Shown here: piece by piece, positions 1-64,000 of the stretch
Position numbering within the stretch: position 1 is the first letter of the stretch
Layout of the letters: each line of letters opens with the position of its first letter
Assembly: GCA_965208505.1 (NCBI GenBank)
Contig: OZ242339.1
Location: forward strand, 1,407,715-1,471,714
Origin: Acidimicrobiales bacterium
Lineage (GTDB): Bacteria > Actinomycetota > Acidimicrobiia > Acidimicrobiales > Bin134
Direction: 5' to 3'
DNA: 64,000 nucleotides
Program-made: the position numbers and the translations under genes
Notes under the pieces: model-generated
What the model saw: only the letters and a program-made list of their open reading frames with translations
Database searches by the model: none
Told to the model about the DNA's origin: nothing

Positions 1-502
1 GGATGTCGCTGATCTCCAAGAGGCGTTCCACATCGGACGCGGCATAGGCCAGCATGTGATCGGGCAGGGGCCGTTGGAACCAATCCGACAGACGAGCCTC
101 TTTGGCCAGTTCCACGCCCAGCAGGCGATCATGAAGTGTGGCCAACGACGGCGAGTTGTAGCCGATGAACCCGGCACCGATCTGGGTGTCAAACATTCTC
201 CGAGGCCGAGTCCCGCACTCGTGGTACAGCACTTCCAAGTCCTGCTCGGCGGCATGGAGCACAGCTAGTCCCCCACCGTCCAGCAGCTTGGCCAGCGGGG
301 TGATGGGAACCGCCAACGGGTCGATGACTGCCAACTGGTCATGCCAGGCGATCTGGACCAGGGCCAAGCGAGGGTAGTAGGTGCGCTCGCGGTGGAACTC
401 TGTGTCCAGTGCGTAAGCATCCGCGGCCGACGCGTCGGCCACCACGGTCGACAGCCTGCGACGGGTAGTGATCGGCTCCGGAAGACTGCTATTGCCGCTC
501 AA
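1..502 (-). CDS. rnd: Ribonuclease D (DEDD 3'-5' exonuclease), N-terminal part; gene runs off the left window edge
   Basis: Absent from the ORF track because there is no stop in the window. My reverse-strand translation from a TTG at 502-500 reads LSGNSSLPEPITTRRRLSTVVADASAADAYALDTEFHRERTYYPRLALVQIAWHDQLAVIDPL...VLHAAEQDLEVL...FDTQIGAGF...RLSDWFQRPL...YAASDVERL. These are typical RNase D Exo I-III motifs. The TTG overlaps the rhodanese stop (TTGA). Start codon is uncertain. Confidence 0.8.
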   Translation of the reverse strand, partial: MSGNSSLPEPITTRRRLSTVVADASAADAYALDTEFHRERTYYPRLALVQIAWHDQLAVIDPLAVPITPLAKLLDGGGLAVLHAAEQDLEVLYHECGTRPRRMFDTQIGAGFIGYNSPSLATLHDRLLGVELAKEARLSDWFQRPLPDHMLAYAASDVERLLEISDI

Positions 503-819
503 TCGACTGCCGGCCCGGTATCGAAGGGGTAGCCCGCCTCCACCCACCCTTTGGTGCCCCCGGCCACGTTTGTGCAGCTCCAGCCCTGTGCGGTCAGGTA
601 TTCAGCGGCCTTGAAGCTTCGCCCGCCGACACCGCAGATCATGTACAGGCGCTCGTCGGGCAGTTCCGCGGCCCGCTCGGGAATGGTGGCCAAAGGAATT
701 AGAACCGCCCCGGACACGTGGGCCTCGGCGAATTCGTCGGGTTCTCGCACGTCGATAAGCGCTATGTCTCCCGACAACAGCTCAGCCAGCTCCGCGACGC
801 TGATCTCGGGGATTTCCAC
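499..819 (-). CDS. Single-domain rhodanese-like sulfurtransferase
   Basis: 106 aa with LIDVREPDEF and the active-site loop CGVGGRS followed by GGTKGW. Confidence 0.85.
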   Translation of the reverse strand: MEIPEISVAELAELLSGDIALIDVREPDEFAEAHVSGAVLIPLATIPERAAELPDERLYMICGVGGRSFKAAEYLTAQGWSCTNVAGGTKGWVEAGYPFDTGPAVD

Positions 820-864
820 CTTGGATAGGTTAGTGGGTGATGGCTGCCGGTCTGGCTGACCTCG

Positions 865-1437
865 CTAGCCGAGGTCTTCATGGCTGTCGATGTCGGCTAC
901 CGCTGACGGGGGAGCCGGCACGTCGACGACGTCGGCTTCATCGAGAAGGGAGGCCATGGCGCGCCGACCCGACTCGAACAGGCGCTCGGCCAGTGCTGCG
1001 GCTTGGGATTCGATGGCCACGGGCAGGTAGTGGCGGCGCTGATCGGTGAACACCGCAGCAGCCGGGGTGTCGTCAGGGGATCCCAACCTGATGGCCTGCA
1101 CCAAAGCGGCCACGTCATCGGGGCCGATACCGGGAAGATCACAGGGCAAGATCACGGCAATCGGGTACTGGGCCTCCTTCAACACTGAGGCGACTGCACC
1201 CAGGGGGCCTTCGCCCGGCCATCGGTCGGGAATATGAACGGCATCGGCAACTGTCGCCGCCTCCTCCAATCGGGCGTCTGCCCCGCCGACGATCAGCCGC
1301 TGCGAGGCCCCGGCCAGCGCGTCTAGGGCGTAGGCGATGAGCCACCTGTCCCCCACCTCCAAGAACGCCTTGTCGATGCCCATCCGCCGGCTCTGCCCGC
1401 CGGCCAACACCGCACCGGTGAATTGCGGGCGATCCAA
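865..1437 (-). CDS. mobA: Molybdenum cofactor guanylyltransferase (MobA-like NTP transferase)
   Basis: N-terminal GAVLAGGQSRRMGIDKAFLEV motif, PCDLP motif, about 190 aa. Confidence 0.8.
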   Translation of the reverse strand: MDRPQFTGAVLAGGQSRRMGIDKAFLEVGDRWLIAYALDALAGASQRLIVGGADARLEEAATVADAVHIPDRWPGEGPLGAVASVLKEAQYPIAVILPCDLPGIGPDDVAALVQAIRLGSPDDTPAAAVFTDQRRHYLPVAIESQAAALAERLFESGRRAMASLLDEADVVDVPAPPSAVADIDSHEDLG

Positions 1438-1443
1438 GGACTG

Positions 1444-2007
1444 CTAGCCCCCGTAGTTCATGCGGGTGTCCTCCATGCGCAGGACTGGGGTGTCCTCTTC
1501 GCTCTGGAAGCCGCAGTCCACCACCTCGCCGATGAACAGGGTATGGGCGCCGGTCACCACCGCATCGCACACCACGCAGTCGAGATAGGCGGGGGCGCAG
1601 TCCAAGATAGGCGCACCTGTGACCCCTTCATGGAACGCGAAGCCGTTGAGGGTCATCTCCGCCAAGTCCACCTCCACCGGTTTGGTGAACTTGCGGACGA
1701 TGGCCCGGTCTTCTCGGGCGATGGTACACAGGCTGAACACCCCGCCCTCGGATATGAGCTCGTGGGTGTAGGCCGGATGCTCCACGCCGATACCCACTAG
1801 CTTGGGCTCAAATGCCAGTTGGGTGGCCCAGTTGAGGGTCATGCCGTTGCGCCGCTCCCCCGCCCGCGACCCCACCACGTAGAGGCCGTAGGGCAGGCTC
1901 CACAGCACCCGCCTGCGAAGCCGGTCGTAGCCGTCTTGGGCCTCGGGATCATCCTCCACATGCTCCGGGAACGGTCCGATGGGTCCGGTTCCACCGGGCG
2001 CCGCCAT
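1444..2007 (-). CDS. Flavin reductase-like (FMN-binding split-barrel) protein
   Basis: GLYVVGSRAGERRNGMTLNWATQLAFEPKLVGIGVE pattern, typical of the flavin reductase domain family. Confidence 0.7.
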   Translation of the reverse strand: MAAPGGTGPIGPFPEHVEDDPEAQDGYDRLRRRVLWSLPYGLYVVGSRAGERRNGMTLNWATQLAFEPKLVGIGVEHPAYTHELISEGGVFSLCTIAREDRAIVRKFTKPVEVDLAEMTLNGFAFHEGVTGAPILDCAPAYLDCVVCDAVVTGAHTLFIGEVVDCGFQSEEDTPVLRMEDTRMNYGG

Positions 2008-2008
2008 A

Positions 2009-2455
2009 TCAAGCGTTCCAGTCGGTAGGAGGCCACGACGGGTCGAGTTGATGCAAAAAGAGCAGGCAGCGTTCTTCCTCGTCCTTTTCCCCGATCGCGG
2101 ACGCAGTGGCCTGCAATCCGGCCAAGGCTCGCAGAAAGCCTCGGTTCACCTCGTGGGTCCAGCGCACATAGCCCGATCCCCGCCAGCCGTTCTGACGCAG
2201 TCGGTCCAACCCCCGGTGATAGCCCACTCGGAAGGCGGCATAGGCCTCCGCATGGTCCCGGGCCAACAGCCCCAGCCGGGCCCAGCCGTCCAAGAAGCGG
2301 GGAAACTGAGCCACGACCTCGGCAACGGCATCTCTTCGGCGTTCCTCGGGCTGGTTCATAGCCTCGGCCAGCGCGGCCACCGCCAGCGGCGGTTCGGGGT
2401 CCAGAATTGTCTCAGGGGGCCCCGACCGGGTGAGGTTCACCGGTGCATCGCTCAT
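2009..2455 (-). CDS. DUF3151-family protein (actinobacterial conserved hypothetical)
   Basis: 148 aa. The FPRFLDGWARLG...AYAAFRVGYHRGLDRLRQNGWRGSGYVRW...NRGFLR pattern is recalled as DUF3151. It sits next to pyk. Confidence 0.65.
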   Translation of the reverse strand: MSDAPVNLTRSGPPETILDPEPPLAVAALAEAMNQPEERRRDAVAEVVAQFPRFLDGWARLGLLARDHAEAYAAFRVGYHRGLDRLRQNGWRGSGYVRWTHEVNRGFLRALAGLQATASAIGEKDEEERCLLFLHQLDPSWPPTDWNA

Positions 2456-2474
2456 GGCTGCAATCCTCCTACGG

Positions 2475-3914
2475 TCAGTTGATGCGTACCAAGCGGAGCA
2501 CGTCAGTGGCCTCGGTCATACCGGCTACCACCGCCGCCACATCTCCGGGCACGACATGGCCTTTTTCTTTGGCTTGGTTCAGAGCTTCGGCCACTCGGGC
2601 CTCGTAGCTGCCCTTCTCATAGGCCAGCATCGGTGTGACCCCCCAACTCAGCGTCAGCTGCTGAACGGTGCGCTCCGATGTGCTGAACCCCAAGATGGCC
2701 GCCTGGGGGCGGAATCGAGCCATTGAACGCACCGTGAAACCCGAGGCCGAGACGCAGATGATGGCCGCCAGGTTCAGTTCGTTCGCCGCGGTAGCCGCAG
2801 CGCCGGTCATGGCGTCGGTTACCGAGGTCGGGGCGTCGGCATCGGTCATGCGCAGGCGGCGGATGTTCTCCCCCCAGCGGACATAGTCGAACTCCTCATC
2901 AGCCCGCTGGGCGATCCGGGCCATGGTGGCCACCGTGGCCGCCGGGTGGGCGCCGATGGCGGTCTCGGCCGACAGCATGACTGCGCTGGTCCCGTCGAAC
3001 ACCGCGTTGGCGACATCGGATACCTCGGCTCGGGTCGGGGTCGAAGCCTGGACCATGGAGTCCAACATCTGGGTGGCGGTGATTACCGGCAAGCCACCGG
3101 CAATGCAGTCCCGGATGATCCGCTTTTGAAGATGCGGGGTCTCTTCCATGAGGCACTCGGTGCCCAGATCACCGCGGGCCACCATGATGCCGGCTGAGGC
3201 TTCGATGATGTCCTCCAGATTCTGAACTGCCGCTTGGGTCTCGATCTTGGCTATCACCAGCGGACCAGCGGGATGGGGCTCCACGTTCACCCGGCGAATG
3301 TCGTCTCCCGACCGCACGAATGAGACGGCCACCATGTCCACCGACTCGCTGACGAACGCGTCCAGATTCCGCAGGTCTTCCGGTGTCGGCGTGGACATGC
3401 TGAGCCGGTCAGACGGGATGCGAAAACCAGGCCGCCCGTGAATCACGTCTCCGTGGAGTATCAGGGCCGTGGCCCGGTCTCCTGAGATGTCGACAATTTC
3501 GAGCAGCACCTGCCCGTCACCGAGCGCTACCTGGTCGCCAACCGCAATGTCATGGAACAGGTCCTCATAGTCCACCTCCACCACTGCGGCGGAGCTGTTG
3601 GTGTCGCCCACCCTGATCTCCACCTCGGAGTCGGGCCGCAGCTCCACGCCCTCTTGTCCGAAGCTGGCAGTGCGAACTTTCGGGCCGGGCAAGTCCACCA
3701 GGACTCCCACGCGCCGGCCTGCCTCCTCGGCCACCTGCCGAACCAGGTGCATACGCCCAAGAGCCTCATCCAGCGTTCCATGGGCCAACCCGATGCGAGC
3801 CACATCCATGCCCGCGTCCACCATGGCCCGCAGCATCTGGGGTGACTCCGAGGCTGGGCCAATGGTGGCGATGATCTTGGTACGGCGGGGCACGAGAGCT
3901 AACGCTACCGCCAA
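2475..3914 (-). CDS. pyk: Pyruvate kinase
   Basis: RRTKIIATIGPAS, MDVARIGLAHG, MVARGDLG and ITATQMLDSM motifs; 479 aa. Confidence 0.95.
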   Translation of the reverse strand: MAVALALVPRRTKIIATIGPASESPQMLRAMVDAGMDVARIGLAHGTLDEALGRMHLVRQVAEEAGRRVGVLVDLPGPKVRTASFGQEGVELRPDSEVEIRVGDTNSSAAVVEVDYEDLFHDIAVGDQVALGDGQVLLEIVDISGDRATALILHGDVIHGRPGFRIPSDRLSMSTPTPEDLRNLDAFVSESVDMVAVSFVRSGDDIRRVNVEPHPAGPLVIAKIETQAAVQNLEDIIEASAGIMVARGDLGTECLMEETPHLQKRIIRDCIAGGLPVITATQMLDSMVQASTPTRAEVSDVANAVFDGTSAVMLSAETAIGAHPAATVATMARIAQRADEEFDYVRWGENIRRLRMTDADAPTSVTDAMTGAAATAANELNLAAIICVSASGFTVRSMARFRPQAAILGFSTSERTVQQLTLSWGVTPMLAYEKGSYEARVAEALNQAKEKGHVVPGDVAAVVAGMTEATDVLRLVRIN

Positions 3915-3943
3915 GCCCCGCTCAAATGGCGGTCTGACGCCCG

Positions 3944-4735
3944 CTAGTTCATGCGAGCTCGAGCCAGGGTGGCCAGCCGCTGAAGCTGCTCTTCGTCATC
4001 GTCGCCGGCAACCTGGGCCAACTGCTCGAATCGACGGGCAGCCTCGTCGAATCGACCCCGCTCCATGTTGATCATTCCAAGTTGCCTCGCCTCACCGGCT
4101 GGGACTGATGGGCACATCGTCCGCAGTTCCAGCACCCATTCCAGGTTGGCGTAGTCCTTGTTCTGGGCGTAGATAGCTCGCAGATTTCCCAACATCCGTT
4201 CCATGATCGATGGGTGGTCGACCGGCGCCAAATACGCGGGGTGGAAGCCCTTGTCGCCCCCTGTTAGCTGATGGAAAAGCGTCTCGCAGCCCTGGGCATC
4301 GAGCAGCGCTCCCCCGGCGAACACATCGAAGAACGCGTCGGGCTCGTTGCGATCACGGATCAGAAAGTGGCCGGGCAGTCCGATGCCCTCGAACTTGTAG
4401 CCGGTGCGCTGTCCGATAGCGATAGTGAGCACGGCAAGGCTGATCGGGATGCCGGTGCGCCGGCGCACGACTTCGTTAAGAAATGAGTTGCGAGGGTCGT
4501 AGTATTCCGTTCGATTGCCGTGAAAACCCAGATCGCCGAACAGCGAGAGCAGCATTTGCTCTCGGCTGGAGCGGTCGCATCGCTCAGCCAGCACATCCAA
4601 CCGCTTGAACTCGGCCTCGGCATCCATGCCGGGACACCCATGGGCTGCAATGCACAGCGCGCCCTCATCAAGGGCAAACTCCTCATTCTGAAGCAGCTGG
4701 CTGAACCTCTTGGCTGGCTCCCAATCCACGATCAA
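3944..4735 (-). CDS. SirB1-like transglutaminase-fold / TPR protein (UPF0162-like)
   Basis: 263 aa. The GIPISLAVLTIAIGQRTGYKFEGIGLPGHFLIR core and a C-terminal TPR-like helical region resemble the SirB1 family. Confidence 0.6.
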   Translation of the reverse strand: MIVDWEPAKRFSQLLQNEEFALDEGALCIAAHGCPGMDAEAEFKRLDVLAERCDRSSREQMLLSLFGDLGFHGNRTEYYDPRNSFLNEVVRRRTGIPISLAVLTIAIGQRTGYKFEGIGLPGHFLIRDRNEPDAFFDVFAGGALLDAQGCETLFHQLTGGDKGFHPAYLAPVDHPSIMERMLGNLRAIYAQNKDYANLEWVLELRTMCPSVPAGEARQLGMINMERGRFDEAARRFEQLAQVAGDDDEEQLQRLATLARARMN

Positions 4736-4766
4736 GAAATCTATCTCGGCAGATAGTCTTTCGCCG

Positions 4767-5522
4767 GTGACACTCTGGACGTTCCTCGATCACGATGGCC
4801 CGATTCCCATCGCCCACCGGGGCGGGGCTGCGGAGGGGCCGGAGAACACGATGGCCGCATTCGCCGCGGCCGTGGGTCTCGGCTATCGCTATGTCGAAAC
4901 CGATGTCCACGCCACCCGAGACGGGGTGCTGGTGGCATTCCACGATGAAGGGTTGAAGCGGCTTAGCGGTCGCCCAGAATCTATCGCCGACCTCAACTGG
5001 CGAGACCTCGAAACGGTGCGGGTCGGCGGAGGGCACGCCATCCCCCGCTTCGAGGAACTGTTGGAAGCCTGGCCTGATCTCCGAATAGCGGTTGATCCCA
5101 AGCAAGACAATGCCACCGTCCCGCTGATCGGGGCGCTTCAGCGGGCCGACGCCATTGACCGAGCCTGCGTCGGATCATTCTCCGGCCGCCGGTTGGCCTT
5201 GGCGCGGCGGCTAGGCGGACCTCGGTTATGCACTGGACTCAGCCCCAAAGAAGTCGGGCGGCTCCAAGCCGCCTCAACCGGGCTACCCGTAAAGGTCAAG
5301 GCCGGTGCGTGCGCCCAGGTTCCCCCCACCGCCAAGGGTGTTCCGCTGGTCCACCAGCGATTCGTCGATGCGGCCCACACCCAAGGACTGGCGGTGCACG
5401 TGTGGACTATCGACGAAGCCGACGAGATGAAACGGCTCCTACAACTCGGGGTGGACGGCATCATGACTGATCGGCCCACTGTGTTGCGCGACGTGCTCAT
5501 GGAGCTCGGAGCGTGGAGTTGA
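4767..5522 (+). CDS. Glycerophosphodiester phosphodiesterase (GDPD family)
   Basis: IAHRGGAAEGPENTMAAFAAAVGLGYRYVETDVHATRDGVLVAFHD motif. The track start 4710 overlaps the divergent gene, so the in-frame GTG at 4767 is preferred. Confidence 0.85.
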   Translation: MTLWTFLDHDGPIPIAHRGGAAEGPENTMAAFAAAVGLGYRYVETDVHATRDGVLVAFHDEGLKRLSGRPESIADLNWRDLETVRVGGGHAIPRFEELLEAWPDLRIAVDPKQDNATVPLIGALQRADAIDRACVGSFSGRRLALARRLGGPRLCTGLSPKEVGRLQAASTGLPVKVKAGACAQVPPTAKGVPLVHQRFVDAAHTQGLAVHVWTIDEADEMKRLLQLGVDGIMTDRPTVLRDVLMELGAWS

Positions 5523-5629
5523 GGGGTTCCTTCACGCTCAACATCGACCTTAACCCTGTGGTTAAATCGTGGTTTCTTGGGGATTTCTACTGACACCCGT
5601 GGAAAACCCTGTGGATTTTAGATTTCCGC

Positions 5630-5657
5630 TTGACCTGGCTTTTCTCCGCGCTATGGT
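5630..5657 (+). promoter_or_regulatory. Sigma-A-type promoter candidate: TTGACC, 16 nt spacer, TATGGT
   Basis: TTGACC at 5630-5635 and TATGGT (fits TANNNT) at 5652-5657, in a locally AT-richer stretch upstream of the structured region. Confidence 0.4.
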
Positions 5658-5659
5658 GT

Positions 5660-5905
5660 GCCCACCTACCAGAGACGAGCGGGTTGAACTCGAAAGAGTC
5701 CGCAGGGTCACTGAAACGGACCGAGGAAGTCGGTGGCACCACCGAAAGCCCCGGATCGGGAAGGTGGCCAGGTGCCGCGAGGACTTGGGAGGTAGGTACC
5801 GGGGAACCGGGGGGCGCAAGCCCGCTGAGGCTCCGGAACCGCACGGGACGGCCCCGAGAAGTCGACCGGTTTCGGCCGGGAGGCTACTCGGGGTCTCCTG
5901 CTTTA
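5660..5905 (+). ncRNA. Candidate structured RNA (unclassified): long 5' leader of the hydrolase gene or an independent sRNA
   Basis: About 430 nt non-coding gap. GNRA-capped hairpins occur on the + strand only: ACTC-GAAA-GAGT (5688-5699), ACCGA-GGAAG-TCGGT (5720-5734), CCGG-GGAA-CCGG (5799-5810), GGGC-GCAA-GCCC (5812-5823). A long-range GCAGGG (5703-5708) / CCCTGC (5907-5912) pairing and a 7 bp CCCCGAG (5852-5858) / CTCGGGG (5887-5893) stem followed by TCTCCTGCTTT are also present. Class not recognised. Confidence 0.35.
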
Positions 5906-5952
5906 ACCCTGCACTTCGCAATTCAGCCATTTCCTCTAAGTAGGGTGGCGCC

Positions 5953-6636
5953 GTGAGCGGACCTGCTGTCGCATTGCTGCACGGACTGGCCGGCTCGGCC
6001 CGGAGAACCTGGGGAGACAATGCCTGGTTCGACCTTCTGGCCGACGCCGATCGGGAAGTGATCGGGGTGGACCTCATGGGCCATGGGACCGCCCCCAAGC
6101 CCCACCGTCCCGAGGGTTACGCCGATTTCGAGCAGCACGTCATCGACCACTTCCCCGAAGAGCCCATCGACGCCATCGGGTTCTCACTGGGGGCCTACAC
6201 CTTGTTGTCCATTGCCTCCCAGATGCCCGAGCGATTTCACAGGCTGGTGGTGTCCGGGGTGGGCAAGAACCTGTTCGAGCGAGACGAGGGCCATAGCCGC
6301 ATGATCCTGAACGCGGTTACCGGCGAGCCCGACCCCGAGAACCCCGAGGCCCTCCACTTCTCTACCCTGGCCGACGATCCCGAGGCCGACCGGGAAGCCC
6401 TAGCCGCCCTGATGGCCAGCCGCACCGCCTTTGACACCGATTGCCTGGGCCGTGTCGCCGTCCCCACCCTGGTGGTCGTGGGCGACAAGGACTTCGCCTA
6501 CCCCGCCGATCAGCTCGTGGGTGCCCTCCCCGACGCCCGGCTCGTCATCCTCAAAGGCGTCGACCACTTCGCCACTCCCAAGTCCTTCGACTTCATCGAC
6601 GCCGCCTTGGATTTCCTCGACGCCAAGCCCTTCTAG
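5953..6636 (+). CDS. Alpha/beta-fold hydrolase
   Basis: LLHGLAGS oxyanion region, GFSLG nucleophile elbow, C-terminal VDHF. Confidence 0.8.
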   Translation: MSGPAVALLHGLAGSARRTWGDNAWFDLLADADREVIGVDLMGHGTAPKPHRPEGYADFEQHVIDHFPEEPIDAIGFSLGAYTLLSIASQMPERFHRLVVSGVGKNLFERDEGHSRMILNAVTGEPDPENPEALHFSTLADDPEADREALAALMASRTAFDTDCLGRVAVPTLVVVGDKDFAYPADQLVGALPDARLVILKGVDHFATPKSFDFIDAALDFLDAKPF

Positions 6637-6641
6637 CCGAT

Positions 6642-8102
6642 CTATCGCAGCTGTTGGGCAGTGGGCACCAGGGGTACGGGCAAAAGGGTGTCGCCGGTCA
6701 GGTATTGATCGACGGCCGCGGCGCAGGCTCGTCCCTCGGCGATGGCCCACACGATGAGGCTCTGGCCTCGGCCGATGTCGCCGGCCACGAATACGCCGGG
6801 CACGGTGCTCATCCAGTTGTCCTCGCGGGCCACGTTTCCCCGGTCGGTTATCTCCACCCCCAGGTCATCAAGCAGGCCGCCGGTTTCAGGGCCGGTGAAT
6901 CCGAGGGCCAACAGCACCAAGTCGGCCTGGAACTCTCGTTCGGTTCCCTCAATCGGGTTGAACGTCATCCGACCACCCTCAAACGACTGCTGCACGTCAA
7001 TCGTGTGCAGTGCCTCCACCTTGCCGCCAGATCCGGTGAACTCCACGGTGTTGATGGCGTAGATCTGGGTACCGCCCTCCTCGTGGGCCGACGACGACCG
7101 GTACATGAGCGGCCAGGTCGGCCACGGGGTGGCGCCGGCCCGCTCATCAGGGGGGCGGGGCAATATCTCGAACTGGTGGATGGACGCCGCCCCATGGCGG
7201 TGGGCGGTGCCCAGGCAGTCGGCGCCGGTATCGCCCCCGCCGATTATGATCACATGCTTGCCAGCGGCTGAGAACGGGTGCTCGTCCAAGTCGCCCTCCT
7301 GTACCCGGTTGGACGGAGGCAGGTACTCCATCGCCTGATAGATGCCCTCCAGCTCCCGGCCGGGAATGGGCAGGTCCCGCCACTGGGTAGCCCCCCCGGC
7401 CAGCACCACTGCGTCGTAGTGACCGGTGAGCTCAGCAGCGCTGATGTCGACCCCCACGTTCACCCCAGCCTTGAACACCGTGCCCTCGGCCTCCATCTGG
7501 GCCAGCCGGCGGTCGAGGTGGCGCTTTTCCATCTTGAACTCGGGGATGCCGTAGCGCAGAAGCCCGCCAATGCGGTCGGCCCGCTCGAACACCACCACAT
7601 CGTGGCCCGCCCGAGTGAGCTGTTGGGCGGCGGCCAGCCCGGCCGGTCCCGACCCCACCACTGCCACCGAGCGGCCAGTGCGGTCGTCGCACACCACCGG
7701 GGTGATCCACCCCTCTCCCCAGGCCCGGTCCACGATCTCCACCTCGACCTGCTTGATGGTCACCGGGTCCTCGTTGATGCCCAGCACGCACGCCGCCTCA
7801 CACGGCGCCGGGCACAGCCTCCCGGTGAACTCGGGAAAGTTGTTGGTGGCGTGCAGCCGCTCGATGGCCTCGCGCCAGTGGTCCCTGTAGACGAGGTCGT
7901 TCCAGTCGGGGATCAGGTTGCCCAGCGGGCAGCCGTTGTTGCAGAAAGGGATGCCGCAGTCCATGCAGCGCGACGCCTGGGTGCGCACCGATTCGGCGTC
8001 GAAGTCCTTGTAGACCTCGTGCCAGTCTTTGATTCGCACCGGCACGGGACGGCGCACCGGCAGCTCCCGGCCGTGCTTGATGAACCCCCGAATATCACCC
8101 AT
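6642..8102 (-). CDS. gltD: Glutamate synthase small (beta) subunit, NADPH-dependent
   Basis: [10 protein letters not shown]..., Cys clusters CMDCGIPFC and [19 protein letters not shown] dinucleotide fold. Start moved to the ATG at 8102, which overlaps the gltB stop by 8 nt. Confidence 0.95.
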
Positions 8103-11100
8103 GGGCGGCCGCCATGATGGCTGTTTCGGCGTCGGTCCCAGTCCGCTCGGCTTCGGCCAGCGCACTCAACACCCGCTTGTAGTCGGTGGGCATCACCTTC
8201 ACGAACCGGTCGGCCTCAGTGGCCCAATTGGCCAAGATCCGCTCGGCCACCGTCGAGTCGGTGTTCACCATGTGCTGGCTTATGCGGTCCCGCAGCCAAT
8301 CCCGGTCGCCGTCGTCCAGGATGTCCAGATCCACCATCTCTTGGTTCACCTTGGGGGGGAATACGCCGTCGGGGTCGTATACATAGGCGACGCCGCCCGA
8401 CATTCCCGCGCCGAAGTTCCGCCCGGTGGGGCCGAGCACCACGGCCCGGCCGCCGGTCATGTACTCGCAGCCGTGGTCGCCCACACCCTCCACCACCGCC
8501 ACAGCCCCGGAGTTGCGGACGCAGAACCTCTCCCCCACCAGCCCTCGCAGGAACAGCTCGCCGCTGGTGGCGCCGTAGCCGATCACGTTGCCGGCGATCA
8601 CGTTCTCCTCGGGCGTGAATCGGGCCTGGGGGAAGGTGGTCACGATGATGCGACCGCCCGAGAGGCCCTTGCCCACATAGTCGTTGGCGTCGCCGGTGAG
8701 CTTCATGGTGATGCCCCGGGGCAAAAACGCCCCGAAGCTGTTTCCGGCCGACCCTGAGAAGTTGATGCGGATGGTGTCGTCGGGCAGGCCGTCGGCACCC
8801 CACTTGGTGGTCACGTTGTGCCCGAGCATGGTCCCCACCGTGCGGTTCACGTTGCCGATGGGCAGGTCGATCTCCACCGAGTGCCCATCCTCTAGGGCGG
8901 ACTCGGCCAAAGCAATGAGCTGCTGGTCGAGGGCGCGGTCCAGCCCATGGTCTTGGGGCTGGGTGCAGTGCCGGTCTGCATCGGGGTCGATATCGGGTGC
9001 ATACAAGATGGGCGACAGGTCGAGCCCCGACGCCTTCCAGTGGTCCACCGCATCGCTCACGTCCAAGCACTCCACTCGCCCGACGGCTTCGGCCAGAGTG
9101 CGGAATCCGAGCATGGCCAGCGTCTCGCGCACCTCTTCGGCGATGTACTCCATGAAGTTGATGACGAACTCGGGCTCGCCGGTGAACTTCTTGCGAAGTT
9201 CGGGATCTTGGGTGGCCACCCCCACCGGGCAGGTGTCCAGATGGCAGACCCGCATCATCACGCACCCCGCTACCACTAGCGGGGCGGTGGCGAATCCGAA
9301 CTCCTCTGCTCCCAGAAGTGCGGCAATCATCACATCTCGGCCCGTCTTGAGCTGGCCGTCGGTCTGCACCACGATCCGGTCTCGCAGGCGGTTCAACAGC
9401 AACGTCTGCTGGGTCTCGGCCAAACCCAGCTCCCAGGGGGTGCCCGCGTGTTTAATCGACGTCAGCGGCGAGGCCCCGGTGCCTCCGTCGTGGCCCGAGA
9501 TGAGCACCACATCAGCGTGGGCCTTGGACACACCGGCGGCCACTGTGCCCACACCCAACTCTGATACCAGCTTCACGTGGATGCGGGCCGTGGGGTTGGC
9601 GTTCTTCAGGTCGTGGATCAGCTGGGCCAGATCCTCGATGGAGTAGATGTCGTGGTGGGGCGGCGGGGAGATAAGACCCACACCGGGGGTGGAATAGCGG
9701 ACCTCGGCGATCCACGGCCAAACCTTGTGGCCGGGAAGCTGGCCACCTTCGCCCGGCTTGGCTCCCTGGGCCATTTTGATCTGGATGTCGTCGCTGTTGA
9801 CCAAATACTCGCTCGTTACACCGAACCTCCCCGAAGCAGCCTGCTTTATGGCCGAGCGGCGCAGATCGCCGTTGGGGTCGGGCACGTACCGGCGGGGATC
9901 TTCCCCTCCCTCGCCGGTGTTCGACTTTCCTCCGATGCGGTTCATGGCAATGGCCAGGGTCTCGTGGGCCTCGGCTGAGATCGATCCGTACGACATGGCC
10001 CCGGTGGAGAACCGGGTGACGATGCTGGCCACCGGCTCCACCTCCTCGATGGGAATCGGCTCTCGCACCCCGGCGCGGAACCGGAACAGCCCCCGCAATG
10101 TGGCCAGGCGCTCCGACTGGGCGTCCACCTTCTCGGTGTACTGCTTGAAGACGTCGTATCGGCCCTCCCGGGTGGCGTGCTGGAGCTTGAACACCGTCTC
10201 TGGATTGAACAGGTGATATTCGCCCTCCCGTCTCCACTGGTACTCCCCTCCCCCTTCGAGGGTTCGGTGGGCCCGCTCGTCGGGGTTCTCGGGGAAGGCG
10301 ATGCGGTGCCGAAGCCGCACCTCTTCGGCGAGCTGCGGAAAGCCGATGCCGCCGAGGCGGCTGACCGTGCCGGAGAAGCACTCACCGATAATGGGATGGC
10401 CCAGGCCGATGGCCTCGAAGATCTGCGCCCCCACGTAGGACTTCACCGTGGAGATGCCCATCTTGGACATCACCTTGAGCACGCCCTTGTCGCAGGCCTT
10501 GATGTAGTTGCGGTGGGCCTGATCCTTGTCGTCGTCTGGAGTGAAGCCGCACAGCCCCTCGTCGATCATCTGGTCGATGGTCTCGAACGCCAGATACGGG
10601 TTGACGGCGGTGGCCCCGTAGGCCTGAAGCAGGCAGATGTGGTGTACCTCGCGGGCGTCGCCGGTCTCGACCACCAGCCCGACCCGAGTGCGGGTCTTCT
10701 CCCTGATGAGGTGGTGGTGTACTGCCGCGGTGGCCAGTAGCGACGGGATCGGAGCCGAGTCGGCGTCCGCCCCTCGATCTGACAGCACGATGATGTTCTT
10801 GCCCGCGTCGATGGCCCGGCTGACCTGCTCGCGGATGCGCTGGATGGCGATCCGCAGGCCAGGCCCGCCGTCGTCCACCGCATACAGACATGGCACAACC
10901 TCGGTTGACCAATGGTCGTGGCCGTCAAGCCCGTCAACCTCCACCAGATTGGCCAGCTGCTGGTCGGTGATCACCGGGTGGGGGGTGAAAATCTGGCGGC
11001 ACGACTCGGGCTGGGGATCAAGCAGGTTGCCCTCAGGGCCCAGCCAGCCGCAGGTGGCGGTGATTATCTCCTCCCGGATGGCGTCCAGCGGAGGGTTGGT

Positions 11101-12717
11101 CACCTGGGCGAATAGCTGCTGGAAATAGTCGTACAGCAGCCGCGACCGGTTCGACAGCACCGCCACCGGGGTGTCGGTACCCATCGAGCCCAGTGCTTCC
11201 TTGCCGTCGCGGGCCATGGGGGCCAATAGGAGCTTCAGCTCTTCGTGGGTGTAGCCGAACATCTGCTGACGCACCAGCAGCGGGGTCTCTTCGGGCTCGG
11301 GCAGGGGGCGCTCCACCAGTTCGTCCAAGTCGACTTGGTTGTCGGCCAGCCACTGGCCGTAGGGATGGGCCGAGGCCAGCTTCTGCTTGATCTCGGTGTC
11401 TCGCACGATGCGACCCTCTGAGGTGTCGATCAAGAACATGCGACCAGGCTGCAAGCGGCCCTTCTCCACAATGGCCGCCGGGTCGACGTCCATCACCCCC
11501 ACCTCGGAGGCCATGATCACCAAGTCGTCGTCGGTCACCCAATAGCGGGAGGGGCGCAGGCCATTGCGGTCGAGCACCGCCCCGATGAGGGTGCCGTCGC
11601 TGAACACGATGTCGGCCGGGCCGTCCCAGGGCTCCATCAGCGAGGCGTAGTAGCGGTAGAAGGCCCTTAGCTCCGGCGACATCGACTCGTGGTTTTCCCA
11701 CGGCTCGGGGATCATCATGAGCACTGCCTGGGGCAGCGAGTATCCGCCCATGTACAAAAGCTCCAGCACCTGGTCGAAGCTGGCGGTGTCGCTCACCCCC
11801 TCGGGGCAAACCGGGAACAGCCGCTCCAAGTCGCCGGGCAGGTGGGGCGAGCTCAACAAGGCCTCACGGGTCCGCATCCAGTTGCGGTTGCCCTGCACTG
11901 TGTTGATCTCGCCGTTGTGGGAGATGAACCGGTAGGGATGGGCCAGCGACCACGATGGGAACGTGTTGGTGGAGAACCGGGAGTGGATCATGGCCAGGGC
12001 GCTGGTCACCCGGTTGTCGCCCAGATCGGAGTAGAACTCGCCGAGCTGCGGGGTGGTGAGCATCCCCTTGTAGACGATGGTCCGGTTGGACAGGCTGGCG
12101 AAGTAGCCATAGGTCAGCTTGCGGGCCTTGGACCCCAGAGCGCCGGCATCGGCCTGGTCGTCGGTCTCGTAGGTGACCTCGTTGCGGATCCGGGTGCGAA
12201 CGATATAAGCCCGTCGCATCAGCGCATCAGCGTCCAGACCTTCGCCGGAATAGAACGGCTGCCAGAACGACGGCATGGTGGCCAGCGCACCCGCTCCCAG
12301 CTCATCGGGGCAGGTGGGCACCTCCCGCCATCCCAGTGGGGTCAGTCCCTCCTCGACGGCAATGCGGTCCATCGCTGCCCGGGCGTGGGCCGCGGCCTCA
12401 GGGGTGTCGGGGAGAAAGCCGATGCCGGTGGCGTAGGCGCCCGCCTCCGGCAGGTCGAAGTCGCAGACCTGGCGGTAGAAGTCGTCGGGCACCTGGATCA
12501 ACAGGCCCGCCCCATCACCCGTATTGACTTCTGCCCCCAGCGCGCCCCGATGCTGGAGATTGCACAGCGCGCCGTAACCGACCGATACGATCTCGTGGCG
12601 CGGCCGGCCCTTCAGGTCCACCAGGAACCCGACCCCGCAACCGTCATGCTCATTAAGGGGGTCGTAGAGGCCCTGAGGGTGTGGCAGTTCGGCGGTCTGC
12701 GGCGGCCGGTTCCTCAT
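8095..12717 (-). CDS. gltB: Glutamate synthase large (alpha) subunit
   Basis: 1540 aa. N-terminal CGVGF amidotransferase start, FMN and 3Fe-4S region, C-terminal GXGXG beta-helix repeats. Confidence 0.97.
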
Positions 12718-12853
12718 TGCGTCCTTTCCAGCGTGTTTGCCATGCGCGCTAAGACAGCATTGGCCAGCGGCAGGGTTGCAATTTTATCGCCGCAACCCGG
12801 TTCCCTTCCAAGTCTGTTGCGCACCACGGGGGGCGGAGGTGCATGATTGCAGG

Positions 12854-14146
12854 GTGGATTCGCCTGTTGAAGATGGGGCCGGAGTGGCTGAAGAAGCCCA
12901 AGGTTGGAGTATCGAGGGGCTTCTCGCCTCCATCGATGCCTCTCCGACACCGTTTCATGTGGTGGAGCGGGCCGCTGCCCTGCTGCGGGCCGCGGGGTTC
13001 ACCCAGATGGACGAGGCCGCCGACTGGGATGACGCTTCTGGGAGCCGTTTCGCGTGCCGGGACGGAAGCCTGGTTGCTTGGCGCCACCGAAGCTGCGAAG
13101 AGGGCTTCCGAATCATCGGCGCCCACACCGACAGCCCCAACCTGCGCATCACCCCCCAGCCCGATACCGGCCATGTCGGCTACCGCCAACTCGGCGTAGA
13201 GGTGTACGGCGGAGTACTGCTCAACAGCTGGCTCGACCGCGACCTAGGGGTGGCCGGCCGGGTGGCAACCCCATCGGGAACCAGGCTGTTCTGCATCGAC
13301 CAGGCGGTGCTGCGAGTGCCACAGCTGGCCATCCACCTTGACCGGGACGTGAACCAGAAGGGCCTGCTGCTCAACCCCCAGACCCATCTGACACCAGTGT
13401 GGGGGCTGGGGATGCGTTCTCCCGGCGAGTTCGCCGACGTGGTCGCCGAGGCCACCGGTCTCGGTTCCGACGAGGTGCTGGCCTGGGACGCCATGCTCCA
13501 CGACCTCACTCCATCGACGGTCGGCGGTCTCGACGGCGAGTTCATATTCGCCCCGCGGATCGACAATCAGGTGTCGTGCTGGGCCGGGCTCCAGGCCCTG
13601 CTCGATTCCCCCGCCGACGCGGTTCCCAGTGCGGTGCTGTGCTTGTTCGACCACGAGGAGGTGGGCAGTGAGTCGGCCCAGGGAGCCTCGTCAACGCTGC
13701 TGCCCACGGTGTTGGAGCGGGTCGCCGGCAGCCGCGACGCCCTGCACCCCGCGCTGGCCCGTTCGCTGTGCCTGTCGGCGGACGGCGCACACGCCACCCA
13801 CCCCAACTATCCCGAGCGCCACGAGCCTGAACACCTCATCACCATGGGCGACGGGCCGGTGATCAAGCGCAACGCCAACCTGCGCTACGCCACCGACGCG
13901 GTGGGCGAGGCCGCTTTCGCCGCCGCCTGCGAGAAGGCCGGTGTGAACCACCAGGTGTATTCCCACCGAAACGATATGCCCTGCGGCAGTACCATCGGGC
14001 CCTTTGCCGCCGCCAACACCGGGGTGACCACCGTTGACGCCGGTGTCGCCCAGCTCTCTATGCACTCAGCCCGCGAGATGTGCGGTGCTCAAGATCCCCT
14101 TGACTTCGCGCTCGCCCTCGGAGCATTCCTGAGTGCCGCGACCTGA
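12854..14146 (+). CDS. M18-family aspartyl aminopeptidase
   Basis: SPTPFHVV, IGAHTDSPNLRI, FDHEEVGS and SADGAHATHPNYPE motifs. The track start 12737 is probably too early; GTG 12854 lies after GGCGGAGG, but the start remains uncertain. Confidence 0.85.
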   Translation: MDSPVEDGAGVAEEAQGWSIEGLLASIDASPTPFHVVERAAALLRAAGFTQMDEAADWDDASGSRFACRDGSLVAWRHRSCEEGFRIIGAHTDSPNLRITPQPDTGHVGYRQLGVEVYGGVLLNSWLDRDLGVAGRVATPSGTRLFCIDQAVLRVPQLAIHLDRDVNQKGLLLNPQTHLTPVWGLGMRSPGEFADVVAEATGLGSDEVLAWDAMLHDLTPSTVGGLDGEFIFAPRIDNQVSCWAGLQALLDSPADAVPSAVLCLFDHEEVGSESAQGASSTLLPTVLERVAGSRDALHPALARSLCLSADGAHATHPNYPERHEPEHLITMGDGPVIKRNANLRYATDAVGEAAFAAACEKAGVNHQVYSHRNDMPCGSTIGPFAAANTGVTTVDAGVAQLSMHSAREMCGAQDPLDFALALGAFLSAAT

Positions 14147-14175
14147 CCTTGGTTCAGGTTGTATTCGCCCCTGCT

Positions 14176-15756
14176 CTAGTGTCGCAGCTTTACTCGAGAA
14201 ACTCGCCGGGCCCGCTCGTAGGCCGACACCAACACCAAGAAGATGGCAAAGAACTCCAGGCGGCCGATGAGCATGAGCGCCATCACAACCCCTCGGGCCG
14301 GACGGGTGAACACCAGGAAATTGGAGGTCGGCCCGGCTTCGCCCAAAGCCGGTCCCATGTTGCTCAACGCGCTGATGGCCGTAGACGAGGAGGTGACCAG
14401 GTCATGGCCCAGCGCGGCCAGCACCATGGTGGCCGCCAGCGCGGACAACGCGTAGAGGGCCACCAGCCCCGCCACCCGCTGAAGCACCGGCTCGGACACT
14501 GCCACTTGACCCAGCTTGACCCTGGCCACTACCTGAGGGTGCTTCACCCGCAACAGCCCCACCCGCATGTACTTTGCCATCACCTGGGCTCGCAGCACCT
14601 TCAGCCCTCCGGCAGTACTCCCCGTCATGCCCCCCATCACCATCAAGGGCAGCAACAGGGCTTGAGCACCCGGCGCCCAAGCCGCGAAATCACCCCCCGG
14701 ATTGGCGTCGGAGGCGTTGCCGAAACCACTGCTGGTGCTCAGAGCGACCGCGGCGAAGATCCCATTGCGGAAGCTGTTGGACAATTCGGTCAGGTCGTTC
14801 ACCCAATTGAGCAGTGACGTAGAAACCGTTGCCACCGCGATTACCAAGAGATAGGTGCGGAACTCCGAAGACCTCCCATAAGCCTGGGGATTGCCCGACA
14901 CGGCCCGCCAATGAAGGGTGAAGCTCACCCCGCACACCAGCATCCCGACGATGACCACGGCCTCCACCGCCGTGCTGTCGAAGTGGCCGACGGAGCTGTC
15001 GTATGGCGAGAAGCCCCCGGTGCCGGCGATGGTGAAGGCGTGGGCCACCGCGTCGTACAGGCTGAGTCTGGCGATCATCAGGGCTGCCGCCACCGCTACG
15101 GTGATGCCGCCGTAGAGCGCCCACAGCCGCCGGGCGGTAGAGCTCACTCGGGGGGCCAGTCGGTCCGAGGTAGGCCCAGGAGCCTCCGCGGTGATCAGGC
15201 TCAGCCCGCCGACGCCCAAGAACGGCAGAATGGTTACCGCCAGCACTACCATGCCCATGCCGCCGTACCACTGCATGATCTGGCGCCACATGAGCACGCC
15301 CCGGCCCACCCCCTCGATGGGACTCAGCACCGTGGAGCCGGTGGCAGTGATGCCCGACACCGCTTCGAAAAGGGCGTTGTCGAAGCTGCCCAGCTCGCCG
15401 GAGAACCACAGCGGCAAAGCGGCGAAAAACGACGAGCCGATCCACGTCCATGCCACCGCCGCGAACACGGAGGCCGGAGGCATGTCCTGGTCGAGACGAG
15501 TGAAGGCCACCAACAGCATTCCCGCAGCCAGCGTCACCAGCGCCCCCAAGCCCAGGGCCACCTCGTTGTCCGACGTCGACGACCCCCACTCCACCAGGGT
15601 GGCGAAGAGCATCCCCGGCACCAGGAATAACAGGCCTAACCCCACCATGAACCCCACCCGGCTGGTGACGGTCCAAGGCCGATCCGCTAGCAGGTGGTAC
15701 ACAGCCCACTTCACAGCCACCTTCACTCGCCGGGCCGCCGACAGCACCGCAGTCAT
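14176..15756 (-). CDS. trkH: TrkH/KtrB-family potassium transporter membrane subunit
   Basis: 526 aa polytopic protein with repeated M1-P-M2 style segments (TATGSTV, SSGFG, TGSTAGGLK). Confidence 0.85.
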   Translation of the reverse strand: MTAVLSAARRVKVAVKWAVYHLLADRPWTVTSRVGFMVGLGLLFLVPGMLFATLVEWGSSTSDNEVALGLGALVTLAAGMLLVAFTRLDQDMPPASVFAAVAWTWIGSSFFAALPLWFSGELGSFDNALFEAVSGITATGSTVLSPIEGVGRGVLMWRQIMQWYGGMGMVVLAVTILPFLGVGGLSLITAEAPGPTSDRLAPRVSSTARRLWALYGGITVAVAAALMIARLSLYDAVAHAFTIAGTGGFSPYDSSVGHFDSTAVEAVVIVGMLVCGVSFTLHWRAVSGNPQAYGRSSEFRTYLLVIAVATVSTSLLNWVNDLTELSNSFRNGIFAAVALSTSSGFGNASDANPGGDFAAWAPGAQALLLPLMVMGGMTGSTAGGLKVLRAQVMAKYMRVGLLRVKHPQVVARVKLGQVAVSEPVLQRVAGLVALYALSALAATMVLAALGHDLVTSSSTAISALSNMGPALGEAGPTSNFLVFTRPARGVVMALMLIGRLEFFAIFLVLVSAYERARRVSRVKLRH

Positions 15757-15766
15757 CGCTGGGCCT

Positions 15767-17065
15767 TCATTGCCTCATCCGCTGGACCTCACCCACACCC
15801 CAGCCGATCACCACCACCACCGGGTAGATCGATAGCCGGCCGAGGAACATCAGCGCGATCAGCACCGCCCGGGCCGGGGCGGCCAATACGGTGGCATCGG
15901 CGAACCCCGACAGCTCGCCCAGCCCGGGGCCGGTGGTGGCCAGCGCTGATATCGCCCCTGACACCGCGGTCAGCAGGTCGCCGCCCAGCGAGGCGACGCC
16001 AAACACCCCCAGCGAGGCGGCCAGCACCCACAGAATCTGGAAGTTGTGGACCCGGGTGAGCGACGCCTCCGAAGCCGCCGCTCCCGACACCTTCACTTGT
16101 ACAACCGCCCGGGGGTGGAGCTGCAATACCAATTCCCGCCGCACGATGCCCAAGAGCTGGATCACCCGGAGCACCCGGAACCCGCCCCCCGCCGAGCCGG
16201 CCATCGAACCTACCCCGATGAGCATGAGCAGCAATGTCTGGGGTGCCGTTACCCAATGGCCCCAATCGGTGACCCGGAAGCCTGTGGTGCTAATTGCCGA
16301 GGTGACCGTGAAAAACGATTGCCGGATGGTGTCGGCTCCCCCGCCGGTGTCCTGCCAGGTCCAGGCGGACACCAGAACCGTGGGAACTAGTATCAAACCG
16401 GCGTAGAGCTTCACTTCCGTCGAACGCCAAAGCGCCTGCACTTGTCCCCGCACAATCCATATCAACGCGGCCACCGACATGCCGGCCAGCCCCATCGCCC
16501 AAGCCCCCACCCACTCGATGGCCGCCGAGTCGAAGTGTGCGAAGGAGTTCCGGTAATTGGCGAACCCCCCGGTAGAGGCGGTGGTCAAGCCGAAGGTGGC
16601 GGCGTCGAACATGCCCATGCCAGCTGCGGCGTAGGCCACAATTACCACCGCGGTGAACCCCACATAGGCCAGCACCAATCGGCGGGAGGTGTGCAGCCAT
16701 GTGCTGGCCAGCACCGCCCTCCTCCCCCTCCCCTCGGCCACCTCGCTCAAGCGCCGCTGGCCTCCAAAAGTGGGCACTACCACCAGTGCGAACATTAAGG
16801 CGCCCGCTCCCCCCAGCCACTGGGTGAGTGCCCGCCAGGTGAGCAGCCAGTTAGGAAGGGTTTCGGGGTCGAGCACGGTGAGCGAGGTGGTGGTGAGCCC
16901 GGCAATGGATTCGAAGAGGGCATCGTCGACGCGGCTCACCTTGCCGGAGGCCAGATAGACGATGGATGATGCCGCTACCGATACGGCGGCCGCGGCCACC
17001 ACGGTTGTCAACACCCTGACTGCGGAGCGATGCCAGGGAAAGCGAACCCGGGACGGGTCGCTCAT
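15767..17065 (-). CDS. trkH: TrkH/KtrB-family potassium transporter membrane subunit (second paralog)
   Basis: 432 aa polytopic protein with TASTGGF, STTGF, AGSAGGGFRV and TTGPGLG selectivity-filter-like repeats. Confidence 0.85.
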   Translation of the reverse strand: MSDPSRVRFPWHRSAVRVLTTVVAAAAVSVAASSIVYLASGKVSRVDDALFESIAGLTTTSLTVLDPETLPNWLLTWRALTQWLGGAGALMFALVVVPTFGGQRRLSEVAEGRGRRAVLASTWLHTSRRLVLAYVGFTAVVIVAYAAAGMGMFDAATFGLTTASTGGFANYRNSFAHFDSAAIEWVGAWAMGLAGMSVAALIWIVRGQVQALWRSTEVKLYAGLILVPTVLVSAWTWQDTGGGADTIRQSFFTVTSAISTTGFRVTDWGHWVTAPQTLLLMLIGVGSMAGSAGGGFRVLRVIQLLGIVRRELVLQLHPRAVVQVKVSGAAASEASLTRVHNFQILWVLAASLGVFGVASLGGDLLTAVSGAISALATTGPGLGELSGFADATVLAAPARAVLIALMFLGRLSIYPVVVVIGWGVGEVQRMRQ

Positions 17066-17072
17066 GCCCGGC

Positions 17073-18416
17073 TCACCCGAAGAAGCGCTTCACTTCGTCC
17101 ACCGTGTCGGGACGGGCAAAAACCACGATGTGGTCGCGGCTTCGGAGCGCGCTGCGGCCCCGGCCGATTTGAGGTTTGCCGTCGCGCACGTACGCGCCGA
17201 TCAGCACGTCTTTGGGCAGGCCCAGCTTGCTCACCACTGCGCCCTCGGCCGGTGAGCCCTCCTTCACCTCGGCCTCGATGACCTCGAAATCGCCCGACAG
17301 GTAGGTGGCCACCTGGGCCACCCCTCCCCGCACATAGCGCAGCACGCCGTTGGCGCTGGCTGTGCGGGGCGATAGGGCCACATCGATTCCCACATCCCGC
17401 AGCAGCGTGCGCAGCGCCAGGTTGTGAAGCACGGCAATGGTCTCGCTGGCTCCCAGCGACTTGGCGTAGAGGCAGGCCAGGATATTGGCGTCGTCCTTGC
17501 CGGTTAGGGCGATGACCGCGTCGAATTTGCCGACGTCCTCGGATTCCAACAATTCGGCGTCGGTTATGTCGCCGTGGATCACCAGCACGCCATCGAGGTC
17601 TTCGCTGAGCTCTTGGGCTCGCTCCAGGTTGCGCTCGATGAGCACCACCTCGGCGTGGCGCTCAGCAAGGCGCTGCCCAACGATCTCCGCTGTCCGACCC
17701 CCGCCCAACAGCATCACCCGGCGGTGGGAGCCCGACGCCAAGCCCAAAAGCGGCAGCAGGGTGTCCATGGCCCGCCTCTTGCATACCACCCGCAAGAGGT
17801 CGCCGGGCTCCAGGGTAGTGTCGGCTCGGGGGATTCGGGTCTTGCCCCCTCGGGTGAGCACCGCTACCAGAAAGTTCCAGTCGGGCTCGTACTCTTCGGC
17901 GATGTCGGCCAGCCGGCGATTGGCCCAAGGGGCGTCGGTCGTGAGCTTCGCCCCTACCACCACCACCTCGCCCTCAGCCATAACGGTCACATCGGTGGCT
18001 CCCGGGTACGACAGGAGTTCCATGATTTCGTGGGCGGTCTCCTCGTCAGGATCAATAATCGTGTCGGCCTGCATCGCATCCCGCAGATCGCGGGCGTCCT
18101 TCTCCCTCAGGTTTCGGGCTTGGATGCGAGCCATAGTGCGCTCCACCCCGTGCTGTTTGGCCAATAGGCAGGCCAACAGATTCACCTCGTCGCTGGCCGT
18201 GACCGCCACCAGCAGATCAGCCTTGTGGATGCCCGCCTCCCTGAGTATGTGGGGATGGGAGCCGCTTCCCTCCACGGCCAGTACGTCAAGTTCCTCTGCC
18301 AGGTGGTGCAGTTTCTTGGCGTCGAGTTCCACCACCGACACCGTGTTCCCCTCCTCGCTCAGAATCTGAGCAACGTAGGAACCCACCTCGCCAGCGCCCA
18401 CTACCACGATGCGCAC
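17073..18416 (-). CDS. trkA: Trk system NAD-binding regulatory subunit (two RCK modules)
   Basis: VRIVVVGAGEVG and a second RVMLLGGGRTAE Rossmann motif. Start moved to GTG 18416, preceded by AAGGAT. Confidence 0.9.
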   Translation of the reverse strand: MRIVVVGAGEVGSYVAQILSEEGNTVSVVELDAKKLHHLAEELDVLAVEGSGSHPHILREAGIHKADLLVAVTASDEVNLLACLLAKQHGVERTMARIQARNLREKDARDLRDAMQADTIIDPDEETAHEIMELLSYPGATDVTVMAEGEVVVVGAKLTTDAPWANRRLADIAEEYEPDWNFLVAVLTRGGKTRIPRADTTLEPGDLLRVVCKRRAMDTLLPLLGLASGSHRRVMLLGGGRTAEIVGQRLAERHAEVVLIERNLERAQELSEDLDGVLVIHGDITDAELLESEDVGKFDAVIALTGKDDANILACLYAKSLGASETIAVLHNLALRTLLRDVGIDVALSPRTASANGVLRYVRGGVAQVATYLSGDFEVIEAEVKEGSPAEGAVVSKLGLPKDVLIGAYVRDGKPQIGRGRSALRSRDHIVVFARPDTVDEVKRFFG

Positions 18417-18482
18417 GGGTTTATCCTTGCCGAAAATGAGGGAGAGGGCGAGCACTCCCGAGAGATAGGGCTTCGCCAACCA

Positions 18483-19088
18483 TCAGGCTCGGGACCGACG
18501 GGACAGGCTGGAGCTGAACACCCGCACCCGCTGCTCGGTGACCACCGCGTCCATGATCACATCGCCAGGATGGGACGGCACTGCGTCCACCAACTGCAAT
18601 TCGTAGGCCAGTCCCACCACCAGTGGCTTCGCCGGCCGGGGGCCGTTCAGCAGGAAGGCCAGCGCCCGGTCGTAGTACCCCTGGCCCCGGCCCGCCCGAT
18701 GGCCGGCCGCGTCGAACACAACCAACGGAGCCAGCACCACATCCAGTTCTCGGGCCGATACCAGGGCTTCGGCTTCGACATCGGGCTCGGGGATCCCGAA
18801 GCGATTGTCCACCATGGCGGTATCGGGACCGGCAAGGGCGAACTGCATGGGGGCGGGATCGCGCAACACCGGGAAGTACATATCGATCCCCCTAAGGCGG
18901 CAGGCAGTCACCAGCGGCGCAGGATCGAGTTCGCCGTCATCGGCTATCGTGGCCGAAACCCGCTTCACTCCGTCGAGCCACCCGAGTGACGTCACTGCGT
19001 TGCACACCGCTCGCGCCGCGCCTTCAGGATTAGGGAATAAGCGCCGCGCCTCCCGGGCATCGGTCCGCAACCGGCTGAGGCTGACCAC
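18483..19088 (-). CDS. 5-formyltetrahydrofolate cyclo-ligase
   Basis: VLAPLVVFDAAGHRAGRGQGYYDR signature; 201 aa. Confidence 0.8.
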   Translation of the reverse strand: MVSLSRLRTDAREARRLFPNPEGAARAVCNAVTSLGWLDGVKRVSATIADDGELDPAPLVTACRLRGIDMYFPVLRDPAPMQFALAGPDTAMVDNRFGIPEPDVEAEALVSARELDVVLAPLVVFDAAGHRAGRGQGYYDRALAFLLNGPRPAKPLVVGLAYELQLVDAVPSHPGDVIMDAVVTEQRVRVFSSSLSRRSRA

Positions 19089-19191
19089 GGTTCCAGATTA
19101 TCCCGAATTACCCGAAATTGGTTACCCCAAATGGCAACCTTGGCAGGTCGTATTTTCGCTGGGTAACTTCGCCTAGTTATCTCATACATGG

Positions 19192-21354
19192 GTGGCGCCT
19201 ATGGCGTCGTCCGAACACGGTGAAGGTTCCACCTCACCGGACATACAGGGGGTCAATGTGGACGCCGTACCGTATCTAGCCGGATTGAGCGCGATTTTCG
19301 CGCTCCTGCTCGCCTTCTTCTTCTACCGGGTCGTGAAAGCCGCCCCTCCAGGCAACAGCCGCATGGTCGACCTCATGAACGAGATCCAGGCCGGGGCCAA
19401 GGCCTTTCTGAAGCAGGAGTATTCCTGGGTAGCGGGGTTCGTGGTCATCATGGCCATCCTCATTCCGGTGCTTACCGGGGTGGAACTCACCTTCATCAGC
19501 TACATCCTGGGCGCCGTGCTCTCCGCCGGTGCCGGGTATGTGGGGATGACGGTGGCCACTATGGCCAATGCCCGTACCACCCAGGCGGCCACCGAGGGAC
19601 CGGCCAAGGCCCTGCCGCTGGCTTTCCGAGGCGGTGCGGTCATGGGCTTCTCCGTGGCCGGGCTGAGTCTTCTTGGCTTGTCCTTCACTTACCTACTGTT
19701 TGTGGAATGGCTCAGTGTGGACGATCCGTTTGAGATCTTCACCGCCTTCGGTCTCGGGGCCAGTTCCATCGCCCTGTTCTCTCGCGTGGGTGGCGGCATC
19801 TACACCAAGGCCGCCGACGTGGGTGCCGATCTGGTGGGCAAAGTCGAAGCCGGCATTCCCGAGGACGACCCCCGCAACCCGGCCACCATCGCCGACAACG
19901 TGGGCGACAACGTGGGCGACGTTGCCGGTATGGGCGCAGACCTCTTCGAGAGCTACAGCGGTTCGATCATCGCCCCTATCGCCCTGACAGCCTTCTCGTT
20001 TGCAGTGGCCGGAAGCGAGGCCACTGGCAGCGACATCGGCCTGGCCCAGCTCATGTTCCCGCTAGCGGTGGCTTTCGTGGGGATGCTGGCCGCCATCATC
20101 GGCTCGTTCGCCGTGAGGGGCAGCGCGAGCGCCGACGTGAAGAGCCTGTCCCGCCAACTCCACATGGGCACCAACGTGGCCATGGGGCTCACCGTGATAG
20201 GGACGATCCTGGTAGGACTGTGGTTCTTCACCGGCGACGACTTCGACGGCTGGTGGGGATTGCCCATCTCTGTCATCGGTGGTCTGGCGGTGGGCTGGGC
20301 CATCGGCAAAGTGGCCGAGATCTGGACCAGCGACCACTACGCCCCGGTTAAGAAGATCGCCCAGCAGTCCGAGACCGGCCCGGCCACCACGGTGCTGGCC
20401 GGCATCAGCGCGGGCATGGTGTCGGTTGCCGCATCGGTTGTTTTGATCGGCGCCGGCGTGCTGGTGGCCTACTGGGGTGGCCAGCAGACACTGGGCGACA
20501 ACACCGGCGCCGGCATCTACGGCATCGCCGTGGCCGCCATTGGGATGCTGGCCACCACCGGTGTGGTCGTGTCGGTGGACGCCTACGGCCCCATCGCCGA
20601 CAACGCCGGGGGCATCGCCGAGATGGCTGAGCTCGACCCCAAGGTGCGTGAGGTGACTGACGCCCTCGATTCATTGGGCAACACCACCGCGGCCATCGCC
20701 AAGGGATTCGCGGTGGGTTCGGCCGCCCTGACCGCACTGGCACTGTTCAAGACCTTCGAAGTGGCGCTTCGGCTGGAGGATCCCAACTTCGCGCTCTCTT
20801 TGGACGTAGGCCAGGTAGACGTATTCATCGGTCTTTTCCTGGGGGCCATGCTGCCGTTCTTGTTCGCAGCCCTGACCATCGACGCGGTGGGCCGGGCGGC
20901 CAACAAGATGATCGAGGAGGTCCGCCGCCAATTCCGAGAGATCCCCGGTTTGCGGGAGGGTGCCGAGGGGGTAAAGCCCGACTCGGCCCGGTGCGTAGCC
21001 ATCTCCACCCAGGCCTCGCTACGGGAGATGCTGGTACCCGGCGCTCTGGCCGTCGCCGTGCCATTGATTCTGGGCTTCATCGACGTGGACACCTTGGGCG
21101 GCTTTTTGGCCGGTGCCCTGGTGACCGGATTCGCCCTGGCCATCTTCATGGCCAACGCCGGTGGTGCCTGGGACAACGCCAAGAAATACATCGAGGCCGG
21201 CGCCCATGGCGGCAAGGGCTCTGAGCCCCATAAGGCTGCTGTAGTGGGCGACACCGTGGGCGACCCGTTCAAGGACACCTCCGGGCCGTCCATGAACATC
21301 CTCATCAAGGTCATGACCATCGTGTCGCTGGTGTTCGCCTCGGCGTTTGTCTGA
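19192..21354 (+). CDS. hppA: Membrane-bound proton-translocating pyrophosphatase
   Basis: GGIYTKAADVGADLVGKVE, DDPRNPATIADNVGDNVGDVAGMGADLFESY and DTVGDPFKDTSGPS motifs; 720 aa. Confidence 0.95.
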   Translation: MAPMASSEHGEGSTSPDIQGVNVDAVPYLAGLSAIFALLLAFFFYRVVKAAPPGNSRMVDLMNEIQAGAKAFLKQEYSWVAGFVVIMAILIPVLTGVELTFISYILGAVLSAGAGYVGMTVATMANARTTQAATEGPAKALPLAFRGGAVMGFSVAGLSLLGLSFTYLLFVEWLSVDDPFEIFTAFGLGASSIALFSRVGGGIYTKAADVGADLVGKVEAGIPEDDPRNPATIADNVGDNVGDVAGMGADLFESYSGSIIAPIALTAFSFAVAGSEATGSDIGLAQLMFPLAVAFVGMLAAIIGSFAVRGSASADVKSLSRQLHMGTNVAMGLTVIGTILVGLWFFTGDDFDGWWGLPISVIGGLAVGWAIGKVAEIWTSDHYAPVKKIAQQSETGPATTVLAGISAGMVSVAASVVLIGAGVLVAYWGGQQTLGDNTGAGIYGIAVAAIGMLATTGVVVSVDAYGPIADNAGGIAEMAELDPKVREVTDALDSLGNTTAAIAKGFAVGSAALTALALFKTFEVALRLEDPNFALSLDVGQVDVFIGLFLGAMLPFLFAALTIDAVGRAANKMIEEVRRQFREIPGLREGAEGVKPDSARCVAISTQASLREMLVPGALAVAVPLILGFIDVDTLGGFLAGALVTGFALAIFMANAGGAWDNAKKYIEAGAHGGKGSEPHKAAVVGDTVGDPFKDTSGPSMNILIKVMTIVSLVFASAFV

Positions 21355-21391
21355 TCGTTCCGCCAGTCGGCAACCGTGACAACATAAGCCG

Positions 21392-22180
21392 ATGCCGATA
21401 GCCAAAGTCCGCAACCTCGACCTGTACTTCGAGCTGCACGGATCGGGGCCGCCTCTGCTCAACATCAGCGGAAGCGGCGGCGACCTGCGCATGACCGCTC
21501 CCAACCTGAACCCGCTGAATGCCGCCTTTTCCGTGGCCCACTACGACCAGCGGGGCCTGGGCCAGACCTCAACGCCGCCGATGCCGTGGACCATGGCCGA
21601 CTACGCCGCCGACGCGGTGGCGTTCTTGGATTTCTTGGGCTGGGACTCGGTGCCGGTGGTGGGCACCAGTTTCGGAGGAATGGTGGGCATGAACATGGCT
21701 GTGCTCCATCCGGGCCGTATCAGCAAGCTGGTGCTCAACTGCACCTCGCCAGGCGGCCCCGACTACAGCTCGTGGCCCCTGCACACCCTGGCCGACCTCG
21801 ATCCCCAAGAGCGCGGGGAACAGGCACTGGAGATCATGGACACCCGCTATGAGCGAGGCGGACCGCTTCCTCCCGGAGTGGAGGTGTTCGTGGCCGCTGC
21901 TCGTCCCGACGGCCCGGCGCTGCCCCTGAACACCCCCGGCGCGCTCGGGCAATTGGAGGCCCGCCGGGGCCACGACGTGGTCGACCGCCTAGGCGAGATC
22001 GACGTTCCCACTCTGGTGTGCGCCGGCGTCCACGACGGCATCGCCCCGATGCGCAACAGCGAACTGCTCCGCGACCGCATCCCCAATGCCCGCCTGGCCA
22101 CCTTCGATGGCGGCCACATCTTCATGGTGCAAGACCCCACCGCCTACCCCACCATCTTGGAGTTCCTAGCCGACGACTGA
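21392..22180 (+). CDS. Alpha/beta-fold hydrolase
   Basis: GTSFGG nucleophile elbow, C-terminal GGHIF; 262 aa. Confidence 0.8.
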   Translation: MPIAKVRNLDLYFELHGSGPPLLNISGSGGDLRMTAPNLNPLNAAFSVAHYDQRGLGQTSTPPMPWTMADYAADAVAFLDFLGWDSVPVVGTSFGGMVGMNMAVLHPGRISKLVLNCTSPGGPDYSSWPLHTLADLDPQERGEQALEIMDTRYERGGPLPPGVEVFVAAARPDGPALPLNTPGALGQLEARRGHDVVDRLGEIDVPTLVCAGVHDGIAPMRNSELLRDRIPNARLATFDGGHIFMVQDPTAYPTILEFLADD

Positions 22181-22194
22181 TCTACCGTGGTGGC

Positions 22195-22737
22195 GTGGAT
22201 CGAGAGCGCGCGCTGCAAACGCTGGGGCTGGAGAAGGGGGCTCAAGCTGCCGATATCAGCCGGGCCTACCGTGCGCAGATCCGCCGAGCCCACCCCGATG
22301 CCGGGGGGAGCACCGCGGCGGCCGCCCGTATAACCGAGGCCTACCACTGGCTCCAGCGGGCTGGCACACCTCCCCCGGGACCGTCCAAGTCGTCGCCACC
22401 CAAGCCGGATACGCCCGCCGAAGCGAATACCGATGATAGCCTGGTCCTTCACTTGCCAGCCGGAGATGTATTTGCCCGGTTGGTCGAAGCAGGCCACGAC
22501 TTGGGCGAGGTCAGCTACATCGACCCCGCCGCAGGCATGGTCCAAGTCACGTTCACCGCTGACAATGGAGTGGTATGCCAATTGGCCGCCACCGTGCAGT
22601 CGACCCCAGTACCCGGCTCGCGCCAACTCGACACCCAGGTGGAGTTCACCCTCGACCCGCTGGCCAGCGGGCAAGCACCCCCCATTGGGCGAGTCGTCGC
22701 TAGCTTGGTCCGCCTGGTCCGCAAGACGTCGATCTGA
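22195..22737 (+). CDS. J-domain protein with uncharacterised C-terminal domain
   Basis: From an in-frame GTG at 22195: ALQTLGLEKGAQAADISRAYRAQIRRAHPDAGG...ITEAYHWL (HPD tripeptide). The longer track ORF (22018) overlaps the upstream hydrolase. Confidence 0.6.
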   Translation: MDRERALQTLGLEKGAQAADISRAYRAQIRRAHPDAGGSTAAAARITEAYHWLQRAGTPPPGPSKSSPPKPDTPAEANTDDSLVLHLPAGDVFARLVEAGHDLGEVSYIDPAAGMVQVTFTADNGVVCQLAATVQSTPVPGSRQLDTQVEFTLDPLASGQAPPIGRVVASLVRLVRKTSI

Positions 22738-22790
22738 GCCCAATCAACCTCAGCCAAACTGTCACTGACCGTTCATAGGGTAATTGGCCC

Positions 22791-23423
22791 ATGTCGGATG
22801 CACTCGTGTCACCCCGGCCCTGCGATGGCATCGCCCAACCCGCGTTGTGGAGCATGCAGGAGCCGATCGCGCTGGAGCTGGCCGTGAAGCGGGTGGACCT
22901 GGGCGACGAGGCCTGGGTCGACACCATGACCGGGTTCGTGCGGGGTGGTGACACCCTGCTGGACACCGTGGTGGCCACTGTGACCCTGTTCACCGAGCGG
23001 CGGCCCATGTACGACAACATGGTCGACGTCCCCCGCCTTTCAGCCCACCTCCCCGCCGACCAATTGGGCCCCGCGGTCCCCGTCATCGGCGATGTCGCCG
23101 CCAAGTTGAGCACCCACTACCAGAAGGCGTTCGCCCGGGTCGGCATCAACCTCTATCGCCACGAGCGCGACAGCGTGGCCTGGCATGCCGACAAGATCGG
23201 AAGGGTCAAGCACCACCCCATCGTCGGCCTGTTATCCCTCGGCGCGGCCCGCCCCTTCTTGCTCCGGCCTCTCGGCGGTGGCCGGTCCCGCCGCTTCGTG
23301 CTCGGCTCCGGCGACCTCCTGGTGATGGGTGGCACCTGCCAGCACCGCTTTGAGCACGCCGTCCCCAAGCTCTCCCGCCCCACTGCTCCCCGCCTCAGCC
23401 TCACCTTCCGCCACGACGACTGA
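22791..23423 (+). CDS. alkB: AlkB-like 2OG/Fe(II)-dependent dioxygenase (alkylation repair type)
   Basis: INLYRHERDSVAWHADK (HxD), FEHAVP (distal His) and RLSLTFRH (2OG Arg) motifs. Confidence 0.8.
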   Translation: MSDALVSPRPCDGIAQPALWSMQEPIALELAVKRVDLGDEAWVDTMTGFVRGGDTLLDTVVATVTLFTERRPMYDNMVDVPRLSAHLPADQLGPAVPVIGDVAAKLSTHYQKAFARVGINLYRHERDSVAWHADKIGRVKHHPIVGLLSLGAARPFLLRPLGGGRSRRFVLGSGDLLVMGGTCQHRFEHAVPKLSRPTAPRLSLTFRHDD

Positions 23424-23441
23424 CAAAGGGAGTCTCCGAAA

Positions 23442-25388
23442 ATGTCCAACCAGCAAGCAGAGAATTTTTCCGCTGAAGCCCAACATTGCCTGCGAGCGCT
23501 GACGGCCAATCAGTCGTCTGCCTTTCGCCCCGGACAGTTAGAAGCCATTGAACAACTGGTCTTGCGGCGGAAAAGGGTGCTCTTGGTTCAGCGAACTGGT
23601 TGGGGAAAGAGCGCGGTCTATTTTATTGCCACTCGCCTCCTGCGAGACCGCGGCGCTGGCCCCACTCTGTTGGTATCTCCCCTGCTGGCGCTGATGCGGA
23701 ACCAGATCGAGGCCGCACAGCGCATGGGAGTGCGGGCGGCAACCATCAATAGTTCAAACCAAGAGGAATGGGAAGGGGTCTACGCCGAAATCGCTTCTGA
23801 CCAGATCGATGTTCTTTTGATCTCGCCAGAGCGGCTGGCCAACCGGGAATTCCGAAGTGCCCACCTACCACCGCTAGCCCAGCGTGGCGGCCTGCTGGTG
23901 GTCGACGAAGTCCACTGCATTTCCGACTGGGGACACGACTTTCGTCCCGACTACCGGCGGATCAAGGGAGTCTTAGACCTGCTCCCCCAAGGAATTCCCG
24001 TGTTGGGCTGCACTGCGACGGCCAATAACCGGGTCGTGGACGACGTTGCCGAACAGCTTGGAACCGAATTGGTGCCCATTCGAGGGCCCCTTGGTCGTGA
24101 TGGGTTACAACTGCGTGTCTTTGCACCAGCGCCCCAGCAGAAGCGACTGGCATGGCTGGCTGAGGCGATCCCCAGTCTCCCCGGAACTGGCATCGTCTAT
24201 TGCCTCACAGTCCGAGACGCCGAGCGAGTTGTTTCCTGGCTTACCTACCAGGGGATTGATGCAGTCGCCTACACAGGCGACTCACACAATGATCACCGAC
24301 TGGAAACCGAACAACAGCTCCTGAGCAATCGGAAAAAGGTCGTCGCGGCGACTTCCGCACTAGGGATGGGATTCGATAAGCCTGATCTCTCGTTCGTCAT
24401 CCACTACCAGGCTCCGGGCTCCCCCATCGCCTACTACCAACAGGTAGGGAGGGCCGGGCGGGCGCTAACCGAATCGTGGGGCATCCTTCTCCAGGGTTAC
24501 GAGGACGCAGACATTCAGAACTTTTTCATTGATGCTGCGTTCCCTACCGCTGACCAGGCTCAAGAGATTGTCGGCCTGCTCGAACAAACGGTAGTGCCAT
24601 TGAAACTATCTGATATCGAGCGGGAGGTGAACATTCGGCGCTCGCGGCTTGAACAGCTCCTGAAGATCCTGGAAGTCGACATTGCCGTAGAGCGTGTCGA
24701 CTCTGGCTGGCAGCGGACGCTTCAACGTTGGAGTTACGACAGTCAAAGGGTAGAGGCGGTAACCGCATTGCGGTGGGAAGAACAGGCTCAGATGGCGGAA
24801 TACGTGAGCGCTGACCAGTGCCGAATGGAATTGCTGAGGTCGTATTTGGACGACTCACAGGCTCGTCCTTGTGGCATCTGCGACAACTGTCTTTCAGACC
24901 ACAGACAGCTCCTGGCGAGTCCCCATACAATTCAGGCCGCAGTGGACTTCCTCCGAGGGACAGAACTTACGTTTGAACCCCGAAAGCAGATCCCTGGCGA
25001 GGGCAGGATTCCTAAAGACCACCTCTGCGAACCCGGCCGCGTGCTTGCCCTCTGGGGTGATAGTGGGTGGGGAGCGCTAGTTCAAAGCGGCAAAGCCGAA
25101 GGACGCTTTGACGACGAACTGGCTGAGGCTTCAGCAGATCTGATCAGCGAACGCTGGAGACCTGATCCTGCACCCACCTGGGTGACCTATGTCCCCTCCC
25201 TCAGGCATCCCGATCTTGTCCGAGATTTCGCCCGATGCATCGCCCAGAAGCTGGCCATTCCGTGCCATGATGCGGTTGTCAAGATCCACGACACCCAGCC
25301 GCAGAAGTACATGCAGAACAGTGCCCAGCAGTATGCGAACATCAAACGTGCTTTCAGCGTTACCTCAGAGATTCCTCTGGTCCCGTGA
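23442..25388 (+). CDS. RecQ-family DNA helicase with C-terminal ComF/ComFC-like (PRTase-type) extension; frame ends prematurely inside the PRTase-like domain
   Basis: TGWGKSAVY Walker A, VVDEVHCISDWGHDFRPDY, ALGMGFDKPD, YYQQVGRAGR and a CGICDNC zinc finger. Then YVPSLRHPDLVRDFARCIAQKLAIP...QKYMQNSAQQYANIKRAFSV, which resembles ComFC. Confidence 0.85.
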   Translation: MSNQQAENFSAEAQHCLRALTANQSSAFRPGQLEAIEQLVLRRKRVLLVQRTGWGKSAVYFIATRLLRDRGAGPTLLVSPLLALMRNQIEAAQRMGVRAATINSSNQEEWEGVYAEIASDQIDVLLISPERLANREFRSAHLPPLAQRGGLLVVDEVHCISDWGHDFRPDYRRIKGVLDLLPQGIPVLGCTATANNRVVDDVAEQLGTELVPIRGPLGRDGLQLRVFAPAPQQKRLAWLAEAIPSLPGTGIVYCLTVRDAERVVSWLTYQGIDAVAYTGDSHNDHRLETEQQLLSNRKKVVAATSALGMGFDKPDLSFVIHYQAPGSPIAYYQQVGRAGRALTESWGILLQGYEDADIQNFFIDAAFPTADQAQEIVGLLEQTVVPLKLSDIEREVNIRRSRLEQLLKILEVDIAVERVDSGWQRTLQRWSYDSQRVEAVTALRWEEQAQMAEYVSADQCRMELLRSYLDDSQARPCGICDNCLSDHRQLLASPHTIQAAVDFLRGTELTFEPRKQIPGEGRIPKDHLCEPGRVLALWGDSGWGALVQSGKAEGRFDDELAEASADLISERWRPDPAPTWVTYVPSLRHPDLVRDFARCIAQKLAIPCHDAVVKIHDTQPQKYMQNSAQQYANIKRAFSVTSEIPLVP

Positions 25389-25519
25389 TATTGGTGGACG
25401 ACATGGTGGATTCCCGATGGACTCTCACCATAATCGCTTCTCTGCTGCGAAGCGCCGGAGCCGGACCCGTTCATCCGTTCGCATTGGCAAACACAGCCGG
25501 AAGGGCTAGGCGTGACTGA
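25385..25519 (+). pseudogene. Out-of-frame (-1) continuation of the PRTase-like domain of the RecQ fusion
   Basis: The frame starting at 25385 reads VILVDDMVDSRWTLTIIASLLRSAGAGPVHPFALANTAGRARRD-stop. This is the PRPP-binding loop expected right after ...AFSVTSEIP. It implies a 1-nt indel near 25370-25385. Confidence 0.6.
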
Positions 25520-26540
25520 ACTAGGACGAACCGTATGCGGGACCAAGGCAAACCAGGACTCACTGGCTGCCATACTGCTTACCAGCAGATTGGCCTCAGG
25601 CGGGGTCAAGCCGCTTAGCTCTCCCGAGTATTGGAAGCAACCTGAAATGGCCAACGCACCCAGTGCTCTCCTGGAGGTACCTCAGGAGGCGCTATGCCGG
25701 CAGCACGGTCTTGCCAGCGAAATGGCGTTGCGGGTCGCTGCCCTCTTTGATCGAGCTATTGCAGTGGCCTTCGAAATCGACCGTTTGCGGCAGAGAGGGA
25801 TCCATACCCTCACTCCGTTTGATGATCAATATCCATGCCAGTTCAAGTCTCGACTGAAGGAAAAAGCCCCGGTGGTATTACACACCGCGGGACCGCGAGA
25901 ACTGCTACGTTGCCCAGGTCTCGGGGTGGTGGGCAGCCGTGACATAGGCGAAGAAGGTGCCGAAGTTGCCAAGAATGCTGCCCGATTGGCGTCACGACTA
26001 GGCATTTCTGTGGTCTCTGGCGGAGCACGTGGGGTGGATCGCCTAGCAATGAACGCGGCTCTCGATGAGCACGACGTGGTAGGCACCGTGGTTGGGTTCT
26101 TGGCCGAATCGTTGGAGCGACAGCTCAAGCGACCGGAGACCCGGAGGGCCATCCTCGACGAGCGCGTCCTCTTGTGCACTCCCTATGAACCAGACGCCCA
26201 CTTCACCACAGGCAGGGCAATGGGCAGAAACAAGCTTATCTACGCCGGGGCCTTGATCACACTGGTCGTGGCCAGTGATTGCGAGACCGGAGGCACATGG
26301 GCAGGAGCGGTCGAAGCGATCAAACAAGGATTCGGTCCCGTTGCAGTTTGGAGAGGCCCAGGTGAGGGGCCCGGCAACTCAGGCCTAGAGCAATTGGGGG
26401 CGACGCCCGTTGACTCGCTGAACGACCTCGAGACCTTGCTCATTGACGCTCAAAGCGATCCGAACCCGACTGTGGATCAAGCTTCGATCCCAGAAGAGGC
26501 AAAGCTCCCGTTTCCCATGGAACTCGGCATGGACTCCTGA
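25512..26540 (+). CDS. DprA/Smf-like DNA-processing protein (SLOG/Rossmann fold)
   Basis: GVVGSRDIGEEGAEVAKNAARLASRLGISVVSGGARGVDRLAMNAAL and GRNKLIYAGALITLVVAS..ETGGTWAGAVEA motifs; 342 aa. Confidence 0.8.
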   Translation: MTELGRTVCGTKANQDSLAAILLTSRLASGGVKPLSSPEYWKQPEMANAPSALLEVPQEALCRQHGLASEMALRVAALFDRAIAVAFEIDRLRQRGIHTLTPFDDQYPCQFKSRLKEKAPVVLHTAGPRELLRCPGLGVVGSRDIGEEGAEVAKNAARLASRLGISVVSGGARGVDRLAMNAALDEHDVVGTVVGFLAESLERQLKRPETRRAILDERVLLCTPYEPDAHFTTGRAMGRNKLIYAGALITLVVASDCETGGTWAGAVEAIKQGFGPVAVWRGPGEGPGNSGLEQLGATPVDSLNDLETLLIDAQSDPNPTVDQASIPEEAKLPFPMELGMDS

Positions 26541-26558
26541 GACTGGAGTTGGAAATAG

Positions 26559-27656
26559 TCAGCTCAGGTTGAAGACGGTGCGGATGCCGATGCTGGAGCG
26601 GAGGTCGTCTAGGCCGGCGTTGATCTCGTTGATGGGGCGGCGGGCGGTGATCATGGGCTCGAGGTCGAGGCGGCCGTTCTGCCACAGGGCGAGCAGGCGG
26701 GGAACCTCGCGTTGGGAGTTGCAGCCCCCGAACAAACAGCCCAGCAGCTTCTTCTCCGCGGTGAGGTACATGACCGCAGGGTCAATGGTCACGGTGTGCT
26801 CGACGGCAGGGGCGCCGACCATCACCGTGGTACCGCCGTTGCGGGTGGCGGCCAGACCGGCCTCCACCAGCGGGCCGGCCCCGGCGGCGTCGAAGGCGTA
26901 GTCGGCCCCGATGCCTTTTGTGGCCTCTTGCACCTGAGCCACCACGTCGGTCTCGTTTGGATCAAGCAGGTCGGTGGCCCCAAAGGCCACGGCGGCGTTG
27001 CGACGGTCGGCTACCGGATCGGAGGCAAAGATGCGAGACGCTCCGGCCAGGCGGGCACCCTGCACCACTGACATGCCCACGCCGCCCAGACCCATCACCA
27101 ATACGGTGGCGCCTTCTTCCACTTGGGCGGTGTTGAGCACTGCACCCACACCGGTCTGGATGGCGCAGCCGATCACCGCGGCCACTTCTAGAGGCACATC
27201 GGGGTCGATCTTCACCGCGGCCGACTCGGCCACCAGGGTCAGCTCTCCGAATCCGGCGACACCCAAGCCCCGGTACACTGGCTGGCCGTCCATCGAGAAC
27301 GGAATCGAGCCGTCGGGCATCGTTCCCATGAACATCGACGCCGCCGACGCGCATAGCGTCATCTCCCCCCGCACGCACCAGTAGCAAGTCCCGCACGGGC
27401 CGAACGGCGACAGCATCACATGGTCACCCTCGGTCAGCGTGCCCACACCCGGTCCCACCGCGTTGACGATCCCAGCGGCCTCGTGACCCAAGATGATCGG
27501 TGTCATCATCTCGGGGGCGTCGATCATGGTCAGATCGGAGTGGCACAGGCCGCAGTGGGTGACCTGCACCCGCACCTGCCCCGGCCCGGGATCGACGCAA
27601 TCGACGTCGGCCATCACCAATGGTGAAGCTGGCGATGCCAGCAGTGCTGCCCTCAT
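26559..27656 (-). CDS. Zinc-type (MDR) alcohol dehydrogenase
   Basis: GLCHSDL, GHEAAG and GLGGVG motifs; 365 aa. Confidence 0.85.
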   Translation of the reverse strand: MRAALLASPASPLVMADVDCVDPGPGQVRVQVTHCGLCHSDLTMIDAPEMMTPIILGHEAAGIVNAVGPGVGTLTEGDHVMLSPFGPCGTCYWCVRGEMTLCASAASMFMGTMPDGSIPFSMDGQPVYRGLGVAGFGELTLVAESAAVKIDPDVPLEVAAVIGCAIQTGVGAVLNTAQVEEGATVLVMGLGGVGMSVVQGARLAGASRIFASDPVADRRNAAVAFGATDLLDPNETDVVAQVQEATKGIGADYAFDAAGAGPLVEAGLAATRNGGTTVMVGAPAVEHTVTIDPAVMYLTAEKKLLGCLFGGCNSQREVPRLLALWQNGRLDLEPMITARRPINEINAGLDDLRSSIGIRTVFNLS

Positions 27657-27722
27657 GGGATTCTCGTTTCAAGAAATGCCTCTTGTGGCTCTTCCAATCT
27701 CATGGAAACCTCTCTTCTGGGA

Positions 27723-28481
27723 TTACTTCTTGTCGGCCTTCCAACCGGTGGTGGCGCCCGACACCATGCCGAAGGGCCCCGACGGCCACCGGAAGCAGTC
27801 CACCATGAGCTGGTCGACCTCGGCTCGACTGGCAATGCCTTCGGCCACCACCGCGTTGGCTTCCCGGATCATGGCTCCGTACACCCGGTTGGTGACATAG
27901 CCCCAGTGCATTGCCGAATCTTGTATCACCACCGGGTTCTTGCCCGCGGCAGTAGCCAGACGACAAATGGTCTCGGCGGTCTCGTCTGAGGTCTGGGGCG
28001 CCCGGACGATCTCGGCCAACTTCATCACCGGCGGCGGCGAGGCCCAGTGCCAGCCGATCACCCGGTCGGCCCTGTCGGTGGCCACTGCCAGCGCCTGCAC
28101 CGGATAGCCGCTGGAGTTGGACGCAAAGATCGTGTGCTCGGGACACTGCTGGTCGAGATCCCGGAACAGCTGGATCTTGAGGTCCAAGCGCTCCGGAACC
28201 GCCTCCAAGATCACGTCCACCGCGGCAGCGGCATCCCGGTCGGTGGTGAAGTCGATACGGCCGAGCGCAGCCTCGGCCTCGGCCTCGGTCATCTTGCCCC
28301 GGGCCACCGCCCCTTGGATGCCGAATCGCCCCCCCGCCACTAAATCAGGCGCGGCGGCCACCACATCGGGATCGAGGTCGTAGGCCACCACTGGATGGCC
28401 GGCAATTGCCATCACCTGGGCGATGCCCGAGCCCATTACCCCCGAGCCGATGACCCCGATTTTCTCTTTGCCGCCGGTCAC
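27723..28481 (-). CDS. 3-hydroxyacyl-CoA dehydrogenase family protein
   Basis: IGVIGSGVMGSGIAQV NAD-binding motif and SNSSG; 252 aa. Confidence 0.8.
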   Translation of the reverse strand: MTGGKEKIGVIGSGVMGSGIAQVMAIAGHPVVAYDLDPDVVAAAPDLVAGGRFGIQGAVARGKMTEAEAEAALGRIDFTTDRDAAAAVDVILEAVPERLDLKIQLFRDLDQQCPEHTIFASNSSGYPVQALAVATDRADRVIGWHWASPPPVMKLAEIVRAPQTSDETAETICRLATAAGKNPVVIQDSAMHWGYVTNRVYGAMIREANAVVAEGIASRAEVDQLMVDCFRWPSGPFGMVSGATTGWKADKK

Positions 28482-29194
28482 GACAGGTGAGTGGCGAACC
28501 AGGCCGCCATGCGAGTCCAGCCGTCGGCCGCAGCGTCGGCATTAAACGAAGGGCGCTCGTCGCATAAGAACCCATGGTCGGCCTCGGCGTAGCGCACAAT
28601 CTCGGTGGCCTGGGCGCTGCCCTCGAGATCAGAGCGAAGCTGCTCCACACCCTCGACGGGGATCATGCCGTCGAGGTCGCCGAACAGGCCCAGCCATGGG
28701 CACTGGAGATCGCCGTGACGGTCGGCCAGTTTGGGCTGGCCGGGGGTGAACCCGTCGGTGACGATGGCGCCGCCGTAGTAGGTGACCGCCGCGCCCACCG
28801 GGCGGCTGATAGCGGTCAAGAAGGTCACCCGGCCGCCCATGCAGAACCCGGTAATGCCTACCTTGTCGGAATTGATCCCCTGGCCGCCCAGGTAGTCGAG
28901 GGTGGCGTCCACGTCCATGAGGGAGTGCTCGTCGAGGAGGCCTCCCATCATCTCGAAGATCTTGTCCATCTCGTCGTAGCCGGCCAGATTATTCTCGTAG
29001 CGGTGGTACAGGTCGGGGGCCACCGCCAGATAGCCCTCAGCCGCCACCCGCCGGGCCACGTCTTCGATATGGCCATTCACCCCGAAGGCCTCCATGATGA
29101 CGATGACCGCGGCCTGCGGCTCACTGTCGGGACGGGCCACGTACAGCCTCATCGGGCCGTCGCCAGTAATGAGTTCGACGTTCTCAGTTTGCAT
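28478..29194 (-). CDS. Dienelactone hydrolase family protein
   Basis: GFCMGG Cys nucleophile motif, APDLYHR, C-terminal ADHGF. Confidence 0.8.
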   Translation of the reverse strand: MQTENVELITGDGPMRLYVARPDSEPQAAVIVIMEAFGVNGHIEDVARRVAAEGYLAVAPDLYHRYENNLAGYDEMDKIFEMMGGLLDEHSLMDVDATLDYLGGQGINSDKVGITGFCMGGRVTFLTAISRPVGAAVTYYGGAIVTDGFTPGQPKLADRHGDLQCPWLGLFGDLDGMIPVEGVEQLRSDLEGSAQATEIVRYAEADHGFLCDERPSFNADAAADGWTRMAAWFATHLS

Positions 29195-29229
29195 GGCTGC
29201 CGATGGTAGTTCTCGCTTCGACCGGTGGC

Positions 29230-29796
29230 CTATTGGCCGGGAAGAGGCGCATACAGCGGATCAGATCTGTCCCGGCTGCCCCGTAGGAATCGGTCATCGA
29301 ACGGCCGGAACTGCTCCTCTCGCACCCATTCGGTGGTAGCCACCCGACGCGAGATGAGCCACGGACCACCGTTGCGCCGAGACACGTCGTCAATGAAGCG
29401 AAAACCCACCGACAGGTTCAGCTCTGGGGGCCCTCCCTCGGTCCAGTGGCGGGCGATTCCGTGGGCTTCGGAACGGGCCCACTGCTCGAGGTCCCCACTG
29501 GCCGAAGCCACCAGCTCCGGGTCGATTTCTGCCAGGACGTTCAACACGGTGTGGACCGAGCCGGTGTAGCGGCGCAGCAAACGCTCGCTCCACTCCAGAT
29601 ACTCCTCAACTGTGCCCTCGAAGGTGCCGTGGGAATCGGTGGCGTCGGGGTGATAGCACGACCGGACTAGCTCCATGTCTAGGCGGTCCACCCCCCGGCA
29701 GTACCGGTACAGCAGCTCAGTGATCTCCTGTTTGGCCAAGAACTCGGCCACTCGGGCCTGGACGCCGGGGGTTTGAGCCGATTCCACGCCCGCCAT
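29230..29796 (-). CDS. SnoaL-like / NTF2-fold protein
   Basis: ITELLYRYCRGVDRLDMELVRSCYHPDATDSHG pattern. Confidence 0.65.
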   Translation of the reverse strand: MAGVESAQTPGVQARVAEFLAKQEITELLYRYCRGVDRLDMELVRSCYHPDATDSHGTFEGTVEEYLEWSERLLRRYTGSVHTVLNVLAEIDPELVASASGDLEQWARSEAHGIARHWTEGGPPELNLSVGFRFIDDVSRRNGGPWLISRRVATTEWVREEQFRPFDDRFLRGSRDRSDPLYAPLPGQ

Positions 29797-29880
29797 TTTG
29801 CATCGTGGCCAACCTTTTTGACGGATCGGCCCCTTAGCCGCGACTCATCCTGCTCCCATCTGGTTAGACTCGGCCACAAG

Positions 29881-30186
29881 GTGGCTGCCAATCCCGAGCC
29901 CAGTGCCTCTTGGCACACCGATCCGTTTGGGCGCCATGATGTCCGTTGGTGGGATGGCACAAAATGGACTGAAAAGGTGCGAGATGGGAAGCAGTCCGGG
30001 ATCGATCCTCCCGTCATCGCGGTGGCCCCCCAGGCCATTCCCCTCAACAAGCCTGTTGACCCACTTCCAGGTCGACGCATGATCCGCTTGTTCGGCCGCC
30101 GACTGCCCGGCGCCATGCTGCTGGCCTCGGTAGCTTTGGCCTCAGTGGTGGTGCTGTTGATCGTGGTCGTAGCTGTTGTGATCTAG
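29881..30186 (+). CDS. DUF2510-domain membrane protein
   Basis: WHTDPFGRHDVRWWDGTKWTEKV motif plus a C-terminal hydrophobic helix. The in-frame GTG 29881 avoids overlap with the divergent gene. Confidence 0.6.
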   Translation: MAANPEPSASWHTDPFGRHDVRWWDGTKWTEKVRDGKQSGIDPPVIAVAPQAIPLNKPVDPLPGRRMIRLFGRRLPGAMLLASVALASVVVLLIVVVAVVI

Positions 30187-30233
30187 AGGCCCCAACAACT
30201 CTCAGTACAGCAACTGCCGGTATTGTCCTCGCC

Positions 30234-30977
30234 GTGGTCAACCGAGAAATCGTCCTACACGAGTATGTCGACATAACGGGCCAGGCAGCGTGGCCTTACA
30301 TGGAGCACATCAAGATCCAGAACCGCGACGCCCGGGTGGGCTTCGAGTTGCTCGGCACCTGGTACACCATGGGGATCACCGCCCGCTGGCCCCAGGTGGT
30401 GAATCTGTGGGACTCCGGCGGCTGGGATGGCTGGCTGGAGCGGGTGGACCGCCTCAACCTGAAGCGCAAGTCCAACAACCTGCTCGACGACTGGTGGGAG
30501 GAGGCCTACAAGCTCCGCACCGGCGGGTACGACCGGGTGCTGGGATCGGTGCCCGAATCCCCCCCAATGGCATCGGTGCTCGCCGGCGATGTGCGGGGCA
30601 CGCTCTACATCCACGAGCTCACCGAGGTGCGCCCCGGCTCGGGCCGGGACTACCTGGCCGCCATGGCCGCCGACTACCTGCCGGCCGCGGCCGACTACGG
30701 CTACACCTGCATGGGCCTGTGGGAGGTGCTGCACCATGACTACGAGATTTGCACCGTGTGGGCTGCCTCACCCGAGGCGTACATCCGGCTCAATAAGGCC
30801 GCCGATGCCGCCAACGGGTTCGATGAGGGGATCGAAGGCGATGACCGCTTGGTGGCATGGCGGGCCACAGCCCAGCAGTACACCACCCGCTTTCGGGAGG
30901 AGCTGATGAGCCCGGCGCCCGGCACCCTTACCGGCCCCGCGGCCTACGAAGACGACACCTACATCAACCGGACTTGA
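30234..30977 (+). CDS. NIPSNAP-like protein (two dimeric alpha/beta-barrel repeats)
   Basis: Two halves each resemble NIPSNAP (…WPQVVNLWDSGGWDGWLERVDRL… and …YEICTVWAASPEAYIRLNKA…). Assigned from recalled patterns only. Confidence 0.45.
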   Translation: MVNREIVLHEYVDITGQAAWPYMEHIKIQNRDARVGFELLGTWYTMGITARWPQVVNLWDSGGWDGWLERVDRLNLKRKSNNLLDDWWEEAYKLRTGGYDRVLGSVPESPPMASVLAGDVRGTLYIHELTEVRPGSGRDYLAAMAADYLPAAADYGYTCMGLWEVLHHDYEICTVWAASPEAYIRLNKAADAANGFDEGIEGDDRLVAWRATAQQYTTRFREELMSPAPGTLTGPAAYEDDTYINRT

Positions 30978-30991
30978 CTGGAGCAACAGCT

Positions 30992-32116
30992 ATGCGAGGC
31001 ATTCTCTTTGACGGCCAGGCGGCGATGGTGGCTAACGGGCTTGGGACTACCAAGCTCGAGCCCGACCAGGTTCGAGTGCAGATCGGCGCCGCCGGGGTAT
31101 GCCATTCCGATGTGTCGGTGATCAACGGGACTTTCGGACAGATGTTCTCTCCCCCGTTTGTGATGGGCCACGAAGGTGCTGGCGAGGTGCTGGAGGTGGG
31201 CCCAGACGTGACCACCGTGGCAGCGGGCGACCACGTGGTTATCGCCACCATCGACAACTGCGGGCGCTGTTCAGTGTGCGCCACGGGTCATCCCACCCTG
31301 TGCCAGACCTCCAAGCTGGGCGCCGCCATTGCCAAGCGCAACGAGACCGGCGAGGAGCCCGGCCCCGGCGATCTGCCCGCCTACTTCACCTACCAGGGCG
31401 AGACGATCATGGGGTTCGCCAACACCGGCGTGTTCGCTGAAGAGGCGGTGGTAGGCCAGGGGCAGGTGGTGGCCATCGACAAGCGAGTGCCCTTCACCAG
31501 CGCCTGCCTCATCGGCTGCGGCGTGCTCACCGGGACCGGAGCCATCTTCAACCGGGCCGAAGTGTACCGGGGCGACTCCGTGGCCGTGATCGGCGTGGGC
31601 GGTATCGGTCTCAATGTGATCCAAGCCGCCCGCATCGCCGGGGCCACCAAGATCGTTGCCGTCGACAACAACCCGGCCAAAGAGGGCTTTGCCCGCCAAT
31701 TCGGCGCCACCCATTTCGTGGACTCCGGCCAAGCACCGGCCGTCGACACCGTGCGGGAGATCACCGCGGGCGGGGTGGACTGCTCGGTGGAGTGCGTGGG
31801 CAATACCGCGCTGATGTCCGACGCGGTCGAAATGCTGCGCCCCGGTGGCAACATGGTGATCTTGGGAGTGGCGGGCATGGATGCCCGGATGGAGCTCGCT
31901 CCGTTCAAGCTCTACCAGAACAAGTCGATCATGGGCTGCCGCTACGGATCGGCCCGCCCTGCGTTCGACATTCCCGCGCTGGTCGATCTGTATCTCGACG
32001 GCCGGCTGCTGCTCGACGAGCTGGTGTCGGCCACCTACGACCTGGCCGAGCTCGACAGGGCGTTCGAAGACCTCGAGGCCGGGAAGCTGGCCCGAGGCGT
32101 GCTGACGATGGGCTGA
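30992..32116 (+). CDS. Zinc-type (MDR) alcohol dehydrogenase
   Basis: From ATG 30992: GVCHSDVSV, GHEGAGEV, CGRCSVC and GVGGIG motifs. Confidence 0.85.
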   Translation: MRGILFDGQAAMVANGLGTTKLEPDQVRVQIGAAGVCHSDVSVINGTFGQMFSPPFVMGHEGAGEVLEVGPDVTTVAAGDHVVIATIDNCGRCSVCATGHPTLCQTSKLGAAIAKRNETGEEPGPGDLPAYFTYQGETIMGFANTGVFAEEAVVGQGQVVAIDKRVPFTSACLIGCGVLTGTGAIFNRAEVYRGDSVAVIGVGGIGLNVIQAARIAGATKIVAVDNNPAKEGFARQFGATHFVDSGQAPAVDTVREITAGGVDCSVECVGNTALMSDAVEMLRPGGNMVILGVAGMDARMELAPFKLYQNKSIMGCRYGSARPAFDIPALVDLYLDGRLLLDELVSATYDLAELDRAFEDLEAGKLARGVLTMG

Positions 32117-32119
32117 GCC

Positions 32120-33286
32120 TTAGGCCGCCGGCGTCTCGGTGATGTCGGCTTCGAGGTCTAAATCGAAGTACTTCGCCGGATTCTCCAGCAGTACCTTGCG
32201 GCGGATCGACTCGTCCACCTTGGGGAAGTGCTCGGAGATGTACTCCTGGGAGTCGGGAAACGAGCCCACGGAGTGGGGGAAGTCGGTGCCCCACATGATG
32301 TTGTCCCACGGGATGATGTCGGCCATGTCGAACACCACCGGGTCGCGGATCACGCTGAAGTGGAAGTGGTCCACAATCTGCTCGCTGGGCTTGCGCTCAT
32401 ACTTGACCTTGAACCAGTCGCCGAACAGGTCGTAGTTGTCATCCATGAAATAGAGCGTGCCTGGCAGCCAGCTGGCGTTGGTCTCAGCGAAGTAGAACTT
32501 GATATCCGGGAACCGCTCCAGCACACCGGCGGCAATGAGCTGGGCCATGCAGTAAACCGGGGAGTGGCTCCCGGCCCGCTGAACCAGCGCGCTGGCCCAC
32601 GGGCTGTCGGAGGTGCCCTTGGCCGCCGATTGGGCCGGGGCTTGCCCCGCACCAAAGCCGAAGTGGGGGGCCAGCTTGAGGCCCAGCTCCAGGCTCTTCT
32701 CCCAGAACCGGTCGTCTACTGGATCGGCATAGGGAGTGCCATTGGGGAAGTTGTAGAACGCCACCGATGGCAGTCCTGCCTCTGCGACGAATTCCAGTTC
32801 CTCCACCGCGTGGTCGATGCCGGTGATGGGGGTCACCGCGTTGCCGATGAGCCGATCAGGGGCCACCGAGCAGTAGTCCTGGGCCAAAAAGGTGTTGTAA
32901 GCCCGGATCATGGAGCGATACACGTCGGGGTCCTTGATGCCCTCGAGAAAGCGGCTGGCGAACACCGGCGGGAACAGCACCTCGGCATCGATGCCATCGA
33001 GGTCTTGCTCCCGGAGGCGCTGCTCAGCGGGGCCGGCTCCTTCGGCCGGGCTGCCGTCGGCGTTGAAGTAGGTGCCGCCGGAGAACTTCACCTTGTCGCG
33101 CCCGGCAATGTTCTGGCCGTTGCGCAACAGGGGCTGTCCCTCGATCAGCCACCCCTCTCCCCCTTCAGGCAGGTGGATCAGGCGGGGTGCCCGATCCTTG
33201 TATCTCTTGGGGACGTACTTCACAAATACGTCCGGCGGCGTCTCCACATGCCCATCTGCGCTAATTACCTTGTACTTTCGGCCCAT
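32120..33286 (-). CDS. Amidohydrolase-2 (ACMSD-like) family metal hydrolase
   Basis: VISADGHVE near the N-terminus and WGTDFPHS near the C-terminus. Confidence 0.8.
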   Translation of the reverse strand: MGRKYKVISADGHVETPPDVFVKYVPKRYKDRAPRLIHLPEGGEGWLIEGQPLLRNGQNIAGRDKVKFSGGTYFNADGSPAEGAGPAEQRLREQDLDGIDAEVLFPPVFASRFLEGIKDPDVYRSMIRAYNTFLAQDYCSVAPDRLIGNAVTPITGIDHAVEELEFVAEAGLPSVAFYNFPNGTPYADPVDDRFWEKSLELGLKLAPHFGFGAGQAPAQSAAKGTSDSPWASALVQRAGSHSPVYCMAQLIAAGVLERFPDIKFYFAETNASWLPGTLYFMDDNYDLFGDWFKVKYERKPSEQIVDHFHFSVIRDPVVFDMADIIPWDNIMWGTDFPHSVGSFPDSQEYISEHFPKVDESIRRKVLLENPAKYFDLDLEADITETPAA

Positions 33287-34613
33287 GACTGGAGCATATT
33301 CGCGTCAACCAGGGTCTAAAAAAGCGGGACGGCTAAAGAGCCTGACCAAGACGACCTGGATTGTCCTTGTCCTGGTTCTGGCCCTGTGGGCAACGGGCTG
33401 CTCCTCCAACGACGACGACGCCCCTCCAGTCGCGGCTCCGACAGAGGCACCCACCGCAGCACCTGATCCCTCTCCTGAGCTCGCCGCGGCGCCCACCCCG
33501 GCTCCTGAGCCCACCGATGCACCCGAACCCGAACCCACCGATGCCCCTGAGCTCGCCGCGGCGCCCGAACCCGAACCCACGCCTGCACCAACCCCGGCTA
33601 CCACGCCTGAGCCTCCGGTCGCGTTCGCCGAATTCGGCGATCTTCCTGTAGGGGTCACCACCCTGGAACTGGGAGAAGAACCCGGCCAGCAGCCGCTCTC
33701 GGTGTGGTATCCCGCTGATTCAGACGCGGTGGCCGGCATGGAAACCGAGATCTTCGACTCCTCCCAGGCCATTCCGGCAGCATTTCAATCCCTGATCCCC
33801 GACAGCATGAAGAGTCCGATTGAGACCAACTCCTATCGCGACGCTCCCATAGCCGACTCGAACACCTTTCCGGTTGTCATCTACAGCCACGGGTTTGGCG
33901 GTCACCGAGACGTCGCCATCTTCTTGACCACCCATCTGGCCTCACATGGCTTTGTGGTGGCATCCCCCGAACACATCCACAGGAATCTGCCTGCCCAGGC
34001 ATTTGGAACCGCAGAGTCCAGCCCTGAGAAAGACCAGGCTGATGTGGCCAACACTCTGGCCGCATTGGACGCCGCCTTCGGCGAAGGAGCCGACACCGCC
34101 AGGGTGGGAGTGATCGGACATTCCGCGGGTGCGCGAACCGCACTGGACGCGTTGGCCAACGAGGCGGTCCTGGCCGCCATACCGCTGGCTGGCGGCGGTA
34201 CCCCTCCTCCCGAGGCGGCCGACAAGCCGATTCTGGTGATCGTGGCCGAACTGGACCTGACCGTGCCCACCGACCGCAGCCTGGCCAGCTACGACTCGGC
34301 CCCAGGACCCAGAACATTCGTAAACCTGGCCCGGGCGGGCCACAACAGCTTCACCGATAGCTGCCCCGTCATCCTCGCCGGAGGCGGGCTGGACATGCTC
34401 GAACCCCTCCTCGGCGCTGAACAAGTGGCCCGGGCCGAAGACGGTTGCACCCCGAAAAACGCCCCTCCGCTGGCCATGCAGGCCGCACTGAAGCACCTGG
34501 CCACAGTATTTTTCCTGGCAAGTCTGGAGGGTCGGCCCGATGTTGGGGTCACCCCCGAGTTCGCGGAGCTGATCGACGGAGTCGACCTGGCCAACTACCG
34601 CGAGGACGGCTGA
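33285..34613 (+). CDS. Lipoprotein: Pro/Ala/Glu-rich linker plus alpha/beta hydrolase (PAF-acetylhydrolase / dienelactone-hydrolase-like)
   Basis: From ATG 33285: signal peptide with lipobox LWATGC, repeated APEPEPTDAPELAAAP linker, YSHGFGGHRD, GHSAG nucleophile elbow. Confidence 0.7.
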   Translation: MTGAYSRQPGSKKAGRLKSLTKTTWIVLVLVLALWATGCSSNDDDAPPVAAPTEAPTAAPDPSPELAAAPTPAPEPTDAPEPEPTDAPELAAAPEPEPTPAPTPATTPEPPVAFAEFGDLPVGVTTLELGEEPGQQPLSVWYPADSDAVAGMETEIFDSSQAIPAAFQSLIPDSMKSPIETNSYRDAPIADSNTFPVVIYSHGFGGHRDVAIFLTTHLASHGFVVASPEHIHRNLPAQAFGTAESSPEKDQADVANTLAALDAAFGEGADTARVGVIGHSAGARTALDALANEAVLAAIPLAGGGTPPPEAADKPILVIVAELDLTVPTDRSLASYDSAPGPRTFVNLARAGHNSFTDSCPVILAGGGLDMLEPLLGAEQVARAEDGCTPKNAPPLAMQAALKHLATVFFLASLEGRPDVGVTPEFAELIDGVDLANYREDG

Positions 34614-34619
34614 GCGATC

Positions 34620-35579
34620 TCAATCGAACCCGAGGTGGCCGCGGACGAAACGGCGATAGCCGGCTGCGCTCCAGTTGTCGTGGTCTTCTCCCCAGCCGAC
34701 GGCGTCGCCAAACGTCCATTGGCTGAGGCAGTTCCACGTCCACAAGTTGGGGTTGAGGTGTACGCCGATCCGGTTGACCGCCTGGCTGGTGGCCACCAGC
34801 TCGCGGCCTGACTCGTCAGTGGCGATGATGCGAACCACCGTGGGAGCACCGGTGTCAGGATCTCGCTCCAGCACGTCGCGTCGCCCTTGTCCGGGAACCA
34901 GCCGGGAGTATTCGCCGTCGCACAGGTAGTAGCCGTGGATAACGGTGCAGTCGGGATCGTCGCCCTCGCCGTAGGCCATGGTCAGAGCGTGGAAGCCGTC
35001 GGTGTCTGATGCGGTGGCGTAGCTATAGCCGCCCCGCACCGCCCCGTGCAAGGTGGCGCCGAACTGGCTGCGCGGCCCCCACGACCGGTCCCGCATCCCG
35101 TAGGCGTCCACCTCGTAGGTGTCGTAGCCCAGCCGGATGGTGCCCTGGTATCGGCCCGGCTGGTCGAGATGGCCGTCGCCCAGATAGTTGGGCGGGCACA
35201 CCGCGGTAAAGGTCAGGTCCACCTCGGCTTCGCCGTCGTCTTGGCACAAGAACCTGATCCTGTACTGCTTCAGGGGCTCGATTGCCTGATAGCGGATGCC
35301 GTTGGGCAGCTCAATGTCGCTCAGCGGCTGATTGGGCAGGGGCAAGTGCCAGAAATTCTTGGCGTAGCGGCAGTTCCATATCTGGTCGCCCTCGGTGTCC
35401 CAGAAGAACGCCCCACCCGAAGCAACCCCCTGGTTGGGCCGGAAGAACGGATAGAGCTGGCCCGACAGCTTGTGCTCGGGAGCGGCGAAGGTGAACCAGC
35501 AAGTCTCGGTCCAATAGGGGTCGTCGGAGGTGGGCGGGTGGAACTCGTCGTCGGGATAAGTGGCGTGGGCGGAGGACAT
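34620..35579 (-). CDS. Conserved hypothetical protein
   Basis: 319 aa with protein-like composition and no recognisable catalytic motif; family not identified. Confidence 0.5.
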   Translation of the reverse strand: MSSAHATYPDDEFHPPTSDDPYWTETCWFTFAAPEHKLSGQLYPFFRPNQGVASGGAFFWDTEGDQIWNCRYAKNFWHLPLPNQPLSDIELPNGIRYQAIEPLKQYRIRFLCQDDGEAEVDLTFTAVCPPNYLGDGHLDQPGRYQGTIRLGYDTYEVDAYGMRDRSWGPRSQFGATLHGAVRGGYSYATASDTDGFHALTMAYGEGDDPDCTVIHGYYLCDGEYSRLVPGQGRRDVLERDPDTGAPTVVRIIATDESGRELVATSQAVNRIGVHLNPNLWTWNCLSQWTFGDAVGWGEDHDNWSAAGYRRFVRGHLGFD

Positions 35580-35587
35580 GGGGTGCC

Positions 35588-36418
35588 ATGCTATGGGAGA
35601 TGAGTCTCGGCCCTGACGATCTAGTGCTCAGCTCGGGTTCGCTGAACAATCCGCCGATTGAGACGCTGGTCGAAGCTGCTGTTGCCGGCGGTTTCGCCGG
35701 TTTGACCCTTTGGCCCGCGGTGTACCCGCCCGATCCGGCCATCGGCGAGCGCATCCGCGACGCGGGGCTGGCCGTGGTGGACATGGACGCCGCCATCGTG
35801 TGGGTCGGCCCCGACGACCCCGGTGGGCCCTATTACGAGGAGGCGCCTCGGGAGGCAGTGTTCGAGGCGGCCGACGCGTTGGGGGCCTCTGGGGTGAATG
35901 CGCTCTTGGTGTGCCCGGGTTCAGCGCACAGGGAGCAGGCGGTGGAGGCCTTGGCCGAGTTGGCCGACCACGGAGCAGCCGTCGGGGTGGACGTGTATAT
36001 GGAGTTCAGCCGCAACCGGCCCATCCCCGACCCTCTGTCCAGTGCCGAAGTGGTGACTGCCACCGGTCGGGCCAACTGCGGACTCACCGTGGACTTCTGG
36101 CATGTGTTCTACGGCCCGGGCGATTTCGCCGATTTCGCCTCGATCCCCGGTTATCTGATCGGGGCGATCCAGCTCAACGACGCCCCCGCGGAGCCTCCGG
36201 ATGACTTGGCGTGGGCTACTCGGTATCTCCGCTGCGTGCCCGGCGAGGGGGCGATGGACTTGGCCGGCGCACTGCGAACCATTCGGGGTGCCGGCTGCCA
36301 GGCGCCCATTACCCTAGAAGTGTTCGACTCAGGCCACCTAGAGGCACTGGGCCCAGAGGGCTTCGCCTGTCTGCTGGGCAACGCCACCCGCCGGGTGCTC
36401 GCCGAGGCCCGCGGCTAG
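35588..36418 (+). CDS. Sugar phosphate isomerase/epimerase (xylose isomerase-like TIM barrel)
   Basis: Length and pattern (…VYMEF…, …LTVDFWH…, …IQLND…, …ITLEVFD…) fit the AP endonuclease 2 / TIM-barrel family. Confidence 0.7.
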   Translation: MLWEMSLGPDDLVLSSGSLNNPPIETLVEAAVAGGFAGLTLWPAVYPPDPAIGERIRDAGLAVVDMDAAIVWVGPDDPGGPYYEEAPREAVFEAADALGASGVNALLVCPGSAHREQAVEALAELADHGAAVGVDVYMEFSRNRPIPDPLSSAEVVTATGRANCGLTVDFWHVFYGPGDFADFASIPGYLIGAIQLNDAPAEPPDDLAWATRYLRCVPGEGAMDLAGALRTIRGAGCQAPITLEVFDSGHLEALGPEGFACLLGNATRRVLAEARG

Positions 36419-37467
36419 ATTCCGACCCGAACCGGCAGGCCCGCGGCCCGGTATGTCGCGTCGATCAGCTCCATGGTCTTGATCGACTCCGAAGGGGGAT
36501 ACTGGTTGGGACCGCCTTCTTCGACGCACGCTTTGAAGGCCCGAAGCTGGCAGGTGTAGGTGGCCACCTGCTCAGCCGGCTCATGGTGGACTGTGTGGCC
36601 ACTGCGGTCGGTGACGGTGAGGCCGCTTCCCCACATGGGCGCCAGCGGGTTGTCGATGAGCAGCCGTCCCTTGGAGCCAGTCACCACTACTTCGGCCTGA
36701 AACTCGAATTCGAAGGCGTCGGGGTCGCCAGCATTGAGATCATCAGCATCGGGGGCGCCCAATTCGGCCTTTTGGCCGGTTCCGGTGAACGCCGATGTGA
36801 TGGATGCGGTGGCACCTCCGTCTCGGTAGCGCAGATCGGCGGTCATGCGCACGTCGACGTCGGGGGCCATCTCCTCGGCTTCGGCCCTCACCACATCTAG
36901 CTCGCCAAATGCCCGCAGGTTGCTGAGCGCATAGGAGCCGGTGTCCATCAGCGCACCGCCGGCCAGGTCGTAGCGATAGCGGATGTCGTCGGGACCGTGC
37001 ATGGATGGAAAGACCATGGCTGCCTCGACATGAGCCACCTCGCCTACCGCTCCTTCGGCCACCAGCTCTATCGCTCGGTCGGCCTGGGGATGGAAACGCC
37101 AGTGATAGGCCTCCATCACCACCAGTCCGGTTTGCTCGGCAGCCTCGGCCACCTGGCGAGCTTCGTCGGCGTTGGCGGTGAACGGCTTCTCCAACAGCAC
37201 TGGTTTGCCCGCCTCTAAAGCGGCGATGGTCCAGCGGGCGTGGTGGGAGTTGGGCAGGGGGTTGTACACCGCGTCGATCTCGTTAGATGCCAGCAGGGTG
37301 CCGTAGCTCTCGAACACCCTGGGGATACCGTGCTCGGTGGCGTAGTCTTGGGCCCGCTGCGGATCGCGGGCCGCCACCGCAACCATCTCAACCCCGTCGA
37401 CGTCCTTGGCCGGCTCGATGAGTCCCATTGGCCCGATCCACGCCGCCCCCAACATCCCCAGTCTCAT
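36415..37467 (-). CDS. Gfo/Idh/MocA-family oxidoreductase
   Basis: N-terminal Rossmann region (MRLGMLGAAWIG), EKP motif (LLEKPF); 350 aa. Confidence 0.8.
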   Translation of the reverse strand: MRLGMLGAAWIGPMGLIEPAKDVDGVEMVAVAARDPQRAQDYATEHGIPRVFESYGTLLASNEIDAVYNPLPNSHHARWTIAALEAGKPVLLEKPFTANADEARQVAEAAEQTGLVVMEAYHWRFHPQADRAIELVAEGAVGEVAHVEAAMVFPSMHGPDDIRYRYDLAGGALMDTGSYALSNLRAFGELDVVRAEAEEMAPDVDVRMTADLRYRDGGATASITSAFTGTGQKAELGAPDADDLNAGDPDAFEFEFQAEVVVTGSKGRLLIDNPLAPMWGSGLTVTDRSGHTVHHEPAEQVATYTCQLRAFKACVEEGGPNQYPPSESIKTMELIDATYRAAGLPVRVGI

Positions 37468-37488
37468 AGTCGCAGAATAGAGCTTGTT

Positions 37489-38250
37489 TCAGGCTGCGAA
37501 TGCGTCCTGGAGGTCTCTAGCCAGTTCAGGGCGGCAGATGAGGATGCCCCACTGGGCCAGGTCTTGGCGGTTGTAGAGCAGGGGGGAGCCGTCGAGGTGG
37601 GATGCGTGCAGGCCAGCCGCCAAGGCAATGGCGGCCGGGGCGCAGGTGTCCCATTCGTAGAGGCCGCCGGCATGGACCCAGGCGTCGGCCTCGCCGGTCA
37701 CCACGGCCATGGCTTTCACCCCCGCCGAGCCCACGCCGTACACATCGGCATCCAGGTGTCGGGCCAAGCGGTGGCTGTCCCATCGCACCCGGGTGCGGGA
37801 CATCACCACCAGCGGCCGCTTTCGGCCATTGTCGGCCGGCGGACCGTCGGGGTTGATCGTGCTGAACGTGCGGCCCCAGGGAGGCACCGAAACAGCCCCC
37901 GCCGCTGGTTCGCCGTTCACCGACAGCCCGACGTGGACCGCCCAGGTGTCACTCCACTGGTCGGCGTAGTCCGATGACCCGTCCAACGGGTCGACGATCC
38001 ACACCCGCTCGGCCTCGAGCCGGGTTCCGTCGTCTCGCCCCTCCTCAGAAAGCACGGTGTCGTCGGGCCTCAGTTGAGCCAGCATCCCGGTGAGATAGCG
38101 ATGGCTGAGCTGGTCGCCGGCCAACTCCCGGTTGAGGTAACCGGTGCGGGATTCATCCATCTCATCAGAAAGCGCCTGTAGCTGCTCTCCGGCCTGCTGG
38201 GCCAGCCAGTGGGCCAGCTCATGGTCTGTGGGCTCTGGTGTGTCGCTCAC
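37489..38250 (-). CDS. Inositol monophosphatase / CysQ-family 3'(2'),5'-bisphosphate nucleotidase
   Basis: SEEG, WIVDPLDGSSDY and WDTCA motifs. Confidence 0.8.
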   Translation of the reverse strand: MSDTPEPTDHELAHWLAQQAGEQLQALSDEMDESRTGYLNRELAGDQLSHRYLTGMLAQLRPDDTVLSEEGRDDGTRLEAERVWIVDPLDGSSDYADQWSDTWAVHVGLSVNGEPAAGAVSVPPWGRTFSTINPDGPPADNGRKRPLVVMSRTRVRWDSHRLARHLDADVYGVGSAGVKAMAVVTGEADAWVHAGGLYEWDTCAPAAIALAAGLHASHLDGSPLLYNRQDLAQWGILICRPELARDLQDAFAA

Positions 38251-39278
38251 CGAGCCAGCACGATCGGTCGCCAGTCCAGCACCGGAACCGGTTCGGCACC
38301 GTTGCGCTCGGCATGCACGGTCACGGTAAAGGCAAGCAGGCGGCCGTTGGCCACCGGCTGCACTGCATCGAGGGTGGCGGCCACATCCACCACGTCGTCC
38401 TCAAACACGGGTCCAGTGTGGTCGCACAGTTGCCAGCCCACCACCGTGGCCGCGGTGGGCAGCAGGCGCCCGAGTCCGGCCTGGGCTAGCCCCACGGTGT
38501 GCCCCCCGTACACCAACCGCTTGCCTCCCTGACCTAGCGACGCATCCCGATGGGGCGGGGCCAGGTTCTGGGTGAGCCGGGCCAGCGCGGGGGCGTCGGT
38601 CACTGTGTCCCGCAAGGGATCGCGGCGAGTCTCCCCTCTAGCCCACTCTTGAGGGCCTCCGAGCGGACCCAAGTCCCAGTCGCTAGGGGCAGCTTCAACA
38701 AAGGGAGCCATGTCGAGTTCTTTGAGGGCGCCTCCCAAATCATCGGCATGGCCGGTGGAAGCATCAGTTCGGCGGCGCACCAGCGCGCACCGCTCGAAGT
38801 CCAGCACCAGTCGGCCCTGTTCATCGTGGGTTTGCATGCCGAGCAGCACCAGGCCCCGAGGCGGCCGGTCGGGCCGGGCCGACGCCTCCCTCAGACCCCT
38901 AACGGTGACCGCCGTGGTAAGCGTGTCGCCCACCCGCACGGTACGGAGTTGGCGCACCCCGCGGTAGAACAGGTTGGCCACCACCTTGCGGGTGGCCACG
39001 GTGGACTGTCCAATGGCCACCTGCAACACCAAGGCAGGGTTGACCACCGCGCCGGGCTCGCCGGTGATGGCCTCAGCCAGTGGGCGGCTCAAGCTGATGG
39101 CCAACGGATCGCCGCAAATAGCCTGGTAAGCGGCAGCTTCGCCTGGCCCGATGGTGATTGCCGGGGCAGGGTCGATCTGCCCGCCAACAGTGAAATCCTC
39201 GAACCAGGGGCCATCTCCTGCCGGTGCAACCACGCCCCGAAGTAAACCACGCCAGCCGTTGATCGTCGGAACCGGCAT
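38247..39278 (-). CDS. MaoC-like (double hot-dog) dehydratase
   Basis: 343 aa in two hot-dog-like halves, with an FEDFTVGGQI start typical of the MaoC family. Confidence 0.65.
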   Translation of the reverse strand: MPVPTINGWRGLLRGVVAPAGDGPWFEDFTVGGQIDPAPAITIGPGEAAAYQAICGDPLAISLSRPLAEAITGEPGAVVNPALVLQVAIGQSTVATRKVVANLFYRGVRQLRTVRVGDTLTTAVTVRGLREASARPDRPPRGLVLLGMQTHDEQGRLVLDFERCALVRRRTDASTGHADDLGGALKELDMAPFVEAAPSDWDLGPLGGPQEWARGETRRDPLRDTVTDAPALARLTQNLAPPHRDASLGQGGKRLVYGGHTVGLAQAGLGRLLPTAATVVGWQLCDHTGPVFEDDVVDVAATLDAVQPVANGRLLAFTVTVHAERNGAEPVPVLDWRPIVLAR

Positions 39279-39290
39279 TAGTCTCAGCCC

Positions 39291-40193
39291 ATGGCAGCAG
39301 TCGCAAACGAGGAAATCCCAGTCATCATCGAGGTGGCCATCAACGGCATCACCAGCCCCGACATCAACCCCAATGTGCCCCTCAGCGCCGAGGCCATCAG
39401 GGACGACTCCCTGGCTTGTCTAGACCAGGGCGCGGCCATCATTCATGCCCACAATTACGACATAAGCCTCACCGGGGAGGCCGCCGCCGGCCCCTACATC
39501 GATGCCATGACCCCAGTGCTGGCCACCCGGCCCGACGCCCTGTGGTATCCCACGCTCACATCAGGCGCCGACCACCAGGCCAAGAACGCCCACATGGCTA
39601 TGATCGCCGCCGAGTTGCCCCTACGCATGGGGGTGGTGGACCCGGGTTCCACCAATATCGGGGCGGCCGGGCCCGACGGCCTGCCGGTGGGCGGCACCTA
39701 CAAGAACGACTACGCCGATATCCGGGCCAGCTTCGATCTGTGCCGCGACAACGGATGGGGGCCGGCACTGGCCATCTACGAGCCCGGGTTTTTGCAGTGC
39801 GTGCTCTCCTACTATCGGGCCGGCCAGTTACCCGCCGGGTCTATGGCCAAGCTCTATTTCGGGGCTGAGTGGGGGCTCACTCGCCGGTCCAAGGGCGTGA
39901 CCTTCGGCCTCTCCCCCACCAAACACGCCCTGCTGGCCTATCTGGACATGCTGGAAGACACCGACATTCCCTGGTCGGTTTCGGTTTGGGGCGGCGACCT
40001 CATGGCCACTCCCCTGCCTCGACTGGCCCTGGAGCTCGGCGGCCATCTCCACGTGGGCATCGAGGAGTTCTACGACCCCTACCGCTCCCCCACCAACCAA
40101 GAGTTGCTGGCCGAAGCGGTCGCTCTGTGCAACGAGGTAGGCCGCCCTATCGCGAGCTGCGACCAAGCCGCAGAGATGCTGGGACTGCCCTAG
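39291..40193 (+). CDS. BKACE-family (DUF849) beta-keto acid cleavage enzyme
   Basis: VIIEVAINGITSP...AAIIHAH pattern; about 300 aa. Confidence 0.75.
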   Translation: MAAVANEEIPVIIEVAINGITSPDINPNVPLSAEAIRDDSLACLDQGAAIIHAHNYDISLTGEAAAGPYIDAMTPVLATRPDALWYPTLTSGADHQAKNAHMAMIAAELPLRMGVVDPGSTNIGAAGPDGLPVGGTYKNDYADIRASFDLCRDNGWGPALAIYEPGFLQCVLSYYRAGQLPAGSMAKLYFGAEWGLTRRSKGVTFGLSPTKHALLAYLDMLEDTDIPWSVSVWGGDLMATPLPRLALELGGHLHVGIEEFYDPYRSPTNQELLAEAVALCNEVGRPIASCDQAAEMLGLP

Positions 40194-40197
40194 TCCG

Positions 40198-41022
40198 CTA
40201 GACGCAGATGTTCTCCAGCGCTCCGAGGCCTTCGATCTTGGAGAGGATCACATCGCCAGGCTTCAGGTAGAGACCTTGGGCGTGGCCGACGCCGCCGGGG
40301 GTACCGGTGAAGATGAGATCGCCGGGGTGCAAGGTGAGGATCGACGACAAATAGGCCACGATCTCAGCAACTGGGCGCATGAGGTAGCTGGTGCGGCTGT
40401 CTTGGCGCGACTCGCCGTTGACGCGACAGGAGATGGCCAGATCGTCGGGGCTCTCCACCAGATCAGGGCTCACCAGTGCAGGGCCGGTAGGGCCGAATGA
40501 CTCTCGGGACTTGCCCAGGTTGAACTGCGGCGGGGTGGCGGCCACCTGGAGTGCCCGGTCGGATATGTCCTGGCCGACCATCAGTCCGGCCACCCGGTCC
40601 CAGGCCTGGGACTCTTCGATGTTCCTGGTCTCGGCCCCGATTACCGCCACCAGCTCACACTCGTAGTCGCAGTGGCCGCCCACAAGCTTGACCGGTGCGG
40701 TGGGGCCGACCAGGCAGGCGGGGAACTTGGTGAACACCACCGGCGCCTCGTTGGTGGTCCGGCCCAGATAGTCCACCTCGTCCATCTCCTCGACGTGGTC
40801 GCGGTAGTTGAGCCCATAGGCGAACACCTGCTTGGGATCGGGCACTGGCGGTCCCAACTCGGCCGGGCTCAGTTGCCCGTCGGGAGCGCCCCGGCTAGCC
40901 CATTGGCGGTGCAGATCATCGAGACTGCTCAGGGCTTCCATCGGTGCGATCCCCAACGCCCAATAGTCCTCCCCATCCAGCAGCACTGCCTGTCCGGCGC
41001 GATTGGCCAGTTGAAAGCTCAC
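40198..41022 (-). CDS. Fumarylacetoacetate hydrolase (FAH) family protein
   Basis: GLNYRDH, ECELVAVIG and IFTGTPGGVG motifs. Start moved to GTG 41022 to remove overlap with the upstream gene. Confidence 0.8.
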   Translation of the reverse strand: MSFQLANRAGQAVLLDGEDYWALGIAPMEALSSLDDLHRQWASRGAPDGQLSPAELGPPVPDPKQVFAYGLNYRDHVEEMDEVDYLGRTTNEAPVVFTKFPACLVGPTAPVKLVGGHCDYECELVAVIGAETRNIEESQAWDRVAGLMVGQDISDRALQVAATPPQFNLGKSRESFGPTGPALVSPDLVESPDDLAISCRVNGESRQDSRTSYLMRPVAEIVAYLSSILTLHPGDLIFTGTPGGVGHAQGLYLKPGDVILSKIEGLGALENICV

Positions 41023-41053
41023 CTCGGTCTCCCCTTCGCTTTCGGCCTCGGGG

Positions 41054-43126
41054 CTACAGCGTGGCGGCCAACTCGACCGCGGACCGCATGGCCCCTTCCA
41101 AAAAGCCCGGCTGGGCGCAGTCGCCCACCGAGTGGACTTCGGCACCGTCAGACCGCAGCTCATCAGCCAACGACGTATCGGCAGCCAGCTCAGAAGTCAC
41201 TACCACCAGATCGGCGGGGGTGGTCTGCTCGGCGCCGTTGGCGCGCCACACCACCCCGTCGTCGGTGATGGCTACAACTTCGGCTCCGGTAACCAGGTTT
41301 ACGCCGGCCTGGCCGAGGTCGTTGACCACCCGCCATCGCCCAGGCAATCCGAGGGAGAAGCCGAACGCGGGGCCAGACTCGATCAGCGTGACCTCGGCAC
41401 CCTGATGGTGGGCGGTCTCGGTCACCCCGAGGCCAGGCAGGTCCCCGCCAAGCACCGCCACCCGGGCGGCGTCCAGCGGGTTGCCGTCGAGCAGCCACGG
41501 GGCCAGGTCGTCCACTCCCCACACGTTGGGGCCGTCGATGCCGTCGACTTCAGGGCGGCCCCATTGTCCGCCCACCGCGACCACCACTGCGTCGGGTGAC
41601 AGCGCGCTGGCGGCAACCGCATCCAGCCGAGTGTTGAGCCGCACATCCACACCGAGTTGGTCGAGTTGGCGCTCGAACCACACCATGAGCTCCGCGTTCA
41701 CGTCGCTGGTGGCCGAGGCCAGCGCCCACCGGCCGCCGAGCCGGTGGGACCCCTCGGCCAGGATCACCTCATGTCCCCGCAGGGCGGCCACCCGGGCCGT
41801 CTCCATACCCGAGGGTCCGCCACCCACCACCAGCACTCGCCGGGCGGCCGGTGCGGCCTCGGCGGTCAGCTCGTCCTCCCGGCCCAAGAATCCGTTGCCC
41901 GCGCACCGGGTGCCCACCCGCAGGAAGATGTTGCCGATGCAGCGGTAGTGGTACACGCAGGGGCGCACGTCCTCGGAGCGGCCCGCGGCCAGTTTGTTGA
42001 CCAGGTCGGGGTCGGCCAGGATCTTGCGGCCCATGGCCACATAGTCGTATTTGCCCTCGGCGATGTGGCGGTCGGCGGCTTCGGGGCTGATCCGCCCCAC
42101 CGCGATAACCGGAACGTCCACCTCTGCCTTGACCGCAGCCGCGTTGGGCACCAGCAGTTCGGGCTCGTGGGGGCCGTAGGAGTCGGTGGGTCCGGTGGCG
42201 ATGCCGGGGTCGTGGTAGGCCGACACATGGATGGCATCGGCCCCAGCGGCCGCCGCTTGGCGGGAGTTGTAGAGGGCGTCGTCGAGGACGATGCCGTCGA
42301 TGCCCACCTCGGTGCTGTTGAGCCGCACCCACACGGCGTAGTCGTCGCCCACCCGCCGGCGAGTCTCGGTGAGGATCTCCACCAGGAACCGGGCCCGATT
42401 CTCTCTCGACCCCCCGTATTCGTCATCGCGGGTGTTGATTGTGGGCGACAAGAAGGCGTCGATGAGATAGCCGTGGCCGCAGTGCAGTTCCACCGCGTCC
42501 ACCCCGGCCTCCCGAGCCCGCACAGTGGCTGATGCGAACTGGTCGACCACGATGGCGATGTCGTCGTGGTCCATCACCCGGTAATGGGGATTGGAGGTGG
42601 GGGCCATGAACGGCTCAGCCATCATGGCCCCCTCATCGGCGGTGACCATCCCGTACAGCGGGTCGATGGTCATCTCCCCTGGCTGCGACGGAACCCACAT
42701 GGGGCGCCCGGCCATGGTGTCTTGGAGGCCCATCTTGCCGGCGTGGGTGAGCTGCATGGCGATCTTGCCGCCGTGGGCGTGAACCCGGTCGGCCGCCCGC
42801 TTCCACGATGGGATGAACCGGTCCTCGGAGATGGCGGTCTGGCGCTTGTTGGAACAACCCACCGGATGGGCCACCCCCACCGACCCCAGCATGACCACGG
42901 CCATGCCGCCCTTGGCCCTAGCTTCCAGGTAGGCGGCCTGGTCGTCGGAGACCTCACCGTTCTCGTCGCCCAGTTCTTCCCCCATCGGGGCCATGATCAG
43001 CCGGTTGCGCAGCTCCAGAGTGCCGATGCGCCCCGGCAACAGCAGATGCTCGTAGCTCAAGGGCTTCTGCTGGCTCTTCGACAAGTCCTCGTAGCTCATG
43101 GCCCCATCATGGCCCATCGACAGCAA
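41054..43126 (-). CDS. Old-yellow-enzyme-type NADH:flavin oxidoreductase fused to an FAD/NAD(P) domain (2,4-dienoyl-CoA reductase-like)
   Basis: 690 aa with an N-terminal OYE TIM barrel (LRNRLIMAPM, HCGHGYL), a CxxC..C Fe-S region and a VVGGGPSG Rossmann motif. Confidence 0.85.
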   Translation of the reverse strand: MLSMGHDGAMSYEDLSKSQQKPLSYEHLLLPGRIGTLELRNRLIMAPMGEELGDENGEVSDDQAAYLEARAKGGMAVVMLGSVGVAHPVGCSNKRQTAISEDRFIPSWKRAADRVHAHGGKIAMQLTHAGKMGLQDTMAGRPMWVPSQPGEMTIDPLYGMVTADEGAMMAEPFMAPTSNPHYRVMDHDDIAIVVDQFASATVRAREAGVDAVELHCGHGYLIDAFLSPTINTRDDEYGGSRENRARFLVEILTETRRRVGDDYAVWVRLNSTEVGIDGIVLDDALYNSRQAAAAGADAIHVSAYHDPGIATGPTDSYGPHEPELLVPNAAAVKAEVDVPVIAVGRISPEAADRHIAEGKYDYVAMGRKILADPDLVNKLAAGRSEDVRPCVYHYRCIGNIFLRVGTRCAGNGFLGREDELTAEAAPAARRVLVVGGGPSGMETARVAALRGHEVILAEGSHRLGGRWALASATSDVNAELMVWFERQLDQLGVDVRLNTRLDAVAASALSPDAVVVAVGGQWGRPEVDGIDGPNVWGVDDLAPWLLDGNPLDAARVAVLGGDLPGLGVTETAHHQGAEVTLIESGPAFGFSLGLPGRWRVVNDLGQAGVNLVTGAEVVAITDDGVVWRANGAEQTTPADLVVVTSELAADTSLADELRSDGAEVHSVGDCAQPGFLEGAMRSAVELAATL

Positions 43127-43222
43127 CCGGGTCAGAACACAGGAGCTGGTTCTGACCTCAGGATCGAATGGTCATCGATTCAGAACTGCCCGCGAACAGC
43201 GGTGTGGCCGTATCCTCACCAA

Positions 43223-44170
43223 GTGTCTTTGATCGCAGCGTGGGGGCTGACCAAGCAGTTCGGCGATTTCACCGCGGTCGACGGCATCGACTTCGAGGTC
43301 GAACGAGGCGAGGTGTTCGGCTTTCTGGGACCCAACGGCGCGGGCAAGTCGTCCACTATGCGGATGATCGGCTGCGTGTCCGACCCTACCGGCGGCGCTC
43401 TGCGCATCTTGGGCATGGACCCTTCTCGTGAGGGCACCAATATCCGGTCTCGCCTGGGGGTGGTTCCCCAGCAGGACAACCTTGATGAAGAGTTGTCGGT
43501 GGCCGAGAACCTGTACGTCTATGGGCGCTACTTCGACCTGCCCCGGTCGAAGCTGCGCACCCGTATCGCTGAATTGCTGGAGTTCGTACAGCTCACCGAG
43601 CGGGCCAACGACCACGTGGAACCGCTGTCGGGGGGCATGAAGCGCCGACTGACCATCGCTCGGGCCTTGATCAGCGAACCCGAGGTACTGCTGCTGGATG
43701 AGCCCACCACCGGCCTCGACCCCCAAGCCCGCCATGTGGTGTGGGAGCGGCTGTGGACGCTCAAGCGCCAAGGGGTGACCCAGGTGCTCACCACCCACTA
43801 CATGGACGAGGCCGAGCAGCTCTGCGACCGGTTGGTGGTGATGGACCGGGGCAAGATCGTGGCCGAAGGCTCGCCGCGCCAGTTGATCGAGCGCTACTCC
43901 ACTCGCGAGGTGGTGGAGGTGCGAACCCACGGTCAGGTAGCCGTGATGGCCGAAGCGCTGCGCCGCTTGGGCGAGAGCCCCGAGGCCCAGGCGAAGGAGG
44001 AGCTCTATGAGCGGGTTGAAGAACTGCCCGATCGAGTGCTTCTCTACACCGACCAGGGCGAACGGCTGGTGGCCCTGCTTGGGGAAGTCGAGCATGAGAG
44101 CGTACTCGTGCGCCGCAGCACCCTCGAAGACGTCTTCTTGCATCTCACCGGCCGCTCGCTGGTGGACTGA
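43223..44170 (+). CDS. ABC transporter ATP-binding protein (ABC-2 / DrrA-NodI type)
   Basis: From GTG 43223: GFLGPNGAGKSST, LSGGMKRRL and LLLDEPTTGLD motifs. The upstream part of track ORF 42566 is antisense to the OYE gene. Confidence 0.9.
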   Translation: MSLIAAWGLTKQFGDFTAVDGIDFEVERGEVFGFLGPNGAGKSSTMRMIGCVSDPTGGALRILGMDPSREGTNIRSRLGVVPQQDNLDEELSVAENLYVYGRYFDLPRSKLRTRIAELLEFVQLTERANDHVEPLSGGMKRRLTIARALISEPEVLLLDEPTTGLDPQARHVVWERLWTLKRQGVTQVLTTHYMDEAEQLCDRLVVMDRGKIVAEGSPRQLIERYSTREVVEVRTHGQVAVMAEALRRLGESPEAQAKEELYERVEELPDRVLLYTDQGERLVALLGEVEHESVLVRRSTLEDVFLHLTGRSLVD

Positions 44171-44964
44171 TGGCCCCCGCCGCAGTGGTCCCCAGTACTC
44201 GACTGGCCGTCGAGTACTGGCTGTTGACCTATCGCCGCAACTGGAAAGGCTCGCTGCTGACCAGTTTCTTGAGTCCGATTCTGTTCCTGGCCGCCATGGG
44301 ATTGGGTCTCGGTTCTCTGGTCGATGCCGAGGTGGGTTCCGGCCGGGACCTGGGCGGGCTCGACTATCTGGATTTCCTGGCCCCCGGACTGCTGGCCGGC
44401 AACGCCATGATGCTGGCGGTCAACGAGTCCACCTACCCGGTGCTGGGTGGCTTCAAGTGGTACCGCACCTATATGGCCATGGCCTCTTCCCCGCTGCGGG
44501 GCCGCGACATCCTGCTGGGCCATTTCACCTACATGGCCTTCCGGGTGACGTTGGCCAGCTTCGTGTTCTTGGGGGTTATGGCCGCCTTCGGGTCGGTGTC
44601 GTCGCCGCTGGCCGTACTGGCCCCGTTATGCGCCGCCCTTTGCGGCATGGCCTTCGCTACCCCTACCGCTGCCTTTGTCGCCACCCGGATCAACGCCGAC
44701 AACTTCAGCACCTACACCCGGTTTGTGATCATGCCCATGTTCTTGTTCTCGGGCATCTTCTACCCGGTTTCCCAGCTTCCCATCGTGCTCGAGCAAATCG
44801 CCTGGCTCACCCCGGTATGGCACGGGGTGAGGCTATGTCGGGCGCTGAGCACCGGGAGCGGGCTGGGGTGGGATCTAGCCGGTCACCTGGCCTATCTGGT
44901 GGCCCTGATCCTGATCGGCACGCTGATAGCCAGCAGGACCTTCACCCGAAGGCTGTACGAATGA
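44170..44964 (+). CDS. ABC-2 type transporter permease
   Basis: 264 aa with six predicted hydrophobic segments. Its ATG overlaps the ATPase stop (TGATG). Confidence 0.8.
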   Translation: MAPAAVVPSTRLAVEYWLLTYRRNWKGSLLTSFLSPILFLAAMGLGLGSLVDAEVGSGRDLGGLDYLDFLAPGLLAGNAMMLAVNESTYPVLGGFKWYRTYMAMASSPLRGRDILLGHFTYMAFRVTLASFVFLGVMAAFGSVSSPLAVLAPLCAALCGMAFATPTAAFVATRINADNFSTYTRFVIMPMFLFSGIFYPVSQLPIVLEQIAWLTPVWHGVRLCRALSTGSGLGWDLAGHLAYLVALILIGTLIASRTFTRRLYE

Positions 44965-45803
44965 GCCCTACAAGAATGCACATCGTGGGCCAGGGGCGCC
45001 GCCCCAACCGGCTGGGATTGGCCGCGGCGGCGGGTTTGCTGCCGTCGCGGCGATTCGCCCGAGTCGTGGAGCGCAACATCGCCGTGTACCGGCGCACCTG
45101 GGTCACCCTGTTGTCGGGGTTCTTCGAGCCGGTCTTCTACCTGTTGTCCATCGGCATCGGCATCGGCGAGCTAGTGGGCGACGTGACCGTCGGGGGGCGA
45201 ACCATTGATTACCGCACGTTCGTAGCACCCGGTCTGTTGGCCACTTCGGCCATGAACGGCACCTTCTACGACAGCACCATGAACATGTACTACAAGCTCA
45301 CCTGGGCCAAGATCTACGACGCCGTCCTGGCCACTCCGGTAGGGGTCGTGGATTTGGCCCTGGGCGAGATGGGCTGGTCGGTGCTGCGGGCCACCCTTTA
45401 TTCCGGCGGCTTCCTGGGCATCATGGCCGGACTCGGCCTGGTGGACTCGGTGTGGGCCATCGCCGCGTTACCGGGGGCAACGCTGATCGGCTTCACCTTC
45501 GCCGCCCTGGGCATGGCTGCCACCAGCTACATGCGGAGCTGGAACGACCTCGACCTGGTAACCGTGCCTCTCATCGTCCAGTTCCTGTTCTCCGCCACCT
45601 TCTTCCCCCTCGACACCTACCCCCGCGCCGTGCAGTTTCTGGTGCAAGCCACCCCCCTCTACCACGGCGTAGCCATGGAACGAGCCTTCATCGCCGGCAA
45701 CATCAGCATCGATCTGGTAGTCCACATCACCTACCTCCTAGCCCTAGCCGCCGCCGGCGCCGCCATCGCCAGCCGCCGCCTCGGCCAGTTGCTTACGCCG
45801 TAA
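44961..45803 (+). CDS. ABC-2 type transporter permease (second subunit)
   Basis: From ATG 44961 (ATGA overlap). Polytopic and paralogous to the preceding permease. Confidence 0.8.
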   Translation: MSPTRMHIVGQGRRPNRLGLAAAAGLLPSRRFARVVERNIAVYRRTWVTLLSGFFEPVFYLLSIGIGIGELVGDVTVGGRTIDYRTFVAPGLLATSAMNGTFYDSTMNMYYKLTWAKIYDAVLATPVGVVDLALGEMGWSVLRATLYSGGFLGIMAGLGLVDSVWAIAALPGATLIGFTFAALGMAATSYMRSWNDLDLVTVPLIVQFLFSATFFPLDTYPRAVQFLVQATPLYHGVAMERAFIAGNISIDLVVHITYLLALAAAGAAIASRRLGQLLTP

Positions 45804-45817
45804 ATCTGTTCCAGGCC

Positions 45818-47323
45818 TTACTCGGGGAGTGTGAGCTGGGATTCGGGCTGATTGCGCAGGCTCATGGCCTGTTCGCATTGGCTTTGGTGCCTGGCCGGTG
45901 TGTCGCGTGTGCAGTAGTGCTCCACGGTTTGTATGTCCAACACGGTGGCCCTCGCGTTGGCTTTGTTACAGGCTGCGTTTATGAGGGTTTCGTGGGGCTG
46001 TTTGGGCCTGCTATAGCCGTTGTCGTTGAAGTCGGGCGGGGCTATTGGGTCGACGATGACCCGGTCTCCGGTGGTCATCGGGCCGATGTCGCCGTTCCAC
46101 AGCGTCCAGGCGTCTTCGTCGAAGCGGACCTGGGGATAAGGCAGATCCAGCCTGACGGCGAGCGGTCGCCCGTCGGGGCCAGTGTGCTTCCACAAGTCTC
46201 CCCACAGCACCCCTTGCGACGTGGAGGACGCCGTCGGGTGCAGGTACGCGCACACCCGTTCGTAGTCGTTCGGCCCTGCGGGTTCTATCTTCAGGATCCC
46301 CACCAGCTTTGCCACCTCCAGCTCCATGTCGGGATGGTGCGGATGCATGCCGAAGAACGGCGGCGGTAGCAGATCTGCAACGAGGCGTGGATCACCGGGG
46401 CCCCGGCTGGCGGCGGAGGGCTCATCAGAAGGTGCGAGGCCTTGCTGTTCCAGCAGATCCCTCTGGTTGTGAGGTCTCGTGTCCTCCACGCAGATGCGCT
46501 GCCAACTTTGCTCTGCGGGTGGCCAGTCTGGCGGTTCTTGCGCGCAATACCACTTTACGGTCTCCAAACCGAGGACAACGCCGACTCCTTGGGCGGCGCA
46601 GATATCCCAGAAAAGATGCATCTCGTGGAACTCCTTGCCCCCCTCCGTGTAGCGACCCTCGCCTCCGCCAGTGAGGACCCGGTCTCCGTGGGAGATAGGG
46701 ATGTCGCTGCTCCACAGCGTCTGGGTGCTGTTGTCAAAGCGCACCTCGGGATAAGGCAACGACAACGCCAAGCGCTGTCGCCGATCGCCCGTCAACCAGT
46801 CGTACGAATTGGTAGACGAGTCGTACGAGTCGATGATGAAGTACACACAAGGTGGCTCAATGGACACAATTCCCTGCCATAGCTCCAACGGGAACTGCAT
46901 TTCGGGGTGGAATGCGTACATGCCCGCCAGCGGCGGCCTCGGCCAATCCCCGCCATTCCACCCGCTGCTGTCCTGACTCCCCGCCACGGTCCGCTCGGGA
47001 GGTCGATCCGTATCGCTCCGGTCAGTCTCGGCCGTCGCCGACACGGTGGCAACCGGCTGGTCCATACCTTCCTGCGGCTCCGCTCCACTTCGGTCAGGCT
47101 CGGGCGTCGCCGACACGGTTGCCGACGGTTGTTCCACTGCCGCCTGGTTCCCTGTCGAGCACCCCGCAAGGACCACAGCCAAGTAGACCAATGCAATTCC
47201 ATACCACACGGTCCGGCGCGGCGCGGCGGGCACTCTGACCCCGCGTGCCTCTTCTTGCGTTATGCACCCTTTACAGCGGTTTTGATTCCGCCGAGTCACT
47301 TGGGAGCTACCAGGAGCCGTCAC
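45818..47323 (-). CDS. Cys-rich lipoprotein with two internal ~150 aa repeats (unknown family)
   Basis: LAGC lipobox and a short tandem repeat QPSATVSATPEPDRS / QPVATVSATAETDRS. Two large repeats share GM(Y/H)..HP(E/D)M, LPYP(E/Q)VRFD....TLW..DI.....GDRV and TV(K/E).YC. G+C is lower than in the flanks. Confidence 0.7.
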   Translation of the reverse strand: MTAPGSSQVTRRNQNRCKGCITQEEARGVRVPAAPRRTVWYGIALVYLAVVLAGCSTGNQAAVEQPSATVSATPEPDRSGAEPQEGMDQPVATVSATAETDRSDTDRPPERTVAGSQDSSGWNGGDWPRPPLAGMYAFHPEMQFPLELWQGIVSIEPPCVYFIIDSYDSSTNSYDWLTGDRRQRLALSLPYPEVRFDNSTQTLWSSDIPISHGDRVLTGGGEGRYTEGGKEFHEMHLFWDICAAQGVGVVLGLETVKWYCAQEPPDWPPAEQSWQRICVEDTRPHNQRDLLEQQGLAPSDEPSAASRGPGDPRLVADLLPPPFFGMHPHHPDMELEVAKLVGILKIEPAGPNDYERVCAYLHPTASSTSQGVLWGDLWKHTGPDGRPLAVRLDLPYPQVRFDEDAWTLWNGDIGPMTTGDRVIVDPIAPPDFNDNGYSRPKQPHETLINAACNKANARATVLDIQTVEHYCTRDTPARHQSQCEQAMSLRNQPESQLTLPE

Positions 47324-48792
47324 GGGGCGCTCAGTGTGACCGGTTGGGTGAGGATCTCCACATCCAAGAAGGACTCAACCTCCCGGATACCAGAGAAGAT
47401 AACTATCTTGCCCCCCGAGTTGCAGTCATCCTTGTCAGTAGCGGACAACGTGATCCCGTAGGCCGTTCCGCCTCGATAAAACGGCCCTCCGCTGTCACCT
47501 CCGCAGCCTTTCAGTCTTTGGCCATCCACCCGAACGAACCCGGCATCACAGACAGTGTCTACGCCACTGGAGTTATAGCAAGTTAGTTCGCCACTCATTG
47601 GCTGATAACTTATGTTGGTGACTCTGCCGCAAGATATCCCGCTGCGCTCGCCGGTGTGGCACACGTAATCGTCTTGCATGTTGGCGCGGGCCTCTGTACG
47701 GATCACGTCGCATGAGGGGTTGGGGTAGCTGCGTGGGTCGCGGCACAAGTAGTCGTCGGCCACATAGTGGGATCCGCTGGTTGGAGTGGGGATGCGGTGG
47801 AACTGAGCGTCGGCGGTGGGGCTCACCCAGCCGTAGACGAACGGCAGCACTACACCCTTCATGCTGTACGTGTCAGTTTCAGTTGGACCGTCGTCACTGC
47901 AGTGTCCAGCAGTGACGACACCGTAGTCGTAGCCACCGCCGTTGCTTCGGCGGGCTGTGAACCCCGATGTGCAAATGAATATCCCAGATATCTCTTCTCC
48001 GCCTTGGAAGCTCTCCGCTGGGGCGATGCCGCGGCCGTCGGCGACGGTGAAGGGCACTTCGATGTGATCGTCGAGCAGTTCCGCGACCGCGGTCTTGCTT
48101 TGCTCGAAGGTCAGTTCAGAAACCGTGCCTAGCGGGCCGACATCGGGAGCGAGGCCGGGGTCTATGCCGACGCGAATAGCATTACCCGCCATATCGGTCT
48201 CCAAAAATGTGACCACTTCGGCCAGACCCGCGCCCACCCCGGCACCCTCGAGATCGCCCGGCGTGCCGGGCCCGGCCTGCCCAACAGCGCCGGTGCTACC
48301 CAGCGCGCCGCTACCGAAGGCAGGTCTTTGAGCCGCAAAAAGCTTTTCTGAAAGGCCGCGCTGCGCGGCCAGGAGCTCGGCGTAGCTGTGCTGGACGCCG
48401 GTGCGGATCTCCACATCGCTGTGAGCGTCGGCGACAGCAGCCGCAGCAGCGCCAGCCGGCTCGTCTCCGGTGAGCAGCACCCAGCCCCCGAAGTCGCCGC
48501 GGTGGTCTATGCCCCACCCCGCAACCCGTGCCGACTCAAGACCGCGGATTGTCGCCAGAACCTCCTGGATCGCCCCAATGCGTCCAAGGCGGCGGCTGGC
48601 CTCAGCCTGCGACACCGAGTACTCCAACGCATACGACTCCACAGCAACATCCACCGATTCCGCAGCCGGGCTTCGCTCTACCGCCTTAGACTGCTTGTCC
48701 TCAGCCGCATGCACCGTGCCCGCTATTGCTGCACCAAAGGCAAACAGCCCAATCGTACCGAGCAAAATAACTTGCCACTTCTTCCACTTCAT
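47320..48792 (-). CDS. Secreted S1-family serine protease (alpha-lytic protease / streptogrisin type) with pro-region
   Basis: Signal peptide MKWKKWQVILLGTIGLFAFGAAIAG, a long pro-region, VTAGHC (His) and GCGGDSGGPF (Ser). Its stop overlaps the lipoprotein start (GTGA). Confidence 0.85.
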   Translation of the reverse strand: MKWKKWQVILLGTIGLFAFGAAIAGTVHAAEDKQSKAVERSPAAESVDVAVESYALEYSVSQAEASRRLGRIGAIQEVLATIRGLESARVAGWGIDHRGDFGGWVLLTGDEPAGAAAAAVADAHSDVEIRTGVQHSYAELLAAQRGLSEKLFAAQRPAFGSGALGSTGAVGQAGPGTPGDLEGAGVGAGLAEVVTFLETDMAGNAIRVGIDPGLAPDVGPLGTVSELTFEQSKTAVAELLDDHIEVPFTVADGRGIAPAESFQGGEEISGIFICTSGFTARRSNGGGYDYGVVTAGHCSDDGPTETDTYSMKGVVLPFVYGWVSPTADAQFHRIPTPTSGSHYVADDYLCRDPRSYPNPSCDVIRTEARANMQDDYVCHTGERSGISCGRVTNISYQPMSGELTCYNSSGVDTVCDAGFVRVDGQRLKGCGGDSGGPFYRGGTAYGITLSATDKDDCNSGGKIVIFSGIREVESFLDVEILTQPVTLSAP

Positions 48793-48912
48793 TGGCTTCT
48801 TCTATTCTGGGCTTCCTCTTTGTTCTGGATTTGGGGATGTATTCCTTGGTTCGCCTCCGTTACCTCTTCAAGTGAACGTATGTCGGCTTCACGGGTCTTG
48901 CAATCAAAAAGG

Positions 48913-48951
48913 GTGTCAAAACATGACAAGTTTTTTGTCATCTTTTGACAC
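48913..48951. promoter_or_regulatory. 39 bp near-perfect palindrome (operator candidate) in an AT-rich divergent intergenic region
   Basis: GTGTCAAAACATGACAA-gtttt-TTGTCATCTTTTGACAC, 16 of 17 arm positions complementary. It is followed immediately by TTGACA (48952-48957), 17 nt, then TACAAC. Confidence 0.5.
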
Positions 48952-49026
48952 TTGACAACGTTGGGACGGGCGTGTACAACGCGGCTTTCTTGCAAGACAA
49001 GGCCAAGTTGGTCAAGATTTGGACCA

Positions 49027-49290
49027 ATGAACACAATCCTCCCCTTTTCCGAAGCCAAGAGCCGTCTGTCAGAACTGGCTGATCGCGTTGAACATCAGGA
49101 AGACCGAATTCTGGTGACTCGAAATGGCCGCCCTTCGTTCATACTGGTCAATTGCGACTATCTCGAATCTCTAGAAGAGACCCTTGACATCATGAGGGAT
49201 CCTGAGTTGGTGGCATCGCTTCGCAGGTCTCGCGCCGAGGCCGAAGCAGGCCTGACCCTTCCCCTGCGGGATTGTGTGAATACCAGCTAG
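49027..49290 (+). CDS. Phd/YefM-family antitoxin-like protein (no adjacent toxin gene)
   Basis: From ATG 49027: MNTILPFSEAKSRLSELADRVEHQEDRILVTRNGRPSFILVNCDYLESLEETLDIMRDPE..., a typical Phd/YefM N-terminal fold. Confidence 0.8.
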   Translation: MNTILPFSEAKSRLSELADRVEHQEDRILVTRNGRPSFILVNCDYLESLEETLDIMRDPELVASLRRSRAEAEAGLTLPLRDCVNTS

Positions 49291-49622
49291 CCGGGCTGGC
49301 GGACGATGGCGCCGGGCTCGATGCCGGTGTCGGGGCCGATGCCGTCGAGTTGAAAGGCCATGAGCATGTGGAACTCTTCGTCGTTCTGCACGGTGTGGTC
49401 GATGGAGGTGACTCGGGTGGAGATCGACTGACCGCCGACGTCTACCACTAGGGCGTCGCCTTCTTGTACGCGGCCCGCAGTCGCCCGGCCGATTACGAAG
49501 AAACCGTCGGCTGACATGGCCTCGGTGCGGACGACCTCGAACCGGAACAACTCCTTGCTGCGGCGCCAGCGCTTGAAGAATGTCCGCCAGTTGTGGGGCT
49601 GATCGTCCCACTCTCCCTCCAC
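49287..49622 (-). CDS. Small EF-Tu-domain-II-like beta-barrel protein
   Basis: This is the C-terminal 111 codons of track ORF 49287-50789; the rest of that ORF is antisense to the amidohydrolase. FRFEVVRTEAMSADGFFVIGRATAGRVQEGDALVV...TRVTSID...GIEPGAIV resembles translation-factor domain 2. Start proposed at GTG 49622. Confidence 0.5.
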   Translation of the reverse strand: MEGEWDDQPHNWRTFFKRWRRSKELFRFEVVRTEAMSADGFFVIGRATAGRVQEGDALVVDVGGQSISTRVTSIDHTVQNDEEFHMLMAFQLDGIGPDTGIEPGAIVRQPG

Positions 49623-49661
49623 GATGCCCGGCGAGTTGCTCACAGTTGGCAAACTAGTGGA

Positions 49662-50867
49662 ATGAGCGACCGGTACACCATCATCTCGGCCGACTGCCAC
49701 GCCGGGGCCAACCACGAGACTTACCGCGGGTTTTTGGAATCCAAGTACCAAGACGATTTCGACGCCTGGCGGGACAAGTACCGAAACCCATTCCGCGACC
49801 TCCAAGACGGCGGCCGGGTGCGCAACTGGGACAACGAGCGCCGATTGGGCGACCTGTACGCCGACGGCCAGGTGGGCGAGGTGGTGTTCCCCAACACCGT
49901 GCCCCCGTTCTTCCCCAGCTTCATCCTGTTCGCCCGCCCGCCCCAGGCCGATCAGCTCGAGCACCGACTGGCCGGCATCCGGGCCCACAACCGCTGGCTG
50001 GCCGACTGGTGCGCCCAGTATCCCGACCAGCGGGCCGGCATCGGCCAGACCTTCTTGAACGATGTGGACGAGGCCATCAAAGACGTGGAGTTCATCGCGG
50101 CCAACAACCTGCGCGGCGGCGTGCTGATCTCTGCCATCCCGCCCGACTGCAAGGATCTGGCCCCCCTGTACGACCCGGCTTACGACCCGTTCTGGGCCGC
50201 CTGTGAGGACCTCGGGGTGATCGTCAACAGCCACGGCGGTACCGGCGTCCCCAACTACGGCAAGTACTCGGTGTCGGATCTGCTGTTCATCACCGAAGTG
50301 AGCTTCTACTCCCACCGGCCCTTCTACCAGCTTTTGCTGTCGGGAGTGTTCGAACGGTTCCCCAAGCTCAAGTTCGTGATGACCGAGCAGGGCTGCGCCT
50401 GGCTGGTGGGCGCTCTGGCCCACATGGATGAGACCCTGGCCAAGATCCGCGACACCGGCCGCATGGGCGAGATGCGCTACGACGAGAGCCACATCCTGCC
50501 CCGCAGCGCCACCGAGTACTTCCAGCAGAACTGCTGGGTGGGCATAAGCCAGCCGGGCCACGACGACGCCGCCGCCCGTGAGGTGCTGGGGGTGAACAAG
50601 GTGATGTGGGGATCGGACTACCCCCACAACGAGGGCACCGGCCCTTACACCCGAGAGCACCTGCGCCAGGTGTTCTGCGGCACCGAACCTGGTGAGCTCC
50701 AGCAGATCCTGGCCGGCAACGCCGCCGACCTCTACGGCTTCAACCTCGACGCCCTGGCCCCGCTGGCCGCCCAGCACGGCCCGACCCACGACGAGATAGC
50801 CGTTCCCCTCAGCGAGCTTCCCGCCGAGCCCAACGAAGCGCTGCTCAAAAACGCCGTCGCGGCCTGA
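49662..50867 (+). CDS. Amidohydrolase-2 family metal hydrolase
   Basis: From ATG 49662: YTIISADCHAG near the N-terminus and WGSDYPHNEG near the C-terminus. Confidence 0.8.
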   Translation: MSDRYTIISADCHAGANHETYRGFLESKYQDDFDAWRDKYRNPFRDLQDGGRVRNWDNERRLGDLYADGQVGEVVFPNTVPPFFPSFILFARPPQADQLEHRLAGIRAHNRWLADWCAQYPDQRAGIGQTFLNDVDEAIKDVEFIAANNLRGGVLISAIPPDCKDLAPLYDPAYDPFWAACEDLGVIVNSHGGTGVPNYGKYSVSDLLFITEVSFYSHRPFYQLLLSGVFERFPKLKFVMTEQGCAWLVGALAHMDETLAKIRDTGRMGEMRYDESHILPRSATEYFQQNCWVGISQPGHDDAAAREVLGVNKVMWGSDYPHNEGTGPYTREHLRQVFCGTEPGELQQILAGNAADLYGFNLDALAPLAAQHGPTHDEIAVPLSELPAEPNEALLKNAVAA

Positions 50868-50936
50868 TCAGGCCAGCCATATTTCGAGCTACTCGCTGAA
50901 CCATCCATAGCTGCCCGCGCCCGGCAACGGGGCGAA

Positions 50937-50965
50937 GGAACCAATCAGCATCACCGGGCGTCGTT
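50937..50965 (+). promoter_or_regulatory. ECF-type promoter candidate (GGAAC ... CGTCGTT) directly upstream of the sigma factor gene
   Basis: GGAAC at 50937-50941 and CGTCGTT at 50959-50965. This ends 5 nt before the GTG at 50971, suggesting autoregulation and a leaderless or near-leaderless mRNA. Confidence 0.35.
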
Positions 50966-50970
50966 GCTGG

Positions 50971-51507
50971 GTGATGAAGACTATCCCTTGGATGGCTTCG
51001 GGAATTTCTGAGGGCGAGCGGCCGGTTCCCCGTGAACCAACGCCAACTGGAGAGGTTCTCAAGCTGGCCAGCTTCGACGACCTTTATCGGGCCGAATATG
51101 AGCCGATGGTCCGGCTGGCCCGGGGGCTGGTGGACGCCAGGGAGGCGGCCGAAGAAGTCGTTCAAGACGCCTTCGCCAAGGTATTCGACCGCTGGAGCCG
51201 CCTCGACCAGCCGGGGGCGTACCTGCGCACTTCGGTGGTGAACGGTTCCCGCAGCGAACTGCGCAAGCGCGAGGTGAGACGGCGTATCGGCCTTCGGCCG
51301 TTTATTCCCCCCCAACCCGACGACCAGGACTACCTGCTCGATGCCCTCAGCCAGCTCTCACCCACACAGAAAACCGTCCTTGTCTTGAAGTTCTACGCCG
51401 ACATGAACGAGAGAGAAATCGCCCAGGCCATGGGGGTACGGCCGGGCACGGTGAAAAGCGCCACATCCCGAGGATTGGCCGAGCTGCGAAAGGTGGTCGA
51501 CCAATGA
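50971..51507 (+). CDS. ECF (group 4) RNA polymerase sigma factor
   Basis: Region 2 (EEVVQDAFAKVFDRW...YLRTSVVNGSR) and region 4 (LSPTQKTVLVLKFYADMNEREIAQAMGVRPGTVKSATSRGLAELR). Confidence 0.85.
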   Translation: MMKTIPWMASGISEGERPVPREPTPTGEVLKLASFDDLYRAEYEPMVRLARGLVDAREAAEEVVQDAFAKVFDRWSRLDQPGAYLRTSVVNGSRSELRKREVRRRIGLRPFIPPQPDDQDYLLDALSQLSPTQKTVLVLKFYADMNEREIAQAMGVRPGTVKSATSRGLAELRKVVDQ

Positions 51508-53489
51508 GCGACGAGCGCCAAACCCCTGAAGATCTGACCGGAGCCGACGACCAGGCCCTCGGTGAGGCCCTGGGCAACGCCATCCGCGAGCGGGTCATTG
51601 CCCCGGCTGCCCGGCCGCCGGTGTCGTCCATCGCCGAGCGAGCCGCCGCCCAAGCCAAGGCCCGCCACACCCGCCAGGCAGTTGTGGGCATCGCCGCCTC
51701 GGTTGCCCTGGTGGCTGGCGGCATTGCCGCTTGGAGCGCACTTGAGGAGGATCAGCCCACCGAGGTCATCGTGGTCAATGATCCCACTTTCGCACCGGAT
51801 CCAGAGGTAACAGCACAGCCGACCGCGGCCCCAACTGCTCCTTCGGTGGAGGAGCCCCAAGAAACACTCCCAGAAACACCCCAAGCCAGCGCCGAAGTCA
51901 CCACCCAGCCGATCACGCCCAAAAGCGTTTCGACCGGCCCGGAGCTCGGATGGGTCCAGTTCGACCCCACCACCGTTTTCGGCACCGACGTGATCGACGC
52001 TCACAGCATCGCCTCGGTGGGCGACGGCAGAGTGCTGGCTCAGGTCTACGGCCGCGACGGCGACCGGGTTCTGGTCACCGACAACGGCACTGACTGGACC
52101 GTGATCTCCATGCCGCCAGACTTTGCCCCTGAGCGCTTCAACTTCGCTGGCGAGCGCTGGGTAGTCACCGGATGGGATGTCTCCACCTTTGAAGACAACA
52201 TCAGCGCTTTCTTCTCCGACGATCAGGGTGCCACTTGGACAAATTTGGCCCTCGATATTGGTGGCAACGCCGACGAGACCGTTTCGGTGGCTGATGTTCT
52301 GGTGTCCGGCCAGAACATGGTGATTGCCGCGAAAGCCCGTTTCCATGTCGATATCGCCTCGGTGATCGTTAACCGGGGCCTGGTGCCCGACAAGGAATCG
52401 ATCAAGGGGTGGATGGGCGTCGAAGGCGACACGGTGAGCTTCACCCGGGATGAGTCGTCGGACCCGGAGTCGTTCGAGCTGACCGCCGAAGAGGAGGACT
52501 TTCTCTACGGGGGCGACCGCCGATTCGTTCGCCTATTCCATAGCGACGGCGGCGCTGCCGAGCAAGTGGCCGAGTATTCCGCTTGGGACGTTGGTGGCTA
52601 CGGCGCCGTCGACGGGTTCCATCTTGCGTTGATCGCCACCGAGGGAGAGCTGCTGCTTACCTCTGCTGACGGTCGCCAATGGAGCCAAGCGCCCTTGACG
52701 GCCGCCGACGGTGTGCCTGTCGGTCGCTTCTACTCCTACTACGGAACCACCGAGGGGACGGTCTGGACATCGGGCCAGACAAGCAGCCAATACCGGGCCG
52801 AGCGCTTTGAGGGCGCGTACTCCCCCGCACTGGTGGCCGAGCTCCCCAGCGGCATCGCCACGGTAGATCGTCTGTCGGTGGGGCCCGCGGGCATCGCCAT
52901 GGCGGCCTTGCAAGGAAGCACTCCTGACCCCAACCTCATACCTGTTTTCCAAGTCGCCAAAGACGGATACGAGCTTCGATACAACGACCCTGTGGGTGGC
53001 GTCAGCCTGTGGGACTTGTCTGAAGACATAGCCGTCTACGTGCTCGACGCCGAGAACGCTCAAAGCAACATGCTGCCCGAAGGCGTTCGGGAGGTGGAAG
53101 GAGGCGATGAGGTTCCCGATTTGTTGGTCTTCGAGGATCCCGACACCGGCGAGCACCTGGTGTCGTTCACCATGGAAGAGCTGGAGCCCTGGATCAGTAG
53201 CGACGGGTTTGTGGGTACTGCCGGTATCAGCACTGAGCAGAGCGAGCAGTGGGTCGGTTGGTCAGCCGACGGCAGCACCTGGGATTGGAAAACCCTGTCC
53301 GAAGCCTATGGCTTGACCGGCCTGACCGATCTCGAGAAGGGGTTCACCAACATCGAGCTGGCCGTAGGCAGCAACTTCGTGATTGCCCGAGTCCAGCCCT
53401 ATTCCGCCGACCCCTCCGACACCCCTGGCGATGACAGCATCATGCTCTCCGGCCATGCGCCACTTTGGTTCATCGCCACCGTAGAATGA
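51504..53489 (+). CDS. Single-pass membrane protein: putative anti-sigma N-terminus plus large extracytoplasmic Asp-box (BNR-like) repeat domain
   Basis: ATGA overlap with the sigma gene, TM helix AVVGIAASVALVAGGIAAW, Asp-box-like repeats SDDQGATW, TDNGTDW, SADGRQW and SADGSTW. Confidence 0.6.
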   Translation: MSDERQTPEDLTGADDQALGEALGNAIRERVIAPAARPPVSSIAERAAAQAKARHTRQAVVGIAASVALVAGGIAAWSALEEDQPTEVIVVNDPTFAPDPEVTAQPTAAPTAPSVEEPQETLPETPQASAEVTTQPITPKSVSTGPELGWVQFDPTTVFGTDVIDAHSIASVGDGRVLAQVYGRDGDRVLVTDNGTDWTVISMPPDFAPERFNFAGERWVVTGWDVSTFEDNISAFFSDDQGATWTNLALDIGGNADETVSVADVLVSGQNMVIAAKARFHVDIASVIVNRGLVPDKESIKGWMGVEGDTVSFTRDESSDPESFELTAEEEDFLYGGDRRFVRLFHSDGGAAEQVAEYSAWDVGGYGAVDGFHLALIATEGELLLTSADGRQWSQAPLTAADGVPVGRFYSYYGTTEGTVWTSGQTSSQYRAERFEGAYSPALVAELPSGIATVDRLSVGPAGIAMAALQGSTPDPNLIPVFQVAKDGYELRYNDPVGGVSLWDLSEDIAVYVLDAENAQSNMLPEGVREVEGGDEVPDLLVFEDPDTGEHLVSFTMEELEPWISSDGFVGTAGISTEQSEQWVGWSADGSTWDWKTLSEAYGLTGLTDLEKGFTNIELAVGSNFVIARVQPYSADPSDTPGDDSIMLSGHAPLWFIATVE

Positions 53490-53538
53490 GTCGAACGGTG
53501 GCTGCATGACCATCGTGTGTGGCTAAACGGCGGGACTG

Positions 53539-53582
53539 CTGCGGGTGGTTGGTGAGACCCCCTCCACACCAACCACCCGCAG
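53539..53582 (+). terminator. Perfect 16 bp stem / 12 nt loop hairpin between the two paralogs
   Basis: CTGCGGGTGGTTGGTG (53539-53554) pairs with CACCAACCACCCGCAG (53567-53582), followed by TGCATTTCGC. Confidence 0.5.
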
Positions 53583-53627
53583 TGCATTTCGCTACTTATA
53601 CCCTCGATTCTTCCTACCTATTGTGCG

Positions 53628-55322
53628 GTGAACATGACTACTACCCGGAACAGCCTGCGTGCAGCCGCTGGCCTTGTTGCGCTGGTTGCCTTGGCGATTG
53701 GCGGGATCGCGGGATGCAGCTCTTCAGGAAACTCCGAAGTGATCGTGTCCAGCGATTCCCCGGAGTCTGTGGACTCTCCGACTCCGCAGGTCGCGACACC
53801 CGAGGGAGTTGCTCAGCCACCAGAGCCCACCGTGGCGCCGGTAGTCACACCCACTGAGGCTCCCGATGTCTCTGGGCTGGTTTGGGCTGAAGTGGATCTC
53901 GCCGACGCTCTAGGCGCAGATGAGCACTCGACCATCCGCCTCGAGTCGGTAGGCGACGGGCGAGTACTGGCCCTGAGCTTCGTCGACCGAGGCATAGACA
54001 AGATATTGGTCACTGACGACAGCACGGAATGGGCACCAATCCCAGTTCCCGCTGGTTTCCTGCCTTGGGAAGTCGACATCATCGGCGACCGCTGGTTGAT
54101 TCAGGGATGGGACTCAACCGTCGAAGCTCCGGGTACTCAGATTCTGTTCTCCGACGACCAAGGAGCGAGTTGGACTGAGCTGGTGGTCGACTTGGGCTCT
54201 TTCGAAGGCACGGCTTGGATAACCGACGCCATTGTGGCTGGGGAACGCATCGTGGTGATGGCCCAGAGCGACGCCCGGCAGCCTGAAATTGACCAAGCAC
54301 TTGGTGATGAAATGGCCTACGAGCCGAGCGAGGAGCGTGTCCACCTCTTCTTGAGCAACGGTGGGCCACCCGAGTTGGTGGCCGAATTTCCGGGTTGGGC
54401 TTCTTCCGGTAGCTATGGAGCGTCTGATGGTTTCCACCTGATCTTGTACGGCCCTGAGGGTGACCAATTTTTGTATTCCCCAGACGGCCGTCAATGGACT
54501 ACCACATCGGTTGAGGTCGAGATAACCGATAGCGCCCAGAACGAACTCTGGACCACAGAAGAGACCGACGGAAAGTTCAAAGTCGAGCGCTTCGATGGCG
54601 TCTACGGCTGGGACCAGGTGCTGACCCTGCCTGACGGCATCGGGTGGATGCCCTCTCTTGCCGTCGGACCTGCCGGAGTTGCCGCGGTGGGCGGGCCGGC
54701 ATCGCCTTACGACGAATCTGACGGGGGCTTCACTCTGCCCGACATCAACATCGAAAAGGACGGTTACGAACTCCGGTACAACCAGCCTGAAGGCGGCATC
54801 ACGCTGTGGGATCTAGAAAATGACTCGGCGGTGCATATTTTCGACTCCGAGACCCTCCAAAGCGAGGGGGAGTTCCAGGAAGTGTCTGAAGTCGAGGATT
54901 CTCTCGGTTCAAATGTGGTATTCCACGACCCTGAAACCGGAGCCGAACTCGTGACCTTCCGCGGTGAAGAGTTGGCTGCTGCGGTCATGGAAGCGGAATC
55001 AGCCGCCAACAGCTATTACGACCCCAATGAGTTCTTGGTCGGCTGGTCGTCAGACGGCACCGACTGGGAATGGCAGACCCTCCAAGAAGCCTTCGGCCTT
55101 CCCGAGCACAGCGAAGGGGACAGCTCTTTCACCGACGTCCAAGTGGCCGTGGGTCCCGATTTCGTGCTCGCCCAGGTTCAGACCTTCGAATTCCCCGAAG
55201 CCGAGTTTGACGAAGACGTCGAGGTCGGCGTCGGCGACGGCCCATCCGATTCAACCTCTACCTACTTCACCGCCCCCATCTTCCCCTCTCCCATCCGCTG
55301 GTTCATTGCCAGGGTCGACTGA
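53628..55322 (+). CDS. Lipoprotein paralog of the 51504-53489 extracytoplasmic Asp-box domain
   Basis: Lipobox IAGC. Shared blocks with the upstream gene: SVGDGRVLA, ILVTDD, W(L/V)(I/V).GWD, FSDDQGASW, KDGYELRYN.P.GG(I/V).LWDL and a C-terminal WFIA.V. Confidence 0.7.
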   Translation: MNMTTTRNSLRAAAGLVALVALAIGGIAGCSSSGNSEVIVSSDSPESVDSPTPQVATPEGVAQPPEPTVAPVVTPTEAPDVSGLVWAEVDLADALGADEHSTIRLESVGDGRVLALSFVDRGIDKILVTDDSTEWAPIPVPAGFLPWEVDIIGDRWLIQGWDSTVEAPGTQILFSDDQGASWTELVVDLGSFEGTAWITDAIVAGERIVVMAQSDARQPEIDQALGDEMAYEPSEERVHLFLSNGGPPELVAEFPGWASSGSYGASDGFHLILYGPEGDQFLYSPDGRQWTTTSVEVEITDSAQNELWTTEETDGKFKVERFDGVYGWDQVLTLPDGIGWMPSLAVGPAGVAAVGGPASPYDESDGGFTLPDINIEKDGYELRYNQPEGGITLWDLENDSAVHIFDSETLQSEGEFQEVSEVEDSLGSNVVFHDPETGAELVTFRGEELAAAVMEAESAANSYYDPNEFLVGWSSDGTDWEWQTLQEAFGLPEHSEGDSSFTDVQVAVGPDFVLAQVQTFEFPEAEFDEDVEVGVGDGPSDSTSTYFTAPIFPSPIRWFIARVD

Positions 55323-55357
55323 CAGCGAGGGTGCCAGCAGCCCCTTAGACTCGGCCC

Positions 55358-56518
55358 ATGATCGTCGATGTGGATACCCACTGGGAGATCACGGGGGACT
55401 CGGCGGGGGTTGACCCCATGAAGCCGTGGGCCGATCAGATTCCCGACAACCGGACGCATCTGGCCAACGCCATCGCCGGCGATTTGCTCCAGGTGCTGCC
55501 TGCGGAGCGTCGGCCCAACCCCGTGGAGCTGTTGCCCAAGCTGTTCGAGCGGGCCAAGGAATCGGGCGGTCCGGTTGTGTTGCACCCCCGCCACGACTCC
55601 ACCGCGGCCGAGAGGGTGGCGTGGATGGACTCGGTGGGCATCGACCACTGCCTGGTGAACCCCGGCGGGTACTGGCAGAAGCTCGACTACCTGCGGCCCG
55701 ACGACCGTGTGGTTGCCGCCCAGCGGTGCAACGACTTCCTGACCGAGCAGCTTTGGGATCAGCAGCACCGTCTCCATTCAGTGGCCACCGTCGACTTCTC
55801 CGACATCGAGGCCGCAGTAGTCGAACTGGAGCGCTGCCGGGAACGGGGCGCTCGGGCGTTCTTCCTCTACACCTTGCGGGGGGCACCCGCCGGAGGGCCT
55901 CCCGGCCACCCCGATTGGGACCAGGTGTGGGCTGCGGCCACTTCGCTGGGCATGGTGGCGGTGATCCATGTGGGCAACACCGAGGCCGACTTCTCGAAGT
56001 GGGCCGACATCGGCTGGGACCTGCCCGACGGGGCCGGTGTGGGCGGGCTGATCCGGCTGGCCAACACCCAGCGGCTGCACGCGGCCCAGAACCTTATTGC
56101 CAGCATGCTGTTCGGCGGGGTGTTCCACCGCTTCCCCAACCTCACTGTGCTGGTCGAGGAGATGCGGGCCGGATGGCTTCCCTGGTATGTGGCCACGCTG
56201 TCCCGACAGTGCCTTTCTTCGCCCTCTTTGGGCGACTGGCCATGGCCGGTCAGCGGCGAGGAGATGCTGCACCGCAATCTGCGGCTCACTCCCCTGCCTG
56301 GCTTCGGCGACACCGATGCCCTGGACGTACTCGCCGAGTTGCCCGACATGGTGGTGTTCTCCTCCGACTACCCCCACCAAGAGGGCAACGCCGACCCCAT
56401 CGAGCTGTACCGCCCGACTCTCGACGAGGTAGACGACGAAGTGAGAACCGCGTTCATGGGAGCGACTGCTGCCGACTGCTTCACCCGCATCGGCGATCCC
56501 CTGCCTGCGGTGGCCTAG
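55358..56518 (+). CDS. Amidohydrolase-2 family metal hydrolase
   Basis: MIVDVDTHWE start and SSDYPHQEGN near the C-terminus. Confidence 0.8.
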   Translation: MIVDVDTHWEITGDSAGVDPMKPWADQIPDNRTHLANAIAGDLLQVLPAERRPNPVELLPKLFERAKESGGPVVLHPRHDSTAAERVAWMDSVGIDHCLVNPGGYWQKLDYLRPDDRVVAAQRCNDFLTEQLWDQQHRLHSVATVDFSDIEAAVVELERCRERGARAFFLYTLRGAPAGGPPGHPDWDQVWAAATSLGMVAVIHVGNTEADFSKWADIGWDLPDGAGVGGLIRLANTQRLHAAQNLIASMLFGGVFHRFPNLTVLVEEMRAGWLPWYVATLSRQCLSSPSLGDWPWPVSGEEMLHRNLRLTPLPGFGDTDALDVLAELPDMVVFSSDYPHQEGNADPIELYRPTLDEVDDEVRTAFMGATAADCFTRIGDPLPAVA

Positions 56519-56539
56519 CTGCTCCCCGAAGTCCCGAGA

Positions 56540-57697
56540 TCAGCGCCCCACGGGCTGCATGTAGAACGTGATGCCGCTGGGAGCCTCTTGCTCGGTGAGG
56601 GCGTCGCGAGCCGCAGCCAAAGTCTTGCCCGCCTCAGTCTCCTCGTAGAACCACGCCTCCGCTTGTCGGGCACCCGGAGGCGGGTCGCCGGCCAACTCAA
56701 GGGCAGCCTCTTGGTAGTACGCCCGGATGTCGTGGGCGATGGCGATGGTGTCCAGCCTCGGGCCGTACACCTCTTTCCAGTGCTCACCGGCGGCCACCCG
56801 CTCCAAGTCGGCCAGCGCGCCCACCACACCGTCGGCGTCGATGGCCCGGCCCACTTCGGTGGCCCCCCGACGGTCCACCGCCCGGTCGTAGGCGGCCCGC
56901 AGTCCCTGGGCCTCGTCGATAGACGGAGCGATGTCGGGGTCGTAGCGGGGCGGCAGCGCGCAGGCCAGTGGCGTCTCGACGGCCTCCACCACCTCGGGAT
57001 AGTCCACCAGCACAGGGCCCGACGGTGCGTTGAGCAAGTCGAATGCCGCGCTCAGCACACCGTGTTGGAATTGGGCGTTGTCGGGCATGCCCAGCGGACG
57101 ACCCAGGGGGAACTCGCAGTACAGCACCCGGGGGACGTTCATCCGCTCAGCCACCGGTCGCATCGATGCCAGCACCACCGTGGCGATGCCAGCTTCTTCC
57201 AGTACGTGGCCCAGCACACACACGGTGCGCGTGCACAGCGGTCAAACGGGAGTCAAGATGGCCACATCCACCCCATCGGCCCGCAGCTCGGCGGCCGCGG
57301 CGGGGCCGGTGTCGAGGCGCACCTCCGACACCGTGTCGGGCTGGTTGCCGGCAAACGCCACATGCCGGGGCGCCACGGCCCCGATGGTGCCGGCAGCGGC
57401 CAGTTCCTCCAGGCGGTCGATGGGATACACCACGTTGTGGTCGGACACGTACGCCGCCCGGTCGAAGTTGGAGCTCCAATGGCCCAAGATCAGTTCCCGG
57501 TCGGCCCGGTCGAGCATCCGATAGCTCACGTCCCCCCGGCCCTCGAATCGGTCTTGGTCGGCCCGGTGAAGACCTGCACTGGTCACGATGGCTACCGTGG
57601 CCTCGGCCAAGGGCGGAGGCGACGCCCACGGCGTGGACTCGAATTCCGGAACCGGCAGGTTGGCCATCATGTCGCGCATCACTTGGTCACTGGACAT
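56540..57697 (-). CDS. GrdB/PrdB-family (glycine/sarcosine/betaine/D-proline reductase B-like) protein with in-frame TGA, candidate selenoprotein
   Basis: Track ORFs 57242-57697 and 56540-57223 are in the same frame, separated only by the TGA at 57242-57244 plus six sense codons. The read-through gives ...VDVAILTPV-U-PLCTRTVCVLGHVLEEAGIATVVL..., with a UxxC motif. Confidence 0.7.
57214..57234 (-). promoter_or_regulatory. SECIS-like hairpin downstream of the in-frame UGA
   Basis: mRNA: UGA CCGCUGU GCACGCGC-ACCGU-GUGUGUGC. This is an 8 bp stem (two G-U pairs) starting 7 nt after the UGA, with G and U in the apical loop. Confidence 0.45.
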
Positions 57698-57725
57698 GCT
57701 CTAACTCTCCCATAGCGTCGCTTGT

Positions 57726-59198
57726 TCACCCGGTGCCGGGCACTGACAATTGTGTCCGTAGTTCGGCGTAGCGGGCCCGGGCCTCCTGGCCGTTGGCACC
57801 GGACGGTGGCTCCACCACCACTCCCCTGCCTAGAGGCCAGTCAGCGGCAACTTCGGCAGGGTGCCGGCCCGCTGCTATCGCTGCGGCCTGCACTGCTGCG
57901 CCCAGTGCCACCGTCTCGTCGTCATCAGGCACAGTTACCGGCTCGCCGTGCAGCGCCGCAGCCCTATCCCGGTAGGCGAGAGAGCGGGCGCCGCCGCCGA
58001 TGAGGTGGAGGCGGCCGCTGGCATCCACACCTGCGCTCCGCAGGGCATCGAGCCCGTCGAATAGCCCACATAGCACACCATCGTGGGCGGCCAGGGCCAC
58101 CTGCTCGCGAGTCGTGTCGTTGCGCAGCCCGGCAAAGAGACCGGTGGCGGCGGGCAGATCGGGGGTGCGCTCCCCGTCGAAGTAGGGCACTAGCACCGGG
58201 GCGTTGGGGCCACCGGCAGCGGACAAGGCGAGCTCTGCCAGGCCCGCAGGATCTACCCCCAGCCAGCGGGCCACAGTGTCGGTGACCCGGGTGGCGTTGA
58301 GGGTACACACCAGGGGCAGAAACGCTCCGGTGGCGTCGGCGAACCCGGCTACAGCGCCGGTTGGGTCGCTGGTGGGGGTGCGAGAGACGGAATAGGCCGT
58401 GCCGGAAGTGCCCAGAGAGATCACCGAGTCGCCCGGCTTCAGCCCGAGTCCGAGGGCAGCCCCCATGTTGTCGCCGGTTCCGGGGCCGATCAGCACGGCG
58501 TCGCCTAATCCCAGTGCGGAGGCAGCATCTTGGGTGATCTGCCCGGCGGCCTCGTCGGGCCCGAGCACTTGAGGCAGCCGGGACAGCCAGCCGGTGGGGT
58601 CGTCGACCACCAACCCAAGCAAGTCAGCCGCCATCTCATTGGCGGCGGGGTCGAACCAGCCGGTGCCCGAAGCGTCGCCCCGGTCGGTGACATGGGCCCC
58701 GGACAGCCGCCAGGTGATCCAGTCGTGGGGAAGCATGATCCGGGCGATGCGGTCGGCAATCTCAGGCTCGTGCTCCAACACCCAGGCCAGCTTGGCGATG
58801 GTGAACGACGCCAGCGGCACCGAACCGCAGCGCTCGGCCCATCCCTGTGGGCTCAAGCGGGCTGCCAGATCGCTGGCTTGGGGCGCAGATGTGGTGTCGT
58901 TCCACAGCTTGGCCGGGCGCAGCACCGCACCGTCATCGCCCACCAGCACCAGGCCGTGCTGCTGGCCGGCCACGCTGATGGCTGCCACGCAGGCCCGGTC
59001 GGCCTCGGTGAACTGGGTGAAGCAGGCCGCTAGCGCGTCCCACCATGTCACCGGGTCCTGCTCACTCACCGGCGGATCCCAGCAGGTGTGGGCATGGGGA
59101 CCACTGGCCCGGTCCACCAGCCGCCCCGAGCCGCGCTCTCGCAACTCCACTTTGGTCGACTGGGTGGACGAGTCCACCCCCGCAACCAACTCCATCAA
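57726..59198 (-). CDS. xylB: Xylulokinase (FGGY family)
   Basis: [12 protein letters not shown] start and FGGY motifs; 490 aa, overlapping the xylA stop by 4 nt. Confidence 0.85.
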
Positions 59199-60532
59199 CT
59201 CGGCGTGGTCCAGATAATGCGGTTGACCTCGTTCTCGAGACGCTCTTGGCGTCCCGACACCGGCTTAGGACTGAGCCCGTCGGCCACTGCTTGATCGGCC
59301 AGCGAGGCCAAATCCACGTCACCCTTCATGATGTCGGCTCCGAGACCCGACTCCCAAAGGGCATAGCGCTGTTCCCGGGCCTGCTCGATGGTGCCGTCGG
59401 CCAGCATTGCCTCGGCCACCAGCAGGGAGCGGGCCAGCGTGTCGATGCCGCCGACGTGGCCCCAGAACAGATCGTCTCGGGCCATGCTCTGGCGCCGGAG
59501 CTTGGTGTCGAAGTTGAACCCGCCGGTGGAGAACCCCCCGCCCCGCACGATCTCATAGAGGGCCAGCGACAGCTCGTCCACCGAGTTGGGGAACTGGTCG
59601 GTGTCCCATCCGTTTTGAGGATCGCCCCGGTTGGCGTCCACGCTGCCGAAGATGCCGTTGTCCACCGCGTAGGCCACCTCGTGATGGAAGGAGTGGCCCG
59701 ACAGGGTGGCGTGGTTGACCTCGATGTTCACCTTGAATTCGTCGACCAGGTCGTAGCGCTCCAAGAACCCGTGAACCGAGGCGCAGTCGTAGTCGTACTG
59801 GTGTTTGGTGGGCTCCTGGGGCTTGGGCTCCAACAGCAGCGTGCCCGAAAAGCCGATTTTGTGCTTGTGCTCGGCCACCAGGGTCAAAAAGCGGGCGAGC
59901 TGGTCGGCCTCTTGGCGCAGCCGGGTGTTGAGCAGTGTCTCGTAGCCCTCTCGCCCGCCCCACAACACGTAGTTGGCCCCGTCAAGGCGGTGGGTGGCCT
60001 CAAGCATGTGGCGAACCTGGGCGGCAGCGTGGGCGAACACCTCCGGGTCAGGGTTGGTAGCGGCCCCGGCGGCATAGCGGGGGTGGCTGAACAGGTTGGC
60101 CGTGCCCCACAAGAGCTGCACCCCGGTGGCCTCCATCTTGGTCGCGGCCCGCTCAACCATGGCGTCGAGGTTGGCCCGGCTCTCAGCCAGGCTGTCGCCC
60201 TCGGGGGCCATGTCCACATCATGGAAGCAGTAGAACGGCGTGCCCAGCTTCTCGAAGAATTCGAAGGCGGCGTCTTGTTTGGCCCGAGCCGCGGCCATCG
60301 GGTCTTGGCCGGGCTCCAGCCAGGGCCGGTCGAAGGTGCCGACGCCGAAGATGTCGCTGCCCGGCCAGTTGAAGCTGTGCCAGTAGCACACGGCAATTCT
60401 GAGATGGTCCTCCATCCGCCGCCCCAGCACCTGCCGTTCGGGGTTGTACACCCGGTAGGCCAACTGGCCGAGGCCAGCCCGATTCCCGGCATGGGCCACC
60501 GGTTCGGGAACGGTGTCAAAGAAGTCAGTCAT
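59195..60532 (-). CDS. xylA: Xylose isomerase
   Basis: [30 protein letters not shown] and [10 protein letters not shown] motifs; 445 aa. Confidence 0.95.
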
Positions 60533-60638
60533 TGTGTGGCTCCGTCACGATGAGGAATCTGCCGCCTGATTCTAAGGTTCGCCGCACGAAGCCGCTCGAT
60601 TGCGCGTACGCTGACGGGGTTGAAAACAAGCTACAAGC

Positions 60639-62351
60639 ATGAGAGGCGGGTCCATGTCTTTTCCATCCGATCTTGAGATCGCCCGCGGGGCGAATCTCCG
60701 ACCGCTGACCGAAATCGCCGAAGAGGCCGGCATCCCAACCGAGATGCTGGAGCCCTACGGGGCAGGGGCGGCCAAGATCAGCCTGGACGCCATCGAGGCG
60801 CTAGCCGACCGACCCAGAGCCCGCTATGTGGTGGTAACGGCCATCACCCCCACCCCGCTGGGCGAGGGCAAGACCACAACCACCGTGGGTCTGGGCCAGG
60901 GCTTCGGCCATATCGGCAAGCGCGCCACCATTGCCATCCGCCAACCCTCGCTTGGTCCGACGTTCGGCATCAAGGGCGGCGCGGCCGGCGGCGGCTACAG
61001 CCAGGTGGTGCCCATGGAGCTGTTCAACCTCCACCTCACCGGCGACATGCATGCGGTGACCGCCGCCCACAACATGTGCTCGGCCATGCTCGACGCCCAC
61101 ATCTATCACGGCAACGAGTCGGGCCTAGATCTGCACAACATCACCTGGCGCCGGGTAGTGGACATCAACGACCGAGCCCTTCGCAACATCGTCGTGGGTC
61201 TGGGCGGGCGGCTTGACGGCGTCCCCCGGGAAAGCGGCTTCGACATCACCGCCGCTTCCGAGGTGATGGCCACCCTGGCCCTGGCCACCTCGCTGTCCGA
61301 CCTGCGGGCCCGGCTGGGCCGGATCGTTGTGGGCTACACCAAAGACGGCGACCCGGTGACCGCCGAAGACCTGAAGGCCGCCGGGGCCATGGCCGTGCTG
61401 TTGAAGGACGCCCTCAAGCCCAACTTGATGCAGACCCTGGAGGGCGGCCCCGCCCTGGTACACACCGGGCCGTTCGGCAACATCGCCACCGGCAACTCCT
61501 CCATCGTGGCCGACCGCATCGCCATCCGCACCGGCGACTTTTTGGTCACCGAGGCCGGATTCGGCGCCGACATGGGCGCCGAGCGGTTCTTCAACATCAA
61601 GTGCCGCTACTCGGGCATCGACCCCGACGCCGCGGTGATGGTGGCCACTGTGCGTGGGCTCAAGGCCCACTCCGGCAATCACCGAATCGTGGCCGGACGG
61701 CCCCTGCCCGAGGCACTGCTGGCCGAGAACCCCGACGAAGTACACGCCGGGGGCGACAACCTCCGCAAGCAGCTGTCGAACATGAAGGCCCACGGGGTTA
61801 CCCCGGTGGTGGCCATCAACGCCTTCCCCGGCGACCACGACGCCGATCTGGCCGCCATCGCCGAGATCGCCGACGAGTACGGCGCCCGCTGCGCGGTGAC
61901 CACCCACTTCTCCGACGGCGGCGCGGGGGCAGCCACCCTCGCCGAGGCAGTGGCCGAAGCCTGCGAGGAGCCCAGCTCGTTCAAGGTGCTGTACGAGGAC
62001 GACTTGTCGCTCAAAAACAAGATCGCCGCGGTGGCCACCACCGTGTACGGCGCCGACGACGTGGAGTACTCGGCCACCGCCAACCGCCAGCTCAACACCT
62101 ACGAGTCGGCCGGCTTCGGCCACCTCCCGGTGTGCATCGCCAAAACCCACCTGTCCATCTCGTCTGACCCCTCCCTCAAGGGCGCCCCCACCGGCTGGAC
62201 CCTGCCGGTGCGAGAGGTGCGGGCCTCTGTGGGCGCCGGTTTCGTCTACCCCATCTGCGGCGACATGCGCACCATGCCCGGCCTCGGCCGCCAACCCGCC
62301 GCCATGGGCATCGACCTAGACGAAAACGGCGAGATCGTCGGCCTGAGCTGA
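60639..62351 (+). CDS. fhs: Formate--tetrahydrofolate ligase
   Basis: SDLEIA start, ITPTPLGEGKTTTTVGL P-loop, EGGPALVHTGPFGNIA. The ATG at 60654 is an alternative start. Confidence 0.95.
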   Translation: MRGGSMSFPSDLEIARGANLRPLTEIAEEAGIPTEMLEPYGAGAAKISLDAIEALADRPRARYVVVTAITPTPLGEGKTTTTVGLGQGFGHIGKRATIAIRQPSLGPTFGIKGGAAGGGYSQVVPMELFNLHLTGDMHAVTAAHNMCSAMLDAHIYHGNESGLDLHNITWRRVVDINDRALRNIVVGLGGRLDGVPRESGFDITAASEVMATLALATSLSDLRARLGRIVVGYTKDGDPVTAEDLKAAGAMAVLLKDALKPNLMQTLEGGPALVHTGPFGNIATGNSSIVADRIAIRTGDFLVTEAGFGADMGAERFFNIKCRYSGIDPDAAVMVATVRGLKAHSGNHRIVAGRPLPEALLAENPDEVHAGGDNLRKQLSNMKAHGVTPVVAINAFPGDHDADLAAIAEIADEYGARCAVTTHFSDGGAGAATLAEAVAEACEEPSSFKVLYEDDLSLKNKIAAVATTVYGADDVEYSATANRQLNTYESAGFGHLPVCIAKTHLSISSDPSLKGAPTGWTLPVREVRASVGAGFVYPICGDMRTMPGLGRQPAAMGIDLDENGEIVGLS

Positions 62352-62448
62352 CTAGGAGGCTCACCATTGCCCATGACCCTGTAAAGGACACTTGGTCGTG
62401 GGGCAGATAGTCTAAATCGACCTTAGGGAATAGCCCTGGGGGAAGGGG

Positions 62449-64000
62449 GTGTACATGGCGAAGCGGGAACGTTTGACCGTGCCGATGGTGCGGGACAACG
62501 GAAGCCTGCGAGAAGCGACTTGGAATGAAGCACTGTCGCGGGCCTCTACCGGGTTCAACCAGGTGCTCGAACACCATGGGCCGCAGGCGTTCGGGATGTT
62601 CAGCTGCTCTAAGGCCACCAACGAGATGAACTACATCGCCCAGAAGTTCATCCGCACGGTGGTGGGCTCCAACAACATCGACTCCTGCAACCGAACTTGA
62701 CACGCTCCTTCGGTCGTCGGTCTGGCGACAGTGTTCGGAGCGGGAGGGGGCACTTGCTCCTACCAGGAGATCGAGGAAACCGACGTGATCCTGTTGTGGG
62801 GGTCAAATGCCCGCGAGGCCCATCCCATCTTCTTCCACCACCTTCTCAAGGGCCTCGACAACGGCGCCCGAATGTACTGCGTCGACCCCCGCTACACCTC
62901 CTCGGCCCGCTTCGCCGACGTGTGGGTGGGCATCGACGTGGGCACCGACATCGCCCTGGCCAACGGCATCGGCCGTGAGATCATCCATGCCGGGCTGGCC
63001 AACCAAGACTTCATCGACCACTCCACCCAGGGCTTTGAGGCCTACGCCGCCTCGGTGGAGCCGTTCACTCCCGACGCGGTGGCCGCCATTTGCGGCATTC
63101 CCCCCGAGGCCGTGGTGGAGATGGCCCACGCCTACGCCACTGCCGACAGTGCCCAGATCCTGTGGACCCTGGGCATCACCGAGCACCACAACGCGGTCGA
63201 CAACGTGCTGTCGTTGTGCAACCTGGCCCTGCTTGCCGGCCATGTGGGGCGGTGGGGCTCGGGCCTGGTGCCGCTGCGGGGGCAGAACAACGTGCAGGGC
63301 GGCGGCGACATGGGGGCCATCCCCAACAAGTTCCCCGGTTTCGCCAGCGTGGACGACCCTGCTCACCGCGCCCGATTCGAGGCCGCCTACGGCCGGGAGC
63401 TCAACCCGGTCCCCGGTTGGCATCTCACGCTCATGTTCGAGGCCATGGAGCAGGGCGACCTGAAGGCGCTGTACGTGATCGGCGAGAATCCGGCCGACTC
63501 CGAGGCCGACGTGCTCCACGCCCGGGCCCAGCTCGAGAGCCTCGACATCCTGGTGGTGCAGGACATCTTGATGACCCGCACCGCGGAGATGGCCGACGTG
63601 GTGCTACCCGCCTCGGTGGCCTGGGCCGAGAGCAACGGCACTGTAACCTCAAGCGAGCGCCGGGTGCAGCGGGTGCGCCCGGCGGTGTCGCCCCCCGGAC
63701 AGGCCCGCCACGACATCGACATCTTGTGCGACATGGCCGAGGCGATGGGCGCCGAACTCGGCCCCCGCGACCCAGAGGCCGCGTGGGACGAGCTGCGCTC
63801 TTTGTCGGCAATGCATGGAGGTATGGCCTGGGAGCGCCTAGAGGCCGCAGGCGGTCTGCAATGGCCGTGTCCCGACGAGGATCACCCGGGCAGCCCCTTG
63901 CTCCACGGCTGGCTGTGGGCTGATGACTTGGAGGGCCACGACCCGGCCCCCTTCTCGGTGCTGGAGCATGAGGGACCGACCGAGGAGCTGAGCGAGGAGT
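62449..64000 (+). CDS. fdhA: Formate dehydrogenase alpha subunit (molybdopterin oxidoreductase) with in-frame TGA = selenocysteine; continues past the right window edge
   Basis: The track shows only 62449-62700. The same frame stays open from 62701 to 64000 and reads ...NNIDSCNRT-U-HAPSVVGLATVFGAGGGT...LLWGSNAREAHPI...GITEHHN...PLRGQNNVQGGGDMG...GENPADSE.... This matches the SRVUHGPSV-type active site of FdhF-like enzymes. Confidence 0.85.
62703..62742 (+). promoter_or_regulatory. fdhF-type SECIS hairpin immediately after the UGA
   Basis: Outer stem CGCUCC (62703-62708) / GGAGCG (62737-62742). Inner stem GUCGUC (62713-62718) / GGCGAC (62724-62729), with apical loop GGUCU (62719-62723). The E. 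coli fdhF SECIS also has a GGUC-containing apical loop. Confidence 0.7.

Follow-up and report, generated by a model that had tools for sequence, protein, structure and literature searches.

A conserved structured non-coding RNA gene with DnaA-box-like repeats upstream of its promoter in the Acidimicrobiales

The sequence of interest, positions 5664–5905 on the + strand of a 64,000 nt stretch of Acidimicrobiales DNA (hereafter, the window), is well supported as a gene for a structured non-coding RNA. Members of its family occur across the order Acidimicrobiales, and weaker relatives are found in other parts of the class and phylum. The explanation that we tentatively prefer, while giving it somewhat less than an even chance, is that the gene encodes a free-standing RNA that binds a protein, acts in trans and is subject to DnaA-like control, possibly the abundant RNA-polymerase-associated RNA of its lineage. 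In this scheme, drawn from sequence comparison, (i) a near-consensus primary-sigma promoter would drive transcription of the RNA, (ii) since four DnaA-box-like sites lie upstream of that promoter, RNA output would probably be tied to the level or state of DnaA, (iii) the transcript would form a three-part chain, with one long hairpin at the 5' end, hairpins that vary in the middle, and, at the 3' end, a hairpin whose sequence is conserved along with its pairing, (iv) the RNA would act in trans by binding a protein—most plausibly RNA polymerase, replacing 6S, Ms1 or CoRP RNA—and (v) the 3' hairpin would double as the 3'-end and stability element and as a recognition site.

The RNA lies in a 430 nt gap (window 5523–5952) that contains no protein gene. 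The gap is bounded by the stop codon of a GDPD gene at 5522 and the GTG start codon of an alpha/beta hydrolase gene at 5953, both genes being assigned by domain (GDPD, PF03009; Abhydrolase_6/1). An earlier note on this DNA saw no credible ORF here, and we agree: the mechanically derived ORFs of 5523–5952 have no Pfam match, and indels of 31, 1, 8, 11, 23 and 2 nt among relatives from the same genus disrupt all frames. Together, these two results rule out a protein-coding reading; the gap is non-coding. The interval originally flagged, 5630–5952, does contain the RNA, but takes in the promoter and a non-conserved 3' spacer as well. A conserved control region (5553–5629) lies directly upstream of that interval. 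The features of the locus are as follows:

5556–5618, + strand: four DnaA-box-like repeats in the same orientation, TGTGGTTAA at 5557, TGGGGATTT at 5578, CGTGGAAAA at 5598 and TGTGGATTT at 5610
5630–5657, + strand: promoter, with −35 TTGACC at 5630–5635, a 16 nt spacer, and −10 TATGGT at 5652–5657
5664–5905, + strand: predicted transcript of ~245 nt, both of its ends being predictions
5665–5797, + strand: 5' domain, one long irregular hairpin closed by P1, followed by an internal loop and then P2
5688–5699, + strand: short GAAA-capped hairpin at a variable site (from the alignments and the indel list)
5730–5745, + strand: apical hairpin UCGGUG-GCAC-CACCGA, near-invariant in the genus
5799–5842, + strand: middle region, with hairpins CCGG-GGAA-CCGG (5799–5810) and GGGC-GCAA-GCCC (5812–5823) and a linker
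5844–5900, + strand: sequence-conserved 3' hairpin, with its core at 5850–5895 and UUU after it at 5902–5904
5941–5955, + strand: −10-like hexamer TAGGGT (5941–5946), outside the RNA and 6 nt before the GTG at 5953

Across 19 genomes of the genus, mean pairwise identity is 0.90 in the RNA, and identity is 0.87 in the promoter and 0.85 in the box region (as compared with 0.57 in the spacer adjacent to the boxes). Flanking spacers reach 0.52–0.57 and third codon positions 0.60–0.70; the conservation of the RNA gene is on a par with that of first and second codon positions. In a 20-genome alignment, conservation ends where the tail of the 3' hairpin ends. Beyond the genus, the family was followed with a model of the 3' hairpin, R1, which scores 76.6 bits at 5839–5908 and finds a single copy in the host genome. 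The model matches 59 of the 151 Acidimicrobiales genomes sampled (50 of 120 genera), and 11 of 151 genomes in a sample of the phylum. Roughly 60% of the sampled order genomes are missed by R1, the family being either patchy or very divergent. These tallies take in three unpublished genomes (G167, G066 and G462, the last of which carries locus L173); no conclusion rests on these alone. Hits of the first search pattern in Streptomyces, Micromonospora, Mycobacterium, Pseudomonas and others lack the hairpin, are apparently coding, and were dismissed as chance.

Folding statistics bear out the original proposal of a structured + strand RNA of about 250 nt. The + strand folds with z = −4.17 (0 of 200 shuffles fold as well), versus z = −1.34 for the − strand, and the sense strand folds better in all 24 lineage representatives (mean z = −5.1 sense, −1.8 antisense). 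In the predicted and consensus folds of the + strand, the 5' end pairs ~125 nt downstream (5784–5797), away from the 3' end, and no large central bubble is formed. The three GNRA hairpins seen previously, with loops GAAA, GGAA and GCAA, are all present in these folds. A fourth hairpin, described as capped by a GGAAG pentaloop, is dropped; the stretch instead belongs to a longer helix with an invariant GCAC loop (5730–5745). The terminal 7 bp stem exists, but only as the base of the longer 3' hairpin, and the pyrimidine/U-rich tail that follows is present but short (UUU), with no call made by a terminator scan.

Within the 5' domain, P1 pairs 5665–5672 with 5784–5797 (core CCAG/CUGG), P2 is formed by GCGG/CCGC, and a purine-rich internal loop (AGAC/GAGGAC) lies between the two. 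Predicted folds in ~20 lineages have the same architecture, P1 taking the general form CCNG/CN'GG. In a small, model-fitted alignment of 10 sequences, 80.3% of cells are paired and none of 500 shuffles reaches the covariation score; one P1 pair in this alignment occurs as AU in four sequences, GC in four and CG in one. A plain, structure-blind MAFFT alignment of the domain across families gave no consensus structure; on it, P1 is 57.7% paired versus 53.8% in shuffles, 31 of 500 of which are as high. Model R2, built on the 5' domain, added only three members to its seeds and gave the genus sequences no score. At the GAAA hairpin site, this genome and the nearest relative have 31 nt fewer than most of the genus, and the hairpin itself is absent from six genus genomes (L014, L020, L024–L026 and L028). 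Read by eye, the GGCACC motif of 5730–5745 also appears in other families, within their 5' domains. The hairpins of the middle region vary in number and length among families.

The 3' hairpin consists of a 9-bp GC stem, an A.A mismatch, 4 bp, a tandem G.A/A.G, and an apical stem; the tail of the RNA pairs with 5844–5848, lengthening it. In alignment A1 (65 sequences), 87.9% of cells are paired and 13 pairs change on both sides, values that are attained in none of 500 shuffles. The elements CCGA, AG and UACUCGG are invariant in the 65 sequences, an invariance for which the search pattern is partly responsible; model R1, in which that pattern plays no part, recovers the same hairpin motif.

The make-up of this hairpin bears on what the RNA might bind. 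A rather unlikely, though serious, alternative to RNA polymerase is that the RNA is a scaffold or decoy for some other protein (a nuclease, a chaperone, or a replication or partition protein), with the DnaA-like boxes setting its expression and the invariant internal loop of the 3' hairpin serving as the binding site. The hairpin keeps the same letters at paired positions that any base pair could fill, and the motif is found by R1 without being imposed. Tandem G.A/A.G and A.A mismatches, both of which occur here, are typical features of protein recognition, and a varying number of middle hairpins suits a modular scaffold. On the other hand, no candidate partner was found: CsrA/RsmA (PF02599) and Hfq (PF17209) were not found in the host genome, a single contig that is 96.8% complete. 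Nor was any protein gene found to be consistently linked to the RNA among the loci compared.

The neighbouring genes speak to whether the RNA is free-standing. Two options had been left open in the earlier note, a stand-alone sRNA and a riboswitch-like leader of the hydrolase gene, and it is the first that is favoured here. A role in cis, as leader, riboswitch or attenuator of the alpha/beta hydrolase gene and with termination at the 3' hairpin, would fit the orientation of the RNA (the same as that of the hydrolase, 48 nt downstream), the GDPD–RNA–hydrolase order that is kept in 19 of 20 genus loci, and a fold similar in size and complexity to large aptamers. We nevertheless consider a hydrolase leader very improbable, because (i) at locus L026, from the same genus, the RNA is followed by a convergent gltD, with no hydrolase behind it, (ii) the hydrolase is 730–830 nt away from the RNA in L029, L034 and L037, and in most other families neither GDPD nor hydrolase is near it, (iii) the spacer after the 3' hairpin has an identity of only 0.37–0.52 in the genus, and (iv) the hydrolase has a conserved −10-like hexamer of its own, at leaderless distance. 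The sequence of the terminator-like hairpin is, moreover, conserved across families whatever gene follows. With regard to the hexamer, genomes of the genus share TAG(G/T)(G/C)T, then G(A)GCGCC and the start codon, but not the spacer that precedes them; this suggests that TAGGGT belongs to a separate hydrolase promoter giving a leaderless mRNA, a reading that leans on the known promoter-to-start spacing of actinobacteria.

The RNA has a promoter of its own. A scan of 5400–6100 returned TTGACC-16-TATGGT, already picked out as a good promoter in the earlier note, as the sole promoter-like site (one found versus 0.1 expected from shuffles). The −35 letters TTGAC and −10 letters TA..GT are invariant in the 20-genome alignment, and other families have TTGAC(C/G)-16 to 19-nAnnnT at the equivalent place. 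Promoter spacing would put the transcription start near A5664. A search of sequencing runs with a 2-kb query returned three runs of unspecified type, all from one study, and no RNA run.

Upstream of the promoter, CGTGGAAAA and TGTGGATTT form a tandem pair, 12 nt apart and ~12 nt upstream of the −35. The four boxes agree with the DnaA consensus TGTGGATAA at 6–8 of 9 positions, and they resemble the DnaA boxes of the host's oriC, dnaA and dnaB: the dnaA–dnaN (oriC) spacer contains CTGGGGA- and TGTGGAAA-type boxes, TTATCCACA lies upstream of dnaA, and a tandem pair lies upstream of dnaB. Like boxes are also found upstream of one nrd gene. Enrichment of sense-orientation boxes ahead of the −35 is seen in 23 of the 36 lineage representatives. 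A loose box pattern gives five sense matches at the locus—the four boxes listed above and a fifth, CGTGGT at 5568, that shows no conservation within the genus—and no antisense matches. Box-like words are frequent in the host genome. A genome-wide weight-matrix scan, based on nine oriC sites, gave 4029 matches and did not single out the locus, while a loose two-box pattern returned mainly coding-region noise genome-wide. A regular-expression scan for clusters found 29 versus ~26 expected, and only the RNA locus had four same-strand boxes, which is the one respect in which simple cluster scans highlight it.

On these resemblances, DnaA may bind the boxes at 5556–5618. A row of DnaA-box-like 9-mers beside a promoter is the arrangement seen in DnaA-regulated promoters (those of E. 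coli dnaA, nrdAB and others, and the region upstream of Mycobacterium dnaB). The locus differs from these in that binding is putative and the product would be a non-coding RNA; the literature searched holds no described case of a non-coding RNA with a DnaA-regulated promoter. A further alternative is that the DNA itself is the functional element, a DnaA-box cluster for the titration or reactivation of DnaA in the terminus-proximal half of the chromosome, the transcript then being secondary. In keeping with this, the four boxes are phased, the locus is 108 kb from the GC-skew maximum, and it lies 0.27–0.48 genome lengths from dnaA in 11 complete genomes; these genomes are related, however, and position relative to dnaA varies widely, making for a weak trend. 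The transcribed part is also more conserved (0.90) than the boxes (0.85), and it carries strand-specific structure and covariation. We regard the DNA-element explanation as highly improbable.

The RNA matches no recognized class, as had been supposed when it was first noted. A cmscan of 4500–7500 with Rfam 15, on both strands, gave no matches at E ≤ 1 (its scope covers raiA, 6S, and the riboswitches named in the earlier note), and a scan of ten related loci from other classes gave none at E ≤ 0.1. Divergent RNase P RNA, SRP RNA and tmRNA were rejected as identities for the RNA, with copies of each present elsewhere in the host genome (RF00010, 236 bits at 972 kb; RF00169, 70.8 bits at 3394 kb; RF00023, 61.4 bits at 2109 kb). 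Of the two candidates offered previously, raiA is thus without a match, and Ms1 lacks its synteny: the neighbours that define Ms1, a HAD-IB hydrolase and an oxidoreductase (PMC9130861), are absent, with GDPD and alpha/beta hydrolase genes in their place.

The preferred reading, an RNA that binds RNA polymerase, can be set against the RNAs known to do so. 6S RNA (RF00013) was not found in the host genome, nor in any of the 151 Acidimicrobiales genomes sampled. This points to a vacant niche for an RNA-polymerase-binding RNA; with matches in 0 of 151 genomes, a complementary distribution with 6S is uninformative. The RNA is a candidate for the role of 6S, that of an abundant structured RNA with its own strong promoter, yet the two differ in shape: in 6S, the ends pair to give a single rod with a large bubble at its centre, while the RNA described here is predicted to be a chain of three hairpin domains.

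Ms1 RNA (M. smegmatis Ms1, M. tuberculosis MTS2823 and S. coelicolor scr3559) binds the RNA polymerase core (PMC4191392, PMC9130861). Like Ms1, the RNA is actinobacterial, about 250–300 nt, highly structured, free-standing, and found in lineages without detectable 6S RNA; in both cases, sequence is poorly conserved between families and homology searches fail. Ms1 has also been described with extra hairpins at its ends, a further likeness. When the two are compared by description, they differ in that no central bubble is predicted here. The conserved 3' hairpin motif and the DnaA-box promoter are absent from the published Ms1 descriptions examined.

CoRP RNA of Corynebacterium, at 516 nt, binds both the core and the holoenzyme of RNA polymerase (PMC11077062). 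It is actinobacterial and restricted to its lineage, and it occupies the niche of 6S and Ms1 while resembling neither, which makes it a precedent for further such classes; by description, it differs from the RNA here in being twice as long, lying between tRNA genes, and being known from one genus only. It has been proposed that every species possesses a single abundant RNA that associates with RNA polymerase, and that this RNA may be other than 6S and Ms1 (PMC11077062).

Two comparisons concern RNAs with other partners. RsmX/Y/Z and CsrB/C resemble the RNA in forming a chain of hairpins, the number of which varies among lineages, behind a dedicated upstream operator; their repeated GGA motifs contrast with the GNRA-type tetraloops and single copy seen here. 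Alternatively, the RNA could be a base-pairing sRNA that regulates mRNAs in trans, with targets that, given its promoter, might include replication or nucleotide-supply genes. Its own promoter and terminator-like end are those of classical sRNAs, and its boxes are common to dnaA, dnaB and an nrd gene. The RNA is, however, long, nearly all paired and G-rich; it has no conserved C-rich or anti-Shine-Dalgarno single strand, its most conserved letters sit inside helices, and Hfq is, as stated, not found in the host. A blastn-short search for targets or rRNA mimicry found no extended complementarity to other host loci, the best match in the rest of the genome being 16 nt (E = 0.19), which is chance level. 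These points make a base-pairing sRNA improbable.

A protein-binding RNA expressed from this promoter could have a wider role. It is conceivable, if unlikely, that an RNA found across the class and set by DnaA binds RNA polymerase or a replication protein, thereby coupling the state of replication initiation to global transcription, or feeding back on initiation. If so, it would represent a riboregulator class not seen before, and the first known case of a non-coding RNA in a DnaA regulon. DnaA binding, if real, would by itself link replication control to a non-coding RNA, and we know of no description of such a link. Acidimicrobiia abound in oceans, soils, sludge and sponges, and to our knowledge almost nothing is known of their RNA biology; an RNA so well conserved, present in roughly 40% of the sampled genera and without an Rfam family, clearly stands out as a candidate housekeeping regulator.

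The 3' hairpin model and the promoter layout together provide a way to annotate the RNA family, and to choose a cultured carrier. Both parts are found at the locus described here: (i) a 3' hairpin with a GC stem, A.A mismatch, AGY/GCU, tandem G.A, apical stem and tail pairing, and (ii) TTGAC(C/G) 200–350 nt upstream of that hairpin, preceded by DnaA-box-like repeats on the sense strand.

The GDPD gene and the alpha/beta hydrolase gene are separated by 430 nt. The two genes and the features between them are as follows:

4710–5522: GDPD gene (PF03009)
From 5557: box 1, TGTGGTTAA
From 5578: box 2, TGGGGATTT
From 5598: box 3, CGTGGAAAA
From 5610: box 4, TGTGGATTT
5630–5657, + strand: promoter TTGACC-16-TATGGT, from a promoter scan of 5400–6100
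5665–5797, + strand: 5' domain of the RNA, a long irregular hairpin (predicted fold)
5941–5946, + strand: TAGGGT, a -10-like hexamer 6 nt before the hydrolase GTG (5953)
5953–6636: alpha/beta hydrolase gene (Abhydrolase_6/1)

The promoter is the one site found in the scanned interval, against 0.1 expected from shuffles. Folded as RNA, the + strand of 5655–5950 reaches -147.7 kcal/mol (z = -4.17; none of 200 shuffles is as stable), while the - strand of the same interval gives z = -1.34. The earlier note's observation of a promoter-driven, structured RNA is thus borne out, and its assignment to the + strand was correct. The GAAA, GGAA and GCAA tetraloop hairpins that it described are found at 5688–5699, 5799–5810 and 5812–5823, respectively; the hairpin with a GGAAG pentaloop is lost in the consensus fold. 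The proposed 7 bp terminal stem exists, but is only the base of a ~46 nt hairpin (5850–5895, extendable to 5844–5900), and the U run in the supposed pyrimidine/U-rich tail is just UUU, with no call there from a terminator scan. The same scan calls a weak, G.U-rich hairpin followed by a T-rich run at 5597–5624, overlapping boxes 3 and 4; this could be chance, or could also serve to end GDPD transcription.

A protein-coding reading is ruled out by two results. Firstly, ORFs called mechanically across the gap gave no Pfam match. Secondly, indels of 31, 1, 8, 11, 23 and 2 nt among genus relatives break all frames. The gap therefore lacks a credible ORF, as had been supposed. The description of the RNA class as unrecognised also holds: a cmscan of 4500–7500 against all 4227 families of Rfam 15 (E <= 1) returned 0 matches. 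RNase P RNA, SRP RNA and tmRNA are each sited elsewhere in the same single-contig genome (G000), and the literature searched contains no description of such an RNA in Acidimicrobiia. The locus is very probably a genuine RNA gene, belonging to an uncatalogued family.

In a DNA search of 41 relatives, the region was found in 21 of the 24 other genomes of the genus, with the GDPD-gap-hydrolase order preserved in 19 of 20 loci. In a 20-genome alignment, the conserved stretch begins ~30 nt past the GDPD stop, takes in the four repeats, the promoter and the RNA, and ends with the 3' hairpin's tail.

Mean pairwise identity among 19 genomes of the genus
RNA: 0.90
Promoter: 0.87
Box region: 0.85
Two flanking spacers: 0.57 and 0.52
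Third codon positions of the two neighbouring genes: 0.60–0.70
First and second codon positions: 0.89–0.96

One hairpin site is variable: most members of the genus carry a long version, G000 and its nearest relative one that is 31 nt shorter, and six genomes (L014, L020, L024–L026 and L028) none at all. A helix that a structured RNA can dispense with behaves in this way.

The transcript is predicted to be a three-part chain: (i) the 5' hairpin, (ii) one to three middle hairpins, varying between families, and (iii) the 3' hairpin. The 5' domain is predicted to be closed by helix P1 (core CCAG/CUGG), beyond which come a purine-rich internal loop and helix P2; predicted folds from ~20 lineages of differing sequence share this architecture. 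Compensatory changes occur within the genus at 9 of 66 pairs, where variation is too low for a test of the 5' fold. In a structure-blind cross-family alignment, P1 pairing reached 57.7% against 53.8% in shuffles, of which 31 of 500 were as high. In a small alignment fitted to the model, pairing covers 80.3% of cells (0 of 500 shuffles reach the score), and one P1 pair reads AU in four sequences, GC in four and CG in one. The modelled 5' fold is likely.

From its base upward, the 3' hairpin consists of a 9 bp GC stem, an A.A mismatch and four pairs, topped by a tandem G.A/A.G and then a covarying apical stem. The check for covariation of the hairpins proved positive here: in a 65-sequence alignment (A1), paired cells make up 87.9% of the total and both partners change in 13 of 22 pairs, values reached by 0 of 500 shuffles, while slid controls drop to 34–54% paired. 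Invariance in A1 is partly imposed by the search pattern, of which the covariance model of this hairpin (R1) is free. The tail pairs with sequence just upstream in many families, and ends in U's in some lineages and in GCGUCC in others; this hairpin thus goes beyond a plain intrinsic terminator.

In a BLAST search with the RNA as query, 71 of 301 genomes of the order, from many families, gave matches, mainly to the 3' hairpin. The sequences upstream of the matched hairpins share a layout: a promoter, TTGAC(C/G)-16 to 19-nAnnnT, 200–350 nt upstream of the hairpin; a G-rich, hairpin-rich body; and the same 3' hairpin. R1 finds a single copy in G000 (76.6 bits); within the order it matches 59 of 151 genomes and 50 of 120 genera, and in a phylum-wide sample 11 of 151 genomes. 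The latter include weaker relatives in sister classes that keep the promoter-RNA-hairpin layout; Rfam gave no match at any of the related loci from other classes. Three unpublished genomes (G167, G066 and G462) are counted in the BLAST and in both R1 tallies; no conclusion depends on them alone. True matches of a pattern scan, by named genome record, fall in Acidimicrobiales and Acidimicrobiia assemblies, including Ca. Poriferisocius, Ca. Aldehydirespirator, Microthrixaceae and Iamiaceae; those in Streptomyces, Pseudomonas and others lack the hairpin and are due to chance. In all 24 lineage representatives, the better fold is that of the sense strand (mean z -5.1, versus -1.8 for the antisense).

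Related units of ~210–230 nt with variant 3' hairpins occur in another class of the phylum (L174, L176, L179, L181) and in other families of the same class (L178, with two hairpin units at one locus, and L180); some of these units have a GGGGA box directly next to the -35. Two to three tandem repeats of the 3' hairpin module, partial or whole, lie downstream of the RNA gene in the same genus (L003:1494-2006, L007:1470-2031) and in another family (L034, L037, L045).

The earlier note left a choice between a riboswitch-like leader and a stand-alone sRNA. A leader of the hydrolase gene is very unlikely: in L026, of the same genus, the hydrolase is absent and a convergent gltD lies 66 nt after the RNA; at three other loci the hydrolase is 730–830 nt away; in most families neither GDPD nor hydrolase neighbours the RNA; and no part of the gap is less conserved than the spacer after the 3' hairpin. 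The hydrolase also has its own hexamer, conserved as TAG(G/T)(G/C)T, and a spacing of 6 nt to the start is that of leaderless-mRNA promoters in Actinobacteria; by its sequence, the hydrolase gene probably has a separate promoter that yields a leaderless mRNA. The free-standing part of the proposal survives: the RNA gene is conserved, single-copy, strand-specific, structured and independent of its neighbours, and carries a strong-looking promoter and a conserved operator.

This operator comprises the four same-strand repeats upstream of the -35, which match the DnaA-box consensus TGTGGATAA at 6–8 of 9 positions. In G000, dnaA lies at 3.332 Mb, preceded by a perfect TTATCCACA; the dnaA-dnaN spacer holds nine boxes, of types CTGGGGA(A/C) and TGTGGAAA, beside an AT-rich stretch. 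A tandem reverse-strand pair (TGGGGGATAT then CCTGGGGATTT) lies upstream of dnaB, and boxes precede a TTGACG promoter at one nrd gene. Across the family, at least two sense-strand boxes lie within 100 nt of the -35 in 23 of 36 lineage representatives (per lineage, mean 2.25 sense versus 0.78 antisense; inside the RNA body, 0.83 and 0.44), and the composite GGAtAACCCTGGGGA recurs 14–18 nt upstream of the -35; in one lineage the boxes are inverted. Simple genome-wide box-cluster scans of G000 did not discriminate the locus, so the case for DnaA is built on the shared motif and its conservation rather than on genome-wide statistics. From these we infer that DnaA would bind the boxes. That the locus is purely a DNA-level DnaA site is highly improbable. 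In the literature searched, no non-coding RNA driven by a DnaA-box promoter is described.

The RNA would act in trans and, since its most conserved letters lie inside helices and an internal loop, may be recognised by a protein rather than through base pairing. Each bacterium has been proposed to have one abundant RNA-polymerase-associated RNA (6S, Ms1 or CoRP), and further classes are said to remain undiscovered (PMC11077062). Given this proposal, and because 6S RNA has no match in G000 or in any of the order's 151 sampled genomes, an RNA-polymerase-associated RNA under DnaA-like control is ranked first, as a tentative reading. The locus itself differs from 6S in lacking both a model match and, in the predicted fold, the rod-with-bubble shape; from Ms1 in its neighbours, the defining synteny being absent (PMC9130861); and from CoRP, by description, in sharing neither the tRNA neighbours nor the 516 nt length. 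A protein partner other than RNA polymerase is ranked second. Neither CsrA, which a Csr/Rsm sponge would require, nor Hfq was found in G000. A base-pairing sRNA is ranked third; the missing Hfq counts against it, as does the lack of extended complementarity between the RNA and any other G000 locus.

Several further observations concern boxes and replication in G000. DnaA-box-like sites, a TTGACG promoter and a ~230 nt leader precede a 911 aa ribonucleotide reductase gene (G000:C1:909330-909630), and another intergenic box group, CTGGGGATT then GGACAACCATGGGGAAG, adjoins an apparent tRNA gene end (G000:C1:257500-257560). The RNA gene and the GC-skew maximum (1,304,921) are 108 kb apart, and the gene is oriented head-on to the inferred fork. 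Its distance from dnaA in 11 complete genomes is 0.27–0.48 genome lengths, and in every case it is in the terminus-proximal half, a trend that is weak because these genomes are related. The GC-skew minimum (3,128,878) adjoins dnaB (3.115 Mb), ~200 kb from dnaA and oriC (3.333 Mb), and a local skew reversal at 3.2–3.3 Mb hints that a rearrangement took place close to the origin.

Follow-up and report, generated by a model that had tools for sequence, protein, structure and literature searches.

The window analyzed here is a stretch of 64,000 nt (64 kb) from the genome of a sponge-associated member of the Acidimicrobiia. Its minus strand contains a frame of 385 residues (57697..56540) whose sole internal stop is the TGA at 57244..57242. 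If this codon is read as selenocysteine (Sec, U), the context is ILTPV-U-PLCTRTVC. A mechanical list of open reading frames gives the region as two pieces, 57697..57242 and 57223..56540, both in one frame. GC3 is 0.84 ahead of the TGA and 0.83 beyond it, the coding signature of a genome with about 65% GC. The initial annotation had described two same-frame ORFs split by the TGA at 57242–57244, with a UxxC motif at about residue 152. Both descriptions are correct: there is a single frame of 385 residues, GC3 is similar on both sides and U-P-L-C is found at codon 152 of 385. We call this gene PrdB-like. The features of the gene and its surroundings are the following:

56540..57697, minus strand: PrdB-like gene for a predicted selenoprotein, 385 codons; homologues match residues 1–385 across the TGA
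57697..57695 and 56542..56540, minus strand: start ATG and true stop TGA of the PrdB-like gene
57705..57711, minus strand: GGGAGAG, 7 nt ahead of the ATG, a likely ribosome-binding site judging from the sequence
57242..57244, minus strand: in-frame UGA, codon 152, predicted Sec (U152), first residue of UxxC
57233..57235, minus strand: codon for Cys155, the UxxC partner, invariant in three alignments, one of which includes bona fide PrdB
57214..57230, minus strand: upper stem-loop of a predicted SECIS, GCGCAC / CGUGU / GUGUGC, positions 15–31 counted from the U of UGA
57035..57616, minus strand: alpha/beta core homologous to PrdB and GrdB, residues 28–221 (TIGR04483, PF07355)
56543..56995, minus strand: helical C-terminal extension, residues 235–385, family-specific and absent from PrdB
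55358–56518: Amidohydro_2 gene, convergent with the PrdB-like gene
57726–59198, minus strand: FGGY kinase gene, directly upstream of the PrdB-like gene
59195–60532, minus strand: xylA2-like isomerase gene, upstream of the FGGY kinase gene
62698..62700, plus strand: predicted Sec UGA of a formate dehydrogenase alpha subunit (..SCNRT*HAPSVVG..), separate from the PrdB-like gene

The FGGY kinase gene stops 28 nt short of the PrdB-like ATG. Genes for a formate-tetrahydrofolate ligase and the Sec formate dehydrogenase are also found upstream, in divergent orientation. The amidohydrolase and xylB named as neighbours in the initial annotation correspond to the adjoining genes for Amidohydro_2 and an FGGY-family kinase.

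The TGA is not a sequencing error, since two samples, sequenced in three runs, gave contigs that agree at every position of the PrdB-like gene, TGA included, and the same codon is found in 78 of 80 homologous loci. Weaker matches to the PrdB-like stretch are present in sponge-metagenome runs. The gene also terminates in TGA, so this codon is an ordinary stop here and its decoding as an amino acid would be context-dependent.

The 80 homologous loci were found with a tblastn-type scan, taking one genome per species. Their matches run through the stop, from residue 1 to about 385, with 46–65% identity. Codon 152 is TGA in 78 of them and TGT in the other two; these loci were picked for their resemblance to a Sec form, which biases the Sec:Cys ratio of the set. 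Database relatives fall into two classes. Many are "hypothetical proteins" of 221–232 residues, Sec forms that gene callers have truncated and that begin just past the TGA. The second class consists of full-length proteins of 380–420 residues, with about 50% identity. In 21 full-length homologues, the column of U152 has Cys (18), Gly (2) or Ser (1), and C155 is invariant. An in-frame UGA kept in orthologues, with Cys replacing it in others, is the pattern of a bacterial selenoprotein gene. Most hosts of the 80 loci are Acidimicrobiia. The others include Dehalococcoidia, Gammaproteobacteria (Pseudomonadales, Porticoccaceae), Binatia, deltaproteobacterial MAGs, Holophagae, Hydrogenedentota and Entotheonella. 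Cys forms have cultured hosts, for example Parafrankia.

A conserved hairpin is found just downstream of the UGA. We have aligned this region without gaps in 79 Sec forms, 77 of them distinct. The conserved helix has 6 bp, with positions 15–20 paired to 26–31 around a 5-nt loop (21–25), and it begins 11 nt after the UGA. The loop is CGUGU in the window gene and CGUGA in the family. Among the 77 distinct homologues 99.8% of the cells in the helix are paired, and three of the six pairs show compensatory changes: double changes replace C-G by U-A in 31 sequences, A-U by G-C in three and G-C by U-A in one. None of 500 shuffles reached the covariation score of this helix. When the 3' partners are slid by 1–3 columns, pairing and covariation both drop. 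RNAalifold gives the same 6-bp helix and adds two lower pairs. In the six Cys forms, all that were available, just two to five of the six pairs can form.

Codon choice among the Sec forms shows the same constraint. Their Arg codon is CGC when the codon four downstream starts with G (GUG or GCG), and CGU when it starts with A (ACG or AUG); neither rule has an exception. Thr, Val, Ser and Gly in the 3' arm are each encoded by one codon. Since the Arg codon tracks the codon four downstream, the RNA structure ties a synonymous site to the choice of an amino acid.

The initial annotation had proposed another hairpin, with 8 bp (GCACGCGC/GUGUGUGC, loop ACCGU) starting 7 nt after the TGA. The 8-bp hairpin does exist in the window sequence, but the conserved helix has 6 bp and is shifted by 4 nt. 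Across the 77 distinct homologues, the 8-bp register is 71% paired and shows no covariation, compared with 99.8% and three covarying pairs in the 6-bp helix, and we have discarded it as the functional structure. Folded by itself, the window sequence favours the 8-bp register, which is near its minimum-energy fold, so the register has been chosen from the comparative data alone. The region folded singly is no better than its shuffles (z = 1.1 and 0.3), and no family, SECIS or other, attains its gathering score in an Rfam scan of the window.

The PrdB-like hairpin resembles the fdhF-type bacterial SECIS: it lies inside the ORF, directly 3' of the UGA, and its upper stem of 6 bp carries an apical loop of 5 nt in which positions 2–3 are G-U. 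The loop of the E. coli fdhF SECIS has G-U at the same positions, and the published spacing between UGA and apical loop in bSECIS elements is 16–37 nt. This G-U is invariant in the Sec forms, but a conserved Val codon begins with these two bases, and the invariance therefore does not count as separate evidence. The sequence of the hairpin is family-specific and differs from the fdhF type. A hairpin with covariation and an apical-loop G is present just downstream of the UGA, and we consider the predicted SECIS-dependent decoding of UGA152 strongly supported by the comparative data.

The formate dehydrogenase gene in the window has a similar arrangement. Its in-frame TGA at 62698–62700 is followed by a hairpin with a 6-bp stem and a 5-nt loop, GGUCU, at positions 16–32 from the UGA; the Sec-type formate dehydrogenase had been recognized in the initial annotation. 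The stems of both hairpins begin 15–16 nt from the U of UGA and their layout is alike. The presence of this predicted Sec enzyme in the same window supports Sec decoding in the organism. The 64 kb window contains no selA, selB, selC or selD according to Rfam, ARAGORN and Pfam scans, and ARAGORN finds no tRNA-Sec in it.

The best NCBIfam match of the protein is TIGR04483, PrdB (139.8 bits, E 9.3e-41), which aligns residues 28–221 with profile positions 25–217 of 238. This score is below the equivalog cut-off of 300 bits. TIGR01918, the glycine/betaine/sarcosine/D-proline reductase selenoprotein B subfamily, gives 53.1 bits, also below its cut-off (65.45). The Pfam family GRDB (PF07355) gives 39 bits (E 7.6e-10), above its gathering threshold of 22; this match covers only profile positions 202–345 of 347 and ends opposite residue 149, just before Sec.

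Reference prdB genes were PGAP-annotated genes obtained by tblastn of plasmid records. In Terrisporobacter glycolicus pTG1, prdB is part of the canonical prdC-prdA-prdB operon. The PrdB of Terrisporobacter and that of Peptoclostridium acidaminophilum have an in-frame TGA, in the context ..LLTAG-U-GTCHRS... In a joint alignment, the Sec of PrdB, U152 of the window protein and the Cys of the Cys forms fall in one column, and C155 is invariant: the family has Sec or Cys of a UxxC motif at the catalytic position of PrdB. Going by this alignment, U152 is homologous to the catalytic Sec of PrdB. The initial annotation had proposed a stand-alone selenoprotein of the GrdB/PrdB family containing a UxxC motif, and these data agree with it: the TGA is kept in 78/80 loci, and U152 corresponds to Cys in 18/21 full-length homologues and to the Sec of two annotated PrdB. 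About 20–25 further positions are invariant across the PrdB-like family and PrdB, including H73, D79, D86, N88, E167, R190 and Q211. S75, E262 and W349, among others, are also invariant within the PrdB-like family.

The differences are also clear. Identity to annotated PrdB is 34–35%. PrdB (TIGR04483), as found in Clostridium sticklandii, Terrisporobacter and Peptoclostridium, shares the homologous alpha/beta core and the Sec column, but it is a protein of about 240 residues, which ends soon after the core and is encoded together with prdA and prdC. The window protein has 385 residues, and the pyruvoyl proprotein PrdA is not encoded with it in the window or with its relatives in 85 related loci. 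PrdA holds D-proline on its pyruvoyl group while PrdB acts on it (PMC13188914). The same source, citing Kabisch et al. 1999, describes how the Sec of PrdB and GrdB attacks a substrate that PrdA or GrdE binds, as an imine, through its pyruvoyl group. As for GrdB, GrdF and GrdH (PF07355, TIGR01918), the window protein matches their C-terminal half (profile positions 200–404), without the N-terminal half of GrdB, about 200 residues, and no grdA, grdE, grdC or grdD is found near its gene. We consider the name D-proline reductase doubtful for the PrdB-like family.

The C-terminal extension of about 150 residues does not match any Pfam family. We have discarded the idea that it is a fused piece of PrdA: a profile comparison of the family with PrdA was negative. 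A phmmer search of the full library with the extension finds 189 representative proteins. With the exception of a few spurious matches, the extension sits at the C-terminal end of PrdB-like proteins; the Sec forms among these are fragments of about 227 residues, and the Cys forms have 380–420 residues. Other architectures were rejected, as they are represented by just three odd long matches, apparently spurious or low-complexity.

An AlphaFold2 model, built from an alignment of 22 sequences with X in place of U152, has pLDDT 93.1 and pTM 0.92. Its core is alpha/beta and its C-terminal domain is helical. U152 is found in the loop between a strand (145–149) and a helix (155–168), with C155 on the first turn of the helix. 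Redox-active CxxC motifs usually have the geometry modelled here. A sequence search of the PDB with the window protein gives no match. The best hit in a Foldseek search of the model against the PDB has an E of 0.016 and a TM of about 0.2, which does not reveal any solved relative or clue to function; neither search gave a member of the GrdB/PrdB superfamily in the copy of the PDB used, so the proposed chemistry is drawn solely from the homology to PrdB and GrdB.

We have also looked for partner genes. The lack of adjacent grd or prd partners, already noted in the initial annotation, holds for the window as a whole. The approximately 50 ORFs of the window include no GrdA, GrdE, PrdA, thioredoxin, thioredoxin reductase or sel genes by Pfam, and tblastn with PrdA has no match in the window and 85 related loci (1.27 Mb). 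The order xylA2-like, FGGY kinase, PrdB-like is kept in two relatives with C-terminal fragments that share 92% and 76% identity with the window protein; in both of them, gene callers have split both selenoprotein genes. This context could indicate a lineage-specific role in sugar metabolism among close relatives, which lies outside the model proposed below. No conserved immediate neighbour is found outside the lineage: the largest cluster has four members among some 70 loci. Neighbours on the same strand within 60 nt are found upstream in 10 of 71 cases and downstream in 8 of 69.

Some families do recur within 8 kb in the 80 loci, as named by inspection of the sequences and not by Pfam: short-chain dehydrogenases (22 loci), AMP-ligases (16), CaiB-type CoA-transferases (10), luciferase-like oxidoreductases (9), TetR regulators (8) and sulfatases (6). 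None of them adjoins the gene in more than four of about 70 loci. They are large paralogous groups, and we have therefore dismissed them as partners. A link with organosulfur scavenging, suggested by sulfatases, TauD, SsuA-like and DszC-like proteins near some Cys forms, is too inconsistent and was also rejected. Judging from the loci compared, the PrdB-like clade is widespread and is usually encoded without a conserved partner gene.

The family itself is not new. Zhang, Fomenko and Gladyshev described it in 2005 as a predicted selenoprotein named "Proline reductase PrdB" (PMC1088965). Their supplement lists AACY01584242 and AACY01802489 under this name, with the in-frame TGA marked. In the Sargasso Sea they found 42 Sec forms and one Cys form, which made it the third most abundant selenoprotein family, and their Table 3 places it with thiol-dependent redox selenoproteins. 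A GOS survey later counted 235 Sec and 110 Cys members (PMC2398784). The entry in recent reviews is still just "D-proline reductase, TIGR04483, UxxC". The window protein is 51% identical to AACY01584242 (..LLTPVuPLCTRTVGTLASV..) over 170 residues (E 2e-54), and 51% identical to AACY01802489 (..LLTGTuPMCPRTVCTLAHV..) over 194 residues (E 2e-64). Both matches include the UxxC and the C-terminal extension. With this close similarity, the UxxC and the in-frame TGA, the window protein belongs to the same marine family.

The novelty implied in the initial annotation was thus overestimated: the family has been catalogued since 2005 (PMC1088965), and published members are 51% identical. On the sequence evidence, the window gene is a genuine member of an already catalogued predicted selenoprotein family, newly found in a sponge-associated member of the Acidimicrobiia; the published Sargasso and GOS work counted and named the family only. 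Our literature searches turned up no text that takes up the absence of PrdA, the additional domain or SECIS covariation in this family, no paper treating the PrdB-like clade separately or testing its function, and no papers on "PrdB-like" together with selenocysteine or on selenoproteins of sponge Acidimicrobiia. What we add is the SECIS register with its covariation, the positional match to the Sec of PrdB, the results which separate the protein from PrdB, the family-specific C-terminal domain and the absence of any conserved partner gene.

In summary, we propose that the locus encodes one predicted selenoprotein of 385 residues, from a clade related to PrdB and GrdB, in which UGA152 is read by means of an intragenic SECIS and U152 and Cys155 form a redox pair. 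We give this reading a probability of about 85%. The TGA might also be read in other ways. The gene could be broken or split, with the TGA as a terminator and a downstream part that is either dead or translated on its own from the GTG at 57223. Gene callers do annotate products of 151 and 227 aa, and the 76-nt region folds no better than shuffled sequence (z = 1.1). Nevertheless, 78 species-level homologues from different phyla share the TGA, the halves on either side of it are conserved at 48–65% identity, the Cys forms are single continuous proteins, the hairpin covaries and the coding GC3 carries on in frame, which makes a split gene extremely improbable. The same can be said of recoding to a residue other than Sec, either by a suppressor tRNA or by insertion of Cys or Trp. 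The absence of tRNA-Sec and sel genes from the window would fit such a recoding, but TGA is a normal stop in this gene and in its neighbours, the SECIS-type hairpin has the geometry seen at the Sec site of the window's formate dehydrogenase and the pattern of Sec/Cys replacement is classical; we find it hardly credible.

As for function, the protein could be the PrdB subunit of a classical D-proline reductase, working with a pyruvoyl PrdA encoded elsewhere in the genome. TIGR04483 is its best NCBIfam match (E 9e-41), the UxxC is positioned as in PrdB, the literature uses the name "Proline reductase PrdB" (PMC1088965, PMC2398784) and JGI labels many homologues in this way. On the other hand, 139.8 bits is far under the equivalog cut-off of 300, identity to PrdB is 34–35%, the 150-residue extension is missing in PrdB, and no PrdA is found in the window or in 85 loci, while true prdB is part of a prdC-prdA-prdB operon. 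In addition, the host lineages are mostly aerobic bacteria of the sea, soil and sponges, not Stickland fermenters. We regard this subunit role as very improbable, and D-proline processed in the classical PrdA-dependent way as an unlikely substrate. A serious alternative, with a rather small share of the probability, is a plain thiol-disulfide oxidoreductase: a general thiol or selenol enzyme for antioxidant defence or disulfide reduction, instead of a substrate-specific reductase. The model puts the UxxC at the N-terminal end of a helix, an arrangement shared by many redox proteins; the gene is solitary, with neighbours that vary, and Zhang et al. count this family with the redox selenoproteins that depend on thiols (PMC1088965, Table 3). 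However, the fold is not thioredoxin-like and has no Foldseek match, about 20 further residues are invariant with PrdB and others within the family, and there is a conserved extra domain of 150 residues. These invariant residues, together with the extra domain, fit a pocket for a substrate better than a simple redox carrier.

The reading we prefer, a selenoprotein related to PrdB and GrdB, suggests the following mechanism. The UGA at codon 152 would be decoded as selenocysteine, helped by the SECIS hairpin just downstream within the coding sequence. The selenolate of U152 may act as the nucleophile or redox centre. Cys155 would then resolve the intermediate, forming a selenenyl-sulfide with U152, and a general cellular dithiol reductant, for example a thioredoxin-type system, might re-reduce the Se-S bond. 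The enzyme would be independent from PrdA. With no pyruvoyl partner nearby and an extra domain of its own, a self-contained reductase with a different substrate appears likelier than a classical D-proline reductase. We can go one step further and suggest, tentatively and at somewhat less than even odds, a PrdA-independent selenoenzyme whose C-terminal domain takes the substrate-holding role of PrdA or GrdE, and which carries out a reductive bond cleavage in aerobic marine, soil and sponge-associated bacteria.

These results have consequences for annotation. Gene callers split the PrdB-like and formate dehydrogenase genes into "hypothetical protein" fragments, and full-length Cys homologues carry the label "D-proline reductase PrdB". 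Metabolic reconstructions of sponge symbionts and marine Actinobacteria are led astray by these two labels, since Stickland-type proline reduction would be deduced without the catalytic PrdA. The hairpin also illustrates clearly how an RNA structure can constrain the sequence of a protein, as seen in the Arg codon and the Val/Thr choice. The locus by itself does not make the question of function more testable. The conserved UxxC, the C-terminal domain, the absence of a partner gene, a confident model with no solved relative and the cultured hosts of Cys forms sharpen this question, they do not answer it. By abundance, the family ranks with the leading selenoproteins of the surface ocean (PMC1088965, PMC2398784). 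If our tentative suggestion is true, an abundant ocean selenoprotein family would be a misnamed orphan enzyme with new chemistry.

No other DNA segment of the PrdB-like gene is as well conserved across species as its Sec/SECIS core. In contigs of other genomes from the same sponge samples, the match is restricted to 50 nt (window 57204-57253, about 86% identity), which correspond to the TGA plus the SECIS of this gene. Its surroundings are as follows:

56540-57697, minus strand, PrdB-like gene, third in a row after the isomerase and the kinase
57726-59198, minus strand, FGGY kinase gene
59195-60532, minus strand, xylA2-like isomerase gene
60639-62351, formate-tetrahydrofolate ligase gene, adjoining the Sec formate dehydrogenase gene
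62455-64000, plus strand, formate dehydrogenase alpha subunit gene, with an in-frame Sec UGA

The xylA2-like isomerase, FGGY kinase and PrdB-like genes are tightly packed, their order is the same in the close relatives L089 and L090 (identities of 92% and 76% among the relatives) and it is not retained in other lineages. This row may be a lineage-specific operon, or it may merely be inherited synteny.

The in-frame TGA of the formate dehydrogenase alpha subunit is found at 62698-62700 (context SCNRT*HAPSVVG), and its SECIS hairpin has a GGUCU loop on a 6-bp stem, 16-32 nt from the UGA. In the relatives this gene is cut by gene callers, giving products of 81 and about 540 amino acids.

Other genes and regions of the window are:

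23442-26540, plus strand, RecQ-like DEAD/DEAH helicase and DprA (DNA_processg_A) genes, inside a stretch of lower GC (0.58, compared with about 0.65)
32120-33304, minus strand, Amidohydro_2 (PF04909) gene
45818-47374, minus strand, long ORF, about 500 aa
49515-50867, plus strand, Amidohydro_2 gene
50911-51507, ECF-type sigma factor gene, preceding the next two ORFs
51504-53489, plus strand, long ORF, 661 aa
53628-55322, plus strand, long ORF, 564 aa
55358-56518, plus strand, Amidohydro_2 gene

No Pfam family was found for any of the three long ORFs; L089 has genes of similar size at the position matching the last two. Amidohydro_2 paralogues are several in the window, and four are found in the corresponding region of L090.

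A prdB containing Sec is annotated in Peptoclostridium acidaminophilum plasmid EAL2_808p (L086, 5971-6684), whose record has three matching places. The incomplete gene table of PLSDB lists no prdA within 6 kb of it. The Sargasso "PrdB" set of 42 sequences is heterogeneous (PMC1088965, supplement file 1): Beside the PrdB-like family they include a distinct type, with LLVPSuGLCNQTVGLVQ and YPYGHALGEP motifs, whose proteins appear to end earlier after the core.

Cys-type genes are found at other loci. A Solirubrobacterales contig (L081) has two paralogous Cys forms of the PrdB-like family (8001-9194 and 15952-17112), spaced 7 kb, with P450, short-chain dehydrogenase and NMT1/SsuA-type ABC transporter genes between them. 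In the alphaproteobacterium Roseomonas haemaphysalidis (plasmid p546-2, L088, 5869-6777), the gene for a shorter, Cys-type "selenoprotein B family protein" is next to, and convergent with, the gene for a SelO protein adenylyltransferase. This 302 aa protein represents a further orphan branch of the superfamily.
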